Below are positions 1-64,000 of a DNA stretch of 64,000 bases, piece by piece. The notes under the pieces were generated by a model, which ran no database searches, was not told the DNA's origin, and saw only the letters and a list, made by a program, of their open reading frames with translations. The stretch lies in the IMG/VR virus record IMGVR_UViG_3300036828_000767, positions 53,516 through 117,515 of that record. One strand, given 5' to 3'. This stretch comes from a virus (taxonomy: Duplodnaviria; Heunggongvirae; Uroviricota; Caudoviricetes). Position numbers and translations under genes: made by a program. Each line of letters starts with the position of its first letter. Positions within the stretch are counted from its first letter, which is position 1.

Positions 1-16559: not shown

Positions 16560-17032
16560 CCGCACTCGGCGCTAAGCAGTATCAGGTCGGCGAAGACGAC
16601 GACGGCCCGCTGTTCATCACCCTCAAACCGGCCTCCGCAGAATCGGTCGCCACTGTGCTGGCGGCAAGCGAAGGCGACCCGGAAGGCCGCAGCGAATGGT
16701 TGTGGGTCCGGTTGCCCGACGGCGGCCTGGTCCTCGGCGTCTACCCGCAAAGCGACACCTACATGGCCACCGAACACGACCACTCCACACCCATCGACGT
16801 GCCCGTCACGGAACACTGCGGCGGGAACCACCGCGCGTCTCCCGGCAAGGGGCATGCGTGGATGCAAGACGGCCACCGGCTGTGGTGCCCCGGCAGGGCG
16901 AAGGTGTACTGCGACCAGCACTGCGGCGCCTTCTACGAACCGGACAGAACGAACCCGGCCGAGGTACTCGCCGCCATGGACCATTGGAGCACCCATTCCG
17001 CCGACGACGGCTGCGCCCACGAAGGACCATGA
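16556..17032 (+). CDS. hypothetical protein (158 aa)
   Basis: ATGA coupling; ORF-track ORF. Confidence 0.5.
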   Translation: MTALGAKQYQVGEDDDGPLFITLKPASAESVATVLAASEGDPEGRSEWLWVRLPDGGLVLGVYPQSDTYMATEHDHSTPIDVPVTEHCGGNHRASPGKGHAWMQDGHRLWCPGRAKVYCDQHCGAFYEPDRTNPAEVLAAMDHWSTHSADDGCAHEGP

Positions 17033-17217
17033 GCGGGAAAGACCGGACGCTCACCTGGCACGCCCAGTTGCTCGGCCGCGGCCCATACTTCATGCCGCCA
17101 GGCGAGTACATGGCACGCTGGGACGCGGCCGACGCCCCCACCGACCACGAACTCGTCACCGACCACAGCCGCTGCCAGGGCTTCTGGCCAGAATGCAAGG
17201 AGGCACCACATGCGTAG
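17029..17217 (+). CDS. hypothetical protein
   Basis: ATGA coupling. Confidence 0.4.
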   Translation: MSGKDRTLTWHAQLLGRGPYFMPPGEYMARWDAADAPTDHELVTDHSRCQGFWPECKEAPHA

Positions 17218-17338
17218 GTCACCCTGGCTGGTGATTGCGGCCAGTGCCGTGGCACTGGTGGTAGTGCTCGTGCTCGCACCGTTCGTGGCACTGTTCACCC
17301 ACTGGCAGGAATACAGGAAAAAGCGTTACGCCAAGTAA
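17210..17338 (+). CDS. small membrane protein (42 aa)
   Basis: RBS caaggagg; single TM helix. Confidence 0.4.
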   Translation: MRRSPWLVIAASAVALVVVLVLAPFVALFTHWQEYRKKRYAK

Positions 17339-17345
17339 AGGAGGC

Positions 17346-17573
17346 ATGATGCGAGGCCCCAGTTGCTGCGACAAAATACCGCCCGCTGACCACGTCCCAG
17401 GCGAACGACGCATCAAAGCCCACCGCTACGAAGACTGGGGCCTGGACTACCGGCACTGGATATGCGGCCACGACCACCTGTGCCGCATCTACGTGTGCAC
17501 CAGGGAGCTGCGGCCCGCCCAAGGCGGCGGGATATGCGGCCGGGAAAAAGCCGTCCGCGAGGAGGCGTCATGA
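17346..17573 (+). CDS. Cys-rich small protein
   Basis: RBS aaaggagg. Confidence 0.45.
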   Translation: MMRGPSCCDKIPPADHVPGERRIKAHRYEDWGLDYRHWICGHDHLCRIYVCTRELRPAQGGGICGREKAVREEAS

Positions 17574-18154
17574 ACTACAAGGCGAGAGCCAAATACGGCG
17601 GATATCCCTACCGTCCGGCAAGACCCAGCCCAACAAAGGTGGCATATATGTGCGACAACTGGCTGCCAGCCAAACCCACGCCCAGCATCGCCGGGAGCGT
17701 CCGCGCCACCGACATCGACCGGGACCAGACCGCCGACCGGCTGCGGGATAGTTACAGCCGCGGCGCTATCAGCAAGGCCGAGTACGACATTCGGCTGGAC
17801 ACGACGTTCGCCGCGGAAACCGTCGCCTCGTTGCAGTCTCTCGTCCGCGACCTGCCCGTCTACCGGCCCACGGTTTCCGTTCCGACGGTCACCGTGCAGC
17901 GGCGTCCGTCGTTCAAGCCTGCGGGGTGGCGGATAGCCGGCGCCCTGCTGCCCGCTGCCGTGCCCGCAGCGTTGCTGTGGTACGGCGCCACAAGCAACGG
18001 CTTCGCCGTATACCCGGGCACCGCGCAGGTGACAGCCGCCGCGGGTGGTGTAGTCACCGCCATCTTCTGGGCGATATGGTTCGCCCTGTTCACCTGCCTC
18101 TCAGTCGTCCCAGCCATCGGAAGGTACCGCCGGGAACTCGCCCGCCGGAACTGA
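17570..18154 (+). CDS. DUF1707 (SHOCT-like) domain membrane protein
   Basis: ATDIDRDQTADRLRDSYSRGAISKAEYDIRLD matches DUF1707 signature; C-terminal TM helices. Confidence 0.5.
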   Translation: MNYKARAKYGGYPYRPARPSPTKVAYMCDNWLPAKPTPSIAGSVRATDIDRDQTADRLRDSYSRGAISKAEYDIRLDTTFAAETVASLQSLVRDLPVYRPTVSVPTVTVQRRPSFKPAGWRIAGALLPAAVPAALLWYGATSNGFAVYPGTAQVTAAAGGVVTAIFWAIWFALFTCLSVVPAIGRYRRELARRN

Positions 18155-18163
18155 GGAGGAGTT

Positions 18164-18394
18164 ATGCCGTACTACCGCAACGTCATCAAGGTGGAAATCC
18201 TGTCCGATGTGCCGCTGCCTGACTCTCCGGCCTTTGACCTGGTGGCTGTGCACCAGGAAATCATGTTCGGCGGGTCATCCGGCCAGGTGACACGCCCCGT
18301 GTTCAACGAAGAAGTGCCCGCTGAGCGGATGGCCGAACTGCTCACCGCCCAGGGCAGCGACCTGTCATTCCTTCTGGGCGACCGCGATGAGTAA
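18164..18394 (+). CDS. hypothetical protein
   Basis: RBS gaggaggag. Confidence 0.45.
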   Translation: MPYYRNVIKVEILSDVPLPDSPAFDLVAVHQEIMFGGSSGQVTRPVFNEEVPAERMAELLTAQGSDLSFLLGDRDE

Positions 18395-18758
18395 CGTCCA
18401 GGCCGTGGAAATCGTCGCCGACGTGCCGTTCAACTACCTCGACTACGACAGCGAAATCAGCGCCGAAGACATCGCGTTCCTCGGCGCCTCGCTGCTGTCA
18501 CCGTCCATCGGGCTCACCTACGCCTACCAGTGCATCGGCGACATCCCGAACAGCCACGGCGGGCATACCATGATGTACCGCCTCACCATCAGCGGGCAGG
18601 AAGCCCTCGCAGGACCGTACCTGGAACGGCTCGCCCTCATCCTGAAGTGTTGCAGCCCGCATGCGCGCCTGCACACCGCCCGTGCCAGGGACCTGGAGTT
18701 CTCACCCAACGAGCCGTGGCGCAACGTCGTAGACGCCGCGGAACTCGACCGCAACTAG
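18387..18758 (+). CDS. hypothetical protein
   Basis: 8-nt overlap. Confidence 0.45.
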   Translation: MSNVQAVEIVADVPFNYLDYDSEISAEDIAFLGASLLSPSIGLTYAYQCIGDIPNSHGGHTMMYRLTISGQEALAGPYLERLALILKCCSPHARLHTARARDLEFSPNEPWRNVVDAAELDRN

Positions 18759-18815
18759 CCCACCACCGGCTTCGCCGACTACGGCGCCGCCAACAACCAG
18801 AAAAGGGAAAATGCC

Positions 18816-19340
18816 ATGAAGAAGTTCCTGCGGCGTGAATGGATGCTCGCCCTCGGCCTGACACTGATCCTCGCGGGCCTGGCAGCAGCCGTCCTCACCG
18901 GTTGCAGTACCCAGCCCAGTCACCCATCCGCCGCGGCGAGCACGCCTGCCGCTGTTGCGACGGCGACCGCCGCGCCGCCTGCCCCGCCATCTTCACCTGC
19001 GCCGCCGCCTGCGCCTGTGTTCACCGCGGCGCAGCAGCAGGTGCTCGACTCCGCCCAGGGTTACCTCACCGACGGGCAGGGGTTCTCCAAGGCGGGGCTG
19101 ATGAAGCAGCTCACGTCGTCGTTCGGCGAGGGCTTCTCCCGGAAGCTGGCCAAGTTCGCGCTGGCCAACCTCGCGGTGAACTGGAACCACCAGGCTGTCC
19201 TGTCCGCCAGGGGTTACGTGCAAAGCGGGCAGGGCTTCTCCTACACCGGGCTGGTACAGCAGTTGGAGTCGCCTTACGGCGAGCAGTTCACCCCCGGGCA
19301 GGCGCAACACGGTGCCAGCGTCGCGCTCGGCCAGGGTTAA
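18816..19340 (+). CDS. Ltp-like host-cell-surface lipoprotein (superinfection-exclusion family)
   Basis: Lipobox LTGC; two repeats of Q..L.SAQGY...GQGFS..GL..QL....GE.F (Ltp repeat). Confidence 0.5.
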   Translation: MKKFLRREWMLALGLTLILAGLAAAVLTGCSTQPSHPSAAASTPAAVATATAAPPAPPSSPAPPPAPVFTAAQQQVLDSAQGYLTDGQGFSKAGLMKQLTSSFGEGFSRKLAKFALANLAVNWNHQAVLSARGYVQSGQGFSYTGLVQQLESPYGEQFTPGQAQHGASVALGQG

Positions 19341-19343
19341 GCC

Positions 19344-19595
19344 ATGCCGGAATCCATGACTACCGTCGTCCGCCAGTGGCTGCTGCGGTTCGAGGAAGAA
19401 CACCACCACGAAATCGACGCCGCAGAAGAGGCAGCACTGTCACGGGTACGGGCACTCATCAGCAGGTACCCCGAACCGGACGGCAACAGGCACGAACACG
19501 CCGACGGCACCAAGCACTCGCACAGGTTCGGCACAGTCCCGCATATCCACGACCCGGCGACGGGCAACGTCATACCCGACCCGCCGGAGAAATAG
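19344..19595 (+). CDS. His-rich hypothetical protein
   Basis: ORF-track ORF. Confidence 0.45.
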   Translation: MPESMTTVVRQWLLRFEEEHHHEIDAAEEAALSRVRALISRYPEPDGNRHEHADGTKHSHRFGTVPHIHDPATGNVIPDPPEK

Positions 19596-19597
19596 CC

Positions 19598-19786
19598 ATG
19601 TACGAGTACCACATGATCCAGTTCAAGGTCCCTGGCGGGGACTGGGAAGACTGGATGTCGCTGCCCTGGTTCGGCGTGCCGGGCCGCCAAGCCGAAGCCA
19701 TGGCTATCGCCCGTGGCAACGAGGAAAACCCGGGCATGGAGTACCGGATGGTCCGCCGGAGCGAGGAGGTGCTCGATGATGTCTAA
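19598..19786 (+). CDS. hypothetical protein
   Basis: RBS-less close spacing; tail of ORF 18839..19786. Confidence 0.4.
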   Translation: MYEYHMIQFKVPGGDWEDWMSLPWFGVPGRQAEAMAIARGNEENPGMEYRMVRRSEEVLDDV

Positions 19787-20780
19787 GCCGGTGAACGGGC
19801 ACATGTCCCTGTTGTGCAAGCTGCAACAGGGACGCACGCATCCGCCGTGCCATTCGGGTACTTGCGACGGGCACGGCAGCGGCGAGCTGTGCGGCCGACC
19901 GTGTGAGTGTGAGTGCCACGAGTACGAGCGTCACGAGTACGTGCCTGCACCGATAGCGCTCAGCCGCCTGCGTGATTGGGCACTGGCTGAGGTGGAGTTG
20001 GTGAAAGCCAACCCGGCGCAGTCGCAAACCATCCGGGCGGTGCTGCACAGGATGCACACCTTCGCCGGGAAACCTGCCGACCCCAAATGGTGCCCCAACT
20101 GCGCCAATATGGCCTCAGCGGGTCTGGGCTGGCGCCCGGCGCCGCCTCGCAGCGCGGTGGTCTACGAAGTCGCCGGTGAGCCCGGCACGTGGCGTATCCG
20201 TGCGCAGAAGCAGCCGGAGGAACCGGGCTGGGTTGGCGGCCGGGTGCTGTGGGGGCATGACCAGCCCACCGAGGAACTGGCCTGGGCGATCGCCAACGCC
20301 TGGATCAACGACGGGCAGCTCCCCGCCGACAACCCGCCGTATCCACATTCGGGTCTCGACAACCAGGGCATTGGCCATGTAGATATTCGCGGACAGACAG
20401 GTACCAACGACTACGGCGGCTCCCTCGCCACCTGCACCTGCGACTACCAGCCGGGCCGGTGGCCGCACCGCGACTGGTGCCCGGTGATCACCGGTGTCGC
20501 GAGCAGTCGGCCGCCGGAGAACTTCTGTTCGGTGTGCGGGCCGCTCGACCAGCCCGGCGCACACACACAGCCGGACTGTCCCCGGTACGTCGTCTACCAC
20601 CTGACCGGGCAGCAGGTAGGGCCGTGCCTGCGGTGCGGCGTTGACCCGGAAAATGCGGAGAACGATTCCATGTGGACCGGGCTACCTGAGGAGGCAACCT
20701 GCCTGTGGACCGGGCCGCCGGAGACTGAACCGCAAGAACACAACTGCGCGCCTGGCGAATGCCCAGGCCACGACTGGTAA
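19776..20780 (+). CDS. Cys-rich multi-zinc-ribbon-like protein (334 aa)
   Basis: RBS gaggagg; many CxxC pairs. Confidence 0.5.
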   Translation: MMSKPVNGHMSLLCKLQQGRTHPPCHSGTCDGHGSGELCGRPCECECHEYERHEYVPAPIALSRLRDWALAEVELVKANPAQSQTIRAVLHRMHTFAGKPADPKWCPNCANMASAGLGWRPAPPRSAVVYEVAGEPGTWRIRAQKQPEEPGWVGGRVLWGHDQPTEELAWAIANAWINDGQLPADNPPYPHSGLDNQGIGHVDIRGQTGTNDYGGSLATCTCDYQPGRWPHRDWCPVITGVASSRPPENFCSVCGPLDQPGAHTQPDCPRYVVYHLTGQQVGPCLRCGVDPENAENDSMWTGLPEEATCLWTGPPETEPQEHNCAPGECPGHDW

Positions 20781-20792
20781 AGGAGCCACGCC

Positions 20793-21035
20793 ATGAAGTT
20801 TGTTCTCAGCGTCGGCAACATACAGGCCGGCACGTTCGGCGAAGACGAAATCGCCGAGATCATCCACGAGCGCCTGGAAGGTATGAGCCCAGGCGACCAG
20901 TTCACCGTCCGGGCGGTACGTGGAGAAAGTGCCCCGTTCGAGGGGGACGCTGAACATGCGGCGCTGATGGCCAGGTCTCTCGCCGCGAAGGTGTCGCCGG
21001 AGGAGTGGCACCAGATGGGCGGGGCCGGAAAGTGA
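20793..21035 (+). CDS. hypothetical protein
   Basis: RBS aaaggag. Confidence 0.5.
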   Translation: MKFVLSVGNIQAGTFGEDEIAEIIHERLEGMSPGDQFTVRAVRGESAPFEGDAEHAALMARSLAAKVSPEEWHQMGGAGK

Positions 21036-21169
21036 GTACCCACGTGGTGCTCGCGTTCCTAGCCCATCATCATCCTGTTGGCGAACCAGCAGACGGCGGC
21101 GCGGTACTGGGCCTATGCGCCCTCGTGCTGATCTTCTTGCTCATCGCGGGCGGGAAGAAAAAGAAGTAG
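21032..21169 (+). CDS. 45-aa TM peptide
   Basis: GTGA coupling; ends at the terminator. Confidence 0.25.
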   Translation: MSTHVVLAFLAHHHPVGEPADGGAVLGLCALVLIFLLIAGGKKKK

Positions 21170-21215
21170 CCCCGCCCGGGAGTTGAACACCCAGCCGGGC
21201 GGGGCTATGCTCTTG
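21169..21215 (+). terminator. intrinsic terminator (11-bp perfect GC stem gccccgcccgg / ccgggcggggc)
   Basis: Hairpin followed by T-rich tatgctcttgctc; followed by ~430 bp without credible ORFs. Confidence 0.5.
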
Positions 21216-21256
21216 CTCAGCTACTAGCAATGTCTGAATGCTACCGCACCAGCGCC

Positions 21257-21267
21257 TGGTATACAAC
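21257..21267 (+). promoter_or_regulatory. promoter-like variant tggTATACAac
   Basis: Degenerate family member inside the 21215-21640 noncoding stretch. Confidence 0.25.
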
Positions 21268-21644
21268 AACTCCGGGCGGACTGGCAGGGTAACTCGTCCC
21301 GGTTCGCCCCACAGGGTTTCTGCCTGCCCAGGCTGTCACAACCCTGAAGGCGAAGCCGAAGGGGGGTGGGCGGGCAATACGGGAAGTCCCTCAAAAAATC
21401 CGGTGGAACCGGCTCACGGTGGTCTGCCCGTGGCTGCTGCCTGGTGTCCTTCAACAGCGGCACCAACGACCAGTGTGGTTACCCACCTGCACAACCTCAG
21501 GAGGAAGGCAGAAAAAATTGGAAACGTTGATGTTCGGGCCGCAGGGGATCGGCACTTGGCCCCACTGGCACCACGACAACAAGCGTGGCTGGTACCCGTG
21601 CTACCAGGATCACCGGCCGGGCAAGAGGAAAGGAAGTGGATGAT

Positions 21645-21812
21645 ATGGCAAAACCAAAATTCGTGCCGAATGGTGCGTGGCTGTTGGTTCTGCTGGGCTT
21701 GGCGGTGTGCGTGTTCGCGGTGGTGGAGCCGTGGACCCGTTCGGCGCCAGTTTCGCTGGCGTACACCGCACTCGTGGTGTACTACTACGTGGTGAGGAGG
21801 CGGCGCCGGTGA
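21645..21812 (+). CDS. small membrane protein (55 aa)
   Basis: RBS agaggaaaggaag. Confidence 0.4.
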   Translation: MAKPKFVPNGAWLLVLLGLAVCVFAVVEPWTRSAPVSLAYTALVVYYYVVRRRRR

Positions 21813-22072
21813 CGGGACTTGGTCCTGGCCAGGAGACCGGCGACGTGATGGGGCCGCCGCCGTATGAGCGCAGGCTCAGTGAGCGCCCGCAGGACCGGGA
21901 GGAGTTCGACGGCTGGCTGTCGGGCATCCTGTTCCGCAGTCGTCCTGGCGGTGACTACCGGATTCCCTGGATTTTCGCCAGCCCCGCCCGGCGGCGTGAG
22001 CTGCGCCGGGACTGGGAGCGCATTGTTCGCTCTCACGCCGGGCGTATCTATGAACTTGGCCGCAGGCCATGA
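21809..22072 (+). CDS. hypothetical protein
   Basis: GTGA coupling, RBS gaggagg; alternative ATG 21848. Confidence 0.4.
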   Translation: MTGLGPGQETGDVMGPPPYERRLSERPQDREEFDGWLSGILFRSRPGGDYRIPWIFASPARRRELRRDWERIVRSHAGRIYELGRRP

Positions 22073-22245
22073 GGCTCTGGCGGAATGTGTGGGCTGGCGA
22101 GTGGGCGCAGCAACTGCGTGAGCGTGTGCCTGGCCGGGAAGATGAGGGTACTGGTGCCGAACAGGGCATTAAGCCCAGCTTGATCTTGCAGGCACGCCGG
22201 GCACGTGAGAGCAAACGGCTAAGGCGTGCGAGGCGGCGGCGGTGA
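22069..22245 (+). CDS. small basic protein (58 aa)
   Basis: ATGA coupling. Confidence 0.3.
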   Translation: MRLWRNVWAGEWAQQLRERVPGREDEGTGAEQGIKPSLILQARRARESKRLRRARRRR

Positions 22246-22532
22246 AGCAGCCCGGGGAAATGACGGACATTGACCTGCTGACCGTGTGGCTTCGGCGGCG
22301 CCGGGAAGCGGGGGATAGGCAGTTGACCCGTTCGGCTGCTGTCGAGGTGCGGCATGTGTGCTTGTACGCCAAGCAGCAGCTAGAACAGTTGCGTACTGAG
22401 GTGCTACACCCCGGCGTCATGCCTGGCCATGTCGTCATCGAGTTGCGGGGTGTAATTGCCGACTTGGAGAGCTTGACTGCTTACATCGAGACTGGCAAGG
22501 GCGGCGGGTTCTCCGCGCTGAAGGCCAAATGA
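22242..22532 (+). CDS. hypothetical protein
   Basis: GTGA coupling; ORF-track ORF. Confidence 0.4.
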   Translation: MKQPGEMTDIDLLTVWLRRRREAGDRQLTRSAAVEVRHVCLYAKQQLEQLRTEVLHPGVMPGHVVIELRGVIADLESLTAYIETGKGGGFSALKAK

Positions 22533-22536
22533 AAAC

Positions 22537-22782
22537 TTGCCCTCGGTGCGGTCACCGGGTGTGGCGTCGTCATTGCCCGGTGTGCGGGTGGACGCCGCGG
22601 TGAACAAAATCCGGCTCGAACTGGCTCCGCCGCCGTGCCCGGAGGTCAAAGATGGCCACCAGTGTGAACGCGGGCTGGGCCATCCTGGTGATGTCCACTG
22701 GTACACGGCGTGGACGCACAAGAATCAGTACGGCAGTTTCCCCAGCCACTCTGTGGAGTGGCGAACAGAAAGTGAGGCGTGA
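22537..22782 (+). CDS. hypothetical protein (competes with 24-aa zinc-ribbon micro-ORF 22529..22603)
   Basis: ORF-track ORF; both frames have acceptable GC3. Confidence 0.3.
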   Translation: MPSVRSPGVASSLPGVRVDAAVNKIRLELAPPPCPEVKDGHQCERGLGHPGDVHWYTAWTHKNQYGSFPSHSVEWRTESEA

Positions 22783-22853
22783 CATGACTGCACTTGGCAG
22801 TTGGAAGAACGTAACGGCGACCCCAGTGGGGGCTCGGCGGTTCGCCCTGGACG

Positions 22854-23699
22854 GTGAGTTTCCTGTACGGGCAAGGCTGGTGGCCGTACTACAGCAGCAG
22901 CCTGGTGGAACCGTCACCTGGCCCGTTCCACACAGCCGGGGCGGCGATGGAATACATCAACAACCTGATCGCGCACGCTACGGCGGCCAGAGACGAGAAG
23001 TTTCCGCCCAGTGCGGCATGCGGTGCGAAGGCAGCCCATTCGTTCCATGTGTGGGGCGGCGGAAAATACCGCTGCCCGGGTATCTACTGCGATAACCGGT
23101 CCACGCACGCGCCGCATCGCGTGACGTTGCCAGGTGCTGACTGGTCTTGCCCTGGTGTGCCTTGGCCTGTGAAGCCCTGCCCTAACCGGGCGCCGCATCC
23201 CTCGCACAAGTGGGGCTGGTCGGACGGTTCTGATAGCAGGTACGAGTGCGCCGGTTTGGTGGTCGGGGAGAAAGCGCCGGCGAAGGAATGCCTCATCCAC
23301 GCAGGCATGAGCCCGACTTTGGCGGCGGACCGCCTTGGGCAGACACTCCCGGCGGATGAGCTGGCGAAGGTGCTGGCGGAACTGTACAACCGGCAGCCTG
23401 GCTGCTGGACGCTCGACACGGGCATGTCGCCGGAGCAGGTTGCCGAGCGTCTCATCGCTGCCATTGGGCAGGACGCCGCGAACAATGTGGCGTTCAAGAT
23501 TTACCACGCCGCACGGGGTGGGTCGTTCGCCCATGGGGACCGCGCAGGCTGGACCGGTGTGTGTGAGCGGCCGGAGAAGTGCCCGTGTCCGGCGGCGGGA
23601 GTATGGGGCGCTGGTTCTGTCATGCCCCGGGGTCATTATTGGCATTGGTCGGATAAGGCGCACACGTCCGGCTACCTCGCTCACACGACAGGTTACTGA
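22854..23699 (+). CDS. hypothetical protein (281 aa)
   Basis: GTG start; alternative ATG 22947. Confidence 0.45.
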   Translation: MSFLYGQGWWPYYSSSLVEPSPGPFHTAGAAMEYINNLIAHATAARDEKFPPSAACGAKAAHSFHVWGGGKYRCPGIYCDNRSTHAPHRVTLPGADWSCPGVPWPVKPCPNRAPHPSHKWGWSDGSDSRYECAGLVVGEKAPAKECLIHAGMSPTLAADRLGQTLPADELAKVLAELYNRQPGCWTLDTGMSPEQVAERLIAAIGQDAANNVAFKIYHAARGGSFAHGDRAGWTGVCERPEKCPCPAAGVWGAGSVMPRGHYWHWSDKAHTSGYLAHTTGY

Positions 23700-23743
23700 C
23701 CGGTAACATCAGTTTGGGGCACGTCTTCCGCTCGTCAACGCCA

Positions 23744-23756
23744 GGTAGTATACTGG
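23744..23756 (+). promoter_or_regulatory. extended -10 promoter-like motif ggtagTATACTgg plus conserved leader ..gtccaaaaccgggaggc..
   Basis: Upstream flank ggcacgtcttccgctcgt shared with 11821 copy; leader shared with 30330 copy. Confidence 0.5.
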
Positions 23757-23796
23757 GAACCTGCACCGGAAGACTGTCCAAAACCGGGAGGCTCAA

Positions 23797-23877
23797 ATGA
23801 CCATCCAGACACCCGAAGACGGCCTCGTCGAGCACCGCACACCCGTCCTGCCCGTCGTCGCGCACGCACGCCCATAA
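23797..23877 (+). CDS. 26-aa leader micro-ORF
   Basis: RBS gggagg of the conserved leader; ends 3 nt before next ATG. Confidence 0.25.
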   Translation: MTIQTPEDGLVEHRTPVLPVVAHARP

Positions 23878-23880
23878 GCC

Positions 23881-24132
23881 ATGACCGACGCGCGAACCGT
23901 TCCCGGCACCCCCGTCATCACCCAGGACGGCCTGCTCGGAATCGTCGTTGACGCCGACGGCACATTCGTGTCCGTCGTCACCTGGGAACTGGACACCGAA
24001 CCCGGTGTTTACGCCTACACACTCGCGGCGTTGCGCCTCGCAGTCAGCCACAGAGACTTCGCCGTCAGCCCGGAGATCATGACGGACATACTCCGCACAT
24101 TCGCCGCCGAACTCAACCGGAGGAAAACATGA
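23881..24132 (+). CDS. hypothetical protein
   Basis: ORF-track ORF. Confidence 0.5.
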   Translation: MTDARTVPGTPVITQDGLLGIVVDADGTFVSVVTWELDTEPGVYAYTLAALRLAVSHRDFAVSPEIMTDILRTFAAELNRRKT

Positions 24133-24644
24133 CCGGACGGCACGCACACACCGAGAACGCCCGCACCGTCGGCGGGGTCGCCTACACCGCGGCCGAGACC
24201 ATCACGCCGCGGCATGCCGGTGTACCACGACCCGGCGAGCACCGCTCACACCGCGGCCCCGAGAAGCCCACGGTGTGGCGGACACCTGCGGACGGCCCGC
24301 AGCGGCTCACCCGCGAGGAAGCCGAGCTGCTCATGCTCGGATGGCACAGCGAACACATGAACGACGCAGGCTGCTGCAACCCGGTCGATCCTTTCATCAC
24401 AGGCGGGCCGCTTCGGTGCGACGGGTTCGTGTACGCCCGGATCAGGGGCATGCACCACACCATGTTCGTGATGCCCATGCCGTACGACGCGAACGTCAGC
24501 ACCTACCAACGGTGGGCCGTCCTCGACATCCTCGACGACCTCGACGGCCGGCAACTACGCGAGGGTTTCGACGGGTACCACACCGCCCTCATGTTCGCCG
24601 CGGCGCAGTGCGCGGTGGACCTCGCCACAGAAACCGACAGGTAA
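24129..24644 (+). CDS. hypothetical protein
   Basis: ATGA coupling. Confidence 0.5.
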   Translation: MTGRHAHTENARTVGGVAYTAAETITPRHAGVPRPGEHRSHRGPEKPTVWRTPADGPQRLTREEAELLMLGWHSEHMNDAGCCNPVDPFITGGPLRCDGFVYARIRGMHHTMFVMPMPYDANVSTYQRWAVLDILDDLDGRQLREGFDGYHTALMFAAAQCAVDLATETDR

Positions 24645-24649
24645 GCCCG

Positions 24650-25033
24650 GTGCCCACGCAGAAGGAAATCCTCGCCGAGCACCGCGAGCTACTGGACCAG
24701 CAGTGGCATGAAAGGTGGCCGCACGGCCAGTGGACAGTCATCCACGGCGCAGGCCGGTACTGGATCGCCCACCAGGTCAGGCGGTCAACGTCCAGCACCC
24801 GGTGCCGGGCACGGAACGCCGTCTTCTACGGTCCGCCACTCTTTGGCGGCCATCCCATCCCTGATGGCAACATCTACGTCAGCGACTGGACGTTCTACCC
24901 GAGCCGCTGGTACGGCCAGCCGTGCAAGGTTGAGCACTGCGAAACCAAAGACGCCCTGCTGAAACGGCTGGTCAAGCTGGGCGTCCCCGCAGACGTCATC
25001 GAGAAGGTCCGCGCCTGGCGCGCAGAGCCTTAA
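24650..25033 (+). CDS. hypothetical protein
   Basis: GTG start 6 nt after upstream stop. Confidence 0.35.
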   Translation: MPTQKEILAEHRELLDQQWHERWPHGQWTVIHGAGRYWIAHQVRRSTSSTRCRARNAVFYGPPLFGGHPIPDGNIYVSDWTFYPSRWYGQPCKVEHCETKDALLKRLVKLGVPADVIEKVRAWRAEP

Positions 25034-25071
25034 CAACTACGAGCGGCATCCGCTCAACAGAAGGAGACACC

Positions 25072-25512
25072 ATGTCCAGGCAGCCTTACTACATCCCCAT
25101 GCCGCGCCGCGTCCGGTCACCGGAACACCACTGGCACCTCGGTGCCGCTGTTGTCATCCTCGCCATCCTCGGACTCATCCTCGTTGGCGTGGTGTCATGC
25201 AACCGGTTCGAGTACGGCACCGAGCACCTCGTCACATTCACCATCGCCTCCAAAGACGACCAGGCCAGCGGCAACAACCACAAGTACCTCATCTTCACCC
25301 GCGGCGGTCACACCTTCGAGGACACCGACGCCTACTTCCACGGCAAGCTGAACTCGTCCGACATCTACGCCGGGCTCCAGGTCGGCCACACCTACACCTG
25401 CGACGTGTACGGGTGGCGTAACCATGTCCTGTCGTCCTACCAGAACATCATCTGGTGCGCCGGTGTCGCCGGCGCCCCCGCCCATGTGCCCGGCACCCCC
25501 GTCCAGCAGTAG
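25072..25512 (+). CDS. membrane-anchored protein
   Basis: RBS agaaggagacacc; N-terminal TM helix. Confidence 0.5.
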   Translation: MSRQPYYIPMPRRVRSPEHHWHLGAAVVILAILGLILVGVVSCNRFEYGTEHLVTFTIASKDDQASGNNHKYLIFTRGGHTFEDTDAYFHGKLNSSDIYAGLQVGHTYTCDVYGWRNHVLSSYQNIIWCAGVAGAPAHVPGTPVQQ

Positions 25513-25515
25513 CCG

Positions 25516-25701
25516 ATGACCGGACACGTGGCGCTGGTAATGCTCGGCCTGATCCTCACGGTCGGCATCATCATCACCGTCATCCTCACCAAGATCGCCT
25601 TCTGGGTGCGGGACATACGCGCCTGGAGCGCCATCGAATACCTCGACCAGCACCCACCGGCCGGCATGCCCAGGCACGAGCACACCTGGCCACCGCAGTA
25701 A
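25516..25701 (+). CDS. small membrane protein
   Basis: Hydrophobic 30-aa stretch. Confidence 0.45.
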   Translation: MTGHVALVMLGLILTVGIIITVILTKIAFWVRDIRAWSAIEYLDQHPPAGMPRHEHTWPPQ

Positions 25702-25760
25702 CCCAATTCGCCAGGCCGCAGCGACCAAACAGCGGCAACAACCAAGGGAGTTGAACCACC

Positions 25761-26162
25761 ATGACTCAGTACGGGTCATCGCAAGGCAGGTACGCGCCGA
25801 ACGCCACCCGCGCATCCGGCGGCAGGCAGTACGAGGAACGCCCACCGCGCAGGGAAACGCCGGACACCGCGGAAATCGTGTCGTACGTCATGCTGCCTGG
25901 GCGGCAGACGAAGGCGTTCCAAATCTTCGACCACCCGAAGGTGAACGACGACGGCGTCGCCGACTGCATCATCTTCACCAAGGACGGCGTCTACATCCCC
26001 CTGGACCACCACCTGTCCACGGTGCCCATCGAAATCGTCGTCCGCGCCGCTGACATACCGGCCGTGCGGCCACCGAGGCGGAAGGGACGCCCGGCAGCGA
26101 AAACCACCCGCAAGCCAACAGCGGCTGCGAAGACACCCGCGGCGCGGAAGGTCAAGGCGTAA
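25761..26162 (+). CDS. protein with C-terminal AT-hook-like basic tail (RRKGRPAAK..)
   Basis: RBS caagggag; GRP core. Confidence 0.45.
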   Translation: MTQYGSSQGRYAPNATRASGGRQYEERPPRRETPDTAEIVSYVMLPGRQTKAFQIFDHPKVNDDGVADCIIFTKDGVYIPLDHHLSTVPIEIVVRAADIPAVRPPRRKGRPAAKTTRKPTAAAKTPAARKVKA

Positions 26163-26165
26163 GCG

Positions 26166-26498
26166 ATGCGGACCATCTACCGCCTGCTGGCAAGGCAGGC
26201 CCGCGCCGACCGGACCGTCGCCTTCGAGTTCGAGTTCGCCGACCCAGCGACGCTACGTCTCACCCTGCCCGATGCCGAAGCCTTCCTCATCCCCGTTGGT
26301 GAACTTCAGGCACTTGTCCTGAACGTCACCGACGGCATCCTCGTCCGGGCGGACGTCGCGGCGAACATCACCAACGCCGTCAACGACCTCGACACCACCC
26401 TGAACCGGTCCGGCGGATTTTGCCGGGAAGACAGCCTGCGTGACCTGGCCAGCTCGGTCGTGGACCTGTGGCGGGAGGTCTGCCCGCGCCAGCCGTAG
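26166..26498 (+). CDS. hypothetical protein
   Basis: ORF-track ORF. Confidence 0.45.
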   Translation: MRTIYRLLARQARADRTVAFEFEFADPATLRLTLPDAEAFLIPVGELQALVLNVTDGILVRADVAANITNAVNDLDTTLNRSGGFCREDSLRDLASSVVDLWREVCPRQP

Positions 26499-26606
26499 TC
26501 GGCGCCGCCTGGGCGGCTGGGCTCCTGTTCAGCCGCCTCAGGTTCTACCCTACCACTTTGCGGCAAGCGCTTGTAACCTTGCCGGGATTCCGAAGGGGCA
26601 AAACCG

Positions 26607-27125
26607 ATGCCAAACAACCGACTACAAGCCGTGGCCACGACCGCGTACACCAAGTGCGGCGAGTGCTGGCACTTCGTCGAGCCTAACGAGGTCAGCGGCC
26701 CTGGTATCGCCACCTGGCTGCACTTGGACAACGGCGTTAAGGAACACGACCACGACGCCACGCCCAGTACCGACAGCCGGCCCATCTCACTGTGGCGTGC
26801 CCACTACCCGGAGTTGTTTTACTTGTACGCCGACGGTGAGACAGGGCCGAACTCGATCCTGTTCAGCATTGCCCACGACAGCCAGCCGGGTGGCCAGGAA
26901 GACGAGGCGTCCCCGGACATGACCGTGCCACTGAAGCTATTCCTGTGGCGTGACGTTCTCCACAGCTACACCAGCGGGATGGCGTTCGCTATCGCCCGCA
27001 ACGTCCACGAAGCCCGCGGCCTGCTCTCGGGAACCGACGCCTACTGGGGTGACGACCTGGCGGCAGAACCCGAAGTCCACGACGTCACCAGCCGGTTCTG
27101 CGCCTACAACCAGGGAGGTGGCTGA
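26607..27125 (+). CDS. hypothetical protein
   Basis: ORF-track ORF. Confidence 0.5.
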   Translation: MPNNRLQAVATTAYTKCGECWHFVEPNEVSGPGIATWLHLDNGVKEHDHDATPSTDSRPISLWRAHYPELFYLYADGETGPNSILFSIAHDSQPGGQEDEASPDMTVPLKLFLWRDVLHSYTSGMAFAIARNVHEARGLLSGTDAYWGDDLAAEPEVHDVTSRFCAYNQGGG

Positions 27126-27126
27126 C

Positions 27127-27408
27127 GTGAACGGCTGGGTAGTACGACCCGAGCGGCCGGAGAATGACGAGCCCCTCACCGCACCCATGCCCCAGGCCGA
27201 GGCGATTCGGTGGGCCAATAAGAAGCAGAAGAACTGGAGCCTGCCGCTGGTGGTCCGGCCCGACGAATCGGGCACTGTCGCTGTGTCCAGGAAATTCCTT
27301 AGCCGTGTCGTCTACGAGGCGGGCACCGGCGACGACACGATGTCGTGGGATTACGCCGCTACCGCTGAGGTGTACATCCGCCGTCTCGGCGTCCCGGCCC
27401 AGGAGTAA
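27127..27408 (+). CDS. hypothetical protein
   Basis: GTG 2 nt after stop; RBS cagggaggtgg. Confidence 0.4.
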   Translation: MNGWVVRPERPENDEPLTAPMPQAEAIRWANKKQKNWSLPLVVRPDESGTVAVSRKFLSRVVYEAGTGDDTMSWDYAATAEVYIRRLGVPAQE

Positions 27409-27410
27409 CC

Positions 27411-27653
27411 ATGAGTAAGCCGATACCGGTGTGGGCGGTGTGCAACAACGGTGTCATCAAGAAAACCGCCGTGTTCAAGCAGTGCCTGTCCAAGTGGGCG
27501 TTCATGTCCTGGTTCCACCTGGTCAACGGCGGCGACGACATCGACTTCACGCCCGAGTCGGTGGGCCGCCGAGTACTGCGCGTTCAGGGCATGGACCGTG
27601 AAGTTCTCGTCCGCGTCCGCAGCGGGCGAATCGTAACCGAGGAGGCACCATGA
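27411..27653 (+). CDS. hypothetical protein
   Basis: ORF-track ORF. Confidence 0.45.
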   Translation: MSKPIPVWAVCNNGVIKKTAVFKQCLSKWAFMSWFHLVNGGDDIDFTPESVGRRVLRVQGMDREVLVRVRSGRIVTEEAP

Positions 27654-27988
27654 AGGGAAATGTCGTGAAGACAAACGCCTTGGCGTTGCTGTTCTTCCTG
27701 ACCCGCGACCGGAAAGCCTGGTGGAAGGCGCGGTCGCTGAAAACAAAGGGCCGCATACTGCTCGGCCAGGACGTCCTGTTCGCGTTCGCCGGAGCAGCGA
27801 CCCTGCTCTGGGTATGGCGCGACGCCATGGCCGCTCAGTTCTTCGCCTCGTTCTACCTCGCCTTGTTCGTTGCTGCCACGGCAGTTCATGCCTGGCGCAG
27901 ATGGCAGGCACTGCACAGTCCCTTGTTCTACCTCGCCGCCGTCCAGCATGACCTTGGAGGTGCCGACGATGCCAGCCGACCTCGGTGA
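27650..27988 (+). CDS. membrane protein
   Basis: ATGA coupling; three hydrophobic helices. Confidence 0.45.
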   Translation: MKGNVVKTNALALLFFLTRDRKAWWKARSLKTKGRILLGQDVLFAFAGAATLLWVWRDAMAAQFFASFYLALFVAATAVHAWRRWQALHSPLFYLAAVQHDLGGADDASRPR

Positions 27989-28331
27989 CCTGAGATACGC
28001 CCTGGTGGGTGACGGCAGCGACGGTAACTTGCTTGCCGCCCTGGATCGTCACGCCCAGGCAATCGCTGACCCGCTGTCGCGTATCGCCGAGTTCTTCGAT
28101 CGGCTCGCCGACGACCAGTTGTCGGAACGGCTCGACGCCGCGCAGGTGATAGAAAGCCGGTTCGCGCGGCTGATCGAACTGCTCACCCTCGGCGCCGGCG
28201 ACGGCGCCCACCACAAGGACTGGGTCCTCGACCAGATCGCCCGGGAACTTCTCGGCCCCGCCTACGACAACTGGGCCGCCGTGGAGGAACACGGCTGGTC
28301 CAACGTCACCGACAACGCCATCGCCCCCTAA
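27969..28331 (+). CDS. hypothetical protein
   Basis: ATG after RBS ggaggtg; 20-nt overlap. Confidence 0.4.
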   Translation: MPADLGDLRYALVGDGSDGNLLAALDRHAQAIADPLSRIAEFFDRLADDQLSERLDAAQVIESRFARLIELLTLGAGDGAHHKDWVLDQIARELLGPAYDNWAAVEEHGWSNVTDNAIAP

Positions 28332-28340
28332 GGAGACACC

Positions 28341-28595
28341 ATGATTACCAGTGGCCGTGCCAGGCATATCAACCAATCCCTCCAAGTCGTGGCCGAAATG
28401 CTTCCGACACGGCTTGCGCTCGCCGCCATGTGCGGGCAGTCCGACGAGGAAGCACCCATGACGGGGCCGCACTTGGACAGGGTTATCGGCGACCTGTCTG
28501 AGGCGCGAGTGGCGGCGGAAATGCTCGCTGAGGGCATCTCCCAGGCGGTTGACTTGTTCCGCATGGAAAAGGCCGACACCGAAAGAGACGACTAA
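28341..28595 (+). CDS. hypothetical protein
   Basis: RBS ctaaggagacacc. Confidence 0.5.
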   Translation: MITSGRARHINQSLQVVAEMLPTRLALAAMCGQSDEEAPMTGPHLDRVIGDLSEARVAAEMLAEGISQAVDLFRMEKADTERDD

Positions 28596-28909
28596 TGGAC
28601 GCCGCTGAACTGGCACGCCGTCTCCGTGATGAGACCGGCGTAATCGCTGAAGGCGACCAGGGCGGTCACATCGTCCGTATTCCGGTGGACACCGGCATAC
28701 GGCTGCTGGATTTCCTCCTGTCCTCCACCGGCGACGAACAAGCCAGTGCTCTGGTAACCAGGCTCGCCGAATCAGACTGTCACGTTCCCTATGAAAGCTT
28801 CTGCTACTTCTGCGGCGCAGATATAGACGGACTCCTCGTGGCAGCTCGCCCGCATCACGACGATTGCCTGTGGCGGCTTGCTGTGGCCTGGAAGGAGGAA
28901 TGGGCATGA
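28595..28909 (+). CDS. hypothetical protein
   Basis: TAATG coupling. Confidence 0.45.
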   Translation: MDAAELARRLRDETGVIAEGDQGGHIVRIPVDTGIRLLDFLLSSTGDEQASALVTRLAESDCHVPYESFCYFCGADIDGLLVAARPHHDDCLWRLAVAWKEEWA

Positions 28910-29412
28910 GGCGCGTCGATCCGCAGTACCCGGTTGTCGGGTTCACGTCGGCGCGGCGCTTCGACGCGCACGCCGAAGCGGCCACCGCGGTCCGGCTCAC
29001 CCAGATATCCCGGGGTATGCGCCACGGTGGTGTGATCAGGCCGAAGTTCATCACCGGTGCCGCGCGGGGCGGCGACGCTTTCATCGGGCGTTGGCTGGTC
29101 ACGCACTGGCTCGAACACGCCGACCATCTTGTCCTGGTGCCGGCGTGGCGAAGCCAGGTGGACTGGTGGTGGACCAGTCTGCCGCCGCGGTGGCAGAACC
29201 TCGTCGAAGTGGAGCTGATGCCGGAAGGCACCGACTTCGCCTACCGGAACAAGGAACTCGTCCGCCGTTCGCAGCACCTGGAAGGCTTCCCTGAGCTGCC
29301 TGAGGAGCGGGCAATCATGTCCGGTTCGTGGCAGACCATCCGTTTGGCCCGCCATGCGGAGAAGTCCCATCACGTCACCGTCGTCGGTGAGGTGCCAGTG
29401 AGAAAAGGCTAA
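28906..29412 (+). CDS. DUF2493/SLOG-like Rossmann-fold protein (suspected)
   Basis: ATGA coupling, RBS aaggagga; FITGAARGGDAFIGRWL resembles the GG-A-GAD-x-A-x-WA motif; weak. Confidence 0.35.
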   Translation: MRRVDPQYPVVGFTSARRFDAHAEAATAVRLTQISRGMRHGGVIRPKFITGAARGGDAFIGRWLVTHWLEHADHLVLVPAWRSQVDWWWTSLPPRWQNLVEVELMPEGTDFAYRNKELVRRSQHLEGFPELPEERAIMSGSWQTIRLARHAEKSHHVTVVGEVPVRKG

Positions 29413-29482
29413 ATACCCTACCACTCTCGTCCGGCACGTTTCGTAGAACAGCCAAATCCACCACTTCAAGGAGGGCTTCACC

Positions 29483-29674
29483 ATGACCGCCCGTAAGAAC
29501 GCCAACGCCGGTCCCAGGTTCCACGAAGACCCGCACCTGCCACCGGGCAGGCAGGACATCACCCTCCGGCCGATCCGCCTCACCGACGTGCCGTCCCATC
29601 CGGCGCCGCGGCGGCGCCTCCGCTCGACCACCCCGAGCGGCTCGCCTTCATCGCGTTCCTTCCGCCTGACGTAG
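29483..29674 (+). CDS. hypothetical protein
   Basis: RBS caaggagggc. Confidence 0.4.
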   Translation: MTARKNANAGPRFHEDPHLPPGRQDITLRPIRLTDVPSHPAPRRRLRSTTPSGSPSSRSFRLT

Positions 29675-29678
29675 GACG

Positions 29679-29855
29679 ATGGACCTGCTTCCCCTCGCTG
29701 ATGCCACCTGCCCGGCCTGCGGTCAGATGGCAAGCATGCGCGAGCGGCTGGCCGTGTCGGTGTATACGTGCCCATCAGGTCATGTCTGGAAGACGGGCTT
29801 CTGGAATGGCATCGAATGTACTTGCGAACAGTGTGACCCGGAAGGTCACGCCTAA
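29679..29855 (+). CDS. zinc-ribbon-like small protein (58 aa)
   Basis: CPACG...CPSGH...CTCEQCD. Confidence 0.4.
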   Translation: MDLLPLADATCPACGQMASMRERLAVSVYTCPSGHVWKTGFWNGIECTCEQCDPEGHA

Positions 29856-29875
29856 CAGGAAAAGGAGACACTGCC

Positions 29876-30049
29876 ATGATCACAGTTGTGAATGGAAAAG
29901 GCGAGACGCGAGTACTGCGCGTCACCACTGCCGGGGGCCAGACGGTGCTTCAGGTCAGCAAGACGGATGGCGCGGTGGTGACAACCCTGGTGATGACCGA
30001 GGACGCCGCTTCGCAGCTCGCCGGAGCCCTCGACAACGACCCGCAGTAA
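29876..30049 (+). CDS. small hypothetical protein (57 aa)
   Basis: Strong RBS aaaaggagacactgcc. Confidence 0.45.
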   Translation: MITVVNGKGETRVLRVTTAGGQTVLQVSKTDGAVVTTLVMTEDAASQLAGALDNDPQ

Positions 30050-30059
30050 GGGGGCGCAC

Positions 30060-30257
30060 ATGTCCGGGCAGGCGCTTTCGCTGCGCGTCAGATACGAACT
30101 GGAAAGCGATGGTGCCTGCCGGGTGCTGGCGGCGTCGCAGGACCGCACTCGTCTGAGTGAGGCGTGTGAGTGTGACGCCGAGCCGCGGGAGGTCCGGTTC
30201 CCGCAGCAGGTCATCATCGCTATCTGTGACCGTTGCGGCGCTGTCTGGAAACCGTGA
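30060..30257 (+). CDS. small Cys-containing protein
   Basis: RBS taagggggc. Confidence 0.45.
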   Translation: MSGQALSLRVRYELESDGACRVLAASQDRTRLSEACECDAEPREVRFPQQVIIAICDRCGAVWKP

Positions 30258-30310
30258 CGCAGGGTCACATTCGCCACCCTCCATGTCCGATTTGTGCTCG
30301 TTCGCGGCAT

Positions 30311-30322
30311 GGAGTATACTGG
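30311..30322 (+). promoter_or_regulatory. extended -10 promoter-like motif ggagTATACTgg plus conserved leader ctgaccaccacca..gtccaaaaccgggaggc
   Basis: Leader shared with the copies at 23760 and 54545. Confidence 0.5.
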
Positions 30323-30360
30323 AATCTGACCACCACCACGTCCAAAACCGGGAGGCAAGC

Positions 30361-30633
30361 ATGGACGCACAGGCACGCGGCCCCAGAGAAGTAGGCAAGG
30401 AGTACTTCTGCGGCTACTGGCGCAAGCACTACACCGTCCTAGCGTTCGGCGAGCACACCATCACCGTCCGCTGGCAAAACGGGAAGGTCGCCACCCACAT
30501 GACCGCCTGGGACCAGGGCCGCGACCTCCTCGTCCGCCCCGTGGACCGGGCACCCCTCGGCCGTGAATACTCCGTGGACGGGGTGCACTGGCATTTCGCC
30601 CCCAACGTCGCAAGGCAGCTCGTCCGCACCTGA
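30361..30633 (+). CDS. hypothetical protein (90 aa)
   Basis: ATG 6 nt after leader RBS gggagg. Confidence 0.5.
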   Translation: MDAQARGPREVGKEYFCGYWRKHYTVLAFGEHTITVRWQNGKVATHMTAWDQGRDLLVRPVDRAPLGREYSVDGVHWHFAPNVARQLVRT

Positions 30634-30666
30634 GCAAGGCGCGGCAACAACAAGGGAGGAACACCC

Positions 30667-31203
30667 ATGCCTGAAACCATGTCCACCGAACAGCCCGAGG
30701 TGATCGCCGGTTCCGCGAAATGGCTCTCTGTCCTGCTCGGCACCGACACGATGCCCGCCGGGTACACCGTCGCACTGTTCCACAACGACGGCGGCACCAG
30801 CCCCATCGACCACTTCACTCTCACCGGCCGCCCCGTCGAAGGCGACAACGCTGCGCTGATGCTCGCCATCGTCCAGTACACGATCCTGCACCACCAGGTC
30901 GCCCACTTCGCAGCCGACGCGAGCGACGAGGACTGGGCCGCGGCGGTCGCCCGGGTCACCGAACTTGGCGACTTCGACGAAGACCTGACCGTCGCGGAAA
31001 TGCAGGAAGGCCGCACCAGGATTCAGGCGGCGAAACCCGGCGGCGGCGCCCTCGCTGCGCTCCTCGCAGGAACCGGCGACAAGGTCCGCGTGATCAGCGA
31101 CCCGGCAGAACTGACCTCGGTGCTCGCCGAACTCCGAGCCCACGCTGAGGACACCGCACGCGCCGAGGACACCGCACGCGCCGAGGCGATCAGCCACCTG
31201 TAA
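30667..31203 (+). CDS. hypothetical protein
   Basis: RBS caagggagga. Confidence 0.5.
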   Translation: MPETMSTEQPEVIAGSAKWLSVLLGTDTMPAGYTVALFHNDGGTSPIDHFTLTGRPVEGDNAALMLAIVQYTILHHQVAHFAADASDEDWAAAVARVTELGDFDEDLTVAEMQEGRTRIQAAKPGGGALAALLAGTGDKVRVISDPAELTSVLAELRAHAEDTARAEDTARAEAISHL

Positions 31204-31218
31204 CCCGAAGGAGACGGC

Positions 31219-31569
31219 GTGCCTGTTAACGCAGAGGACGTCGCCGTAACGTTGCGCGCCGCCGGGATCGACGCTGTCACTACCACCGGTGACAGCGGCC
31301 CGGTGGTGACGTTGAACCCCGGCGACGCCACCACATTCCTTGACCTGCTCACCGGCGGCGGGCGGCAAGGTGAACACCACCAGATCATCGCCGCGTTCGC
31401 TAACACCTGCCCGCATTACGGCAACGACGACGACGAAAGCAACAACGAACAGTGCCGGTACTGCGGCTGGGCCGGCACCGACGACGAATGGCCGACCGCA
31501 GAAGAAGAACACAGCCACAACTGCCCGTGGGCCACAGCTAACAGATGGCATAGGAGACACCACCCATGA
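31219..31569 (+). CDS. hypothetical protein with Cys/His cluster
   Basis: GTG after RBS gaaggagacgg. Confidence 0.45.
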   Translation: MPVNAEDVAVTLRAAGIDAVTTTGDSGPVVTLNPGDATTFLDLLTGGGRQGEHHQIIAAFANTCPHYGNDDDESNNEQCRYCGWAGTDDEWPTAEEEHSHNCPWATANRWHRRHHP

Positions 31570-32009
31570 AACAGCCCCCAGTAATCACCTCGTCGGAGCC
31601 GCTGCCGTTTTTCGTGTACGGAACCCTCCGCCCAGGGTTCAGGCTCTACCGGGGCCTCGAAGCCCTCATCGAACGGCACGAACCAGCCCGGCTACCCGGG
31701 TTCGACCTGTTCATCTCCGGCTACCCGGTGGTCCGCGTATCTGACGGGCGAGGCCGGTATGTGACCGGGGACCTGCTGTGGATGACCGACCACGACGCGG
31801 CACTGCGGCGCTGCGACGGCATCGAGAACTACCGTCCGCCATACAACACCATGTACATCCGCGCCGCCGTGCTCGCCTTGCGGGGAGAGCAGCCCGGAAT
31901 CCCGGTGACTGCGTGGGTGTACATGGGCGGCCCGCGGATGGGCTTCTACAACCGGGTGGAATCCGGCGACTACCTGGACGTGGTACGAAGTGAGGAGGCG
32001 CGCGTATGA
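31566..32009 (+). CDS. gamma-glutamyl cyclotransferase-like (AIG2/GGCT fold) protein
   Basis: N-terminal FFVYGTLRPGF is the hallmark YGSL/YGTL motif of GGCT/AIG2; ATGA coupling. Confidence 0.6.
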   Translation: MKQPPVITSSEPLPFFVYGTLRPGFRLYRGLEALIERHEPARLPGFDLFISGYPVVRVSDGRGRYVTGDLLWMTDHDAALRRCDGIENYRPPYNTMYIRAAVLALRGEQPGIPVTAWVYMGGPRMGFYNRVESGDYLDVVRSEEARV

Positions 32010-32497
32010 GCCACCCGATCGGTGAAACCACCGATTCAAGGCTGAAACTCGCCGGCGGCACCCCCGCAAGGCTGGTGTCCAAACTGCTCCCCGGCCCGGC
32101 ACTGTCAGCGACCCTCACGGTGATGGCGCCGACACCCGTGTACCTCACCCAAAGTGTCGCTGGCAGGGAACGGCGGATGGAACTACGGGCGATGAACGGC
32201 GTCTACTACTGGGCCGAAGACTTCGGCACCTACCTGGCCACCGACACCGCCCGGGGGTCGCGGGAACTGCGGCCCCTGCTCCGCATGGAAGACGACCTGA
32301 ACCCGGCGTTCATCGTGTTCACCGACGACGGGGCGCCGTCCGCAACGATAATCGCCGGTTACATCGCGTCAGCGCCCGGCACGTGGCACGTCTACGAGAC
32401 AACCGGAATCCGGTTGCGGCCCACCAACAACCGGTCGCCGGAGAACGCGCTGCTCATTCTGGTGCTGACCAGAGAGTCAAGCTTCGGCCGCCGCTGA
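32006..32497 (+). CDS. hypothetical protein
   Basis: ATGA coupling to the GGCT-like gene. Confidence 0.5.
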   Translation: MSHPIGETTDSRLKLAGGTPARLVSKLLPGPALSATLTVMAPTPVYLTQSVAGRERRMELRAMNGVYYWAEDFGTYLATDTARGSRELRPLLRMEDDLNPAFIVFTDDGAPSATIIAGYIASAPGTWHVYETTGIRLRPTNNRSPENALLILVLTRESSFGRR

Positions 32498-32549
32498 ACT
32501 TTCACCCGGCTGGGCAACCCGCCCGCCGGCTCATCTAGGGAGGACGCCT

Positions 32550-33560
32550 ATGTCACTGCGCTTGCGGCGCGGTACCACCGCGCCGCGAACAACCGGGATG
32601 CGCGCAACGCCTGTCCCGGTAAACCCGGCCACCACAACGAAAGGAACCACCATGCCGGAAACCACCACCCTGACGCCGTTCATCGCACACCTCACCGACG
32701 GCCGCACCCTGCCCGCCGAGTTCGACACCTGGGGCTTCAAGATCGTCCGCGGCGACCTGACCACCTGGGACAACGGCGACGGCACCCGGGTCCAGTGGCC
32801 CGCCACCGGTGTCATGCACGACCGCAACGCGGTCGCCTCCGACGAGCTGTGCCCCAACTCGGAGATCGGCGGGTACGCCATCGCGAAGGACTTGCGTGGC
32901 GCCCGCGACGGCCAGTACGGGCACCAGACGATCCTGCTGGTCGCCTACAACCAGGCCGACGTTCTCGCCTCCGGCAACCACAAGGCGCGGGTGTCCAAGG
33001 CGCACGTCGTCGCGGTCATCCACGGCACCGACGTGTACAAGACCGCCGCTGGGGTGGACCTGTCCCGTGCGGACTTCAACGGCGCGGACCTCCGCGGCGC
33101 GACGTTCGACGGGTCGGACCTGTCCGGTGCGGCGCTGCGCGGTGCGCGGCTGGAGGGCGCCTCCCTCGTCGGGGCGGACCTGTCCGGGGCGAACGTGTCC
33201 CGCGCTGAGTTCAGCAGTGCGAACCTCGAAGGTGCCAACTTCACCGGCGCCGACGGGTTCCACGCCACGTTCACCGGCGCGAACCTCGCCGGTGCGGTGT
33301 TCACCGGCGCCAAGCTCGCTGGTGCCAGCCTCAGCAAGGCCACCGTCGCCGGGCTGAACGTGGACGGTGCCGTGCTGACCCGCGCCAACCTGAAGGACGC
33401 CGACGGGACTGTCCGCAACGCGGGCACGGCGAAGCTCGCCGGTGCCGTGTTCAGCGACAGCGGCCCGTTTCAGCCGCTGAGCGTCCCCGCTGGGCGCCGG
33501 GACATCCTCGACGCCCTCACCGGGTGCGGCGTGTACGCGGTGATGGAGGGCACCCGCTAA
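32550..33560 (+). CDS. pentapeptide-repeat protein (Qnr/MfpA-like right-handed beta-helix; possible DNA mimic)
   Basis: About 30 tandem A(D/N)LxGAxLxGA pentapeptides; RBS tagggagga; alternative start 32652. Confidence 0.6.
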   Translation: MSLRLRRGTTAPRTTGMRATPVPVNPATTTKGTTMPETTTLTPFIAHLTDGRTLPAEFDTWGFKIVRGDLTTWDNGDGTRVQWPATGVMHDRNAVASDELCPNSEIGGYAIAKDLRGARDGQYGHQTILLVAYNQADVLASGNHKARVSKAHVVAVIHGTDVYKTAAGVDLSRADFNGADLRGATFDGSDLSGAALRGARLEGASLVGADLSGANVSRAEFSSANLEGANFTGADGFHATFTGANLAGAVFTGAKLAGASLSKATVAGLNVDGAVLTRANLKDADGTVRNAGTAKLAGAVFSDSGPFQPLSVPAGRRDILDALTGCGVYAVMEGTR

Positions 33561-33635
33561 TCCCGTCCCCTAACCGGCTGAGCCCCACCCCCCTCCCGGG
33601 TGGGGCTCAGCCATTCCCCCGGAAGGAGGAAACAG

Positions 33636-33899
33636 ATGAGGCTCATCTCTTGGAGCCCTGAGGCGCGGGCTGTGCGACAGCAACGGCGGCTCCGCCGGGA
33701 ACACGTCGCCAACACGCCGAACATGAGCGTCAAGGTCACCATCGAACGCCGGCAAGGCAGCCTGGTCACGTCGCAGATCAGCGGCGTCGGGGTGGACTTG
33801 GCGGCTGCGCTGTGGAACGCGCGAGGCCGGGCGGGAACCCTGTTCCGGGAAGTCGGCGAGCACCTCGCCCGGTTCCCCGCCGAAGAAACAGACCAATGA
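33636..33899 (+). CDS. hypothetical protein
   Basis: Strong RBS ggaaggaggaaacag. Confidence 0.45.
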   Translation: MRLISWSPEARAVRQQRRLRREHVANTPNMSVKVTIERRQGSLVTSQISGVGVDLAAALWNARGRAGTLFREVGEHLARFPAEETDQ

Positions 33900-34195
33900 G
33901 CGGCGACAACCACACCGCGCTAGTCGTCACACCGCAGACGGGCTACCCGCAGATCAGGTGGGCTGATAACGGCGCTGGCAGCGGTGAATGCGGCTGGGTT
34001 GGGGTCTGCTCAATGTGGGTGTTTCAGATTTGGCGGCCCTACCCGGAGCGGCAGTGGGAGCTGATCTGCAACCTGCCAGGTTCCCGGTCCAAGGCGAACG
34101 ACAAAGACCTGGACGAGCTGAAAGGCATCGCGGACCGGTGGCTGAGATGGTTCCTCGACGACCTTTACAACACCAGCCGGAAGTTCGGAAGCTGA
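33896..34195 (+). CDS. hypothetical protein
   Basis: ATGA coupling. Confidence 0.45.
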   Translation: MSGDNHTALVVTPQTGYPQIRWADNGAGSGECGWVGVCSMWVFQIWRPYPERQWELICNLPGSRSKANDKDLDELKGIADRWLRWFLDDLYNTSRKFGS

Positions 34196-34351
34196 ACGCC
34201 CTATGGGGGTGGAAACAGGCAGACAAAAAAGGCGGCGTCCATTGGGTGCGGGGCACCCTCGAAGAAACCTACAACCGGGTAGCCGGAGACGGCGGCGAGT
34301 GGATTCTCGTGGCGTCCGTACCTAAAGAGGCGTTTAAGGAGGTGATGGAAA

Positions 34352-34834
34352 ATGTCAAAAGGGCACATGAAACCGAGGGTTCATTTCCTGTATGACGCCT
34401 GCCCGTTCGTCCAGTCCGAGCCGGGTTACCGGCTGGATATCTGGTGCGCCTGCCATGACCATTTCGGTTCCGACATAGCCGCAGCATTGACCCACATTCC
34501 GGTTGATGCGCTGCCAAAGCCGCCGAGTGAGATCGTGCAGGCGCTGGCGAAGTCGGTTACGGGGGCTCGTAGCTGGGTGACACAGGCACAACGGTCAGTG
34601 GAATGGCTGCTTGACAACCAGCCGCGAGACACCACCACTGCCGTGCAACTGGAAAACGTCTACGGCAACTTGCAACGCGCCGCGTGGGTGCTGCACGACC
34701 CCGAAGCCGACGAACACCGGGCAAACGAACCCCAGCCACACACGACCACTCACACGCAGTACTGCCTTGCCTGCGGCAAGGACCACACAGAAGCCTCAGC
34801 CGAGAGGCTCAACCAGGAAAGCGAGGGACGCTAA
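34352..34834 (+). CDS. hypothetical protein
   Basis: RBS aaggagg upstream; alternative ATG 34341 is out of frame. Confidence 0.45.
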   Translation: MSKGHMKPRVHFLYDACPFVQSEPGYRLDIWCACHDHFGSDIAAALTHIPVDALPKPPSEIVQALAKSVTGARSWVTQAQRSVEWLLDNQPRDTTTAVQLENVYGNLQRAAWVLHDPEADEHRANEPQPHTTTHTQYCLACGKDHTEASAERLNQESEGR

Positions 34835-35805
34835 TGCCACGCACGACCATTCACCACGAACCCATCCCCGCCACGCTTTGCGGCTGCCCATCCTGCCAGA
34901 AGAAAGCCGGGTACCCCGGTATCACCTACCCCAGCACCAGCGCCTTCACCCAGGTCGGGGGGCATTACGGAACCCGGCAGTGGGAGGCCGGTGGCCGCGG
35001 CCCCCTGTACCTGGGAATGGAACTGGAACTGTCCAACGCCGGCGCGTCCGCGTGGCGGCACGCCTGCTCCTACCTTGGCCGGGGGACGCTCGCCGAAGTG
35101 AAACCAGACGGCGGGATGATGGAGCTGACCAGCCACCCGATGTCACCGGCGTACTTCATGGGCCACTACCCGTGGCGGATGCTCGGCGAACTCCGCGACC
35201 GTAACGTCTACGCGGAGCCGGACCGGGGCGGCATCCACGTCCACGTCAACAAAACCGCCTTCGACGGCGCCGTGCACATCTTCAACTGGATGCAGTTCTT
35301 CTACGCCAACCCGTGGGAAATGACCGCCCTCGGCGGCAGGACCCAGCAGGGCACCCGGGGGGGGCGCCACTTCCAGACTGTTCCGTCGCGGGATGCACTG
35401 ATGCGGCTTGCCGAGCAGGTTGCCGCGCAGGTGGAACTTCACAACGCCAGGCACTGGGCCGCGACACACGCCGTACAGCGCGACGGGCGGCGTGTGTTCC
35501 GGGCCGCTGACCGGGCCAGGATCAGGGCCGCTGAAGCACGCCAGGCCCTCCAGCCCTACGGTCGGTGGGGTGAAGCCGCCGCGATCAACGTCCGCCGCCA
35601 CACGGAAACGTTCGAAGTGCGGTTCCCCGGGGCGGCCATCGAACCGTGGGTGGTGAAGTCGCGGCTGCAACTGGTCGCCGCCGCTGCGGAGTTCACCCGC
35701 ACCCTCCAAAACGGCGACGACCAGAACCTCCGGTTCCCGTTGTTCGCCGACTGGGCCGCCGCGAACAGGTACCCCGAACTGTCCGCGGCGGTGGCGACGC
35801 TGTGA
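34834..35805 (+). CDS. amidoligase (Amidoligase_2 family) copy 1
   Basis: YLGMELELSN...GGMMELTSHPMS...GIHVHVN motifs shared with paralog 37348..38670; TAATG coupling. Confidence 0.55.
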   Translation: MPRTTIHHEPIPATLCGCPSCQKKAGYPGITYPSTSAFTQVGGHYGTRQWEAGGRGPLYLGMELELSNAGASAWRHACSYLGRGTLAEVKPDGGMMELTSHPMSPAYFMGHYPWRMLGELRDRNVYAEPDRGGIHVHVNKTAFDGAVHIFNWMQFFYANPWEMTALGGRTQQGTRGGRHFQTVPSRDALMRLAEQVAAQVELHNARHWAATHAVQRDGRRVFRAADRARIRAAEARQALQPYGRWGEAAAINVRRHTETFEVRFPGAAIEPWVVKSRLQLVAAAAEFTRTLQNGDDQNLRFPLFADWAAANRYPELSAAVATL

Positions 35806-36254
35806 CCAGCGACAAACCGGTCTGCTGGGGCAAGCGGCATTCGTTCAAGGTCGAACGGACACAAGCGGGTTCGGTGTCGGTTGCCGAGTACCTCGACGAC
35901 GACGCTGTCGCTTTCGCCAGGTGTTACAGCCCCACGCCGCAGGAATGGAACGACTGGTTCGCCCATGCGTGGCAGGCGGGGCAGGATTTCGAAGTCCGAC
36001 AGCGGGACGAGTACGACACCGAGGCGGAGGAACCAGCGTGCCCTGCCTGCGAAGGCGAATGCACGTGCAGCGACACGGTGAAGGCCGCCCGTGCACGGTT
36101 CGCCCCTGACGGTGAAGGCGCGGTGACCCGGAAGTCACAGGTCACGTCCACGTCGTATCCGCGTACCGCCCCTGCTCCTGTTGTCACCGCCCCCTTTCCC
36201 GGACTTGCTGTTCCGGGCACTGAGAACGGCGCTGACGCCGCGGAAATGATATAG
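35802..36254 (+). CDS. small Cys-cluster protein (CPACEGECTC)
   Basis: GTGA coupling. Confidence 0.4.
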   Translation: MTSDKPVCWGKRHSFKVERTQAGSVSVAEYLDDDAVAFARCYSPTPQEWNDWFAHAWQAGQDFEVRQRDEYDTEAEEPACPACEGECTCSDTVKAARARFAPDGEGAVTRKSQVTSTSYPRTAPAPVVTAPFPGLAVPGTENGADAAEMI

Positions 36255-36341
36255 GCCCACCATTCCTGGAACGCCACTGGGTGGTGGGGCGGAACCTACT
36301 ACCCAGTGGCGCGTCCAACTCTGCAAGAAAGGACAGCCTAG

Positions 36342-37136
36342 ATGTGCCTACTGACGTACCTGAGACCAGGTGCTCAGCCCAACGCCAAGCATCTCGCGGC
36401 CGGCGCCGTCTCGAACCGCGACGGCCACGGATACGCCATCGCCGACGGCGGCACACTTTTCGTCCGCAAGTCGCTTTCGCCCGGGACAGCCATCAGCGAA
36501 TTCGTGCAACTCCGCGAAGAACACCCAGACGGCCCGGCGATCTTCCACTCCCGGCTGGGAACAAGCGGCCTCAGAACCACCTACAACGTTCACCCGTTTT
36601 TCGTCGGCAACGACAAACTCACCGTCGTCGCGCACAACGGCATCCTGTTCACACCGCCGCGCAGCGACCCCCGTTGCGACACGCGCATGTTCGCCGAAGG
36701 CATGCTGCCAGCGACATTCGGTGACCTGGACCATTACCGGCTGCGCACCACCCTCGAAAACTGGCTTGGCCGCACGAACAAGATAGCCATTCTGACCGTC
36801 AACCCGGAGTTCGAAGATTCGGCGTACCTGTTCAACGCCGAATCCGGCCGGTGGATCGACGACGGCACCTGGCATTCCAACAGCAGCTACCTGCGGGCCT
36901 CCGACTGGTACCCCCACTGGCTCGAAGACCTCGACGAGAACACCGGCGTCCTGTGCGCGGTGTGCCTGAAACGGGGACACATCGACCCGGACACGATGAT
37001 CTGCGGCAACTGCCACTACTGCAACGAATGCTTCGAACCCGATACAGCCTGCATGTGCTCCCCCAGCGAAAGATACGACCGGCGCCCGGGGGGGTCAGGC
37101 AGCCAACTGGCGATCACTGCCGGGCCGTCGTCATGA
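36342..37136 (+). CDS. class-II glutamine amidotransferase-like Ntn hydrolase copy 1
   Basis: Begins Met-Cys (MCLLTY..), the N-terminal nucleophile arrangement of GATase-II/Ntn; RBS caagaaaggacagcc. Confidence 0.55.
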   Translation: MCLLTYLRPGAQPNAKHLAAGAVSNRDGHGYAIADGGTLFVRKSLSPGTAISEFVQLREEHPDGPAIFHSRLGTSGLRTTYNVHPFFVGNDKLTVVAHNGILFTPPRSDPRCDTRMFAEGMLPATFGDLDHYRLRTTLENWLGRTNKIAILTVNPEFEDSAYLFNAESGRWIDDGTWHSNSSYLRASDWYPHWLEDLDENTGVLCAVCLKRGHIDPDTMICGNCHYCNECFEPDTACMCSPSERYDRRPGGSGSQLAITAGPSS

Positions 37137-37348
37137 CCACATACACGATCAAGGTGGTCCACGGCCCCCGGTCAAGGCCCCTGACCGGACCCGCTGTCCC
37201 GCCTGGCGGTTCGCAAGAACATGAACACCTCGAAGCCGACCGCGCACGAGAAGGCATCCAGGTGTTCATCGACGACCTGTTCCGGTTCCACGGCAACGGC
37301 GTCAAGAGCATCACCATCACCGCCGAACGTGAGGAGGGAGGTGAATAA
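37133..37348 (+). CDS. small hypothetical protein (71 aa)
   Basis: ATGA coupling both sides. Confidence 0.4.
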   Translation: MTTYTIKVVHGPRSRPLTGPAVPPGGSQEHEHLEADRAREGIQVFIDDLFRFHGNGVKSITITAEREEGGE

Positions 37349-38670
37349 TGCCGTTCAACATTCACGGTGAAGAATACGACGACGGTTGCAACTGTGTAGG
37401 CTGCCGCCGGATTGTCGCCAACCGCGACTACGCCGACGGGGCGGTCTATTACAGCCGCGACGAAGCCGACTCCGCGAACCGGAGCTGGCGGCTGAGGCGC
37501 GGGGAAAGGCCGGCTTCGAGATACACGCCGCACGCATACCAGCACGTGCCGACGGTAACCCTGCCAGAAACCGTCACGGTCGGCATCACCCACGAAGGGG
37601 GGTACTGGACAGAAGCCAGCGTGTACGGCCAGCCATGGGATGAAGGCACCATCAGCGAATACATCACGATGATGGACGCCCGTAGCCGTGGCCAGTCATG
37701 GGGCGCGTACCGGGTCGAGCCGGAACTCACCCCGGTGCAGCGGATAATCGCCCAGTACCCGCGCAGCGATCCACGGAAAAACTACACGTGGACCCCGCCG
37801 CGCTGGGTAATGCACGGTGACGGCCCGTCGTATTACGGCATGGAAATTGAGATCAAGTGCCGCAACTCCCAGGTGATGCAGCACGCCCAGGCTGTCATCG
37901 GCGCGCATGGTCATTTGAAGAACGATTCGTCGATCGGCGGCGGCTTCGAACTGGTCACGCATCCGATGTCTTTCTCATGGGCGATGGCGAATTTCCCCTG
38001 GGACCTGCTGCCGCAGCTCACCGAAATGGGCTGCACGATCGACCCGGCGGTGAACGGCATCCACGTCCACGTCAACCGGGACGGCTTCACCTCCGGCGCG
38101 CACATGCTGCGGTGGCTGAAGTTCATCTACCGCAACAGCAGCCAGGTGACACGGATCGCCCGAAGGGAAACAGCAAGGTACGGCTCGTTCAGCGACACCG
38201 TTCAGGCGGCGCATTACGCGCACATCATGGCGGAAAAGGCCAAAGCGCGGCTGAAAGAAGCTGAAGCCCGGTTCGCTGAGTTTGCGTCGTATGAGAACGA
38301 GGTCGCCTACGCGGAAGCGAACCGTGACTTGCGAGCCCTGATTTCCGGCGACCGCACCAGGGTGAGCCGGTACCAGGCGATCAACACCCGGCCCCCGGAC
38401 ACGCTGGAAATGCGTATGTTCGCGTCAACGCTGGCGGTCATGGAAGCGCAGGCGACGTTGCAGATGGCAGCGGCGTCCGTTGAATACACCCGTGGTATCC
38501 GCGCCGCGCAGGTCTGCAAGGGGGCCTGGGGGTGGATTGCGTTTTCCGCATGGTTGCGGGACAACGGGACCACCTATCCGGCGCTGTTGCAGGCGAACCG
38601 GTACGCGCGGATGCCAGCCGCGCCGACCGCAACCTACACCCTGTCCGAAACGCCACGAAGGGGGCTTTGA
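37348..38670 (+). CDS. amidoligase (Amidoligase_2 family) copy 2
   Basis: YYGMEIEIKC...GFELVTHPMS...GIHVHVNRDGF; RBS gaggagggaggtg. Confidence 0.55.
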   Translation: MPFNIHGEEYDDGCNCVGCRRIVANRDYADGAVYYSRDEADSANRSWRLRRGERPASRYTPHAYQHVPTVTLPETVTVGITHEGGYWTEASVYGQPWDEGTISEYITMMDARSRGQSWGAYRVEPELTPVQRIIAQYPRSDPRKNYTWTPPRWVMHGDGPSYYGMEIEIKCRNSQVMQHAQAVIGAHGHLKNDSSIGGGFELVTHPMSFSWAMANFPWDLLPQLTEMGCTIDPAVNGIHVHVNRDGFTSGAHMLRWLKFIYRNSSQVTRIARRETARYGSFSDTVQAAHYAHIMAEKAKARLKEAEARFAEFASYENEVAYAEANRDLRALISGDRTRVSRYQAINTRPPDTLEMRMFASTLAVMEAQATLQMAAASVEYTRGIRAAQVCKGAWGWIAFSAWLRDNGTTYPALLQANRYARMPAAPTATYTLSETPRRGL

Positions 38671-38671
38671 C

Positions 38672-39496
38672 ATGTGCCTGTTGTGCGTTCTCCCGGCGGG
38701 TGTTATGCCTGACCCGGTAGAGCTGGAACTGTCCGCGGCGAACAATCCTGACGGGTTCGGTTACGCCATCATCACCGCCCGGGGGAACCTGCTTATCCGC
38801 CGGGGCATGGACGCCGACCATATCATTTCCGCTTTCTTGAAGGACCGGAAAAAGCACCTGGGGCCAGCGATATGGCATTCCCGTATCGGAACTTCCGGCA
38901 CCAAAACGTCGATGAACTGTCACCCGTTTATTGTCGGGCGGGACCACCGGACAGTCCTGGCACATAACGGGACACTGTTCCGGCCGCCACATAATGAGCC
39001 GCGTTCCGACACGAACATTTTCGCCGCGGAAGTGATGCCGGTGCATTTCCGGGCGGTGGACAGGCCAGCGGTGCGGCTCCGGCTGGAACGTCAGCTCGGC
39101 GGCAACAAGGTCGCGTTGCTGACCACAAACCGGCGGTACCGGCACCCGTTTTACATCTTCAACGAGCACCTCGGCGAGTGGACCGAGATGGGCGCGTGGA
39201 TGTCGAACAGTTCTTACCGGGTTGCCCGCCGCCGGTACGGCGGCAACAGCAACTACCGGTACCAGTACCGGGACGGCAACGGCTGGCGGTCGTACGACGG
39301 CGGGAAGTCCTGGGAACTGGTCCCAGAGGGCGGCTTCTACACCGCCCCCACGAAGGGCACCCGCTACGGCTGGTGCCGGTGGTGTAAGACGCAGCAGGTT
39401 GTGGACCCCTACACGAACATTTGCACGAACTGCCACGTCTGCGGGGAGTGCGGCGAATGGCGGCGGAAGTGCGAATGCAAACTGGTGCCGGCGTGA
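38672..39496 (+). CDS. class-II glutamine amidotransferase-like Ntn hydrolase copy 2
   Basis: Begins MCLLCVLP; clear paralog of 36342..37136 (H(S/N)R(L/I)GTSG, HNG(I/T)LF, MSNSSY). Confidence 0.55.
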   Translation: MCLLCVLPAGVMPDPVELELSAANNPDGFGYAIITARGNLLIRRGMDADHIISAFLKDRKKHLGPAIWHSRIGTSGTKTSMNCHPFIVGRDHRTVLAHNGTLFRPPHNEPRSDTNIFAAEVMPVHFRAVDRPAVRLRLERQLGGNKVALLTTNRRYRHPFYIFNEHLGEWTEMGAWMSNSSYRVARRRYGGNSNYRYQYRDGNGWRSYDGGKSWELVPEGGFYTAPTKGTRYGWCRWCKTQQVVDPYTNICTNCHVCGECGEWRRKCECKLVPA

Positions 39497-40296
39497 AACT
39501 TCTGCGCCCGGTAGACGGGCCACCGTGTCCTGAATGCCCGTACCGCAGGGACGTCGAGCCGGGTATCTGGCCGGAGTCGGTGTACGGGCGCCTGGCCGGT
39601 TACGACGGCAGCCTGACACAACAGCAGGCCACCGGCACCAAGAGCTGCATGTTCTGCATCCGCAAGTCAAGCCGGCTGTGCGGCGGCTGGATAGCTGCGC
39701 ATCCGCTGCCCATTAACTTCGCCTTGCAGATGCAGGCGCCCAGCGGCACGCTGGATATTGATGCGATCCGGGCGTATCGTCCCGGTGTGCCGGTGTTCGA
39801 CACTGGTGCGGCAGCAGTCATCCACGGCTTGAAGAGAGGTTCAATGCTTACCGGCGGAACGTTGCTGGACCGTAACCGCCGCGACGACCGCTGCGACTGC
39901 ACGCACCGCCGGTTCTCCCACGACGACGACGGCTGCGTGTGGTGCGACTGCCTGATGTTCAAACTCGAAGGACCCAGAACGCCGCGGCGGTCATCGGCTG
40001 ACGTGGACGCGCTAGCCGAAGAAATCGTGGAAGCCGTCAAGGAATGGGCGAAAGGTGACGGGGCGAAACTGGACCAGGCCGCCAAAATCCTTTCCGTCAA
40101 CCCGGTACTGGGGAAACTGCCGTCAGGCCACGACCACGCATCAGGGTGGCGTTGCGGTATGTGCGACGACTGCCCCGTGTACCGGCGAGACGAAGACGCC
40201 AATTTCTGTAAGTGTGGCCATTCGGTTATCAACCACGCCTTCGAACGGGTAAGCGAAATAAGGAGTCGCCATGATAAGCAAGAACAGCCCGCCTGA
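39493..40296 (+). CDS. Cys-rich protein (multiple CxxC / CxC)
   Basis: GTGA coupling; CPECPYRR, CMFCIRK, CDCTHRRF, CVWCDC, CGMCDDCP, CKCGH. Confidence 0.45.
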   Translation: MKLLRPVDGPPCPECPYRRDVEPGIWPESVYGRLAGYDGSLTQQQATGTKSCMFCIRKSSRLCGGWIAAHPLPINFALQMQAPSGTLDIDAIRAYRPGVPVFDTGAAAVIHGLKRGSMLTGGTLLDRNRRDDRCDCTHRRFSHDDDGCVWCDCLMFKLEGPRTPRRSSADVDALAEEIVEAVKEWAKGDGAKLDQAAKILSVNPVLGKLPSGHDHASGWRCGMCDDCPVYRRDEDANFCKCGHSVINHAFERVSEIRSRHDKQEQPA

Positions 40297-40927
40297 GCGG
40301 GCAGAGATAGACCGGCTACGGCAAATCCTCTGGGACATAGCCAGAATGACCGGTTACGAAGGCCCCGATGAGGCGCCGCCGCCGGGCGGTGACCCGGACG
40401 TCCCGGAACTCGCCGCTGATTCGGTGAAGGCGTATTGCGCGGAGTACCTGTCCTACACCTCACCTGAAGGCAGGGATGTGCACCCTGCCGCCGGGCCGGA
40501 TGACAGGTGCACCTGCGGGCTGACCATCACCTGGCACCATGACGCCTGGGTGCATTTGTACAACGACCGGTTGCTCACCCGGGTGCATACCGCCGCACCG
40601 GCCACCGGGTACTACGAACCGGGCCGCACCGAACCCGAGCAGGAGACCGGCGGGGAAGGATATAGCCGCGGCGGTGTGTTCCCGGACGACATCGACGTGA
40701 CGGCTGTCCGGTCGCTGGCAAGCCAGTTCGCCGAAAACCGGGTCACCGTGTCCCCGGACGTGTCCCAAACCACGAGTGAAGGCGGCTTCGTGTACCAAAC
40801 CCCGTCCGGCGAATACCGGACGTCCGGCGATTACCAGTTCCACATACAGCCCTCGCGTACCCGGCGGCCCATACGTGCCCGGGAACCAGACCCAAACGAC
40901 CTAGTCGATGAGGAAGGACCCTTCTGA
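40271..40927 (+). CDS. hypothetical protein
   Basis: RBS aataaggagtcgcc. Confidence 0.5.
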   Translation: MISKNSPPERAEIDRLRQILWDIARMTGYEGPDEAPPPGGDPDVPELAADSVKAYCAEYLSYTSPEGRDVHPAAGPDDRCTCGLTITWHHDAWVHLYNDRLLTRVHTAAPATGYYEPGRTEPEQETGGEGYSRGGVFPDDIDVTAVRSLASQFAENRVTVSPDVSQTTSEGGFVYQTPSGEYRTSGDYQFHIQPSRTRRPIRAREPDPNDLVDEEGPF

Positions 40928-41289
40928 TGCCACGCTCAACGAACACAGCCCTGGTCACCGTCGGCCCCATGCCACCGTCGCAGGCGACACGAATCGCAAC
41001 CGCGCTCACAGATGGCCGCGTGGACCTTGAAGGGCAACGGGTCGCGGTGGTCGGCGGCATCGACCACGATTCCCAGTATCCGCGGCATGCTTTCACCGGC
41101 GGCGAGCTGGACATGATCGTCGAACTCGCCGCGAACTGCTGGGGGCAGCAGCGCAACGGAGCCCTCGGCCGGCCCAGCGTAAACCAGGCGGAGGCACGGC
41201 TCGCGATGCGCGCCTACTACAGCATCAACGGCCTGGGCACGCCGTCAGCGGAGCAACTACGGACAGCTCATAGCTCGGACCATTACTGA
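40927..41289 (+). CDS. hypothetical protein
   Basis: TGATG coupling. Confidence 0.45.
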   Translation: MPRSTNTALVTVGPMPPSQATRIATALTDGRVDLEGQRVAVVGGIDHDSQYPRHAFTGGELDMIVELAANCWGQQRNGALGRPSVNQAEARLAMRAYYSINGLGTPSAEQLRTAHSSDHY

Positions 41290-41801
41290 TGCCAACCCCT
41301 GACCCTGTTGCCCGCCTTATTAAAACGGCACCTTACCTGGATTACCGGCCGGCACTGGTCCGGGGAACTGGGCCGCATAGTTACAGGCGGGAAACGGGGC
41401 GGGGGCGGCGCAACAACCTGGATTCTGTTGGTCTCATCCACGGCTGGGATTTTGTCCCTTACGCCTGGGCCGGCGAAGGCCGCGCTAAGGAAAGGACATG
41501 GCTCGACAAGCTTTTCGAGGAAGGGAGCGGCGAGTTGAACGAACAACCGCACCGGCCACACACCTGCCTGTCATGTAGTTGCATCATCGAAGGCGACGAG
41601 CCTGAGATAAAGATTCCCGGGCGGGCCGGGCCTACAAGCACCAGGTATTCGCATGCGTCGTGGCAGGGGTGCCAGGCTGCGATGGAACGGTCACGTATCG
41701 CGTTCCGGGCCAGTTACCCGCAACAGTCCAAGTCGCGTGGCACCCCTGGTCACGGCCGGGCCACACCAGTCGCGTCGTCACATCCACCGAGGTCACGGGC
41801 T

Positions 41802-41814
41802 GGTGGTATACTAG
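41802..41814 (+). promoter_or_regulatory. extended -10 promoter-like motif ggtggTATACTag
   Basis: Sits in a 550-bp low-GC3 region, 27 nt upstream of ATG 41841 with RBS gtaggagaa. Confidence 0.45.
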
Positions 41815-41840
41815 AACAGCCACCACCCGTAGGAGAACCC

Positions 41841-43244
41841 ATGAACACAGACATCCTCGCCATAGTGCGAGGATTCAGGCACAAGGGCTACACCGTCGAA
41901 CAATCAACCGGCACAAGCCACTTCTTCGTCCGAAACCCAGACGGCTCCCTCTACACAACACTCCCCAGCACACCCCACGCCCGGGGCGTCACCGAATCAC
42001 AGAACCAGCTACGCAAAGCCCCCGACCTGAAAGCCGCAGACAAAGCCAAACGGAAGGTCGCCGCAGCCGCCGCGCTCGGCGGGCCAGCACCAGCCGAAGC
42101 ACCACGACCTGCGGAACAGATGGCCGAACTGCCGGAAGTCCGCGAAGGGAAGATTCCCCTCACCGCCTGGTGGCTGTGGGACCACCTTCGTGTGGAAGCC
42201 GAACGGGGTGGACGCAAAGCCCAGTACCAGGGCAAGGACGGCTGGATATGGGAAGGCCACGTCACCGCGGCGATGGCGCGGCTGTGGCCGAAGCTAGCCG
42301 ATGCGGATACGGTGCGCCGGGAAGCAGTCGTGAGCCTCGGTGAGTATCTGCGTCTCACCGGCCATGTGGTGAACATCAAGAACCGTGGCCCGAACGCGCT
42401 CAGCGAATACTGGCTCGCACCTGTCTGGGCCGGTGGCCCGGACACCATAGGCAAAGCGCGGTCCGCTGCCCGTGGGGTGAAGCAGCGAGGCGGGACACAC
42501 GACCAGAACATAGCCGCCATCGAAGCAGCCGTTGTGAAACTCGCGGCCCCGCAGGGGACCGTCACCACGGGACAGCTCATCGCCGAACTGCCCGGCATCA
42601 ACCCCAGCGTCATCTCGACCCTTCTCGGCGAGGTCGTCGCCAGCACGTTCCCGTTGAACAGGGTCAAGAACGGCACCTACCAGTACGAAGGAGAGCCACA
42701 TATGACACAAACGCCTGCATCCCGCCGGCCGAACCCCCGGCTCGAAGTTCTGCGTTACAAGCAGGAAAGGCCGGATGTTCCTGAGTCGGTCGCAGAGGTC
42801 GCCGCGGCGCTTCGAATATCCGACCAGGCTGCCGGGAAGGCACTGCGTGAATGGTGGCAGGACGGCACGCAGGGTATCGACCGGCTCACCGGCAACCTGT
42901 ACGTGTTCCGCACGCACCTGCTGCCCGACGGTCACCCGCTGCGCAATACGCCAGCCGAGACCGCACCTGAGGCGGAGATGCACCTGACGCCACGCGAGGT
43001 GGCACAGATCGAGACCGCCGCTGAAACCCCCGCACCGGAGAAGACTGCACTCGCGGACAAGAAGGTCCGGGAGGCCGTCGAAGCCACCAAGCCGAAGACA
43101 CCGGCGGGCCATCAGCGTATCGAAGACTTCGTTGCACTGCGGCCTGACGCGAAATTGTACGCCGAAATGTTCACCACCGCCGATGGTGTCACCATCCTCA
43201 TCGACGAGGACGGGCAGATGCGCGAGCTGAGGCCGAAGAAGTGA
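41841..43244 (+). CDS. large protein (468 aa) with N-terminal HicA/YcfA-like domain
   Basis: In-frame ATG of ORF 41289..43244 after promoter and RBS; GTSHFFVRNPDGSLYTTLPSTPH resembles the HicA GSH..F.HP.G...T.P.H pattern. Confidence 0.5.
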   Translation: MNTDILAIVRGFRHKGYTVEQSTGTSHFFVRNPDGSLYTTLPSTPHARGVTESQNQLRKAPDLKAADKAKRKVAAAAALGGPAPAEAPRPAEQMAELPEVREGKIPLTAWWLWDHLRVEAERGGRKAQYQGKDGWIWEGHVTAAMARLWPKLADADTVRREAVVSLGEYLRLTGHVVNIKNRGPNALSEYWLAPVWAGGPDTIGKARSAARGVKQRGGTHDQNIAAIEAAVVKLAAPQGTVTTGQLIAELPGINPSVISTLLGEVVASTFPLNRVKNGTYQYEGEPHMTQTPASRRPNPRLEVLRYKQERPDVPESVAEVAAALRISDQAAGKALREWWQDGTQGIDRLTGNLYVFRTHLLPDGHPLRNTPAETAPEAEMHLTPREVAQIETAAETPAPEKTALADKKVREAVEATKPKTPAGHQRIEDFVALRPDAKLYAEMFTTADGVTILIDEDGQMRELRPKK

Positions 43245-43411
43245 GAATCCAGCAGGACGGCGGTGTGCGTCCCGTGAAGGAACGGGACGCACACCGGGCA
43301 GGCCCAGACCATCCGTACCGGGTTGCCGTTGTCGTTTACATGACCCCCGAGGAACGTGACGGCTGGGGATCAGGGCAACTGGTCCTCGCTCTCACGGAGG
43401 CGGAGACATGA
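43241..43411 (+). CDS. small hypothetical protein (56 aa)
   Basis: GTGA and ATGA coupling. Confidence 0.25.
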   Translation: MRIQQDGGVRPVKERDAHRAGPDHPYRVAVVVYMTPEERDGWGSGQLVLALTEAET

Positions 43412-43668
43412 CCCACTGCCCGCAGTACGCTCACGCCCGCTGTCCAGGCTGTGAATGCGTGTGCCATGGTGCGCGGGACCGGGTGCTAGCCACGCGAACC
43501 CCGCGCATCCCGCGGCATGCGGTGGCCGTCATGACGAACGCCTGGGGCACCGAGTCCGTCGTCGAAGACCAGGACGGGGAGTCCCTGACGGGCGACCGGG
43601 TGTTTCCCGACATGGACCACGCCGAAGAATGGGCGGAGGGTTTCAACACCGCCATGCGCGGGGTGTGA
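43408..43668 (+). CDS. Cys-rich small protein
   Basis: CPQYAHARCPGCECVCH. Confidence 0.45.
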   Translation: MTHCPQYAHARCPGCECVCHGARDRVLATRTPRIPRHAVAVMTNAWGTESVVEDQDGESLTGDRVFPDMDHAEEWAEGFNTAMRGV

Positions 43669-43697
43669 CGTAGGTCACATTCCTTACCAGGGTGCCG

Positions 43698-43710
43698 TGT
43701 AGTATACTAG
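43698..43710 (+). promoter_or_regulatory. extended -10 promoter-like motif tgtagTATACTag
   Basis: Followed by cccaccacc element and RBS caggagg. Confidence 0.45.
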
Positions 43711-43769
43711 AGGTACCCACCACCATGCGCGGAAACAAAAGCCGCGCAGAGACACCAGGAGGCAACACC

Positions 43770-44225
43770 ATGCGACGAACCCTCACCACGGCGGTAATCG
43801 CTGCGCTGGCACTGCTCGCTGCGGCGTGCGGTACCAGCCACAGCACCGTCAACGTCACCCCCAGCGAAAGCGCAGCCGCCCACGCCGCAGCGCAACGCGG
43901 CATCACCGTCATCGAGCAATGCACACCCAACGGCAAGGCGATGATCGGCGGCATCGTCAACCACACCGCCACCGGGCTCACCTACATCCAGGTCGCCAAG
44001 ACCTTCAAGTCCAGCAAGAACCGGGCCGCCATCTGGGCCTGTGCGTCCAAGAAGGCCCAGCAGATACCAGGCACCAACCCGAAGGCCGCAATGGAAACCT
44101 GCTTCGCCAAGAGCGACGCAGCGACCACCGCGGTGCGGCACCCGTTCCACGCCGCGCACCACCCGGCCCAGACCGCTGAGGCGCTGCTGAACGCCGCCGC
44201 GGTCTGCGTGGGGAACGAAGTCTGA
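43770..44225 (+). CDS. secreted lipoprotein
   Basis: MRRTLTTAVIAALALLAAAC = signal peptide with lipobox; RBS caggaggcaacacc. Confidence 0.55.
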   Translation: MRRTLTTAVIAALALLAAACGTSHSTVNVTPSESAAAHAAAQRGITVIEQCTPNGKAMIGGIVNHTATGLTYIQVAKTFKSSKNRAAIWACASKKAQQIPGTNPKAAMETCFAKSDAATTAVRHPFHAAHHPAQTAEALLNAAAVCVGNEV

Positions 44226-45088
44226 TGTACGCGCCGCCGCGCCTGGGAGTAATCCCGCACGAGAAGGCGCAGATGCGCGGGCAGATAATCGTCGCCGGTG
44301 TCCTCATCGGCCTCATCGTGTCCGGCTTGTACTTCGGCGTCACCCAGGTCCACTGGACCTTCGGGCAGCTCTGGTCAGGTTTCTGGCTGAAGCACGCCTG
44401 GGACGACACCACCGGCGCCTACCTCAGCCAGCACACCTGGTTCATCAACCCCGCCAACTGGGTCTACTACCGGCACAACGTCCGCAACCTCGGCATCCCA
44501 TCGCTGGCGATCTTCGGCGTCATGTCCATCTTCACCGCCTCGAACTACTCCGGCAAGCAATACCGGGGCTGGAGACTACTCCTGTCCCTGGTGCTGTTTT
44601 TCGCCGTGTTCGTGGTGCTGGTCTGCGCCGGAACCTGGGCCGGACTGTTCTTCATCCACCGGCCCGGACCCGCAGGCTCGTTCTTCACCATGCACGACTA
44701 CATCCTCTGGGTGGTCCTGGGCATCGCCATGTCCCAGATACTGCACCGGCTATTCGGCCCCGTCGGGGCTTCGCTTCAGTCCAAGTGGGTGGAGTTGGCC
44801 GTGGACAACTGGTGGCGCAAAGGCGCTGGGGTCTACCCGGCGTGGGTCCGCAGGAACTACATCGCGCCGGTGACCGCACGCCGCAGGTTCGACGAAGTCG
44901 CCCAGAAGGACTGGATGACCGGCGAGGCCAAGGCGCTCATAAACGCCGGGCCGAACGTCCTGTCCAAGCTGACCTGGTGGGTCGCCGGACTAGTCGTCCC
45001 GTTCGCGCTCGCCCTGGCGGCGCTCGGGGTGGTCGGGCACATCCTCGTCGGTGTGTTCGGCATATCCGTCCCGTACCTGGCACCATAA
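44225..45088 (+). CDS. polytopic membrane protein
   Basis: ATGA coupling; at least six hydrophobic helices; alternative ATG 44273. Confidence 0.5.
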   Translation: MYAPPRLGVIPHEKAQMRGQIIVAGVLIGLIVSGLYFGVTQVHWTFGQLWSGFWLKHAWDDTTGAYLSQHTWFINPANWVYYRHNVRNLGIPSLAIFGVMSIFTASNYSGKQYRGWRLLLSLVLFFAVFVVLVCAGTWAGLFFIHRPGPAGSFFTMHDYILWVVLGIAMSQILHRLFGPVGASLQSKWVELAVDNWWRKGAGVYPAWVRRNYIAPVTARRRFDEVAQKDWMTGEAKALINAGPNVLSKLTWWVAGLVVPFALALAALGVVGHILVGVFGISVPYLAP

Positions 45089-45867
45089 GACCGTCAGTCC
45101 AAGATAGGGACGAAAGCCAATGTCCATACGACTGACCCGTGAGACGTGGGGCAGGGTACCGTTCCCGGCTTGACCCAAAGTCGAAGGTACCTGGCCGGTG
45201 ACCGCTCCGGTCCTGGCGCAAACGACTGGAGCGGACCCTGCCCCACCCACAAGCCCACCTGCGGGCTGACCTGTTTAAATAAGGGCGAGACACTTCAAGC
45301 GGGACCTTCGCGATACGTCGCCCCGCCTGAAGCAACAGCAAGGCCCTGGCCCGCAGGTGTTGAACCGCCGGGCCACGATCGGTTGCCGACGTGGCCCGGC
45401 TTTAGTTCCTCCCATGGCGCTCGGACCGACACTCCGGGGGATGGGAGAGTCAAAGACCTGCCGTAAGACCTCGTACTGGAAGGCGAAAACGGGGCAGCAG
45501 GCAACCCGCTGGGTGGCAAAAATGCGTACTGCGAATAAAAGCCACCCAGGTTGAGGCGGTAAACGCACCAGCCGAGCACTCGTACGCAGAGCATGGTGCG
45601 TGGCGTCGTCGCCTCTTTCACGGTGGCAATGGATGTTGCGAACCCCAATGCGATGCCACCGTTTCCTTGGCAGTAAGCAGCGCCGGCAGTACGATTGCCG
45701 GGGCCGTGACACTGCCCTCCGCGGGTGGTGGTTCCGTAGTCGCCTGATCCAGGGCTGGACGGACCTAGTACCGCGTAGCCTGATCCTGGGCACACGGAAC
45801 CACCACCGAACGGGGACTAGGTCAGTCCAGTAGCCTGACGTTTAAGCCACCATGAGAACGGCGACCT
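45089..45867. other. ~780-bp noncoding, dyad-rich region (candidate structured RNA / regulatory / recombination site)
   Basis: No ORF with gene-like GC3; ggggcagggt...accctgcccc 10-bp long-range pairing enclosing smaller hairpins; 14-bp inverted repeat ggtggtggttccgt / acggaaccaccacc enclosing direct repeats gcctgatccagggc / gcctgatcctgggc. Confidence 0.45.
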
Positions 45868-46197
45868 ATGTCCCAGCGACTCAAAACAACACAAAGGGGA
45901 TACGGGCGGCAGCACCAGCAGGAGCGCCTCCGATGGAAGCCCATCGTTGAGGCAGGGCACGGTGTCTGCTGCGAAGATATCTGCCTGAAGGCCACCCGGT
46001 GGATACGCCCGGGGGAGCCCTGGGACCTGGCTCATACCGATGACGGCACCCGTTTCAAGGGCGTGGCTCACCGGGCGTGCAACAGAGGTGACGGTGGGCG
46101 GCGTTCGTGGGGCCGTGGTGTAGCTGCGAGGCGTACGGGTAGAACCCCAGAGCCTGAGAGTCAGGCCCGGCGCTGGCGTCCCAGCAGACAATGGTGA
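45868..46197 (+). CDS. HNH endonuclease
   Basis: GYGRQHQQERLRW..G.GVCCEDICL....W......WDLAHTDD.....AHRACN. Confidence 0.5.
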   Translation: MSQRLKTTQRGYGRQHQQERLRWKPIVEAGHGVCCEDICLKATRWIRPGEPWDLAHTDDGTRFKGVAHRACNRGDGGRRSWGRGVAARRTGRTPEPESQARRWRPSRQW

Positions 46198-46215
46198 CGT
46201 GGTAGATTTGCCCAC

Positions 46216-46734
46216 ATGGAGATTCCTCTTCATGGAGCCTTCGCGGCCGGGCGTGTAGCACTTATAGATGAGAACGATTATGCGATTGTTGCCAACTATC
46301 GCTGGTACCTGCACCCAAATCCCGCCGCACCCGACAATCCCGATAAGGGATACGCGCGGGCAAGTATCTGGCGTTCCGCAGAACGCAAGGTCGGTCACGT
46401 GTTCATGCACGCGCTGATCGCCGGACCACGGCCTGACCACGCCAACGGCAACAGTCTCGACAATCGGCGGACCAACCTGCGACCTGCAACACGAAGCCAG
46501 AACGCGGCTAATTGTCCCAGCGTCGGCGGCTCATCTCGTTACAAGGGAGTCTCCTGGCACAAGCGACGTAAGGGACACGGCGGTCATCGTGACGCCTGGG
46601 TGGCATACATCAAGGTGAACGGACGACAACGTGAACTTGGCCACTTCGATGACGAAGTGCAGGCCGCCCGGGTGTACGATGCCGCTGCCCGGGAAGCATG
46701 GGGAGAGTACGCCAGACTTAACTTCCCCGAGTGA
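46216..46734 (+). CDS. HNH endonuclease with AP2-like DNA-binding domain
   Basis: HALIAG...ANGNSLDNRRTNLR (HNH) then YKGVSWHK..G..DAWVAYIKVNGRQRELGHFDDEVQAARVYDAAA (AP2-like). Confidence 0.55.
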   Translation: MEIPLHGAFAAGRVALIDENDYAIVANYRWYLHPNPAAPDNPDKGYARASIWRSAERKVGHVFMHALIAGPRPDHANGNSLDNRRTNLRPATRSQNAANCPSVGGSSRYKGVSWHKRRKGHGGHRDAWVAYIKVNGRQRELGHFDDEVQAARVYDAAAREAWGEYARLNFPE

Positions 46735-46744
46735 GGAGACTCCG

Positions 46745-46897
46745 GTGAGTTTGCCCTGGAAGTGGATTCTCATAGTCGTCGGCATCGGCATGGTTTTCGT
46801 TGCCGCGCTGGCCACGGTGGTGACGGGATTCACGGTGCCTGACTGGGTGTTCCCGTTCGGCGCGCTTGCTGCTCTGGTTGGACTGGCGATCCCATGA
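46745..46897 (+). CDS. small membrane protein (50 aa)
   Basis: GTG after RBS tgaggagac. Confidence 0.35.
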   Translation: MSLPWKWILIVVGIGMVFVAALATVVTGFTVPDWVFPFGALAALVGLAIP

Positions 46898-47049
46898 TTA
46901 TCCTTGGCTTGATTCTGATAATTCTCAGCGCCATCGTCCCGAAGCTGGCAGTCCTGTTCACCATCGGCGTCATCTTGCTGGTGATCGGCGTCATCTTGCT
47001 GATCCTGGGTTTCGCGCACCCGGTGGGGCCGCGGCGCTGGTACTACTGA
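46894..47049 (+). CDS. small membrane protein (51 aa) with AT-rich codons
   Basis: ATGA coupling; att/ata/ctt codons contrast with the surrounding GC3-rich genes. Confidence 0.35.
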   Translation: MIILGLILIILSAIVPKLAVLFTIGVILLVIGVILLILGFAHPVGPRRWYY

Positions 47050-47060
47050 CCAGCCCCCAG

Positions 47061-47073
47061 GGTGGTATACTAG
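47061..47073 (+). promoter_or_regulatory. extended -10 promoter-like motif ggtggTATACTag, leaderless (ATG 7 nt downstream)
   Basis: Same arrangement as at 1616. Confidence 0.45.
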
Positions 47074-47077
47074 GTGG

Positions 47078-47374
47078 ATGACCGACCACCAACTGCCCTC
47101 CTACATTTTCGAAAGCCTGCCCACCTCGGACATCCGCCGCGTCCTCGGCGTCCGCGACAGCGAACCGCTCCTGTTTTGCCACAAGCACGGCATCTGGTCC
47201 CCCGGTCCCTGCCCCGGCTGTCAGACCCCTTGGCCAGAATCTCCTCAGGGCCTCCCGTGCGGTGACTGCGTGCGGTGCTTCCACGGCAACTCGTGCAAGC
47301 ACGCATGCGAGGCCCCAATCTGCCATCCCGAGCAAGATTGCCTGCCCGAGGCAGGAAAGGGGCACCATGTCTGA
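47078..47374 (+). CDS. Cys-rich small protein
   Basis: Many Cys/His; ORF-track ORF. Confidence 0.45.
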   Translation: MTDHQLPSYIFESLPTSDIRRVLGVRDSEPLLFCHKHGIWSPGPCPGCQTPWPESPQGLPCGDCVRCFHGNSCKHACEAPICHPEQDCLPEAGKGHHV

Positions 47375-48110
47375 CCTGGCCAAGGCCCTGGTGAAGTTCC
47401 AGCTTGACCTTCCGAACATCGCCAAAGACCTCACCGCCGACGCCGGCAACCGGGGCACCTACCAGTACGCCGGTCTCGACACAGTGTCGGCGAAGATACT
47501 CCCCCGCCTCGCAGCGTGCGGGCTGGCCTTCTCCGCTGTCACACGGTACGACGAGGAAGGCAAGTTCCTCCTCGAATACGCCCTGCTGCACGAAAGCGGC
47601 CAGTTCCGGCAAGGAGTGTTCCCGTTGCCGGTGACAGCGAACCCGCAGCAGATGGGCTCTTGGATAACTTACGCCCGGCGGTACAGCCTCCTCATGGTCA
47701 CCGGCGTGCACCCTGGCGGCGAAGACGACGATGCCGCGGCCACTCTTTCCCTGGACACGACCACCCCGACCGGCAACTTTCGCGGAAGTCATGGCGTGGC
47801 ACGACAACCAGATGCGCCTGCACGCCCGGCTCCGGTTGCTGACCGGGTGATCGAGGAACCGGAAACGGGGCATGTGAACGAGAAGGCGCAGGTGCTGGCC
47901 AGCCTCGCACATGAGCTGAACAAGCAAGGCTGCGACGTGGGTGAGCTGAAGACCCAGGTGTACGACATAGCCAAGGCCGAGAGCCTCTTGAAGGGCCTGG
48001 TGATCAACCCGTTCACCGGCACAATGGTGCAGTTGTCCACGGTGATAACCCAGGCCCGTAAGGAAGCCGAGGCTCGCGTCATCATCGCCGAAGGTGACCC
48101 CGAGCAATGA
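47367..48110 (+). CDS. erf: ERF-family single-strand annealing protein
   Basis: GTYQYAGLDTVSAKILPRLAACGLAF matches the ERF core (Y.YA.L..V...L...GL); RBS gaaaggggcacc. Confidence 0.55.
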   Translation: MSDLAKALVKFQLDLPNIAKDLTADAGNRGTYQYAGLDTVSAKILPRLAACGLAFSAVTRYDEEGKFLLEYALLHESGQFRQGVFPLPVTANPQQMGSWITYARRYSLLMVTGVHPGGEDDDAAATLSLDTTTPTGNFRGSHGVARQPDAPARPAPVADRVIEEPETGHVNEKAQVLASLAHELNKQGCDVGELKTQVYDIAKAESLLKGLVINPFTGTMVQLSTVITQARKEAEARVIIAEGDPEQ

Positions 48111-48394
48111 CCAGGCGCATGTACCGGTACGAGGTGCCAGTGGATGACGCCAGTCACGTCTTCTACTTGTCCAGCCCGCCGATGGCCGCAGCGACCACCG
48201 TGCCCGGTTTCGTGAGCTACGTGGTCGAGTTCTGGGCTGAGCACGAGGACCATGCCACGGCCACCCACCACGTCTATCAGGTGTTCGGCACCGGGCACGA
48301 GCTTCCCCCCAACGCCAGGTGGGCTGCTACCTGTCCGCGCACCGACAGTGGCTTGGTGTTCCACCTTTACGAACTGCTCGGCAACGAACAGTGA
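48107..48394 (+). CDS. hypothetical protein
   Basis: ATGA coupling. Confidence 0.45.
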   Translation: MTRRMYRYEVPVDDASHVFYLSSPPMAAATTVPGFVSYVVEFWAEHEDHATATHHVYQVFGTGHELPPNARWAATCPRTDSGLVFHLYELLGNEQ

Positions 48395-48576
48395 CTGCCT
48401 GGGTGGTCAGGTACTGGGCCAGGTGGAAGTGGACCACCAGCGCCTGTCTGTTCGTCGTCGCCCTAAGCGTCTTTTCCTTCTTCGTGCTAGGCATGCCCTG
48501 GTACCGGGCCATGGTTCCCGTCGTCATAGTGCTGGTTGTGATTGGTGACGGGCTGTGGGAACGGTGGCGCAGGTGA
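48391..48576 (+). CDS. small membrane protein
   Basis: GTGA coupling; two TM helices. Confidence 0.35.
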   Translation: MTAWVVRYWARWKWTTSACLFVVALSVFSFFVLGMPWYRAMVPVVIVLVVIGDGLWERWRR

Positions 48577-48833
48577 ACGTCGGCGAGTGGTTCCGTATCC
48601 TGTCCGGTGAACACCAGGGCCGCTGGCACATGGTCGGGTGGATGGGCCACGCGGTCAAGACTGAATCGTTGGGAGTGAACCACACGGGCTGGCTCGGGTT
48701 TGCCATTTGTCCCCGCTGTCATGCCATGGTGATCACCGAGACCCGGGTCTTCGACAACCCTTACGGCGACCAGCGGTGGGCGCATGAGGACTGGCACGCA
48801 GCCACCGACTACCCGCACCCGGACACACCGTGA
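48573..48833 (+). CDS. hypothetical protein
   Basis: GTGA coupling. Confidence 0.35.
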   Translation: MNVGEWFRILSGEHQGRWHMVGWMGHAVKTESLGVNHTGWLGFAICPRCHAMVITETRVFDNPYGDQRWAHEDWHAATDYPHPDTP

Positions 48834-49813
48834 CCTACCTCGATGATGTTGTCGGGCAGGCCCGCGCCTGGGATAACGCCCGCACCAGAAGCCAGCAGCA
48901 AGAAGTTGGCTGGTCCGGTCTGCATCATTGCCGCGCCTGGATGGGGTTCATCATGGCCCGGGAATGGGCCACCGAGGACACCGACACGTGGCGGGCCATC
49001 GCCGGCACCGCGCTGCACGAATGGCTCCAGGCGGTCCGTTACAAGGCCGCACCGAGGGACCACATCATCGTCTTCGAGGAAGAAGTCGAGTACGGCGGCA
49101 TCCCGGGGCACGTGGACGAGGTGAACTACACCCTCGGCGAAATCACCGACTACAAGTTTCCAAGCCTGAAGTCGGCACGGATGTGGCGTGACCCTGAGGT
49201 TCAGGAGGAACGCCTCACCCAGCCGCAAGGGTACGCGGCGGCGATCGTCGGCACCCACCAGTGGCGTGCCCACGCACCTGACCCTGACCACGCCACGGTG
49301 CGGTTGCTTATCTGCCCGGTGGACGGCACCTTTGACGACTGGTTCACCATCGAACGACCTTTCGACAGGTCCGTCGCCGACGGTGCGCTCCTGCGGTACC
49401 ACGAAGTTGAGGACATGCAGGCACGTGGTGAGCCGCTGCCGAAAGACATGCCGTTCCACTTCTGCGAACGGTTCTGCGAGTTCTTCACCGCATGCCGCGG
49501 CGACGAGAAAGAACCAACCGCCCTGCCAGAGATCACCGACGCGTTCATCGCCGCGGCCATCGAACGGTACGGGAGGGCAAGCGAAGCTATCCACGCCGGG
49601 TACAAGGTGCGTGACGAGCTGCGGCCGGTCCTGGAAGGGTTGCGTGGCCGCGCCAGAGGGTTCAAGGTGTTCATGTCACGGCCGAAGGCACGTGACAAGT
49701 GGGTCATCGACGAGGACGCCGTCAGGGAGGTGTTCGCGGCCCGTGGCCTGGAAATGCCAATGAAGCAAGCCGATGGCAAGAAGCCGTCGCTTTACGTGAT
49801 GCGTGAAAAGTGA
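48830..49813 (+). CDS. Cas4/RecB-like PD-(D/E)XK exonuclease with Cys cluster
   Basis: HVDEV...EITDYKF (D..E.K) plus HHCRAW near N-terminus and FCERFCEFFTAC near C-terminus (4-Cys cluster); usual partner of ERF. Confidence 0.55.
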   Translation: MTYLDDVVGQARAWDNARTRSQQQEVGWSGLHHCRAWMGFIMAREWATEDTDTWRAIAGTALHEWLQAVRYKAAPRDHIIVFEEEVEYGGIPGHVDEVNYTLGEITDYKFPSLKSARMWRDPEVQEERLTQPQGYAAAIVGTHQWRAHAPDPDHATVRLLICPVDGTFDDWFTIERPFDRSVADGALLRYHEVEDMQARGEPLPKDMPFHFCERFCEFFTACRGDEKEPTALPEITDAFIAAAIERYGRASEAIHAGYKVRDELRPVLEGLRGRARGFKVFMSRPKARDKWVIDEDAVREVFAARGLEMPMKQADGKKPSLYVMREK

Positions 49814-49899
49814 TTACCTTTACCGTTCTTGCCGCCCTTGTCTCCGTAGCCGTAATTGCCGGCGTCATCGCCGCCATAGCCATTGAGGGGCATCTATGA
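49810..49899 (+). CDS. 29-aa hydrophobic peptide
   Basis: GTGA / ATGA coupling. Confidence 0.25.
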   Translation: MITFTVLAALVSVAVIAGVIAAIAIEGHL

Positions 49900-50153
49900 G
49901 ACCTGATGCTAATGACAGGCGATTCGTCTGGCTGCAAAGCTCCCTCCTGCGGCTCTACAACGAGGTGGAGCCAGACGCGCACGTCACAGCCGTGGCGATA
50001 GAAGTCTTTACGGCTGAAGGCACCAGGTTGCATTACACCGCTGGCATTGACAGGCCAGATATTGGCCGGTCAATGCTCACGCCGGAGGCTGAGGCTATTT
50101 CCCGCGAGTTCGTGGCGGCAACAGTGGACCTCACACCGGAACCGGCGCCGTGA
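49896..50153 (+). CDS. hypothetical protein
   Basis: ATGA coupling. Confidence 0.45.
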   Translation: MRPDANDRRFVWLQSSLLRLYNEVEPDAHVTAVAIEVFTAEGTRLHYTAGIDRPDIGRSMLTPEAEAISREFVAATVDLTPEPAP

Positions 50154-50362
50154 ACGAATCGTACGTTTGCCTGTGCTGCGGGAAAGAGGCGAATAGTGAA
50201 CGCGACTTCATCCTCGGGCGCAGGCCGGGCACAGGCTGCTGCTGGAAATGCATCCTCGGCAACCCTGAATGTGAAGCATGCGTGGCAGAAGGACTTCCCG
50301 ACAACATGGCTGTACGTGACATATCCGAGGAGGGGGCCATGTTTCGCCCTGATATGCGGTGA
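50150..50362 (+). CDS. Cys-rich small protein
   Basis: GTGA coupling; CLCCGK, CCWKC, CEAC. Confidence 0.45.
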   Translation: MNESYVCLCCGKEANSERDFILGRRPGTGCCWKCILGNPECEACVAEGLPDNMAVRDISEEGAMFRPDMR

Positions 50363-50424
50363 CGGTGTCATAACGGCCACTCCGCCTATCGCACGGTGGT
50401 GTCGCGGTGAGGCAACGGCGAAGG

Positions 50425-50435
50425 TTGTATACTAC
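50425..50435 (+). promoter_or_regulatory. promoter-like motif ttgTATACTac
   Basis: Family variant 40 nt upstream of GTG 50474 with RBS gtggagg. Confidence 0.35.
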
Positions 50436-50473
50436 TATCGCCGCCGTGGTGCCAAAGTGGAGGAACAGGTTTC

Positions 50474-50872
50474 GTGACCCTTGCCGAGATACGGGCCGCC
50501 GTACTTGAACGAGACGGCTACCAGTGTGCCCGTTGCGGCAGGCCCTGCGTTTACGACCACTCCATCCACCACCGCATTCTCGGCAACCGCAAAGACATGC
50601 GAGCCTCCAACCTGGTCACCCTGTGTGGCAGTGGGACAACGGGCTGCCATGGCTGGGTTCATGCCCATCCCACCCTTGCGCAAGACGACGGCTACATCGT
50701 TTCGAAGTTCCACAAGGCACAAGACACGCCTGACATTCCGGTGGTGTACGGCGCTGCGAACGGCCGGATAGCCGGCTGGTACGCGCTCGCCGACAACATG
50801 ACCGTCCAAGCCTGGGGCGAGTCCTTCAAACTCGAAGCCGAGGAGGGCAGCCGTGCGGCACGGAACACCTAG
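50474..50872 (+). CDS. HNH endonuclease
   Basis: RDGYQCARCGRP...HHRILG.....N...LCGSGTTGCHGWVH. Confidence 0.55.
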   Translation: MTLAEIRAAVLERDGYQCARCGRPCVYDHSIHHRILGNRKDMRASNLVTLCGSGTTGCHGWVHAHPTLAQDDGYIVSKFHKAQDTPDIPVVYGAANGRIAGWYALADNMTVQAWGESFKLEAEEGSRAARNT

Positions 50873-51128
50873 CGCCTACAACCACGGCTGCCACTGCGAC
50901 GAATGCCGGGAAGCGAACCGGGTCCGATGCCTCGACCAGCGTGAACGGCTCAGGCAACGGACCATCCAAGGCGACCCCGCGGTGCCACACGGGACCACCG
51001 GCGGGTACAAAAACTGGGGCTGTCACTGCGTCGAGTGCACCATCGCCAACACCATCTCCAGCCGCGAGTACTACAACGCCTGGAAAACCCTCCCCGAACC
51101 TGTGGCCTTCTTCGTCCGAGGGGCGTAG
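50853..51128 (+). CDS. hypothetical protein with duplicated Y..GCHC.EC..AN motif
   Basis: GTG start overlapping upstream gene by 20 nt; the two internal motif copies suggest a zinc-binding repeat. Confidence 0.4.
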   Translation: MRHGTPSAYNHGCHCDECREANRVRCLDQRERLRQRTIQGDPAVPHGTTGGYKNWGCHCVECTIANTISSREYYNAWKTLPEPVAFFVRGA

Positions 51129-51176
51129 GCTTCGTGGCACCGCGTCATCTCAGGGTGGCGCGGACACACTTCCAGA

Positions 51177-51217
51177 CAAAAAAAGAGGACCGGCTGTCCG
51201 TGAAGAACAACCGGTCC
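51177..51217 (-). terminator. minus-strand-oriented intrinsic terminator-like hairpin (aggaccgg / ccggtcct with T8 on minus strand)
   Basis: On the + strand the A-run precedes the hairpin; no minus-strand gene found, so possibly bidirectional or vestigial. Confidence 0.3.
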
Positions 51218-51268
51218 TCGAAGCCCTGATGCTGTCCAGGCCGACGGGCTTTTACCTAGCAGATAGCA

Positions 51269-51280
51269 GGTAGTATGCTA
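51269..51280 (+). promoter_or_regulatory. degenerate promoter-like motif ggtagTATGCTa (overlaps the ATG of the next ORF)
   Basis: Resembles caggtagTATACTgg at 23744; conflicts with start 51275. Confidence 0.25.
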
Positions 51281-51643
51281 CCCGATCCCAGCCAGGTTGA
51301 ACAGCTCATAGGGCTGTCCAACGAGCGGGACTTGTGGGAAACCCTCACCGACCAGGCATTTCGCCGCGGGTTTTTTGCCGGCCGGCAAGCAGGATTTGAC
51401 CGGGGCTATGCCCAGTGCCTGGCCGATGAAGCTCGCCTGCACCGTGCCATCTTCCACCCGATGGCCCATCCTGGGGCATACGCGTCGCAACGGCTCATGA
51501 ACACCCTCGCCGGATGCAAACGCGAAGCTGACGAACATGAACGCAACTTCGCCGCACGCGCCTGGGCCACCCCCCGCCGCCTCCGCACCCCCGTGCAGCA
51601 AGCCACCGTCCACGCCTACCCACCTCCGGTGAGGGGACCGTGA
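51275..51643 (+). CDS. hypothetical protein
   Basis: ORF-track ORF; start codon lies inside promoter-like motif, so the true start is uncertain. Confidence 0.35.
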   Translation: MLPDPSQVEQLIGLSNERDLWETLTDQAFRRGFFAGRQAGFDRGYAQCLADEARLHRAIFHPMAHPGAYASQRLMNTLAGCKREADEHERNFAARAWATPRRLRTPVQQATVHAYPPPVRGP

Positions 51644-51843
51644 ACACCACCCGCGGAACGGTACCCGGCGAAGTCCGGGCAGGCCGGCGGTGGGCGGTCA
51701 GCAAACTGGCGAAGTCCCCGGGCACAGATTCGTTAGAGCGGTGCGAACTGCCCAAAAAGAGGATGAGCCTTCAGGCGGTGGAGCGCGGAGCGCGACCCCG
51801 CCGGAGGCGCTGGTCGTTAACCGGCGCAGGTAACGGTGGTTAG
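51640..51843 (+). CDS. hypothetical protein (67 aa)
   Basis: GTGA coupling; moderate GC3; the 51644-52223 region otherwise looks weakly coding. Confidence 0.2.
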   Translation: MNTTRGTVPGEVRAGRRWAVSKLAKSPGTDSLERCELPKKRMSLQAVERGARPRRRRWSLTGAGNGG

Positions 51844-52158
51844 TTCCTTCGGGCAAGAGCGGCACCGAGGACAGGGTGGTTAACCCTGGTCTCGGGCTTA
51901 ACTGGAAGGCAGGGAAAATTGCCTTACGCGGGTATGAGTGCGAACCGGATTGCGTTGGTGGTGGGGTTGCCGCAGTGGGGCGGCGGGATTCACCGGGAGG
52001 AGCTGGAGCGACTAATGGGGGTGACGGCGGTGAACCGGAAGGTGTTCACGTCGTGTCTGATGGCGGCGTATAGCCGGCGGCTGGTTTGTTTTTGTGGTCC
52101 GTTTGTGTGCGCCGTTCCGCCCGCGGAGACTTGACCGATTTGTACCGGTGACAGGGTA

Positions 52159-52171
52159 GGTGGTATACTAG
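52159..52171 (+). promoter_or_regulatory. extended -10 promoter-like motif ggtggTATACTag
   Basis: About 53 nt upstream of ATG 52224 with RBS gaaaggagtacc. Confidence 0.45.
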
Positions 52172-52223
52172 AGGGAGAGCGGAGACCACTCCGCAGGCTT
52201 CCCCACCGAAAGGAGTACCTGGT

Positions 52224-52850
52224 ATGCCAATCTTCGCAGCGCCGAGGGAGAGCGTTCTCCCGAACCCTCCTCACCTGCGCGTCGAGGTTGACCAGGCCGT
52301 CATCGACAAGGCATGTATCGCTGACTCATCGCACTGCATGATCGCCGACGCTGTTCGCAAGGCCTACCCGTGGGCGCGGAACATCACCGTGGACATCCAG
52401 ACCATCCGCCTGTCCGACCCCGAGCGGGGTGTCCGGCTCACCTACCTGACCCCCCGCCAGGCGCAGCTCGCCCTGCTCGACTTCGACGCCGGCGAGAAGG
52501 CTGAGCCGTTCAGCTTCGCCCTTCCCCGCCGGTCCGGGCACGTGCAGTGGATGCGCCGTCCCCAGGGCGACGAGAAGCGGGTCATCAACGAGTCCCAGCG
52601 TGAGGCTGTCCGCGGCAACTTGGAGAAGGCCCGCAGGTACAACCCGAAGGCGCTGCACGTCGAGCCGAACGGCGACCACGAAGTGGTCACCTCCAAGGGC
52701 GGCCAGACCCCGCCCCTCGGTGCTCTCGCTTCCGGCGCCACTGGCCGCAGGCGGAACCCGCGTGACGGCAGTGTCCCCACCGCCCGGCGGCGTACCTACG
52801 GCCTGCGCGGCATGGACGCCGCTTTCAGGCGCCAGGTCGCACCCGAGTAG
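52224..52850 (+). CDS. conserved protein, paralog of 4108..4767
   Basis: SSHCMIADAVRKAYPWARNITVDIQTIRLSDPERGVRLTYLTPRQAQLALLDFD shared with first copy. Confidence 0.55.
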   Translation: MPIFAAPRESVLPNPPHLRVEVDQAVIDKACIADSSHCMIADAVRKAYPWARNITVDIQTIRLSDPERGVRLTYLTPRQAQLALLDFDAGEKAEPFSFALPRRSGHVQWMRRPQGDEKRVINESQREAVRGNLEKARRYNPKALHVEPNGDHEVVTSKGGQTPPLGALASGATGRRRNPRDGSVPTARRRTYGLRGMDAAFRRQVAPE

Positions 52851-53066
52851 GTGCCCCAAGACCACACCGGGCGGGCGGCTGCGGGATCGGCTTCCCGCCC
52901 GGTGTGCCCGGCTTGCGGTCAGCCGCTGAAATCCCCCCGCGTGCTGTGCGCCTGCGGGCATCCGAAAACAAGCCACGAAATCACCCCGTCCGGCAAGCTG
53001 ACCTGGTGCGCGCATTACAGCCCCGGTGGCCGTTGCTTGTGCCTGGTGTTCACCGAAAGGAACTGA
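52851..53066 (+). CDS. zinc-ribbon-like small protein
   Basis: GTG right after stop; CPACG...CACGH...C.C. Confidence 0.4.
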   Translation: MPQDHTGRAAAGSASRPVCPACGQPLKSPRVLCACGHPKTSHEITPSGKLTWCAHYSPGGRCLCLVFTERN

Positions 53067-53067
53067 A

Positions 53068-53601
53068 GTGCCAGCTTGGGCAGAAGAAACGATTCCCAGC
53101 GTGAAGCTGGCCTGGGCGGCTGCCGTTCTTGACATGAAAGGCACCATCATCATCAAGAGCAACAAGACCAGAGCGACGCCGCAAATAGTTCTCATGGTGG
53201 AAAGCACCCACGTCGGTGTCGTGGCGGAACTGGGCCGTCTTACCGGTTCAACAATCGAACCAAAGGAAGCCCGGTTCCGCCCGGCGTGGATGCGCCGCGG
53301 CTGCATCACCCACTGCCCCGAACCTGACATCGAGTACCCCGAGCAGCCGGACTACCTGCCCGCGCAAACCAGGTGGACGGTGACCGGCGCGGCTGCTGCA
53401 ATAGTCCTGCACAACGTCATCCCCTACATGGTGACCGACAAGGGCATGCAGACTGCCCTTGATGAAATCCTGGGGAACGTCAACCTTCAGGGCCGGTCCG
53501 GTAACTCGGCCAGGCAGGCAGTCGCCCGGCTCGCTGGGCTGGGCTGGGTTCTGCCTCCGCTGATCGCAAGACAGGCCGACTCGATAGCCCTGAACCGATA
53601 G
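53068..53601 (+). CDS. hypothetical protein (possible LAGLIDADG-like fold)
   Basis: GTG after RBS gaaagga; LAWAAAVLDMKGTIIIK loosely resembles the LAGLIDADG helix-strand; weak. Confidence 0.35.
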   Translation: MPAWAEETIPSVKLAWAAAVLDMKGTIIIKSNKTRATPQIVLMVESTHVGVVAELGRLTGSTIEPKEARFRPAWMRRGCITHCPEPDIEYPEQPDYLPAQTRWTVTGAAAAIVLHNVIPYMVTDKGMQTALDEILGNVNLQGRSGNSARQAVARLAGLGWVLPPLIARQADSIALNR

Positions 53602-53614
53602 ATAGGACTTGCCT

Positions 53615-53755
53615 ATGTACTGCGCTATTTGTGGCACGCCCGTGTTCGAAGCGTACGGATACTGGTTCCATGACGTGGAGCCCCGGTACGTTGCCACCCC
53701 TGCCCGGTCGGTCACCGACCACAAGGGCAACGTCATCAGCCTGCCGGAGCTGTGA
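53615..53755 (+). CDS. 46-aa CxxC protein
   Basis: Below ORF-track size cutoff; fills intergenic gap. Confidence 0.25.
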   Translation: MYCAICGTPVFEAYGYWFHDVEPRYVATPARSVTDHKGNVISLPEL

Positions 53756-53931
53756 TGACAAAGGGCGCCAGCAATATCATTGCGGCCGTGTTTGTGCTGC
53801 TTCTCCTGCTGCTCACTGTTTCTGTGGGCGTGCAGATATGGCGGACGGTTACCTACAGTCCGGCTCCTGCGACGTGCGTGAATGTCATCCTCAGCGGCAC
53901 CCATGAACCGATTGTGAGGACGTGCCCATGA
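53755..53931 (+). CDS. small membrane protein (58 aa)
   Basis: ATGA coupling; Leu-rich helix. Confidence 0.35.
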   Translation: MTKGASNIIAAVFVLLLLLLTVSVGVQIWRTVTYSPAPATCVNVILSGTHEPIVRTCP

Positions 53932-54329
53932 TGCGTTCTGCGTTTAACATGCCAGAAGGCGTGCTTTCCATGGAAGCCGAAATGGTTGAGGCGCCTTCCA
54001 TGGGCGGCGGCCCTGACCATAACTGGACGTACACCGACAAACTGGGCCACGACCACTATTACGACGGCTACCCTGTGCCGTACCCGACACTCGTGGACGT
54101 CAGCGATGGCACCTACTACTGCGCAGACTGCCACGACGAGCACGACAGGAGCCACCTGGAATGCCGTATCTGTGGCGAGGAAATTGAACCTGCCGTACGG
54201 GGTGGGAACACGTTCATGCAGTGGGTTCCTGGCCGCAGGCGGTTCACGCTGGACGGCGCGGAGATTACCGAGGCGCGGTTCAACGAGTTGCTGAGCCGCT
54301 ACACCGTTACACCCAGCGGGGGGGAGTAG
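53928..54329 (+). CDS. Cys/His-rich hypothetical protein
   Basis: ATGATG coupling; alternative GTG 53922. Confidence 0.45.
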   Translation: MMRSAFNMPEGVLSMEAEMVEAPSMGGGPDHNWTYTDKLGHDHYYDGYPVPYPTLVDVSDGTYYCADCHDEHDRSHLECRICGEEIEPAVRGGNTFMQWVPGRRRFTLDGAEITEARFNELLSRYTVTPSGGE

Positions 54330-54442
54330 TCTTGGAGGCCCGGCGGGTGGTCAAAGGCAGGGACAGCCTTCGGTCGAGCGCAAGCTCCCGTAATGTTCAC
54401 GCGGCTCGCCCGCGACGTGGTGGTTGGGTGGCTGCCCGCTGG

Positions 54443-54494
54443 GGGAGGCGTCAGCATCGTTACGGGGAAGAACGGTGCTGACGCCCTCCTTTTT
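54443..54494 (+). terminator. intrinsic terminator (13-bp stem ggaggcgtcagca / tgctgacgccctcc + T5)
   Basis: Perfect stem followed by tttttcc. Confidence 0.6.
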
Positions 54495-54528
54495 CCGTGG
54501 AACCAGGTACTTGCGCTCGTTAACGGCG

Positions 54529-54541
54529 TGTAGTATACTAG
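54529..54541 (+). promoter_or_regulatory. extended -10 promoter-like motif tgtagTATACTag plus conserved ctgaccaccacca leader
   Basis: Leader shares the accaccacca element with the 30311 copy. Confidence 0.5.
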
Positions 54542-54639
54542 AAACCTGACCACCACCATGTCCCCATTCAGGGAGGCGAAGCCACATGCACCCTATCCTC
54601 ATATAAAGCCAGGCAGTAAGCAACAACCGAGGGGTCGTC

Positions 54640-54969
54640 ATGACCAAGCCGCTGATGCGCTCATTCCACCGCCTATGGGACCTGCCGGAGTGGATGCAGG
54701 AAGGAACCTGCGTCTTCGAAGGCGACCCTGATTGGTGGTTCCCTGAGAAAGGCGGCCCGGTGGCCATCCTGGAATCACGCCAGGCGGTCCGCATCTGCGA
54801 CCGCTGCCCAGTCCGCACCGAATGCCTCACTTACGCAGACGAACACCATGAACGAGGCATCTGGGGCGGGCTCACCGAACAGCAACGAACCTTGCGCCGC
54901 CGGAACATCCGGCGGCGGCATTCAGACACCGAAAGGCTCCACCTATGTTCGCTCTCGTCATCGTCTTGA
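54640..54969 (+). CDS. WhiB-family transcription factor
   Basis: Four Cys (C..C......C.C....C pattern with CDRCPVRTEC) and GIWGG turn motif. Confidence 0.6.
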   Translation: MTKPLMRSFHRLWDLPEWMQEGTCVFEGDPDWWFPEKGGPVAILESRQAVRICDRCPVRTECLTYADEHHERGIWGGLTEQQRTLRRRNIRRRHSDTERLHLCSLSSSS

Positions 54970-55901
54970 TCCTCGGCCTCATCGTGGTCGCGGGTATCGC
55001 CTACGCGGTCTTCGGTCCCAAACCGGTGCCAGCCACCGACAGATACGGCCACGACGGACGGCCCGCCACCCGGTGGGTCGGCGCCGTCGTCGCGGGTGTC
55101 GCGTTCATCCTCGGCGCCGCGGTCCTGTTCGGCAGCATGTACACACCGGTCGGCACCTCCGACGTCGCTGTCGTCACCTCGTTCGGCCACACCGACGGCG
55201 ACCTCCAGTCCGGCGTCCACCTGACCGCGCCGTGGCAGGACACCACCACCTGGGACCACTCCGTGCAGCGGACCAGCTTCGAAGGCAAGAACTGCCTCCA
55301 GGTGCGTATCTTCGGCGGGCAGACCGCATGCCTCCCCACGGTGATCCAGTGGCAGGCCGTCCCAGCCGCTGCGGACAGCCAGTTCAAGCGGTTCCGCACG
55401 TTCCTGCGGATGCAGGCCGCATACATGTCCGCCTCCACCATCGTCGGCTTCTTCAACAACTCGTTCGAAACGTTCAACCCGATCACCACCGCCTCCCTCC
55501 AGGCCAACGGCGGCAAGGGCGGCACCACTGTCACGGCCCTGGTGAAGCAGGTCGCCGGCAGCATGCGAACGTCGTACGCCGGGCAGGTGAACATTGAGCG
55601 GATCACTGTCGGGACGCCGCAGTACAGCCAGTACGTGGACGGCCAGCTCGGCAAGGTCGTCGGTGCGAAGGTCGGCCTGGAAACCGCAACGATCAACGCG
55701 CAGACCGCCGTTCAGGAAGCCAACGCGGCGAAGAACCTTCAGAGCGGCGGTCACTTGTCGCCGCTGGTGGTGCTCCAGAACTGTGTTGACACCGTTAAGG
55801 CCCTGGCGCAGGCCGGGGAGTCCACGGCCCCAACCTTCAATTGCAGCAACCTGTTCGGCGGCAGCGGCATCAGCGCCAGCGTCCTGCTCGGCGGCAAGTA
55901 G
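54945..55901 (+). CDS. SPFH/band-7 domain membrane protein
   Basis: N-terminal TM then DVAVVTSFGHTDGDLQSGVHLTAPWQ resembling the SPFH core; 25-nt overlap with whiB-like gene. Confidence 0.5.
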   Translation: MFALVIVLILGLIVVAGIAYAVFGPKPVPATDRYGHDGRPATRWVGAVVAGVAFILGAAVLFGSMYTPVGTSDVAVVTSFGHTDGDLQSGVHLTAPWQDTTTWDHSVQRTSFEGKNCLQVRIFGGQTACLPTVIQWQAVPAAADSQFKRFRTFLRMQAAYMSASTIVGFFNNSFETFNPITTASLQANGGKGGTTVTALVKQVAGSMRTSYAGQVNIERITVGTPQYSQYVDGQLGKVVGAKVGLETATINAQTAVQEANAAKNLQSGGHLSPLVVLQNCVDTVKALAQAGESTAPTFNCSNLFGGSGISASVLLGGK

Positions 55902-55972
55902 ACCCCTTCCCCGGTACCGGCCCCTTGGCTGGTCCCCGGACCTGCGGCGGGAATAGGGACTAGGGCTCATAA

Positions 55973-56192
55973 AATGCGTCGCATTAGAGTCATGGTCGCG
56001 AAACTGCCTAAATAGTCCGGCTAGGGGTCGCAGGGCTGTGTCGGCCGGCCCGGGGAAGGTTAAACCCCTGGTGGGCGGGTTGTGGTGTCTCCCCGCCCAC
56101 CAGGCCAGAAGTCCCCTGCTGTTATGGCGATGGGGACACGTCCCGCCGGTGCATGGAGAGGCTGGGGAGTCACATTCGTGCACCGGCGGGAC
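55973..56192. promoter_or_regulatory. dyad-rich upstream region: palindrome AATGCGTCGCATT, 9-bp and 14-bp inverted repeats
   Basis: Symmetric elements read directly; lie upstream of the secreted-protein gene. Confidence 0.3.
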
Positions 56193-56240
56193 ACCACGCA
56201 CCTGGCAGCTCAGAAGCTGCCGAAGAAAGAGGAGGAAACG

Positions 56241-56939
56241 ATGATCAAGAGATTCCTGATGGTGCTGGCGATCCCCCTGGCCATGGTCGGGATGACGCTG
56301 GCACCCTCCGCGCAGGCCACGGCAGGCACGCACACGGCCTGCACAATCAGCATCAAGGTGGACCACTTCAACGGGTCGGCCACCCAGGACGGGTTCGTTG
56401 ACGCCCATGGGCGGTCCTGCTCGGAGACCTACAACTCGTGGGCGTTTTTCGGCACGCCGACCAACGCGCTGAAGCACGGACGCGGCACGACCAGCACCAA
56501 CGGGTCCGCCATCAGTGCCCAGGGAAACCCGCTGTACGGCGGGTTTGACCGCTGGCAGCACAACGGCACCGAACACACCTACTGCACCTTCGGATGCCTG
56601 CTGTTCCACAAGGCGGGCATCCGGCTGGCCGCTTTCCAGCGGAAGTGCAGGCCCGGCTGGGACGACAACGTCAACACCAACAACCTGACCGGCGCATACG
56701 CCCAGGCCGACTGGGAGACCTCCGGGTGCACCACGGAAATGCAGGTGAAGATCATCTGCCGCAACGTGGTCACCAACCAGTTGTACAACCGGCTCTCCGG
56801 CAGCGTCACCGGCGAGGAGCACGAGGACCGTGCCACCTGCGGCGTCCCGGACTCGATCGAAGCGGCACTGATCAGCTTCAACGACGGGTCGTTCACCGAG
56901 TTCTGGCCTTCACGAAAGGTGCTAAGCCTCGCGGCTTAG
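56241..56939 (+). CDS. secreted Cys-containing protein, function unknown
   Basis: RBS gaaagaggaggaaacg; signal peptide MIKRFLMVLAIPLAMVGMTLAPSAQA. Confidence 0.5.
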   Translation: MIKRFLMVLAIPLAMVGMTLAPSAQATAGTHTACTISIKVDHFNGSATQDGFVDAHGRSCSETYNSWAFFGTPTNALKHGRGTTSTNGSAISAQGNPLYGGFDRWQHNGTEHTYCTFGCLLFHKAGIRLAAFQRKCRPGWDDNVNTNNLTGAYAQADWETSGCTTEMQVKIICRNVVTNQLYNRLSGSVTGEEHEDRATCGVPDSIEAALISFNDGSFTEFWPSRKVLSLAA

Positions 56940-56966
56940 TCCTTGGCAAGTGGGTGACTGAAGCCG

Positions 56967-57206
56967 ATGCAAGCGATTCTGCGTTCCCGTATCCGCCGCG
57001 GCAAGCACGACATCAGGGCACCCACGCGCATCGAAGTGAGCTTCACCCTCCTCGGCGTCACCGAAGCCGACTTCACCCGGGACGGCAAGTATGACGCCGA
57101 GGAGGCCCGCCAGTACGCACTGGTTAAGTTCGCCGAACAGTTCGGCGCCGATTTCGCTGCGATGGCACTAAGCCGGCAGGCTATCTGGACGATGGATGTG
57201 ATCTGA
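56967..57206 (+). CDS. hypothetical protein
   Basis: ORF-track ORF. Confidence 0.4.
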   Translation: MQAILRSRIRRGKHDIRAPTRIEVSFTLLGVTEADFTRDGKYDAEEARQYALVKFAEQFGADFAAMALSRQAIWTMDVI

Positions 57207-57207
57207 A

Positions 57208-57417
57208 ATGCCTGATCTTCTCGCCGTGGGGGTGTTCATCTTCCTCGTCGGCGTCGTCGCGATCGTGATTCTCGGCCTGGCGTACCACTCCCGCCGGGCA
57301 CGCGCAGCGAAAGCCGAGCAAACCTTGTACGAGGTGTACCGCTACGCCCGCGACCGCGCCGACGTGGAACCGGTCGCGGCTGCTATCGCGGACACCATCC
57401 AGCAGGCCGGGTTTTGA
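57208..57417 (+). CDS. small membrane protein
   Basis: TM helix VGVFIFLVGVVAIVILGLA. Confidence 0.45.
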   Translation: MPDLLAVGVFIFLVGVVAIVILGLAYHSRRARAAKAEQTLYEVYRYARDRADVEPVAAAIADTIQQAGF

Positions 57418-57908
57418 TGACGAGCCGGGGTAGCTCAGATGCGGAGAGCGCTGTTCAGATGAAGCAGAGGCCGGTGACTCGCAAACACCCCCCGGCACTA
57501 ATAGTGAAATGGCATGAACGTCTCGGGCTCCCGGAATGCCCGTACGTGCACCGTTGGCGCCTTGAACTTCGAGGCGCCGGTTCCCTGCGCGTCCACCACT
57601 GGACAGGCAACGACGACAACCGCGCCTTCCACGACCACGCCTGGTGGTTCTGGACACTCGTCGTCAAAGGCGGCTACACCGACAACCATCCAGGCGGCTT
57701 CGAGATTCTCCGCGCACCCGCCCTTCGTTACCGCCCAGCGGAGTACCAGCACGCCGTGTTCCCGCACGAAGGCGGAGCGTGGACCATCCTGCTCACCGGC
57801 CCGAAGGTCCGCAACTGGGGCTTCTGGGAGAACCTAGCCGACGGGCGGGTCAAGTTCCGCAAGGCCCGCCGCTGGTTCGAGTCGAAAGGACATCACCCAT
57901 GCGACTGA
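57414..57908 (+). CDS. hypothetical protein
   Basis: ATGA coupling. Confidence 0.45.
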   Translation: MMTSRGSSDAESAVQMKQRPVTRKHPPALIVKWHERLGLPECPYVHRWRLELRGAGSLRVHHWTGNDDNRAFHDHAWWFWTLVVKGGYTDNHPGGFEILRAPALRYRPAEYQHAVFPHEGGAWTILLTGPKVRNWGFWENLADGRVKFRKARRWFESKGHHPCD

Positions 57909-57927
57909 AGTTCGCCCAGGTCACAGG

Positions 57928-57984
57928 CACTGTCAGGGAGCAGCAAGCCTCCCCTTCGGGGGGTGGTGCCACTCCCTGACAGTG
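57928..57984 (+). terminator. 13-bp-stem hairpin with nested CUUCGG-type tetraloop hairpin, no U-tract
   Basis: cactgtcagggag...cctccccttcgggggg...ctccctgacagtg. Confidence 0.3.
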
Positions 57985-58106
57985 CGTTACGGCACGAAAA
58001 CATCACGAGACGTTCACCGGGGTGTTATCTTGCCGTGGTTGGGCGCACGCAACCCCCGCCGACCAAAGCCGGGCTGCTTGCGCGTCGATACGTCGTGAGG
58101 ATATCA

Positions 58107-58583
58107 ATGTCCAGGCGTTTTCTGTACGCCCTCGTCGTTGTATTCGTAGCGTTTTCTTCCCTGGTTGCGCCGGTGTTTCTTACCGCGGCGACCGCCGCCG
58201 CGGCTGTCCGTGGCCAGGTTCCCCCTCCCGGTGGCATCCCGCACTGGGTCGCCGCAGCCGGGGCCGTGTTTTTCGCCGGGTCGCTGCTCGTCACCATCAA
58301 GCTGCTGCGTGACCGGCGGCGTGACCGTGACCTGTCCAGCCGCGGTGACCCGTGGCCCGGGTGGGCGCACGCGGACGGCAAAACCGCTCCCGAAGCAATC
58401 ACAAGCCCCGACCTTCCCGCAGTGAAAGACCTTGAACCTGAGCCTGTCCTGACCGGCGTGGTGGTGACGGACTGGGCGGTCGCCATGACTGCCCCCGCAC
58501 CGCCGATCGTTGCGACGCCGACCGCACCCGAAGTCGCTGAACAGTGGATCAGGCAGGAGCTGTCCCCGGCGGCCCAGCAATGA
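58107..58583 (+). CDS. membrane protein
   Basis: RBS gaggatatca; two TM helices. Confidence 0.45.
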   Translation: MSRRFLYALVVVFVAFSSLVAPVFLTAATAAAAVRGQVPPPGGIPHWVAAAGAVFFAGSLLVTIKLLRDRRRDRDLSSRGDPWPGWAHADGKTAPEAITSPDLPAVKDLEPEPVLTGVVVTDWAVAMTAPAPPIVATPTAPEVAEQWIRQELSPAAQQ

Positions 58584-59389
58584 GGCCCTGGCTGGCGGTC
58601 ATCCCGTCCGCGGGTGGCCTGGTGGTCAGCCTCGCGGCGCTCACAACCAGCACCCCTTCGCTGCTCGCCCAGGCTGCTTACGCGCAGTCGTTCACCACCG
58701 TGACACCGGTGCAGGCTGACCCGTGGACACGGCCTGCCGTGCAGCAGGAAGTCCGCGCCGAGGCCGCGAACAGCTTCATGGTCCGCGAGGGGGCCTTGCG
58801 GGCACGGGTCGCGTTGCTTGCCCGGAGGGAAGCGGCTCAGGATGAAGCCGCCCGGGACGAAGCCGCCCGGGACGAAGCGGTGCAGGACCAGCGGCAGGCT
58901 GCACGCGCTGCTGCTGCGCTGGCCGCACGTCAGGCCGCTGCTGCTACTAGTGCGCCTGCTGCGCCGCCGGCCGGTTCCACCACCGCCGCGCCGGGCTGCC
59001 CGATGCACGCGCTGGGTGCGATGGGCCGCGTCGATGAAGGCGTGGACTACGCAGGCGCCGGCCCGGTGTACGCCCTCGGTTCCGGTGTCGTCACCGAGGT
59101 GAACGGCGCCTCCGGGTGGCCTGGTGGCATGTTCATCGCCTACACCTACGGCGGCAGCTACGTGTACGTCGCCGAAGACGTCACCGCGGCGGTGTCCGTC
59201 GGGGAGCATGTCTCATCGGGAACCGTCATCGGTAACGCCTACGGCGGCGGTTCCGGGATCGAGACCGGGTGGGCGATGCCGCCAGGGACGATTCCCGAGG
59301 CCGCGGCGTACAACCATTACACCGACGGTGTGCCCACGCAGGAGGGTTACAACTTCCAGTCGGTTCTCCGTGGCATGGGCTGCGGCTGA
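58580..59389 (+). CDS. secreted coiled-coil protein with degenerate LytM/M23-like C-terminal domain
   Basis: Signal peptide; EAAQDEAARDEA repeats; C-terminus resembles M23 but lacks the catalytic His residues. Confidence 0.45.
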   Translation: MRPWLAVIPSAGGLVVSLAALTTSTPSLLAQAAYAQSFTTVTPVQADPWTRPAVQQEVRAEAANSFMVREGALRARVALLARREAAQDEAARDEAARDEAVQDQRQAARAAAALAARQAAAATSAPAAPPAGSTTAAPGCPMHALGAMGRVDEGVDYAGAGPVYALGSGVVTEVNGASGWPGGMFIAYTYGGSYVYVAEDVTAAVSVGEHVSSGTVIGNAYGGGSGIETGWAMPPGTIPEAAAYNHYTDGVPTQEGYNFQSVLRGMGCG

Positions 59390-60006
59390 TGCGCGCGCTG
59401 AGGTGGTTCGCCGTTCTCCCGTCCGCCGGTGGGCTCGCTGTGAGCCTGATGGCGTTGACCGCTGGTCTTCCTGCGGCGTCCGCGGTGGACGCTATCGGGG
59501 TGCGGTCGCCGGTGACGGTTGCTGCTGGCCCGGTAACACCCAGCCTGGCCACTGAACACCAGCGTTACCTGAGCAGGCTGGGCACACTGGAACGCCGCGC
59601 TGAACGCCGCGCCGACCAGGAAGCCGCGCAGGACCGGCGGGCCGAAGCCGCCCAGGACCAGCGTCAGGCCGCCCGCCAGGCAGCAAGGCGCGCAGCAGCA
59701 GCAGCCAGACGCGCAGCCGCTGCCGTTGTTCCGAGCGCCGCTCCTTCTGGACAGGTCGGTACCGGTGGGATGGGTGGTTTCGAAGCCTGTGTCATCGCTG
59801 CTGAGAGTGGCGGTAACCCTCGGGCATACAACTCCTCCAGTGGTGCCAGTGGGCTATTCGGATTTTTGCTCACAACTTGGGACAGTCTCAATCTTGGCTA
59901 CCCCGGTGGAGCGTCCACTGCGCCTGCGACTGTCCAAGAACAGGGATTCGCCATCGAGTACGCCAGGGCAGGGGTCGCACCCTGGGCTGCCTATGATGGT
60001 TGCTAG
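59389..60006 (+). CDS. secreted Rpf-like transglycosylase (resuscitation-promoting-factor-type lysozyme-like domain)
   Basis: Signal peptide; coiled-coil; C-terminus FEACVIAAESGGNPRAYNSSSGASGLFGF..TW matches the Rpf core (CESGGNW..N..GL.Q....TW). Confidence 0.5.
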   Translation: MRALRWFAVLPSAGGLAVSLMALTAGLPAASAVDAIGVRSPVTVAAGPVTPSLATEHQRYLSRLGTLERRAERRADQEAAQDRRAEAAQDQRQAARQAARRAAAAARRAAAAVVPSAAPSGQVGTGGMGGFEACVIAAESGGNPRAYNSSSGASGLFGFLLTTWDSLNLGYPGGASTAPATVQEQGFAIEYARAGVAPWAAYDGC

Positions 60007-60029
60007 GTAGAATCTGATAGAGTTGGGGG

Positions 60030-60635
60030 ATGCCGCCCACCGGGAACATCCCCCAACTCCAGATCACCGCCGGGCAGCGAATCGGCCGCAGCGTGGTGAC
60101 ACGAACCGGCCTGCGAACAGGATCGCGCAACCTGCCGGCAGCCGAACTGCTATGCGATTGCGGACAACGGTATATCAAGCCTCTGGGACGGCTGCGCGAA
60201 GCAGCGCGTGGCCGGGGGGGGGCGAAGTCATGCGGCTGCCTGCGCCGGGAGACAGGCAGCCGCAACCCGGTAATGCTTAGAACAACGCACGGCCTGGAAA
60301 GCCACCCCCTCTATCCAACCTGGTACAAGATTCGGGATCGTTGTGAAAATCCGGCGAACCCGCGGTACCAGGATTACGGCGGCCGGGGCATCAGGCTCCA
60401 TGGGCCGTGGCACGACGTGCGCGTGTTTATCGAAGACATCGAAGCAACCATCGGCCCGCGTCCACCAGGCAGGAGCCCAAGCGGGAAACGTCCTGCCTTC
60501 ACCTTGGACAGGGCCGACAATAACCGGGGGTATGAGCCAGGCAACGTGCGCTGGGCAACTTGGCATGAACAGCGTGTCAACCGGCGGACCGTGAGAAAGG
60601 AAGGTGCCGCAATGCGCAGTTCGAGCTGGGGCTAG
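60030..60635 (+). CDS. HNH_3-type homing-endonuclease-like protein with N-terminal Cys4 zinc finger
   Basis: CDCG...CGC then HPLY..W..I..RC.NP.N..Y..YGGRGI.....W and LDRADNNRGYEPGNVRWAT; paralog of 60785..61348. Confidence 0.5.
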   Translation: MPPTGNIPQLQITAGQRIGRSVVTRTGLRTGSRNLPAAELLCDCGQRYIKPLGRLREAARGRGGAKSCGCLRRETGSRNPVMLRTTHGLESHPLYPTWYKIRDRCENPANPRYQDYGGRGIRLHGPWHDVRVFIEDIEATIGPRPPGRSPSGKRPAFTLDRADNNRGYEPGNVRWATWHEQRVNRRTVRKEGAAMRSSSWG

Positions 60636-60719
60636 ACAACCGGGTAGCAACCGGTGGTGTCCGGCGATTGCACGTAGGAGCCGTCCTGCCTTAACGGATC
60701 GGGGCAACGTGTGTTAAAT

Positions 60720-60785
60720 GTACGGGCCGCGCGCTTCCAGCGCATGGCGCGCGGCCCGTACGCAGTCCGGGTAGGCTATTTTCCG
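60720..60785 (+). terminator. 15-bp perfect inverted repeat (gtacgggccgcgcgc...gcgcgcggcccgtac) followed by tatttt
   Basis: Between the two paralogous HNH_3 genes. Confidence 0.35.
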
Positions 60786-61348
60786 TGAGCCGGCCTTTTG
60801 TACCACCCCGGTCTGGTGAACGGTTCGGCAGGTGGACCGTCGCCGGCACGCTGGGCCAAACTTCCCCCGGCCACCGCACTGTTCTTTGTGTCTGCGACTG
60901 CGGCACGGAACGGAACGTTCTCGTTGACCAGCTTCGCAAAGGCCGTTCAAGGTCTTGTGGCTGTTTCCGGGCGGAAATGACCAGGACGCTTATCACCCGG
61001 ACACGGTGGAAAGGCTCCCACGGGATGCGTTACCACCCGTTGTACGGCATTTGGCAGGGGATTATGGCCAGGTGTTACCGGGAACAAGACGCCCACTACC
61101 CCCGGTGGGGCGGGCGGGGTATCAGGGTGTTCGAACCGTGGCATGACGTGCGCGTGTTCATCGCCTGGATTGAGGGAAACCTGGGTGACCGCCCGCCGCG
61201 GGCGTCGCTGGACCGGTGGCCGGACAACGACGGCAACTATGAGCCAGGCAACGTACGGTGGGCGACCGCGCGGCAGCAGCAGGAGACCACCAGGCTTCGC
61301 AGAGGGACCGACGGCCGGTTCTACGCGGTCAAGGAAGGGACACGGTAA
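60785..61348 (+). CDS. HNH_3-type homing-endonuclease-like protein (paralog)
   Basis: CVCDCG...CGC, HPLYGIW..I..RC, YGGRGIRVFEPW, LDRWPDNDGNYEPGNVRWAT. Confidence 0.5.
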   Translation: MSRPFVPPRSGERFGRWTVAGTLGQTSPGHRTVLCVCDCGTERNVLVDQLRKGRSRSCGCFRAEMTRTLITRTRWKGSHGMRYHPLYGIWQGIMARCYREQDAHYPRWGGRGIRVFEPWHDVRVFIAWIEGNLGDRPPRASLDRWPDNDGNYEPGNVRWATARQQQETTRLRRGTDGRFYAVKEGTR

Positions 61349-61429
61349 GATCGTGACCTAACCAACCGACAGGCCAAAACCGACCCGACCGGCCCTTCCC
61401 GGCCCGTGCGACTACCTTGGCGGTTCTCC

Positions 61430-62275
61430 ATGAAGAAGCGAATGCTTGCCGTGGCAACTGCGGCAGTGACAGCCGGTCTGCTGTTCCTGCCTGCCTCCTC
61501 TGTCGCTAGCCCTGGGAACAGTAACCCGCCGCTCCCGCAGATGGCGATACCCATGGGTCATGGGTCCGGGTTGTCACCGATCGAGTCGCCGTCATATGCC
61601 GGTTACGTGCTGACGGGTGGTCCCGGCTTCACATTCGTGAACACGCGGCTGACCCTCCCCACGATCACCTGCACGCAGCAGACGCTGGAACCGGAAGTGC
61701 TGCACTTTGTGGGGCTTGGCGGCTGGGGCAGCGACCCTGATTTCGCCGGGGTCAACGTAGTCGAGGCGTGCAACTCGGCGGCACAGCCTCTTTACTTCGC
61801 CTACTACGCAGACGACTGGACGAATAATGATAACTCGCCCAATATTCCGTTTTTCAGCAGCACCGGCACGGGTCCGCTGGCGCTTAACCCGGGCGACGAC
61901 CTGTATCTGTCGGTGAACTACAGCACGGCCGCGGACACTTACACCTTCAAGCTGAACGACGTGACCACCGGCATCACCTATTCCACGACGGTGAGCTGCA
62001 CCGAATGCGCCACGGTCACCGCAGAGGTGATGACGGAAACGTTCCAGAACACGGCCGGAGCGCATGCCCCGAACTTTGGCACTGCCAGCTTCAGCCAGGC
62101 CCATGCGCAGGACGTCAACCAGATGTCACCTGGCGTGCTTGACCAGTCGCCGTGGACAACGAATCAGGTCATCGACTACGGCACCAGCCAGTCGGACACT
62201 GTGGTGCTATCGTCGTCGCTTACGGACACTATGTCCGGCTCTGCGTTCACCAACACCTGGGAACATGGCAGTTAG
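61430..62275 (+). CDS. secreted peptidase A4 (glutamic peptidase G1)-like protein
   Basis: Signal peptide MKKRMLAVATAAVTAGLLFLPASSVASP; HFVGLGGWG (cf. A4 SxWVGIDG) and TAEVMTETFQ (cf. TAEWIvE); alternative GTG 61406. Confidence 0.45.
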   Translation: MKKRMLAVATAAVTAGLLFLPASSVASPGNSNPPLPQMAIPMGHGSGLSPIESPSYAGYVLTGGPGFTFVNTRLTLPTITCTQQTLEPEVLHFVGLGGWGSDPDFAGVNVVEACNSAAQPLYFAYYADDWTNNDNSPNIPFFSSTGTGPLALNPGDDLYLSVNYSTAADTYTFKLNDVTTGITYSTTVSCTECATVTAEVMTETFQNTAGAHAPNFGTASFSQAHAQDVNQMSPGVLDQSPWTTNQVIDYGTSQSDTVVLSSSLTDTMSGSAFTNTWEHGS

Positions 62276-62281
62276 GGAGCA

Positions 62282-64000: not shown

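Follow-up and report, generated by a model that had tools for sequence, protein, structure and literature searches.

The window is a stretch of 64,000 nucleotides from a large phage whose hosts are high-GC Gram-positive bacteria, and it contains two diverged, intact copies of a two-gene module of mobile elements. In this module the gene of a carboxylate-amine ligase of the glutamine synthetase (GS)/glutamate-cysteine ligase (GCS) fold is paired with the gene of a protein assigned by its sequence to the stand-alone class-II glutamine amidotransferases (GAT)/Ntn proteins with an N-terminal Cys. The window thus holds a further instance of an already known two-enzyme module.

Gene content of the region and identity of the proteins

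The first-pass annotation of the window had described a seven-gene cluster built around two tandem pairs, each consisting of an Amidoligase_2 gene and a gene for a GAT-II protein starting with Met-Cys. Both pairs were found at the positions it gave, on the + strand together with all other genes of the cluster, and gene calls made independently on a Logan contig of identical sequence returned the same ORFs (Table 1). Pair 1 (ligase A with GAT-A), however, is not contiguous, as a 150-aa ORF separates its two genes, and a 71-aa ORF lies between GAT-A and ligase B, the first gene of pair 2 (ligase B with GAT-B).

Table 1. Genes of the ligase-GAT region, with positions in the window.
Feature	Position	Strand	Basis of assignment
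GGACT / AIG2-like gamma-glutamyl(amine) cyclotransferase	31566..32009	+	PF06094, phrog_2520
Pentapeptide-repeat protein	32550/32652-33560	+	PF00805
Ligase A, Amidoligase_2-family carboxylate-amine ligase, 323 aa	34834..35805	+	BLASTP vs ligase B, phrog_22302
150-aa ORF, CPxCxGxCxC motif	35802..36254	+	GTGA overlap with ligase A
GAT-A, stand-alone class-II GAT / Ntn amidohydrolase (predicted)	36342..37136	+	phrog_25883, family profile
71-aa ORF, C-terminus Gly-Gly-Glu	37133..37348	+	coupled on both sides
Ligase B, Amidoligase_2 carboxylate-amine ligase, 440 aa	37348..38670	+	PF12224
GAT-B, paralogue of GAT-A (predicted)	38672..39496	+	GATase_4, phrog_25883
267-aa Cys-rich protein, N-terminal DUF6283 domain	39493-40296	+	PF19800

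Profile and structure searches bore out the proposed identities of the enzymes as GS/GCS-fold ligases, class-II GAT/Ntn proteins and a GGACT. Ligase B, which is predicted to be ATP-dependent like its paralogue, matched PF12224 (Amidoligase_2) at 1.9e-6 (28.4 bits, cut-off 22), and its invariant catalytic residues are present. In the AF2 model of this protein the catalytic domain has a pLDDT above 90 and the N-terminal region 1-145 is poorly modelled. The best Foldseek match in the PDB was YbdK (1r8g; E 1.7e-4, prob 1.0), followed in order by plant GCL, Dop, PafA and GS. Ligase A, a divergent and short protein that does not have the N-terminal region, gave no match of its own in the Pfam search. 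It matched phrog_22302 at 1.7e-7, shares 29% identity with ligase B across 251 residues (BLASTP 5e-30) and retains all the family invariants (GxExE, Glu, HxH, Asn and ExR).

GAT-A and GAT-B both begin with Met-Cys, are 39% identical (3e-57) and matched phrog_25883 at 7.4e-47 and 5.3e-36, respectively. GAT-B, whose gene starts 1 nt past the stop codon of ligase B, also matched GATase_4 at 2.5e-5 (23.8 bits, cut-off 23). A profile of 28 sequences of the GAT family matched the GAT-II domains of GlmS and PurF in the PDB (3.6e-7; hhalign 95.7%). Across 205 GAT homologues, Cys2, Arg71, Asn99-Gly100, Asp113 and eight C-terminal Cys are conserved at ~100%, and the residues aligned to GlmS Arg73, Thr76 and Asn98-Gly99 are invariant. 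The N-terminal Cys would become exposed once the initiator Met is removed, while Asp113 is a candidate alpha-amino-binding Asp from its motif only, because the profile alignments end at HNG. The C-terminus of GAT-A is a zinc-type 8-Cys module.

The GGACT protein matched PF06094 at 6.8e-16 (59 bits, cut-off 22.8) and phrog_2520 at 4.8e-8; three homologues all keep its YGTLR motif and Glu87. Among the remaining genes, the pentapeptide protein matched PF00805 at 6.3e-29, and the 267-aa Cys-rich protein, whose GTGA overlap with GAT-B had been correctly noted at first pass, matched DUF6283 (PF19800) at 5.4e-18. The 150-aa ORF gave no matches in Pfam, PHROG, PADLOC or NCBIfam; it is kept in two relatives (L003 and L005) with a dN/dS of about 0.23. 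The 71-aa ORF is translationally coupled on both sides, through ATGA and TAATG overlaps (dN/dS 0.18-0.29). The AF2 model of its product (pLDDT 69) has a beta-beta-alpha-beta topology, predicted to be folded, and gave no beta-grasp match.

The ligase-GAT pair in related loci and known systems

The locus survey covered 159 related loci with 220 ligase genes, including 80 IMG/VR viral contigs. A GAT gene lies downstream on the same strand for 211 of the 220 ligase genes, at a gap of at most 100 nt in 204 of these 211 and overlapping in 134, and the two-gene pair is the sole conserved unit over the 159 loci. The wider seven-gene cluster did not hold up. In the window's own clade the whole region is syntenic, and the pentapeptide, DUF6283 and small Cys-rich genes stand beside the pair in none of ~155 loci outside it. 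We regard these and the remaining small genes as neighbours, outside the system, in a long array of phage genes that run in one direction. The membership of the 150-aa ORF in the module is uncertain, an insert at the ligase-GAT junction being found only in the window's clade and in one Nocardia locus. Likewise, the tight link to GGACT seen at first pass shrank on comparison: the window GGACT shares the gene array of the pairs, and only one further independent lineage (L007) has a GGACT homologue near the pair, ATGA-coupled to the ligase, while it is absent from the other ~150 related loci. GGACT may assist the module as an accessory enzyme but is no conserved partner of it.

The duplication of the pair, regarded as unusual at first pass, is so among phage contigs, as none of the 80 IMG/VR contigs carries two pairs, but not in the integrated elements of Nocardia, where tandem pairs are the norm (56 loci) and some elements have three; two or three are also common in other actinobacterial integrated elements. 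In neighbour-joining trees (built without support values), the ligases and GATs of tandem pairs fall in matching clades, and therefore the pairs duplicate as a unit. Judged from the sequences, this occurred independently in the Nocardia elements and in the window clade, the two duplications being phylogenetically separate. The carriers of the module are phages and integrated elements. In the actinobacterial elements a GAT follows each ligase, the ligases being about 40% identical to ligase B. The Nocardia pairs differ in that they lie in chromosomes, next to integrase, DUF2637, HTH_17 and Prim-Pol genes, and that their ligases have long N-terminal CxxC arrays; their GATs carry an 8-Cys module. 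In L007, a small domain is common to the ligase N-terminus and the GAT C-terminus.

The module also occurs, with its two genes in the order seen here, in the mycobacteriophage Marvin (cluster S) as gp105 and gp106, which correspond to PHROG families 22302 and 25883. GAT-A shares 39% identity with the gp106 region across 239 residues (tblastn 5e-47), ligase B shares about 31% with the gp105 region (5e-22), and the Marvin GAT has a C-terminal Cys-rich tail as in the window GATs. However, Marvin carries a single pair at the genome end, without GGACT in the 7-kb locus examined, and the C-terminal extension of gp105 differs; in the window the pair is present twice, in diverged form, with an insert at one junction and a GGACT in the vicinity.

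Relatives of the pair are also held by the 'peptide-bond / peptidoglycan modification' cassette (Amidoligase_2, class-II GAT and GGCT/AIG2) in the early-gene region of the podoviruses phiEco32, LUZ24, PaP3, tf, UFV-P2, RIO-1 and PSA-HP1, a computational prediction of 2009 that is not characterised (PMC3890496, PMC5498523, PMC6256558). The association of amidoligase, GAT-II and GGCT is, as the first-pass annotation had stated, a computational prediction, attributed to Iyer 2009 in the citing passages of PMC10580990, PMC5498523 and PMC6256558, and the literature search found no biochemical study of the amidoligase-GAT module. The podovirus cassette adds COOH-NH2_lig (PF14395) and ATP-grasp ligases, and its GAT has about 486 aa; the window, unlike this cassette, duplicates the ligase-GAT pair.

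In the pathways of ergothioneine (EgtA/EgtC), putrescine (PuuA/PuuD) and butirosin (BtrJ/BtrG), an ATP-dependent ligase makes a gamma-glutamyl amide, whose later removal falls to a hydrolase of the GAT type or an enzyme of the GGCT fold; EgtA itself is a GCS-fold protein, and EgtC belongs to the stand-alone class-II GATs. The window module would share this ligase-then-remover logic, with no membership at the sequence level. Those systems are metabolic pathways with known intermediates, without zinc-type accessory modules, and are not mobile-element genes.

Possible chemistry of the pair

Tentatively, and by analogy with the enzyme families, we favour the possibility that the pair is a writer and eraser of a gamma-glutamyl-amine bond on some target. 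The ligase would convert the gamma-carboxylate of L-glutamate to an acyl phosphate and link it to a primary amine of the target; the product would be a gamma-glutamyl-amine (N5-substituted glutamine). The Ntn enzyme would bind the glutamine-like moiety and hydrolyse the bond made by the ligase, and GGACT, where present, would take the group off as 5-oxoproline. The pair would write and erase, or transiently protect, a gamma-glutamyl mark, following the logic of EgtA/EgtC, PuuA/PuuD and BtrJ/BtrG. The catalytic invariants are complete in both paralogues of both enzymes; moreover, stand-alone GAT-II proteins, EgtC among them, act as gamma-glutamyl amidohydrolases, GS-fold ligases take free ammonia or amines directly, and the substrates of GGACT are gamma-glutamyl-amines. 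Against this reading, the writing and erasing of the same bond by adjacent, co-translated genes is a futile cycle unless another step intervenes or the two activities are separated in time or space, and GGACT is near the pair in only two of the independent lineages sampled. The tight translational coupling and the duplication as a unit fit a stoichiometric heteromeric enzyme equally well.

Such an enzyme, the main rival, is rather doubtful. It would be a split glutamine-dependent amidotransferase, in which the GAT-II hydrolyses free L-glutamine and passes ammonia to its cognate ligase, and the ligase activates a substrate carboxylate as an acyl phosphate, with the net conversion R-COOH -> R-CONH2, functionally like MurT/GatD or asparagine synthetase B. 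The near-universal adjacency of ligase and GAT with frequent start/stop overlaps, their 1:1 stoichiometry, their invariable duplication together and their matching clades argue for it, as do the invariant glutamine-binding and oxyanion-hole residues, and the shared accessory modules could serve as docking domains. However, to our knowledge, true amidotransferases with a class-II GAT have this glutaminase domain fused in cis to the synthase domain, and we know of no GS/GCS-fold ligase that accepts channelled ammonia. No natural ligase-GAT fusion, nor any protein long enough to be one, was found among the best 150 of 3454 GAT homologue clusters, in which the GAT domain begins at residue 1-3 (residue 9 in one). 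The best Pfam matches are of the stand-alone GATase_4 type, and no role is left for the GGACT that is coupled in L007 and present in the window.

Compatible with either chemistry, but unlikely as the purpose of the module, is a modification of the cell envelope (peptidoglycan stem peptide) that excludes superinfecting phages. It was proposed for the podovirus cassette, according to the passages of PMC5498523, PMC6256558, PMC10580990 and PMC11318856 that cite Iyer 2009 and Hardies 2013, and exclusion functions are common in phages and integrated elements, which carry the module. However, the literature search found no test of the proposal, the window ORFs of at least 200 aa include neither the ATP-grasp nor the COOH-NH2_lig ligase that the cassette has, and no cell-wall gene is linked to the pair in the loci.

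A step of a DNA-base hypermodification pathway is very improbable. Amidoligase and/or GATase genes adjoin genes of 5-hmU kinase and amino-acid:DNA transferase in some viral contigs (PMC8989533, PMC13229309), and zinc-ribbon modules could bind nucleic acid. However, the window ORFs scanned gave no match to a kinase, amino-acid:DNA transferase, dUMP hydroxymethylase or TET/JBP, none of these genes is among the conserved neighbour families of the 159 loci, and in integrated elements of Nocardia the pair also stands next to integrase and Prim-Pol genes.

Slighter still is the chance of protein tagging, in which ligase B would conjugate the 71-aa protein through its C-terminal Glu, as PafA does Pup, and GAT-B would process or remove the tag. 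The PafA/Dop-Pup system of Actinobacteria belongs to the ligase superfamily of ligase B, with PafA and Dop among its structural neighbours, and couples deamidation/hydrolysis with ligation at a Glu gamma-carboxylate. The coupled 71-aa gene lies directly upstream of ligase B, is under purifying selection and ends in GGE after variable residues in four of the five members. However, these five, one of which ends in EGD, all belong to a single clade, and this clade-specific protein, predicted to be folded, is the sole Pup-like candidate; in other loci a comparable ORF upstream of the ligase is not above the background rate. Ligase B is structurally closer to YbdK/GCS2 than to PafA, Dop is a PafA paralogue and not an Ntn hydrolase, unlike the window GATs, and the residues of the GAT pocket point to a ligand that is free and glutamine-like.

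A recent origin of one pair by duplication, with decay and loss of function, is contradicted by the data and hardly credible: ligase A is short, below the Pfam threshold and has lost its N-terminal region, and a gene is inserted between it and GAT-A, but the paralogues share just 29% (ligase) and 39% (GAT) identity, the duplication being therefore old, every invariant catalytic residue is retained, and both pairs are conserved in three relatives. Purifying selection extends throughout the cluster genes (dN/dS 0.18-0.50; 0.33-0.50 for ligase A and 0.18-0.20 for GAT-B), and the paralogues are intact, not the disrupted copies that the first-pass annotation had considered.

If the pair does write and erase a gamma-glutamyl-amine bond, each of the two pairs of the window would have its own amine substrate or carry out its own step. 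Since ligase and GAT carry accessory modules of one kind in each lineage, turnover of a free metabolite is less likely than a macromolecular or complex target common to both enzymes.

Protein families of the two tandem pairs

The two tandem gene pairs of the window each consist of a putative Amidoligase_2-type carboxylate-amine ligase (ligase A and ligase B) and a protein of the class-II glutamine amidotransferase/Ntn type (GAT-A and GAT-B). Ligase B matched the Pfam family Amidoligase_2 (PF12224) with 28.4 bits at a cut-off of 22; ligase A had no Pfam match and was recognised by phrog_22302 (1.7e-7). With 29% identity to ligase B (BLASTP 5e-30), ligase A can be regarded as its clear paralogue, and the motifs GxExE, Glu201, HxH, Asn346 and ExR are kept in both. 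The residues G164, E166, E168, E201, H239, H241, N346, E354 and R356 (ligase B numbering) were invariant in the alignments of 22 and of 46 sequences. The comparison of the ligase sequence profile with the PDB gave no match, and the fold was assigned on ligase B with an AF2 model and Foldseek. In the model of ligase B, the catalytic domain had a pLDDT >90, and its best match in the PDB was YbdK (1r8g, E 1.7e-4, probability 1.0), followed by 1tt4, the plant GCL 2gwc, Dop, PafA and GS. The TM-scores of these matches are low (about 0.3), so the predicted GS/GCS-type catalytic fold, closest to YbdK/GCS2, supports superfamily membership only. Both proteins are thus classified as predicted carboxylate-amine ligases of the GS-GCS superfamily.

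The GAT proteins (264 aa for GAT-A and 274 aa for GAT-B) share 39% identity, and at this level of divergence between the ligases and between the GATs the paralogues are old. Both are stand-alone proteins whose only extra part is a tail with eight cysteines. Both begin with Met-Cys, and a cysteine follows the start codon in all 208 homologous ORFs aligned from residue 1. Likewise, the GAT domain begins at residue 1–3 (residue 9 in one case) in the best 150 of the 3454 clusters of 50% identity that form the family, and no long fusion of any kind, ligase–GAT included, was found among these 150. The family profile of 28 sequences matched the GAT-II domain of GlmS (1xff, 3.6e-7) and PurF (2.6e-6), and the hhalign comparison with E. 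coli GlmS gave a probability of 95.7% (E 1e-8). In Pfam, GATase_4 was matched by GAT-B with 23.8 bits (cut-off 23) and by GAT-A with 15.3 bits, which is under the cut-off; NCBIfam gave only sub-threshold GlmS/PurF matches. Residues R71, T74 and N99-G100, aligned with Arg73, Thr76 and Asn98-Gly99 of GlmS, are 100% conserved in 205 homologues. The same is true of D113 in the S-D-T motif, whose equivalence to GlmS Asp123 is based on the motif only, as the alignments end before it. The S-D-T motif and the eight C-terminal cysteines are essentially invariant in the 205 sequences. The PADLOC defence-system models matched none of the enzymes of the cluster.

The third enzyme, an AIG2-like gamma-glutamyl(amine) cyclotransferase (GGACT), matched PF06094 with 59.4 bits (cut-off 22.8). 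Its residues Y18-G19-T20-L21-R22 and E87 are invariant in the homologues from the window, from its close relative L003 and from L007, a viral contig of an independent lineage, which makes the predicted identity unambiguous. The profile, motif and fold evidence, that is PF12224, PF06094, the GlmS/PurF GAT-II profile matches and the Met-Cys starts, therefore bears out the protein assignments that the first-pass annotation had made from the sequence.

Gene array and recurrence of the pair

Coordinates of the gene array carrying the two ligase–GAT pairs
Feature	Position (nt)	Strand
GGACT	31566-32009	+
163-aa ORF	32006-32497	+
Pentapeptide-repeat protein (longest ORF from 32550)	32652-33560	+
Three small ORFs	33636-34395	+
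160-aa ORF	34352-34834	+
Ligase A	34834-35805	+
150-aa ORF, between ligase A and GAT-A	35802-36254	+
GAT-A	36342-37136	+
71-aa ORF, between GAT-A and ligase B	37133-37348	+
Ligase B	37348-38670	+
GAT-B	38672-39496	+
DUF6283 protein	39493-40296	+
Further ORFs of the array	up to 43244	

The window has a G + C content of 64%, nearly all of its plausible genes are on the + strand, and no tRNA genes were found in the 64 kb. The same DNA is present on a 47.6-kb Logan contig, in which independent gene calls match the ORFs of the first-pass annotation; the ligase B protein is also recorded from a 117.5-kb JGI contig, and the analysed 64 kb belong to a contig at least 117 kb long. Stop and start codons overlap by 1 or 4 nt at most junctions of the cluster, and a consensus scan of 30–44 kb revealed no + strand promoter and no + strand terminator. 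The stretch can therefore be read in its entirety as a single, long array of co-directional phage genes, in which proximity alone says little about shared function.

The megablast search of the whole region against INPHARED (50,697 phage records) gave no match, and the phage has no close cultured relative; a deposited viral OTU is a close relative. The window most likely represents the early/middle region of an actinophage that is large and uncultured. Genes for capsid, tail or terminase were not recognised in the 64 kb. The other recognisable genes of the window, located at 1631-2419, 6650-7747, 17462-18154, 47262-49813, 54945-55901 and 58544-60006, are those for an RlaP nucleotidyltransferase (PF10127, 1.7e-33), a transposase-like protein (phrog_4285), a DUF1707/SHOCT-like protein, an ERF recombinase with an exonuclease, an SPFH/Band-7 protein, and M23-peptidase and transglycosylase-like domains, both sub-threshold.

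The synteny comparison proposed earlier was performed on 159 loci: the close relatives, the cultured cluster S mycobacteriophage Marvin, 80 IMG/VR contigs and 73 actinobacterial genome loci. A single-protein scan of IMG/VR found nothing, and a profile search was needed instead; the loci were selected by similarity to ligase B, which biases the set towards Actinobacteria. The ligase–GAT pair recurs as a unit throughout. All ligase copies (220/220) and all GAT copies (210/210) are on the same strand, the GAT gene lies downstream of 211 of the 220 ligases, and the gap is at most 100 nt in 204 of these 211 cases, with an overlap in 134. The few ligases with no downstream GAT are mostly at contig ends, and a gene is inserted in the ligase–GAT junction only in the first pair of the window clade and in one Nocardia locus.

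The neighbours follow a different pattern. The first-pass annotation had treated the pentapeptide-repeat protein, the Cys-rich DUF6283 protein and several small Cys-rich proteins as parts of one cluster, a grouping that did not hold: these genes, and also the 71-aa, 150-aa and 160-aa ORFs and the other neighbours, lie near the pair only in the window's own clade, in which the whole region is syntenic. Near-universal pairing together with clade-limited neighbours means that the functional unit is strictly the two-gene pair and that the remaining genes are its neighbourhood. The pentapeptide-repeat protein has sub-threshold NCBIfam similarity to Qnr/MfpA-like proteins of the DNA-mimic type and may have an independent anti-gyrase or anti-restriction function. 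The DUF6283 protein (267 aa, Cys-rich, with an N-terminal DUF6283; PF19800, phrog_18249) is tied to GAT-B only by a GTGA overlap that is limited to this clade; no literature on DUF6283 was found.

GGACT is an occasional third partner of the pair. Among the 159 loci it occurs near the pair in only one independent lineage, the 181-kb viral contig L007; in this locus (4144-8862 of the contig) an ATGA overlap couples it to a ligase of 778 aa.

Three related contigs (55–85% protein identity) carry both pairs in unchanged order, and dN/dS against these relatives is 0.18–0.50 for all genes of the cluster, both small ORF inserts among them. With the invariant residues conserved as well, the pairs are intact, and the idea of decaying duplicates was rejected.

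Duplication itself, described in the first-pass annotation as unusual, is a habit of the family and not peculiar to the window. Two or more tandem pairs are present in 56 of the 159 loci, almost all of them on Nocardia chromosomes. Three pairs each were found in the Nocardia loci L087 and L095, and three ligase copies with two detected GAT copies in L114, L124 and L131; L160 was also noted among the Nocardia loci with up to three tandem pairs. A second pair within 6 kb was found in none of the 80 IMG/VR loci. In the inspected locus of Nocardia sp. NBC_00881, integrase fragments, DUF2637, HTH_17, DUF2786 and Prim-Pol lie beside the tandem pairs, which identifies it as an integrated mobile element. 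Other Nocardia loci carry DUF4192. Most of the single-pair viral loci (L007–L086) look like freshwater actinophages, with a WhiB-like regulator downstream and sigma-factor-like, metallophosphoesterase-like, HNH, DUF1599, primase-like and terminase-like genes as conserved neighbours.

In the neighbour-joining trees (no bootstrap), the position-1 and position-2 copies of Nocardia formed separate clades for the ligase and for the GAT. GAT-A and GAT-B of the window clade grouped with the GATs of L006–L008 in a clade of 11 leaves, and ligase B grouped with the same contigs. This topology indicates that the pair was duplicated as a unit at least two times independently and then kept, which argues for a need of each ligase for a GAT of its own and for a difference in specificity between the two pairs. 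Moreover, the two enzymes of a pair carry matching accessory modules. In Nocardia, the ligases carry CxxC zinc-ribbon-like repeats in long N-terminal arrays and the GATs carry the 8-Cys tail, while in L007 a small 'VGDxV' domain is common to the ligase N-terminus (two copies) and to the C-terminal extension of the 561-aa GAT (BLASTP 4e-7). Such matching suggests a shared macromolecular target or mutual docking.

Candidate reactions of the pair

Transient gamma-glutamylation is the reading that we tentatively prefer to a split amidotransferase. The ligase, as writer, would attach glutamate through its gamma-carboxylate to an amine; as eraser, the Ntn enzyme would hydrolyse the resulting N5-substituted glutamine, and GGACT would take off the gamma-glutamyl group as 5-oxoproline. 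This reading is favoured because class-II GATs that stand alone, EgtC among them, act as gamma-glutamyl hydrolases, true class-II amidotransferases, to our knowledge, carry the GAT domain fused in cis, and the best 150 GAT clusters contain no ligase–GAT fusion. In addition, GS-fold ligases use amines or free ammonia directly, and GGACT, an enzyme acting on gamma-glutamyl-amines, shows translational coupling to the ligase in L007 and belongs to the same array as the pairs in the window. Its weakness is that a writer and an eraser that are encoded side by side and co-translated would amount to a futile cycle as long as nothing comes between them.

The split amidotransferase likewise fits the gene arrangement. 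A heteromeric enzyme of this kind, in which the GAT would release ammonia from glutamine for a carboxylate that the ligase has activated, would also show tight coupling and duplication as a unit. The GATs were found to be stand-alone, with no fused synthase domain, so that the adjacent ligase would have to act as synthase subunit in trans; together with the lack of ligase–GAT fusions among the best 150 of the 3454 clusters this makes the split amidotransferase somewhat less probable than transient gamma-glutamylation. A role in peptidoglycan modification or superinfection exclusion is an idea of the literature and would concern the target of the pair. A step in DNA hypermodification is opposed by the lack of partner genes for such a pathway in the scanned window ORFs and in the neighbour families of the 159 loci.

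A conjugation system built from the Amidoligase_2 ligase and the Ntn hydrolase would be the most novel of the readings. The 71-aa protein would be a Pup-like tag or carrier, the gamma-carboxylate of its C-terminal Glu would be the ligase substrate, and GAT-B would process or remove it. The ORF overlaps both the stop codon of GAT-A (ATGA) and the start codon of ligase B (TAATG) and is thereby wedged between the two genes, its product ends with EREEGGE, and this Gly-Gly-Glu end recalls Pup, with PafA and Dop among the structural neighbours of ligase B. The ORF is under purifying selection. Most of the tests weakened this reading: the family comprises five homologues, all in the window clade, of which four end with GGE and one with EGD; the predicted fold is beta-beta-alpha-beta, ferredoxin/ACT-like and not disordered, with no beta-grasp found; and there is no counterpart in more than 150 other loci, so that a Pup- or ubiquitin-like tag encoded with the ligase was not seen across the family. 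Upstream ORFs ending with G[EQD] numbered two of about 470 in the other loci, against a background of 1%. One of these two, a 92-aa ORF in L009 (5090-5368) that ends with GLNGQ and has an ATGA overlap with the ligase start, is consistent with chance. We consider the tagging reading very improbable.

Two further small ORFs adjoin the first pair. The 150-aa ORF in the ligase–GAT junction has a conserved CPxCxGxCxC motif and no family match in any library, and it could be an accessory subunit of this pair or an unrelated insert. The 160-aa ORF upstream of ligase A, TAATG-coupled to it, occurs only in the window phage and is absent from the three relatives; its weak PADLOC match to 'E2' (E 0.0027, 15.7 bits), the sole match obtained with the PADLOC models, is probably due to chance.

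Relation to known modules

Amidoligase_2, GAT-II and GGCT also sit together in a seven-gene cassette of phiEco32-, LUZ24- and RIO-1-like podoviruses (PMC3890496, PMC5498523). The prediction of a 'peptide-bond / peptidoglycan modification' cassette is attributed to Iyer et al. 2009 in the papers that cite it, which repeatedly describe the podovirus cassette as uncharacterised (PMC3890496, PMC5498523, PMC6256558, PMC10580990, PMC11706807). These three families are common to that cassette and the window. Unlike the window, the podovirus cassette has COOH-NH2_lig (PF14395) and ATP-grasp ligases, for which no Pfam match was obtained in the cluster ORFs or in the scanned window ORFs of at least 200 aa. 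Among cultured phages, Marvin and other cluster S phages carry the same pair as gp105 and gp106, annotated as 'glutamine amidotransferase domain protein'. Full-text literature searches gave no study in which any of these modules had been tested biochemically or genetically, which agrees with the first-pass remark that the system is biochemically uncharacterised. The window thus adds a duplicated example to a known mobile-element module, which has been predicted computationally and is still uncharacterised; what had been observed in it was confirmed, and the interpretation stood in part, with the exception of the wider cluster and the rarity of the duplication.

The ligase–GAT module is widespread: the GAT family alone has 3454 clusters, and ligase relatives are encoded on 486 stretches of viral contigs and on at least 572 stretches of genomes. 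Phages and integrated elements carry the module, and the prediction, as later papers cite it, has stood since 2009. The window opens no new way of testing the question, since the same pair occurs in the cultured Marvin. The comparison sharpens it: a strict two-gene unit, repeated independent duplication of this unit, matched modules and an occasional GGACT partner are regularities of the family that can guide the choice of proteins for co-expression and of bond chemistries. If it is true that the module modifies a host macromolecule, mobile elements would have in it a takeover or exclusion function of a new type.
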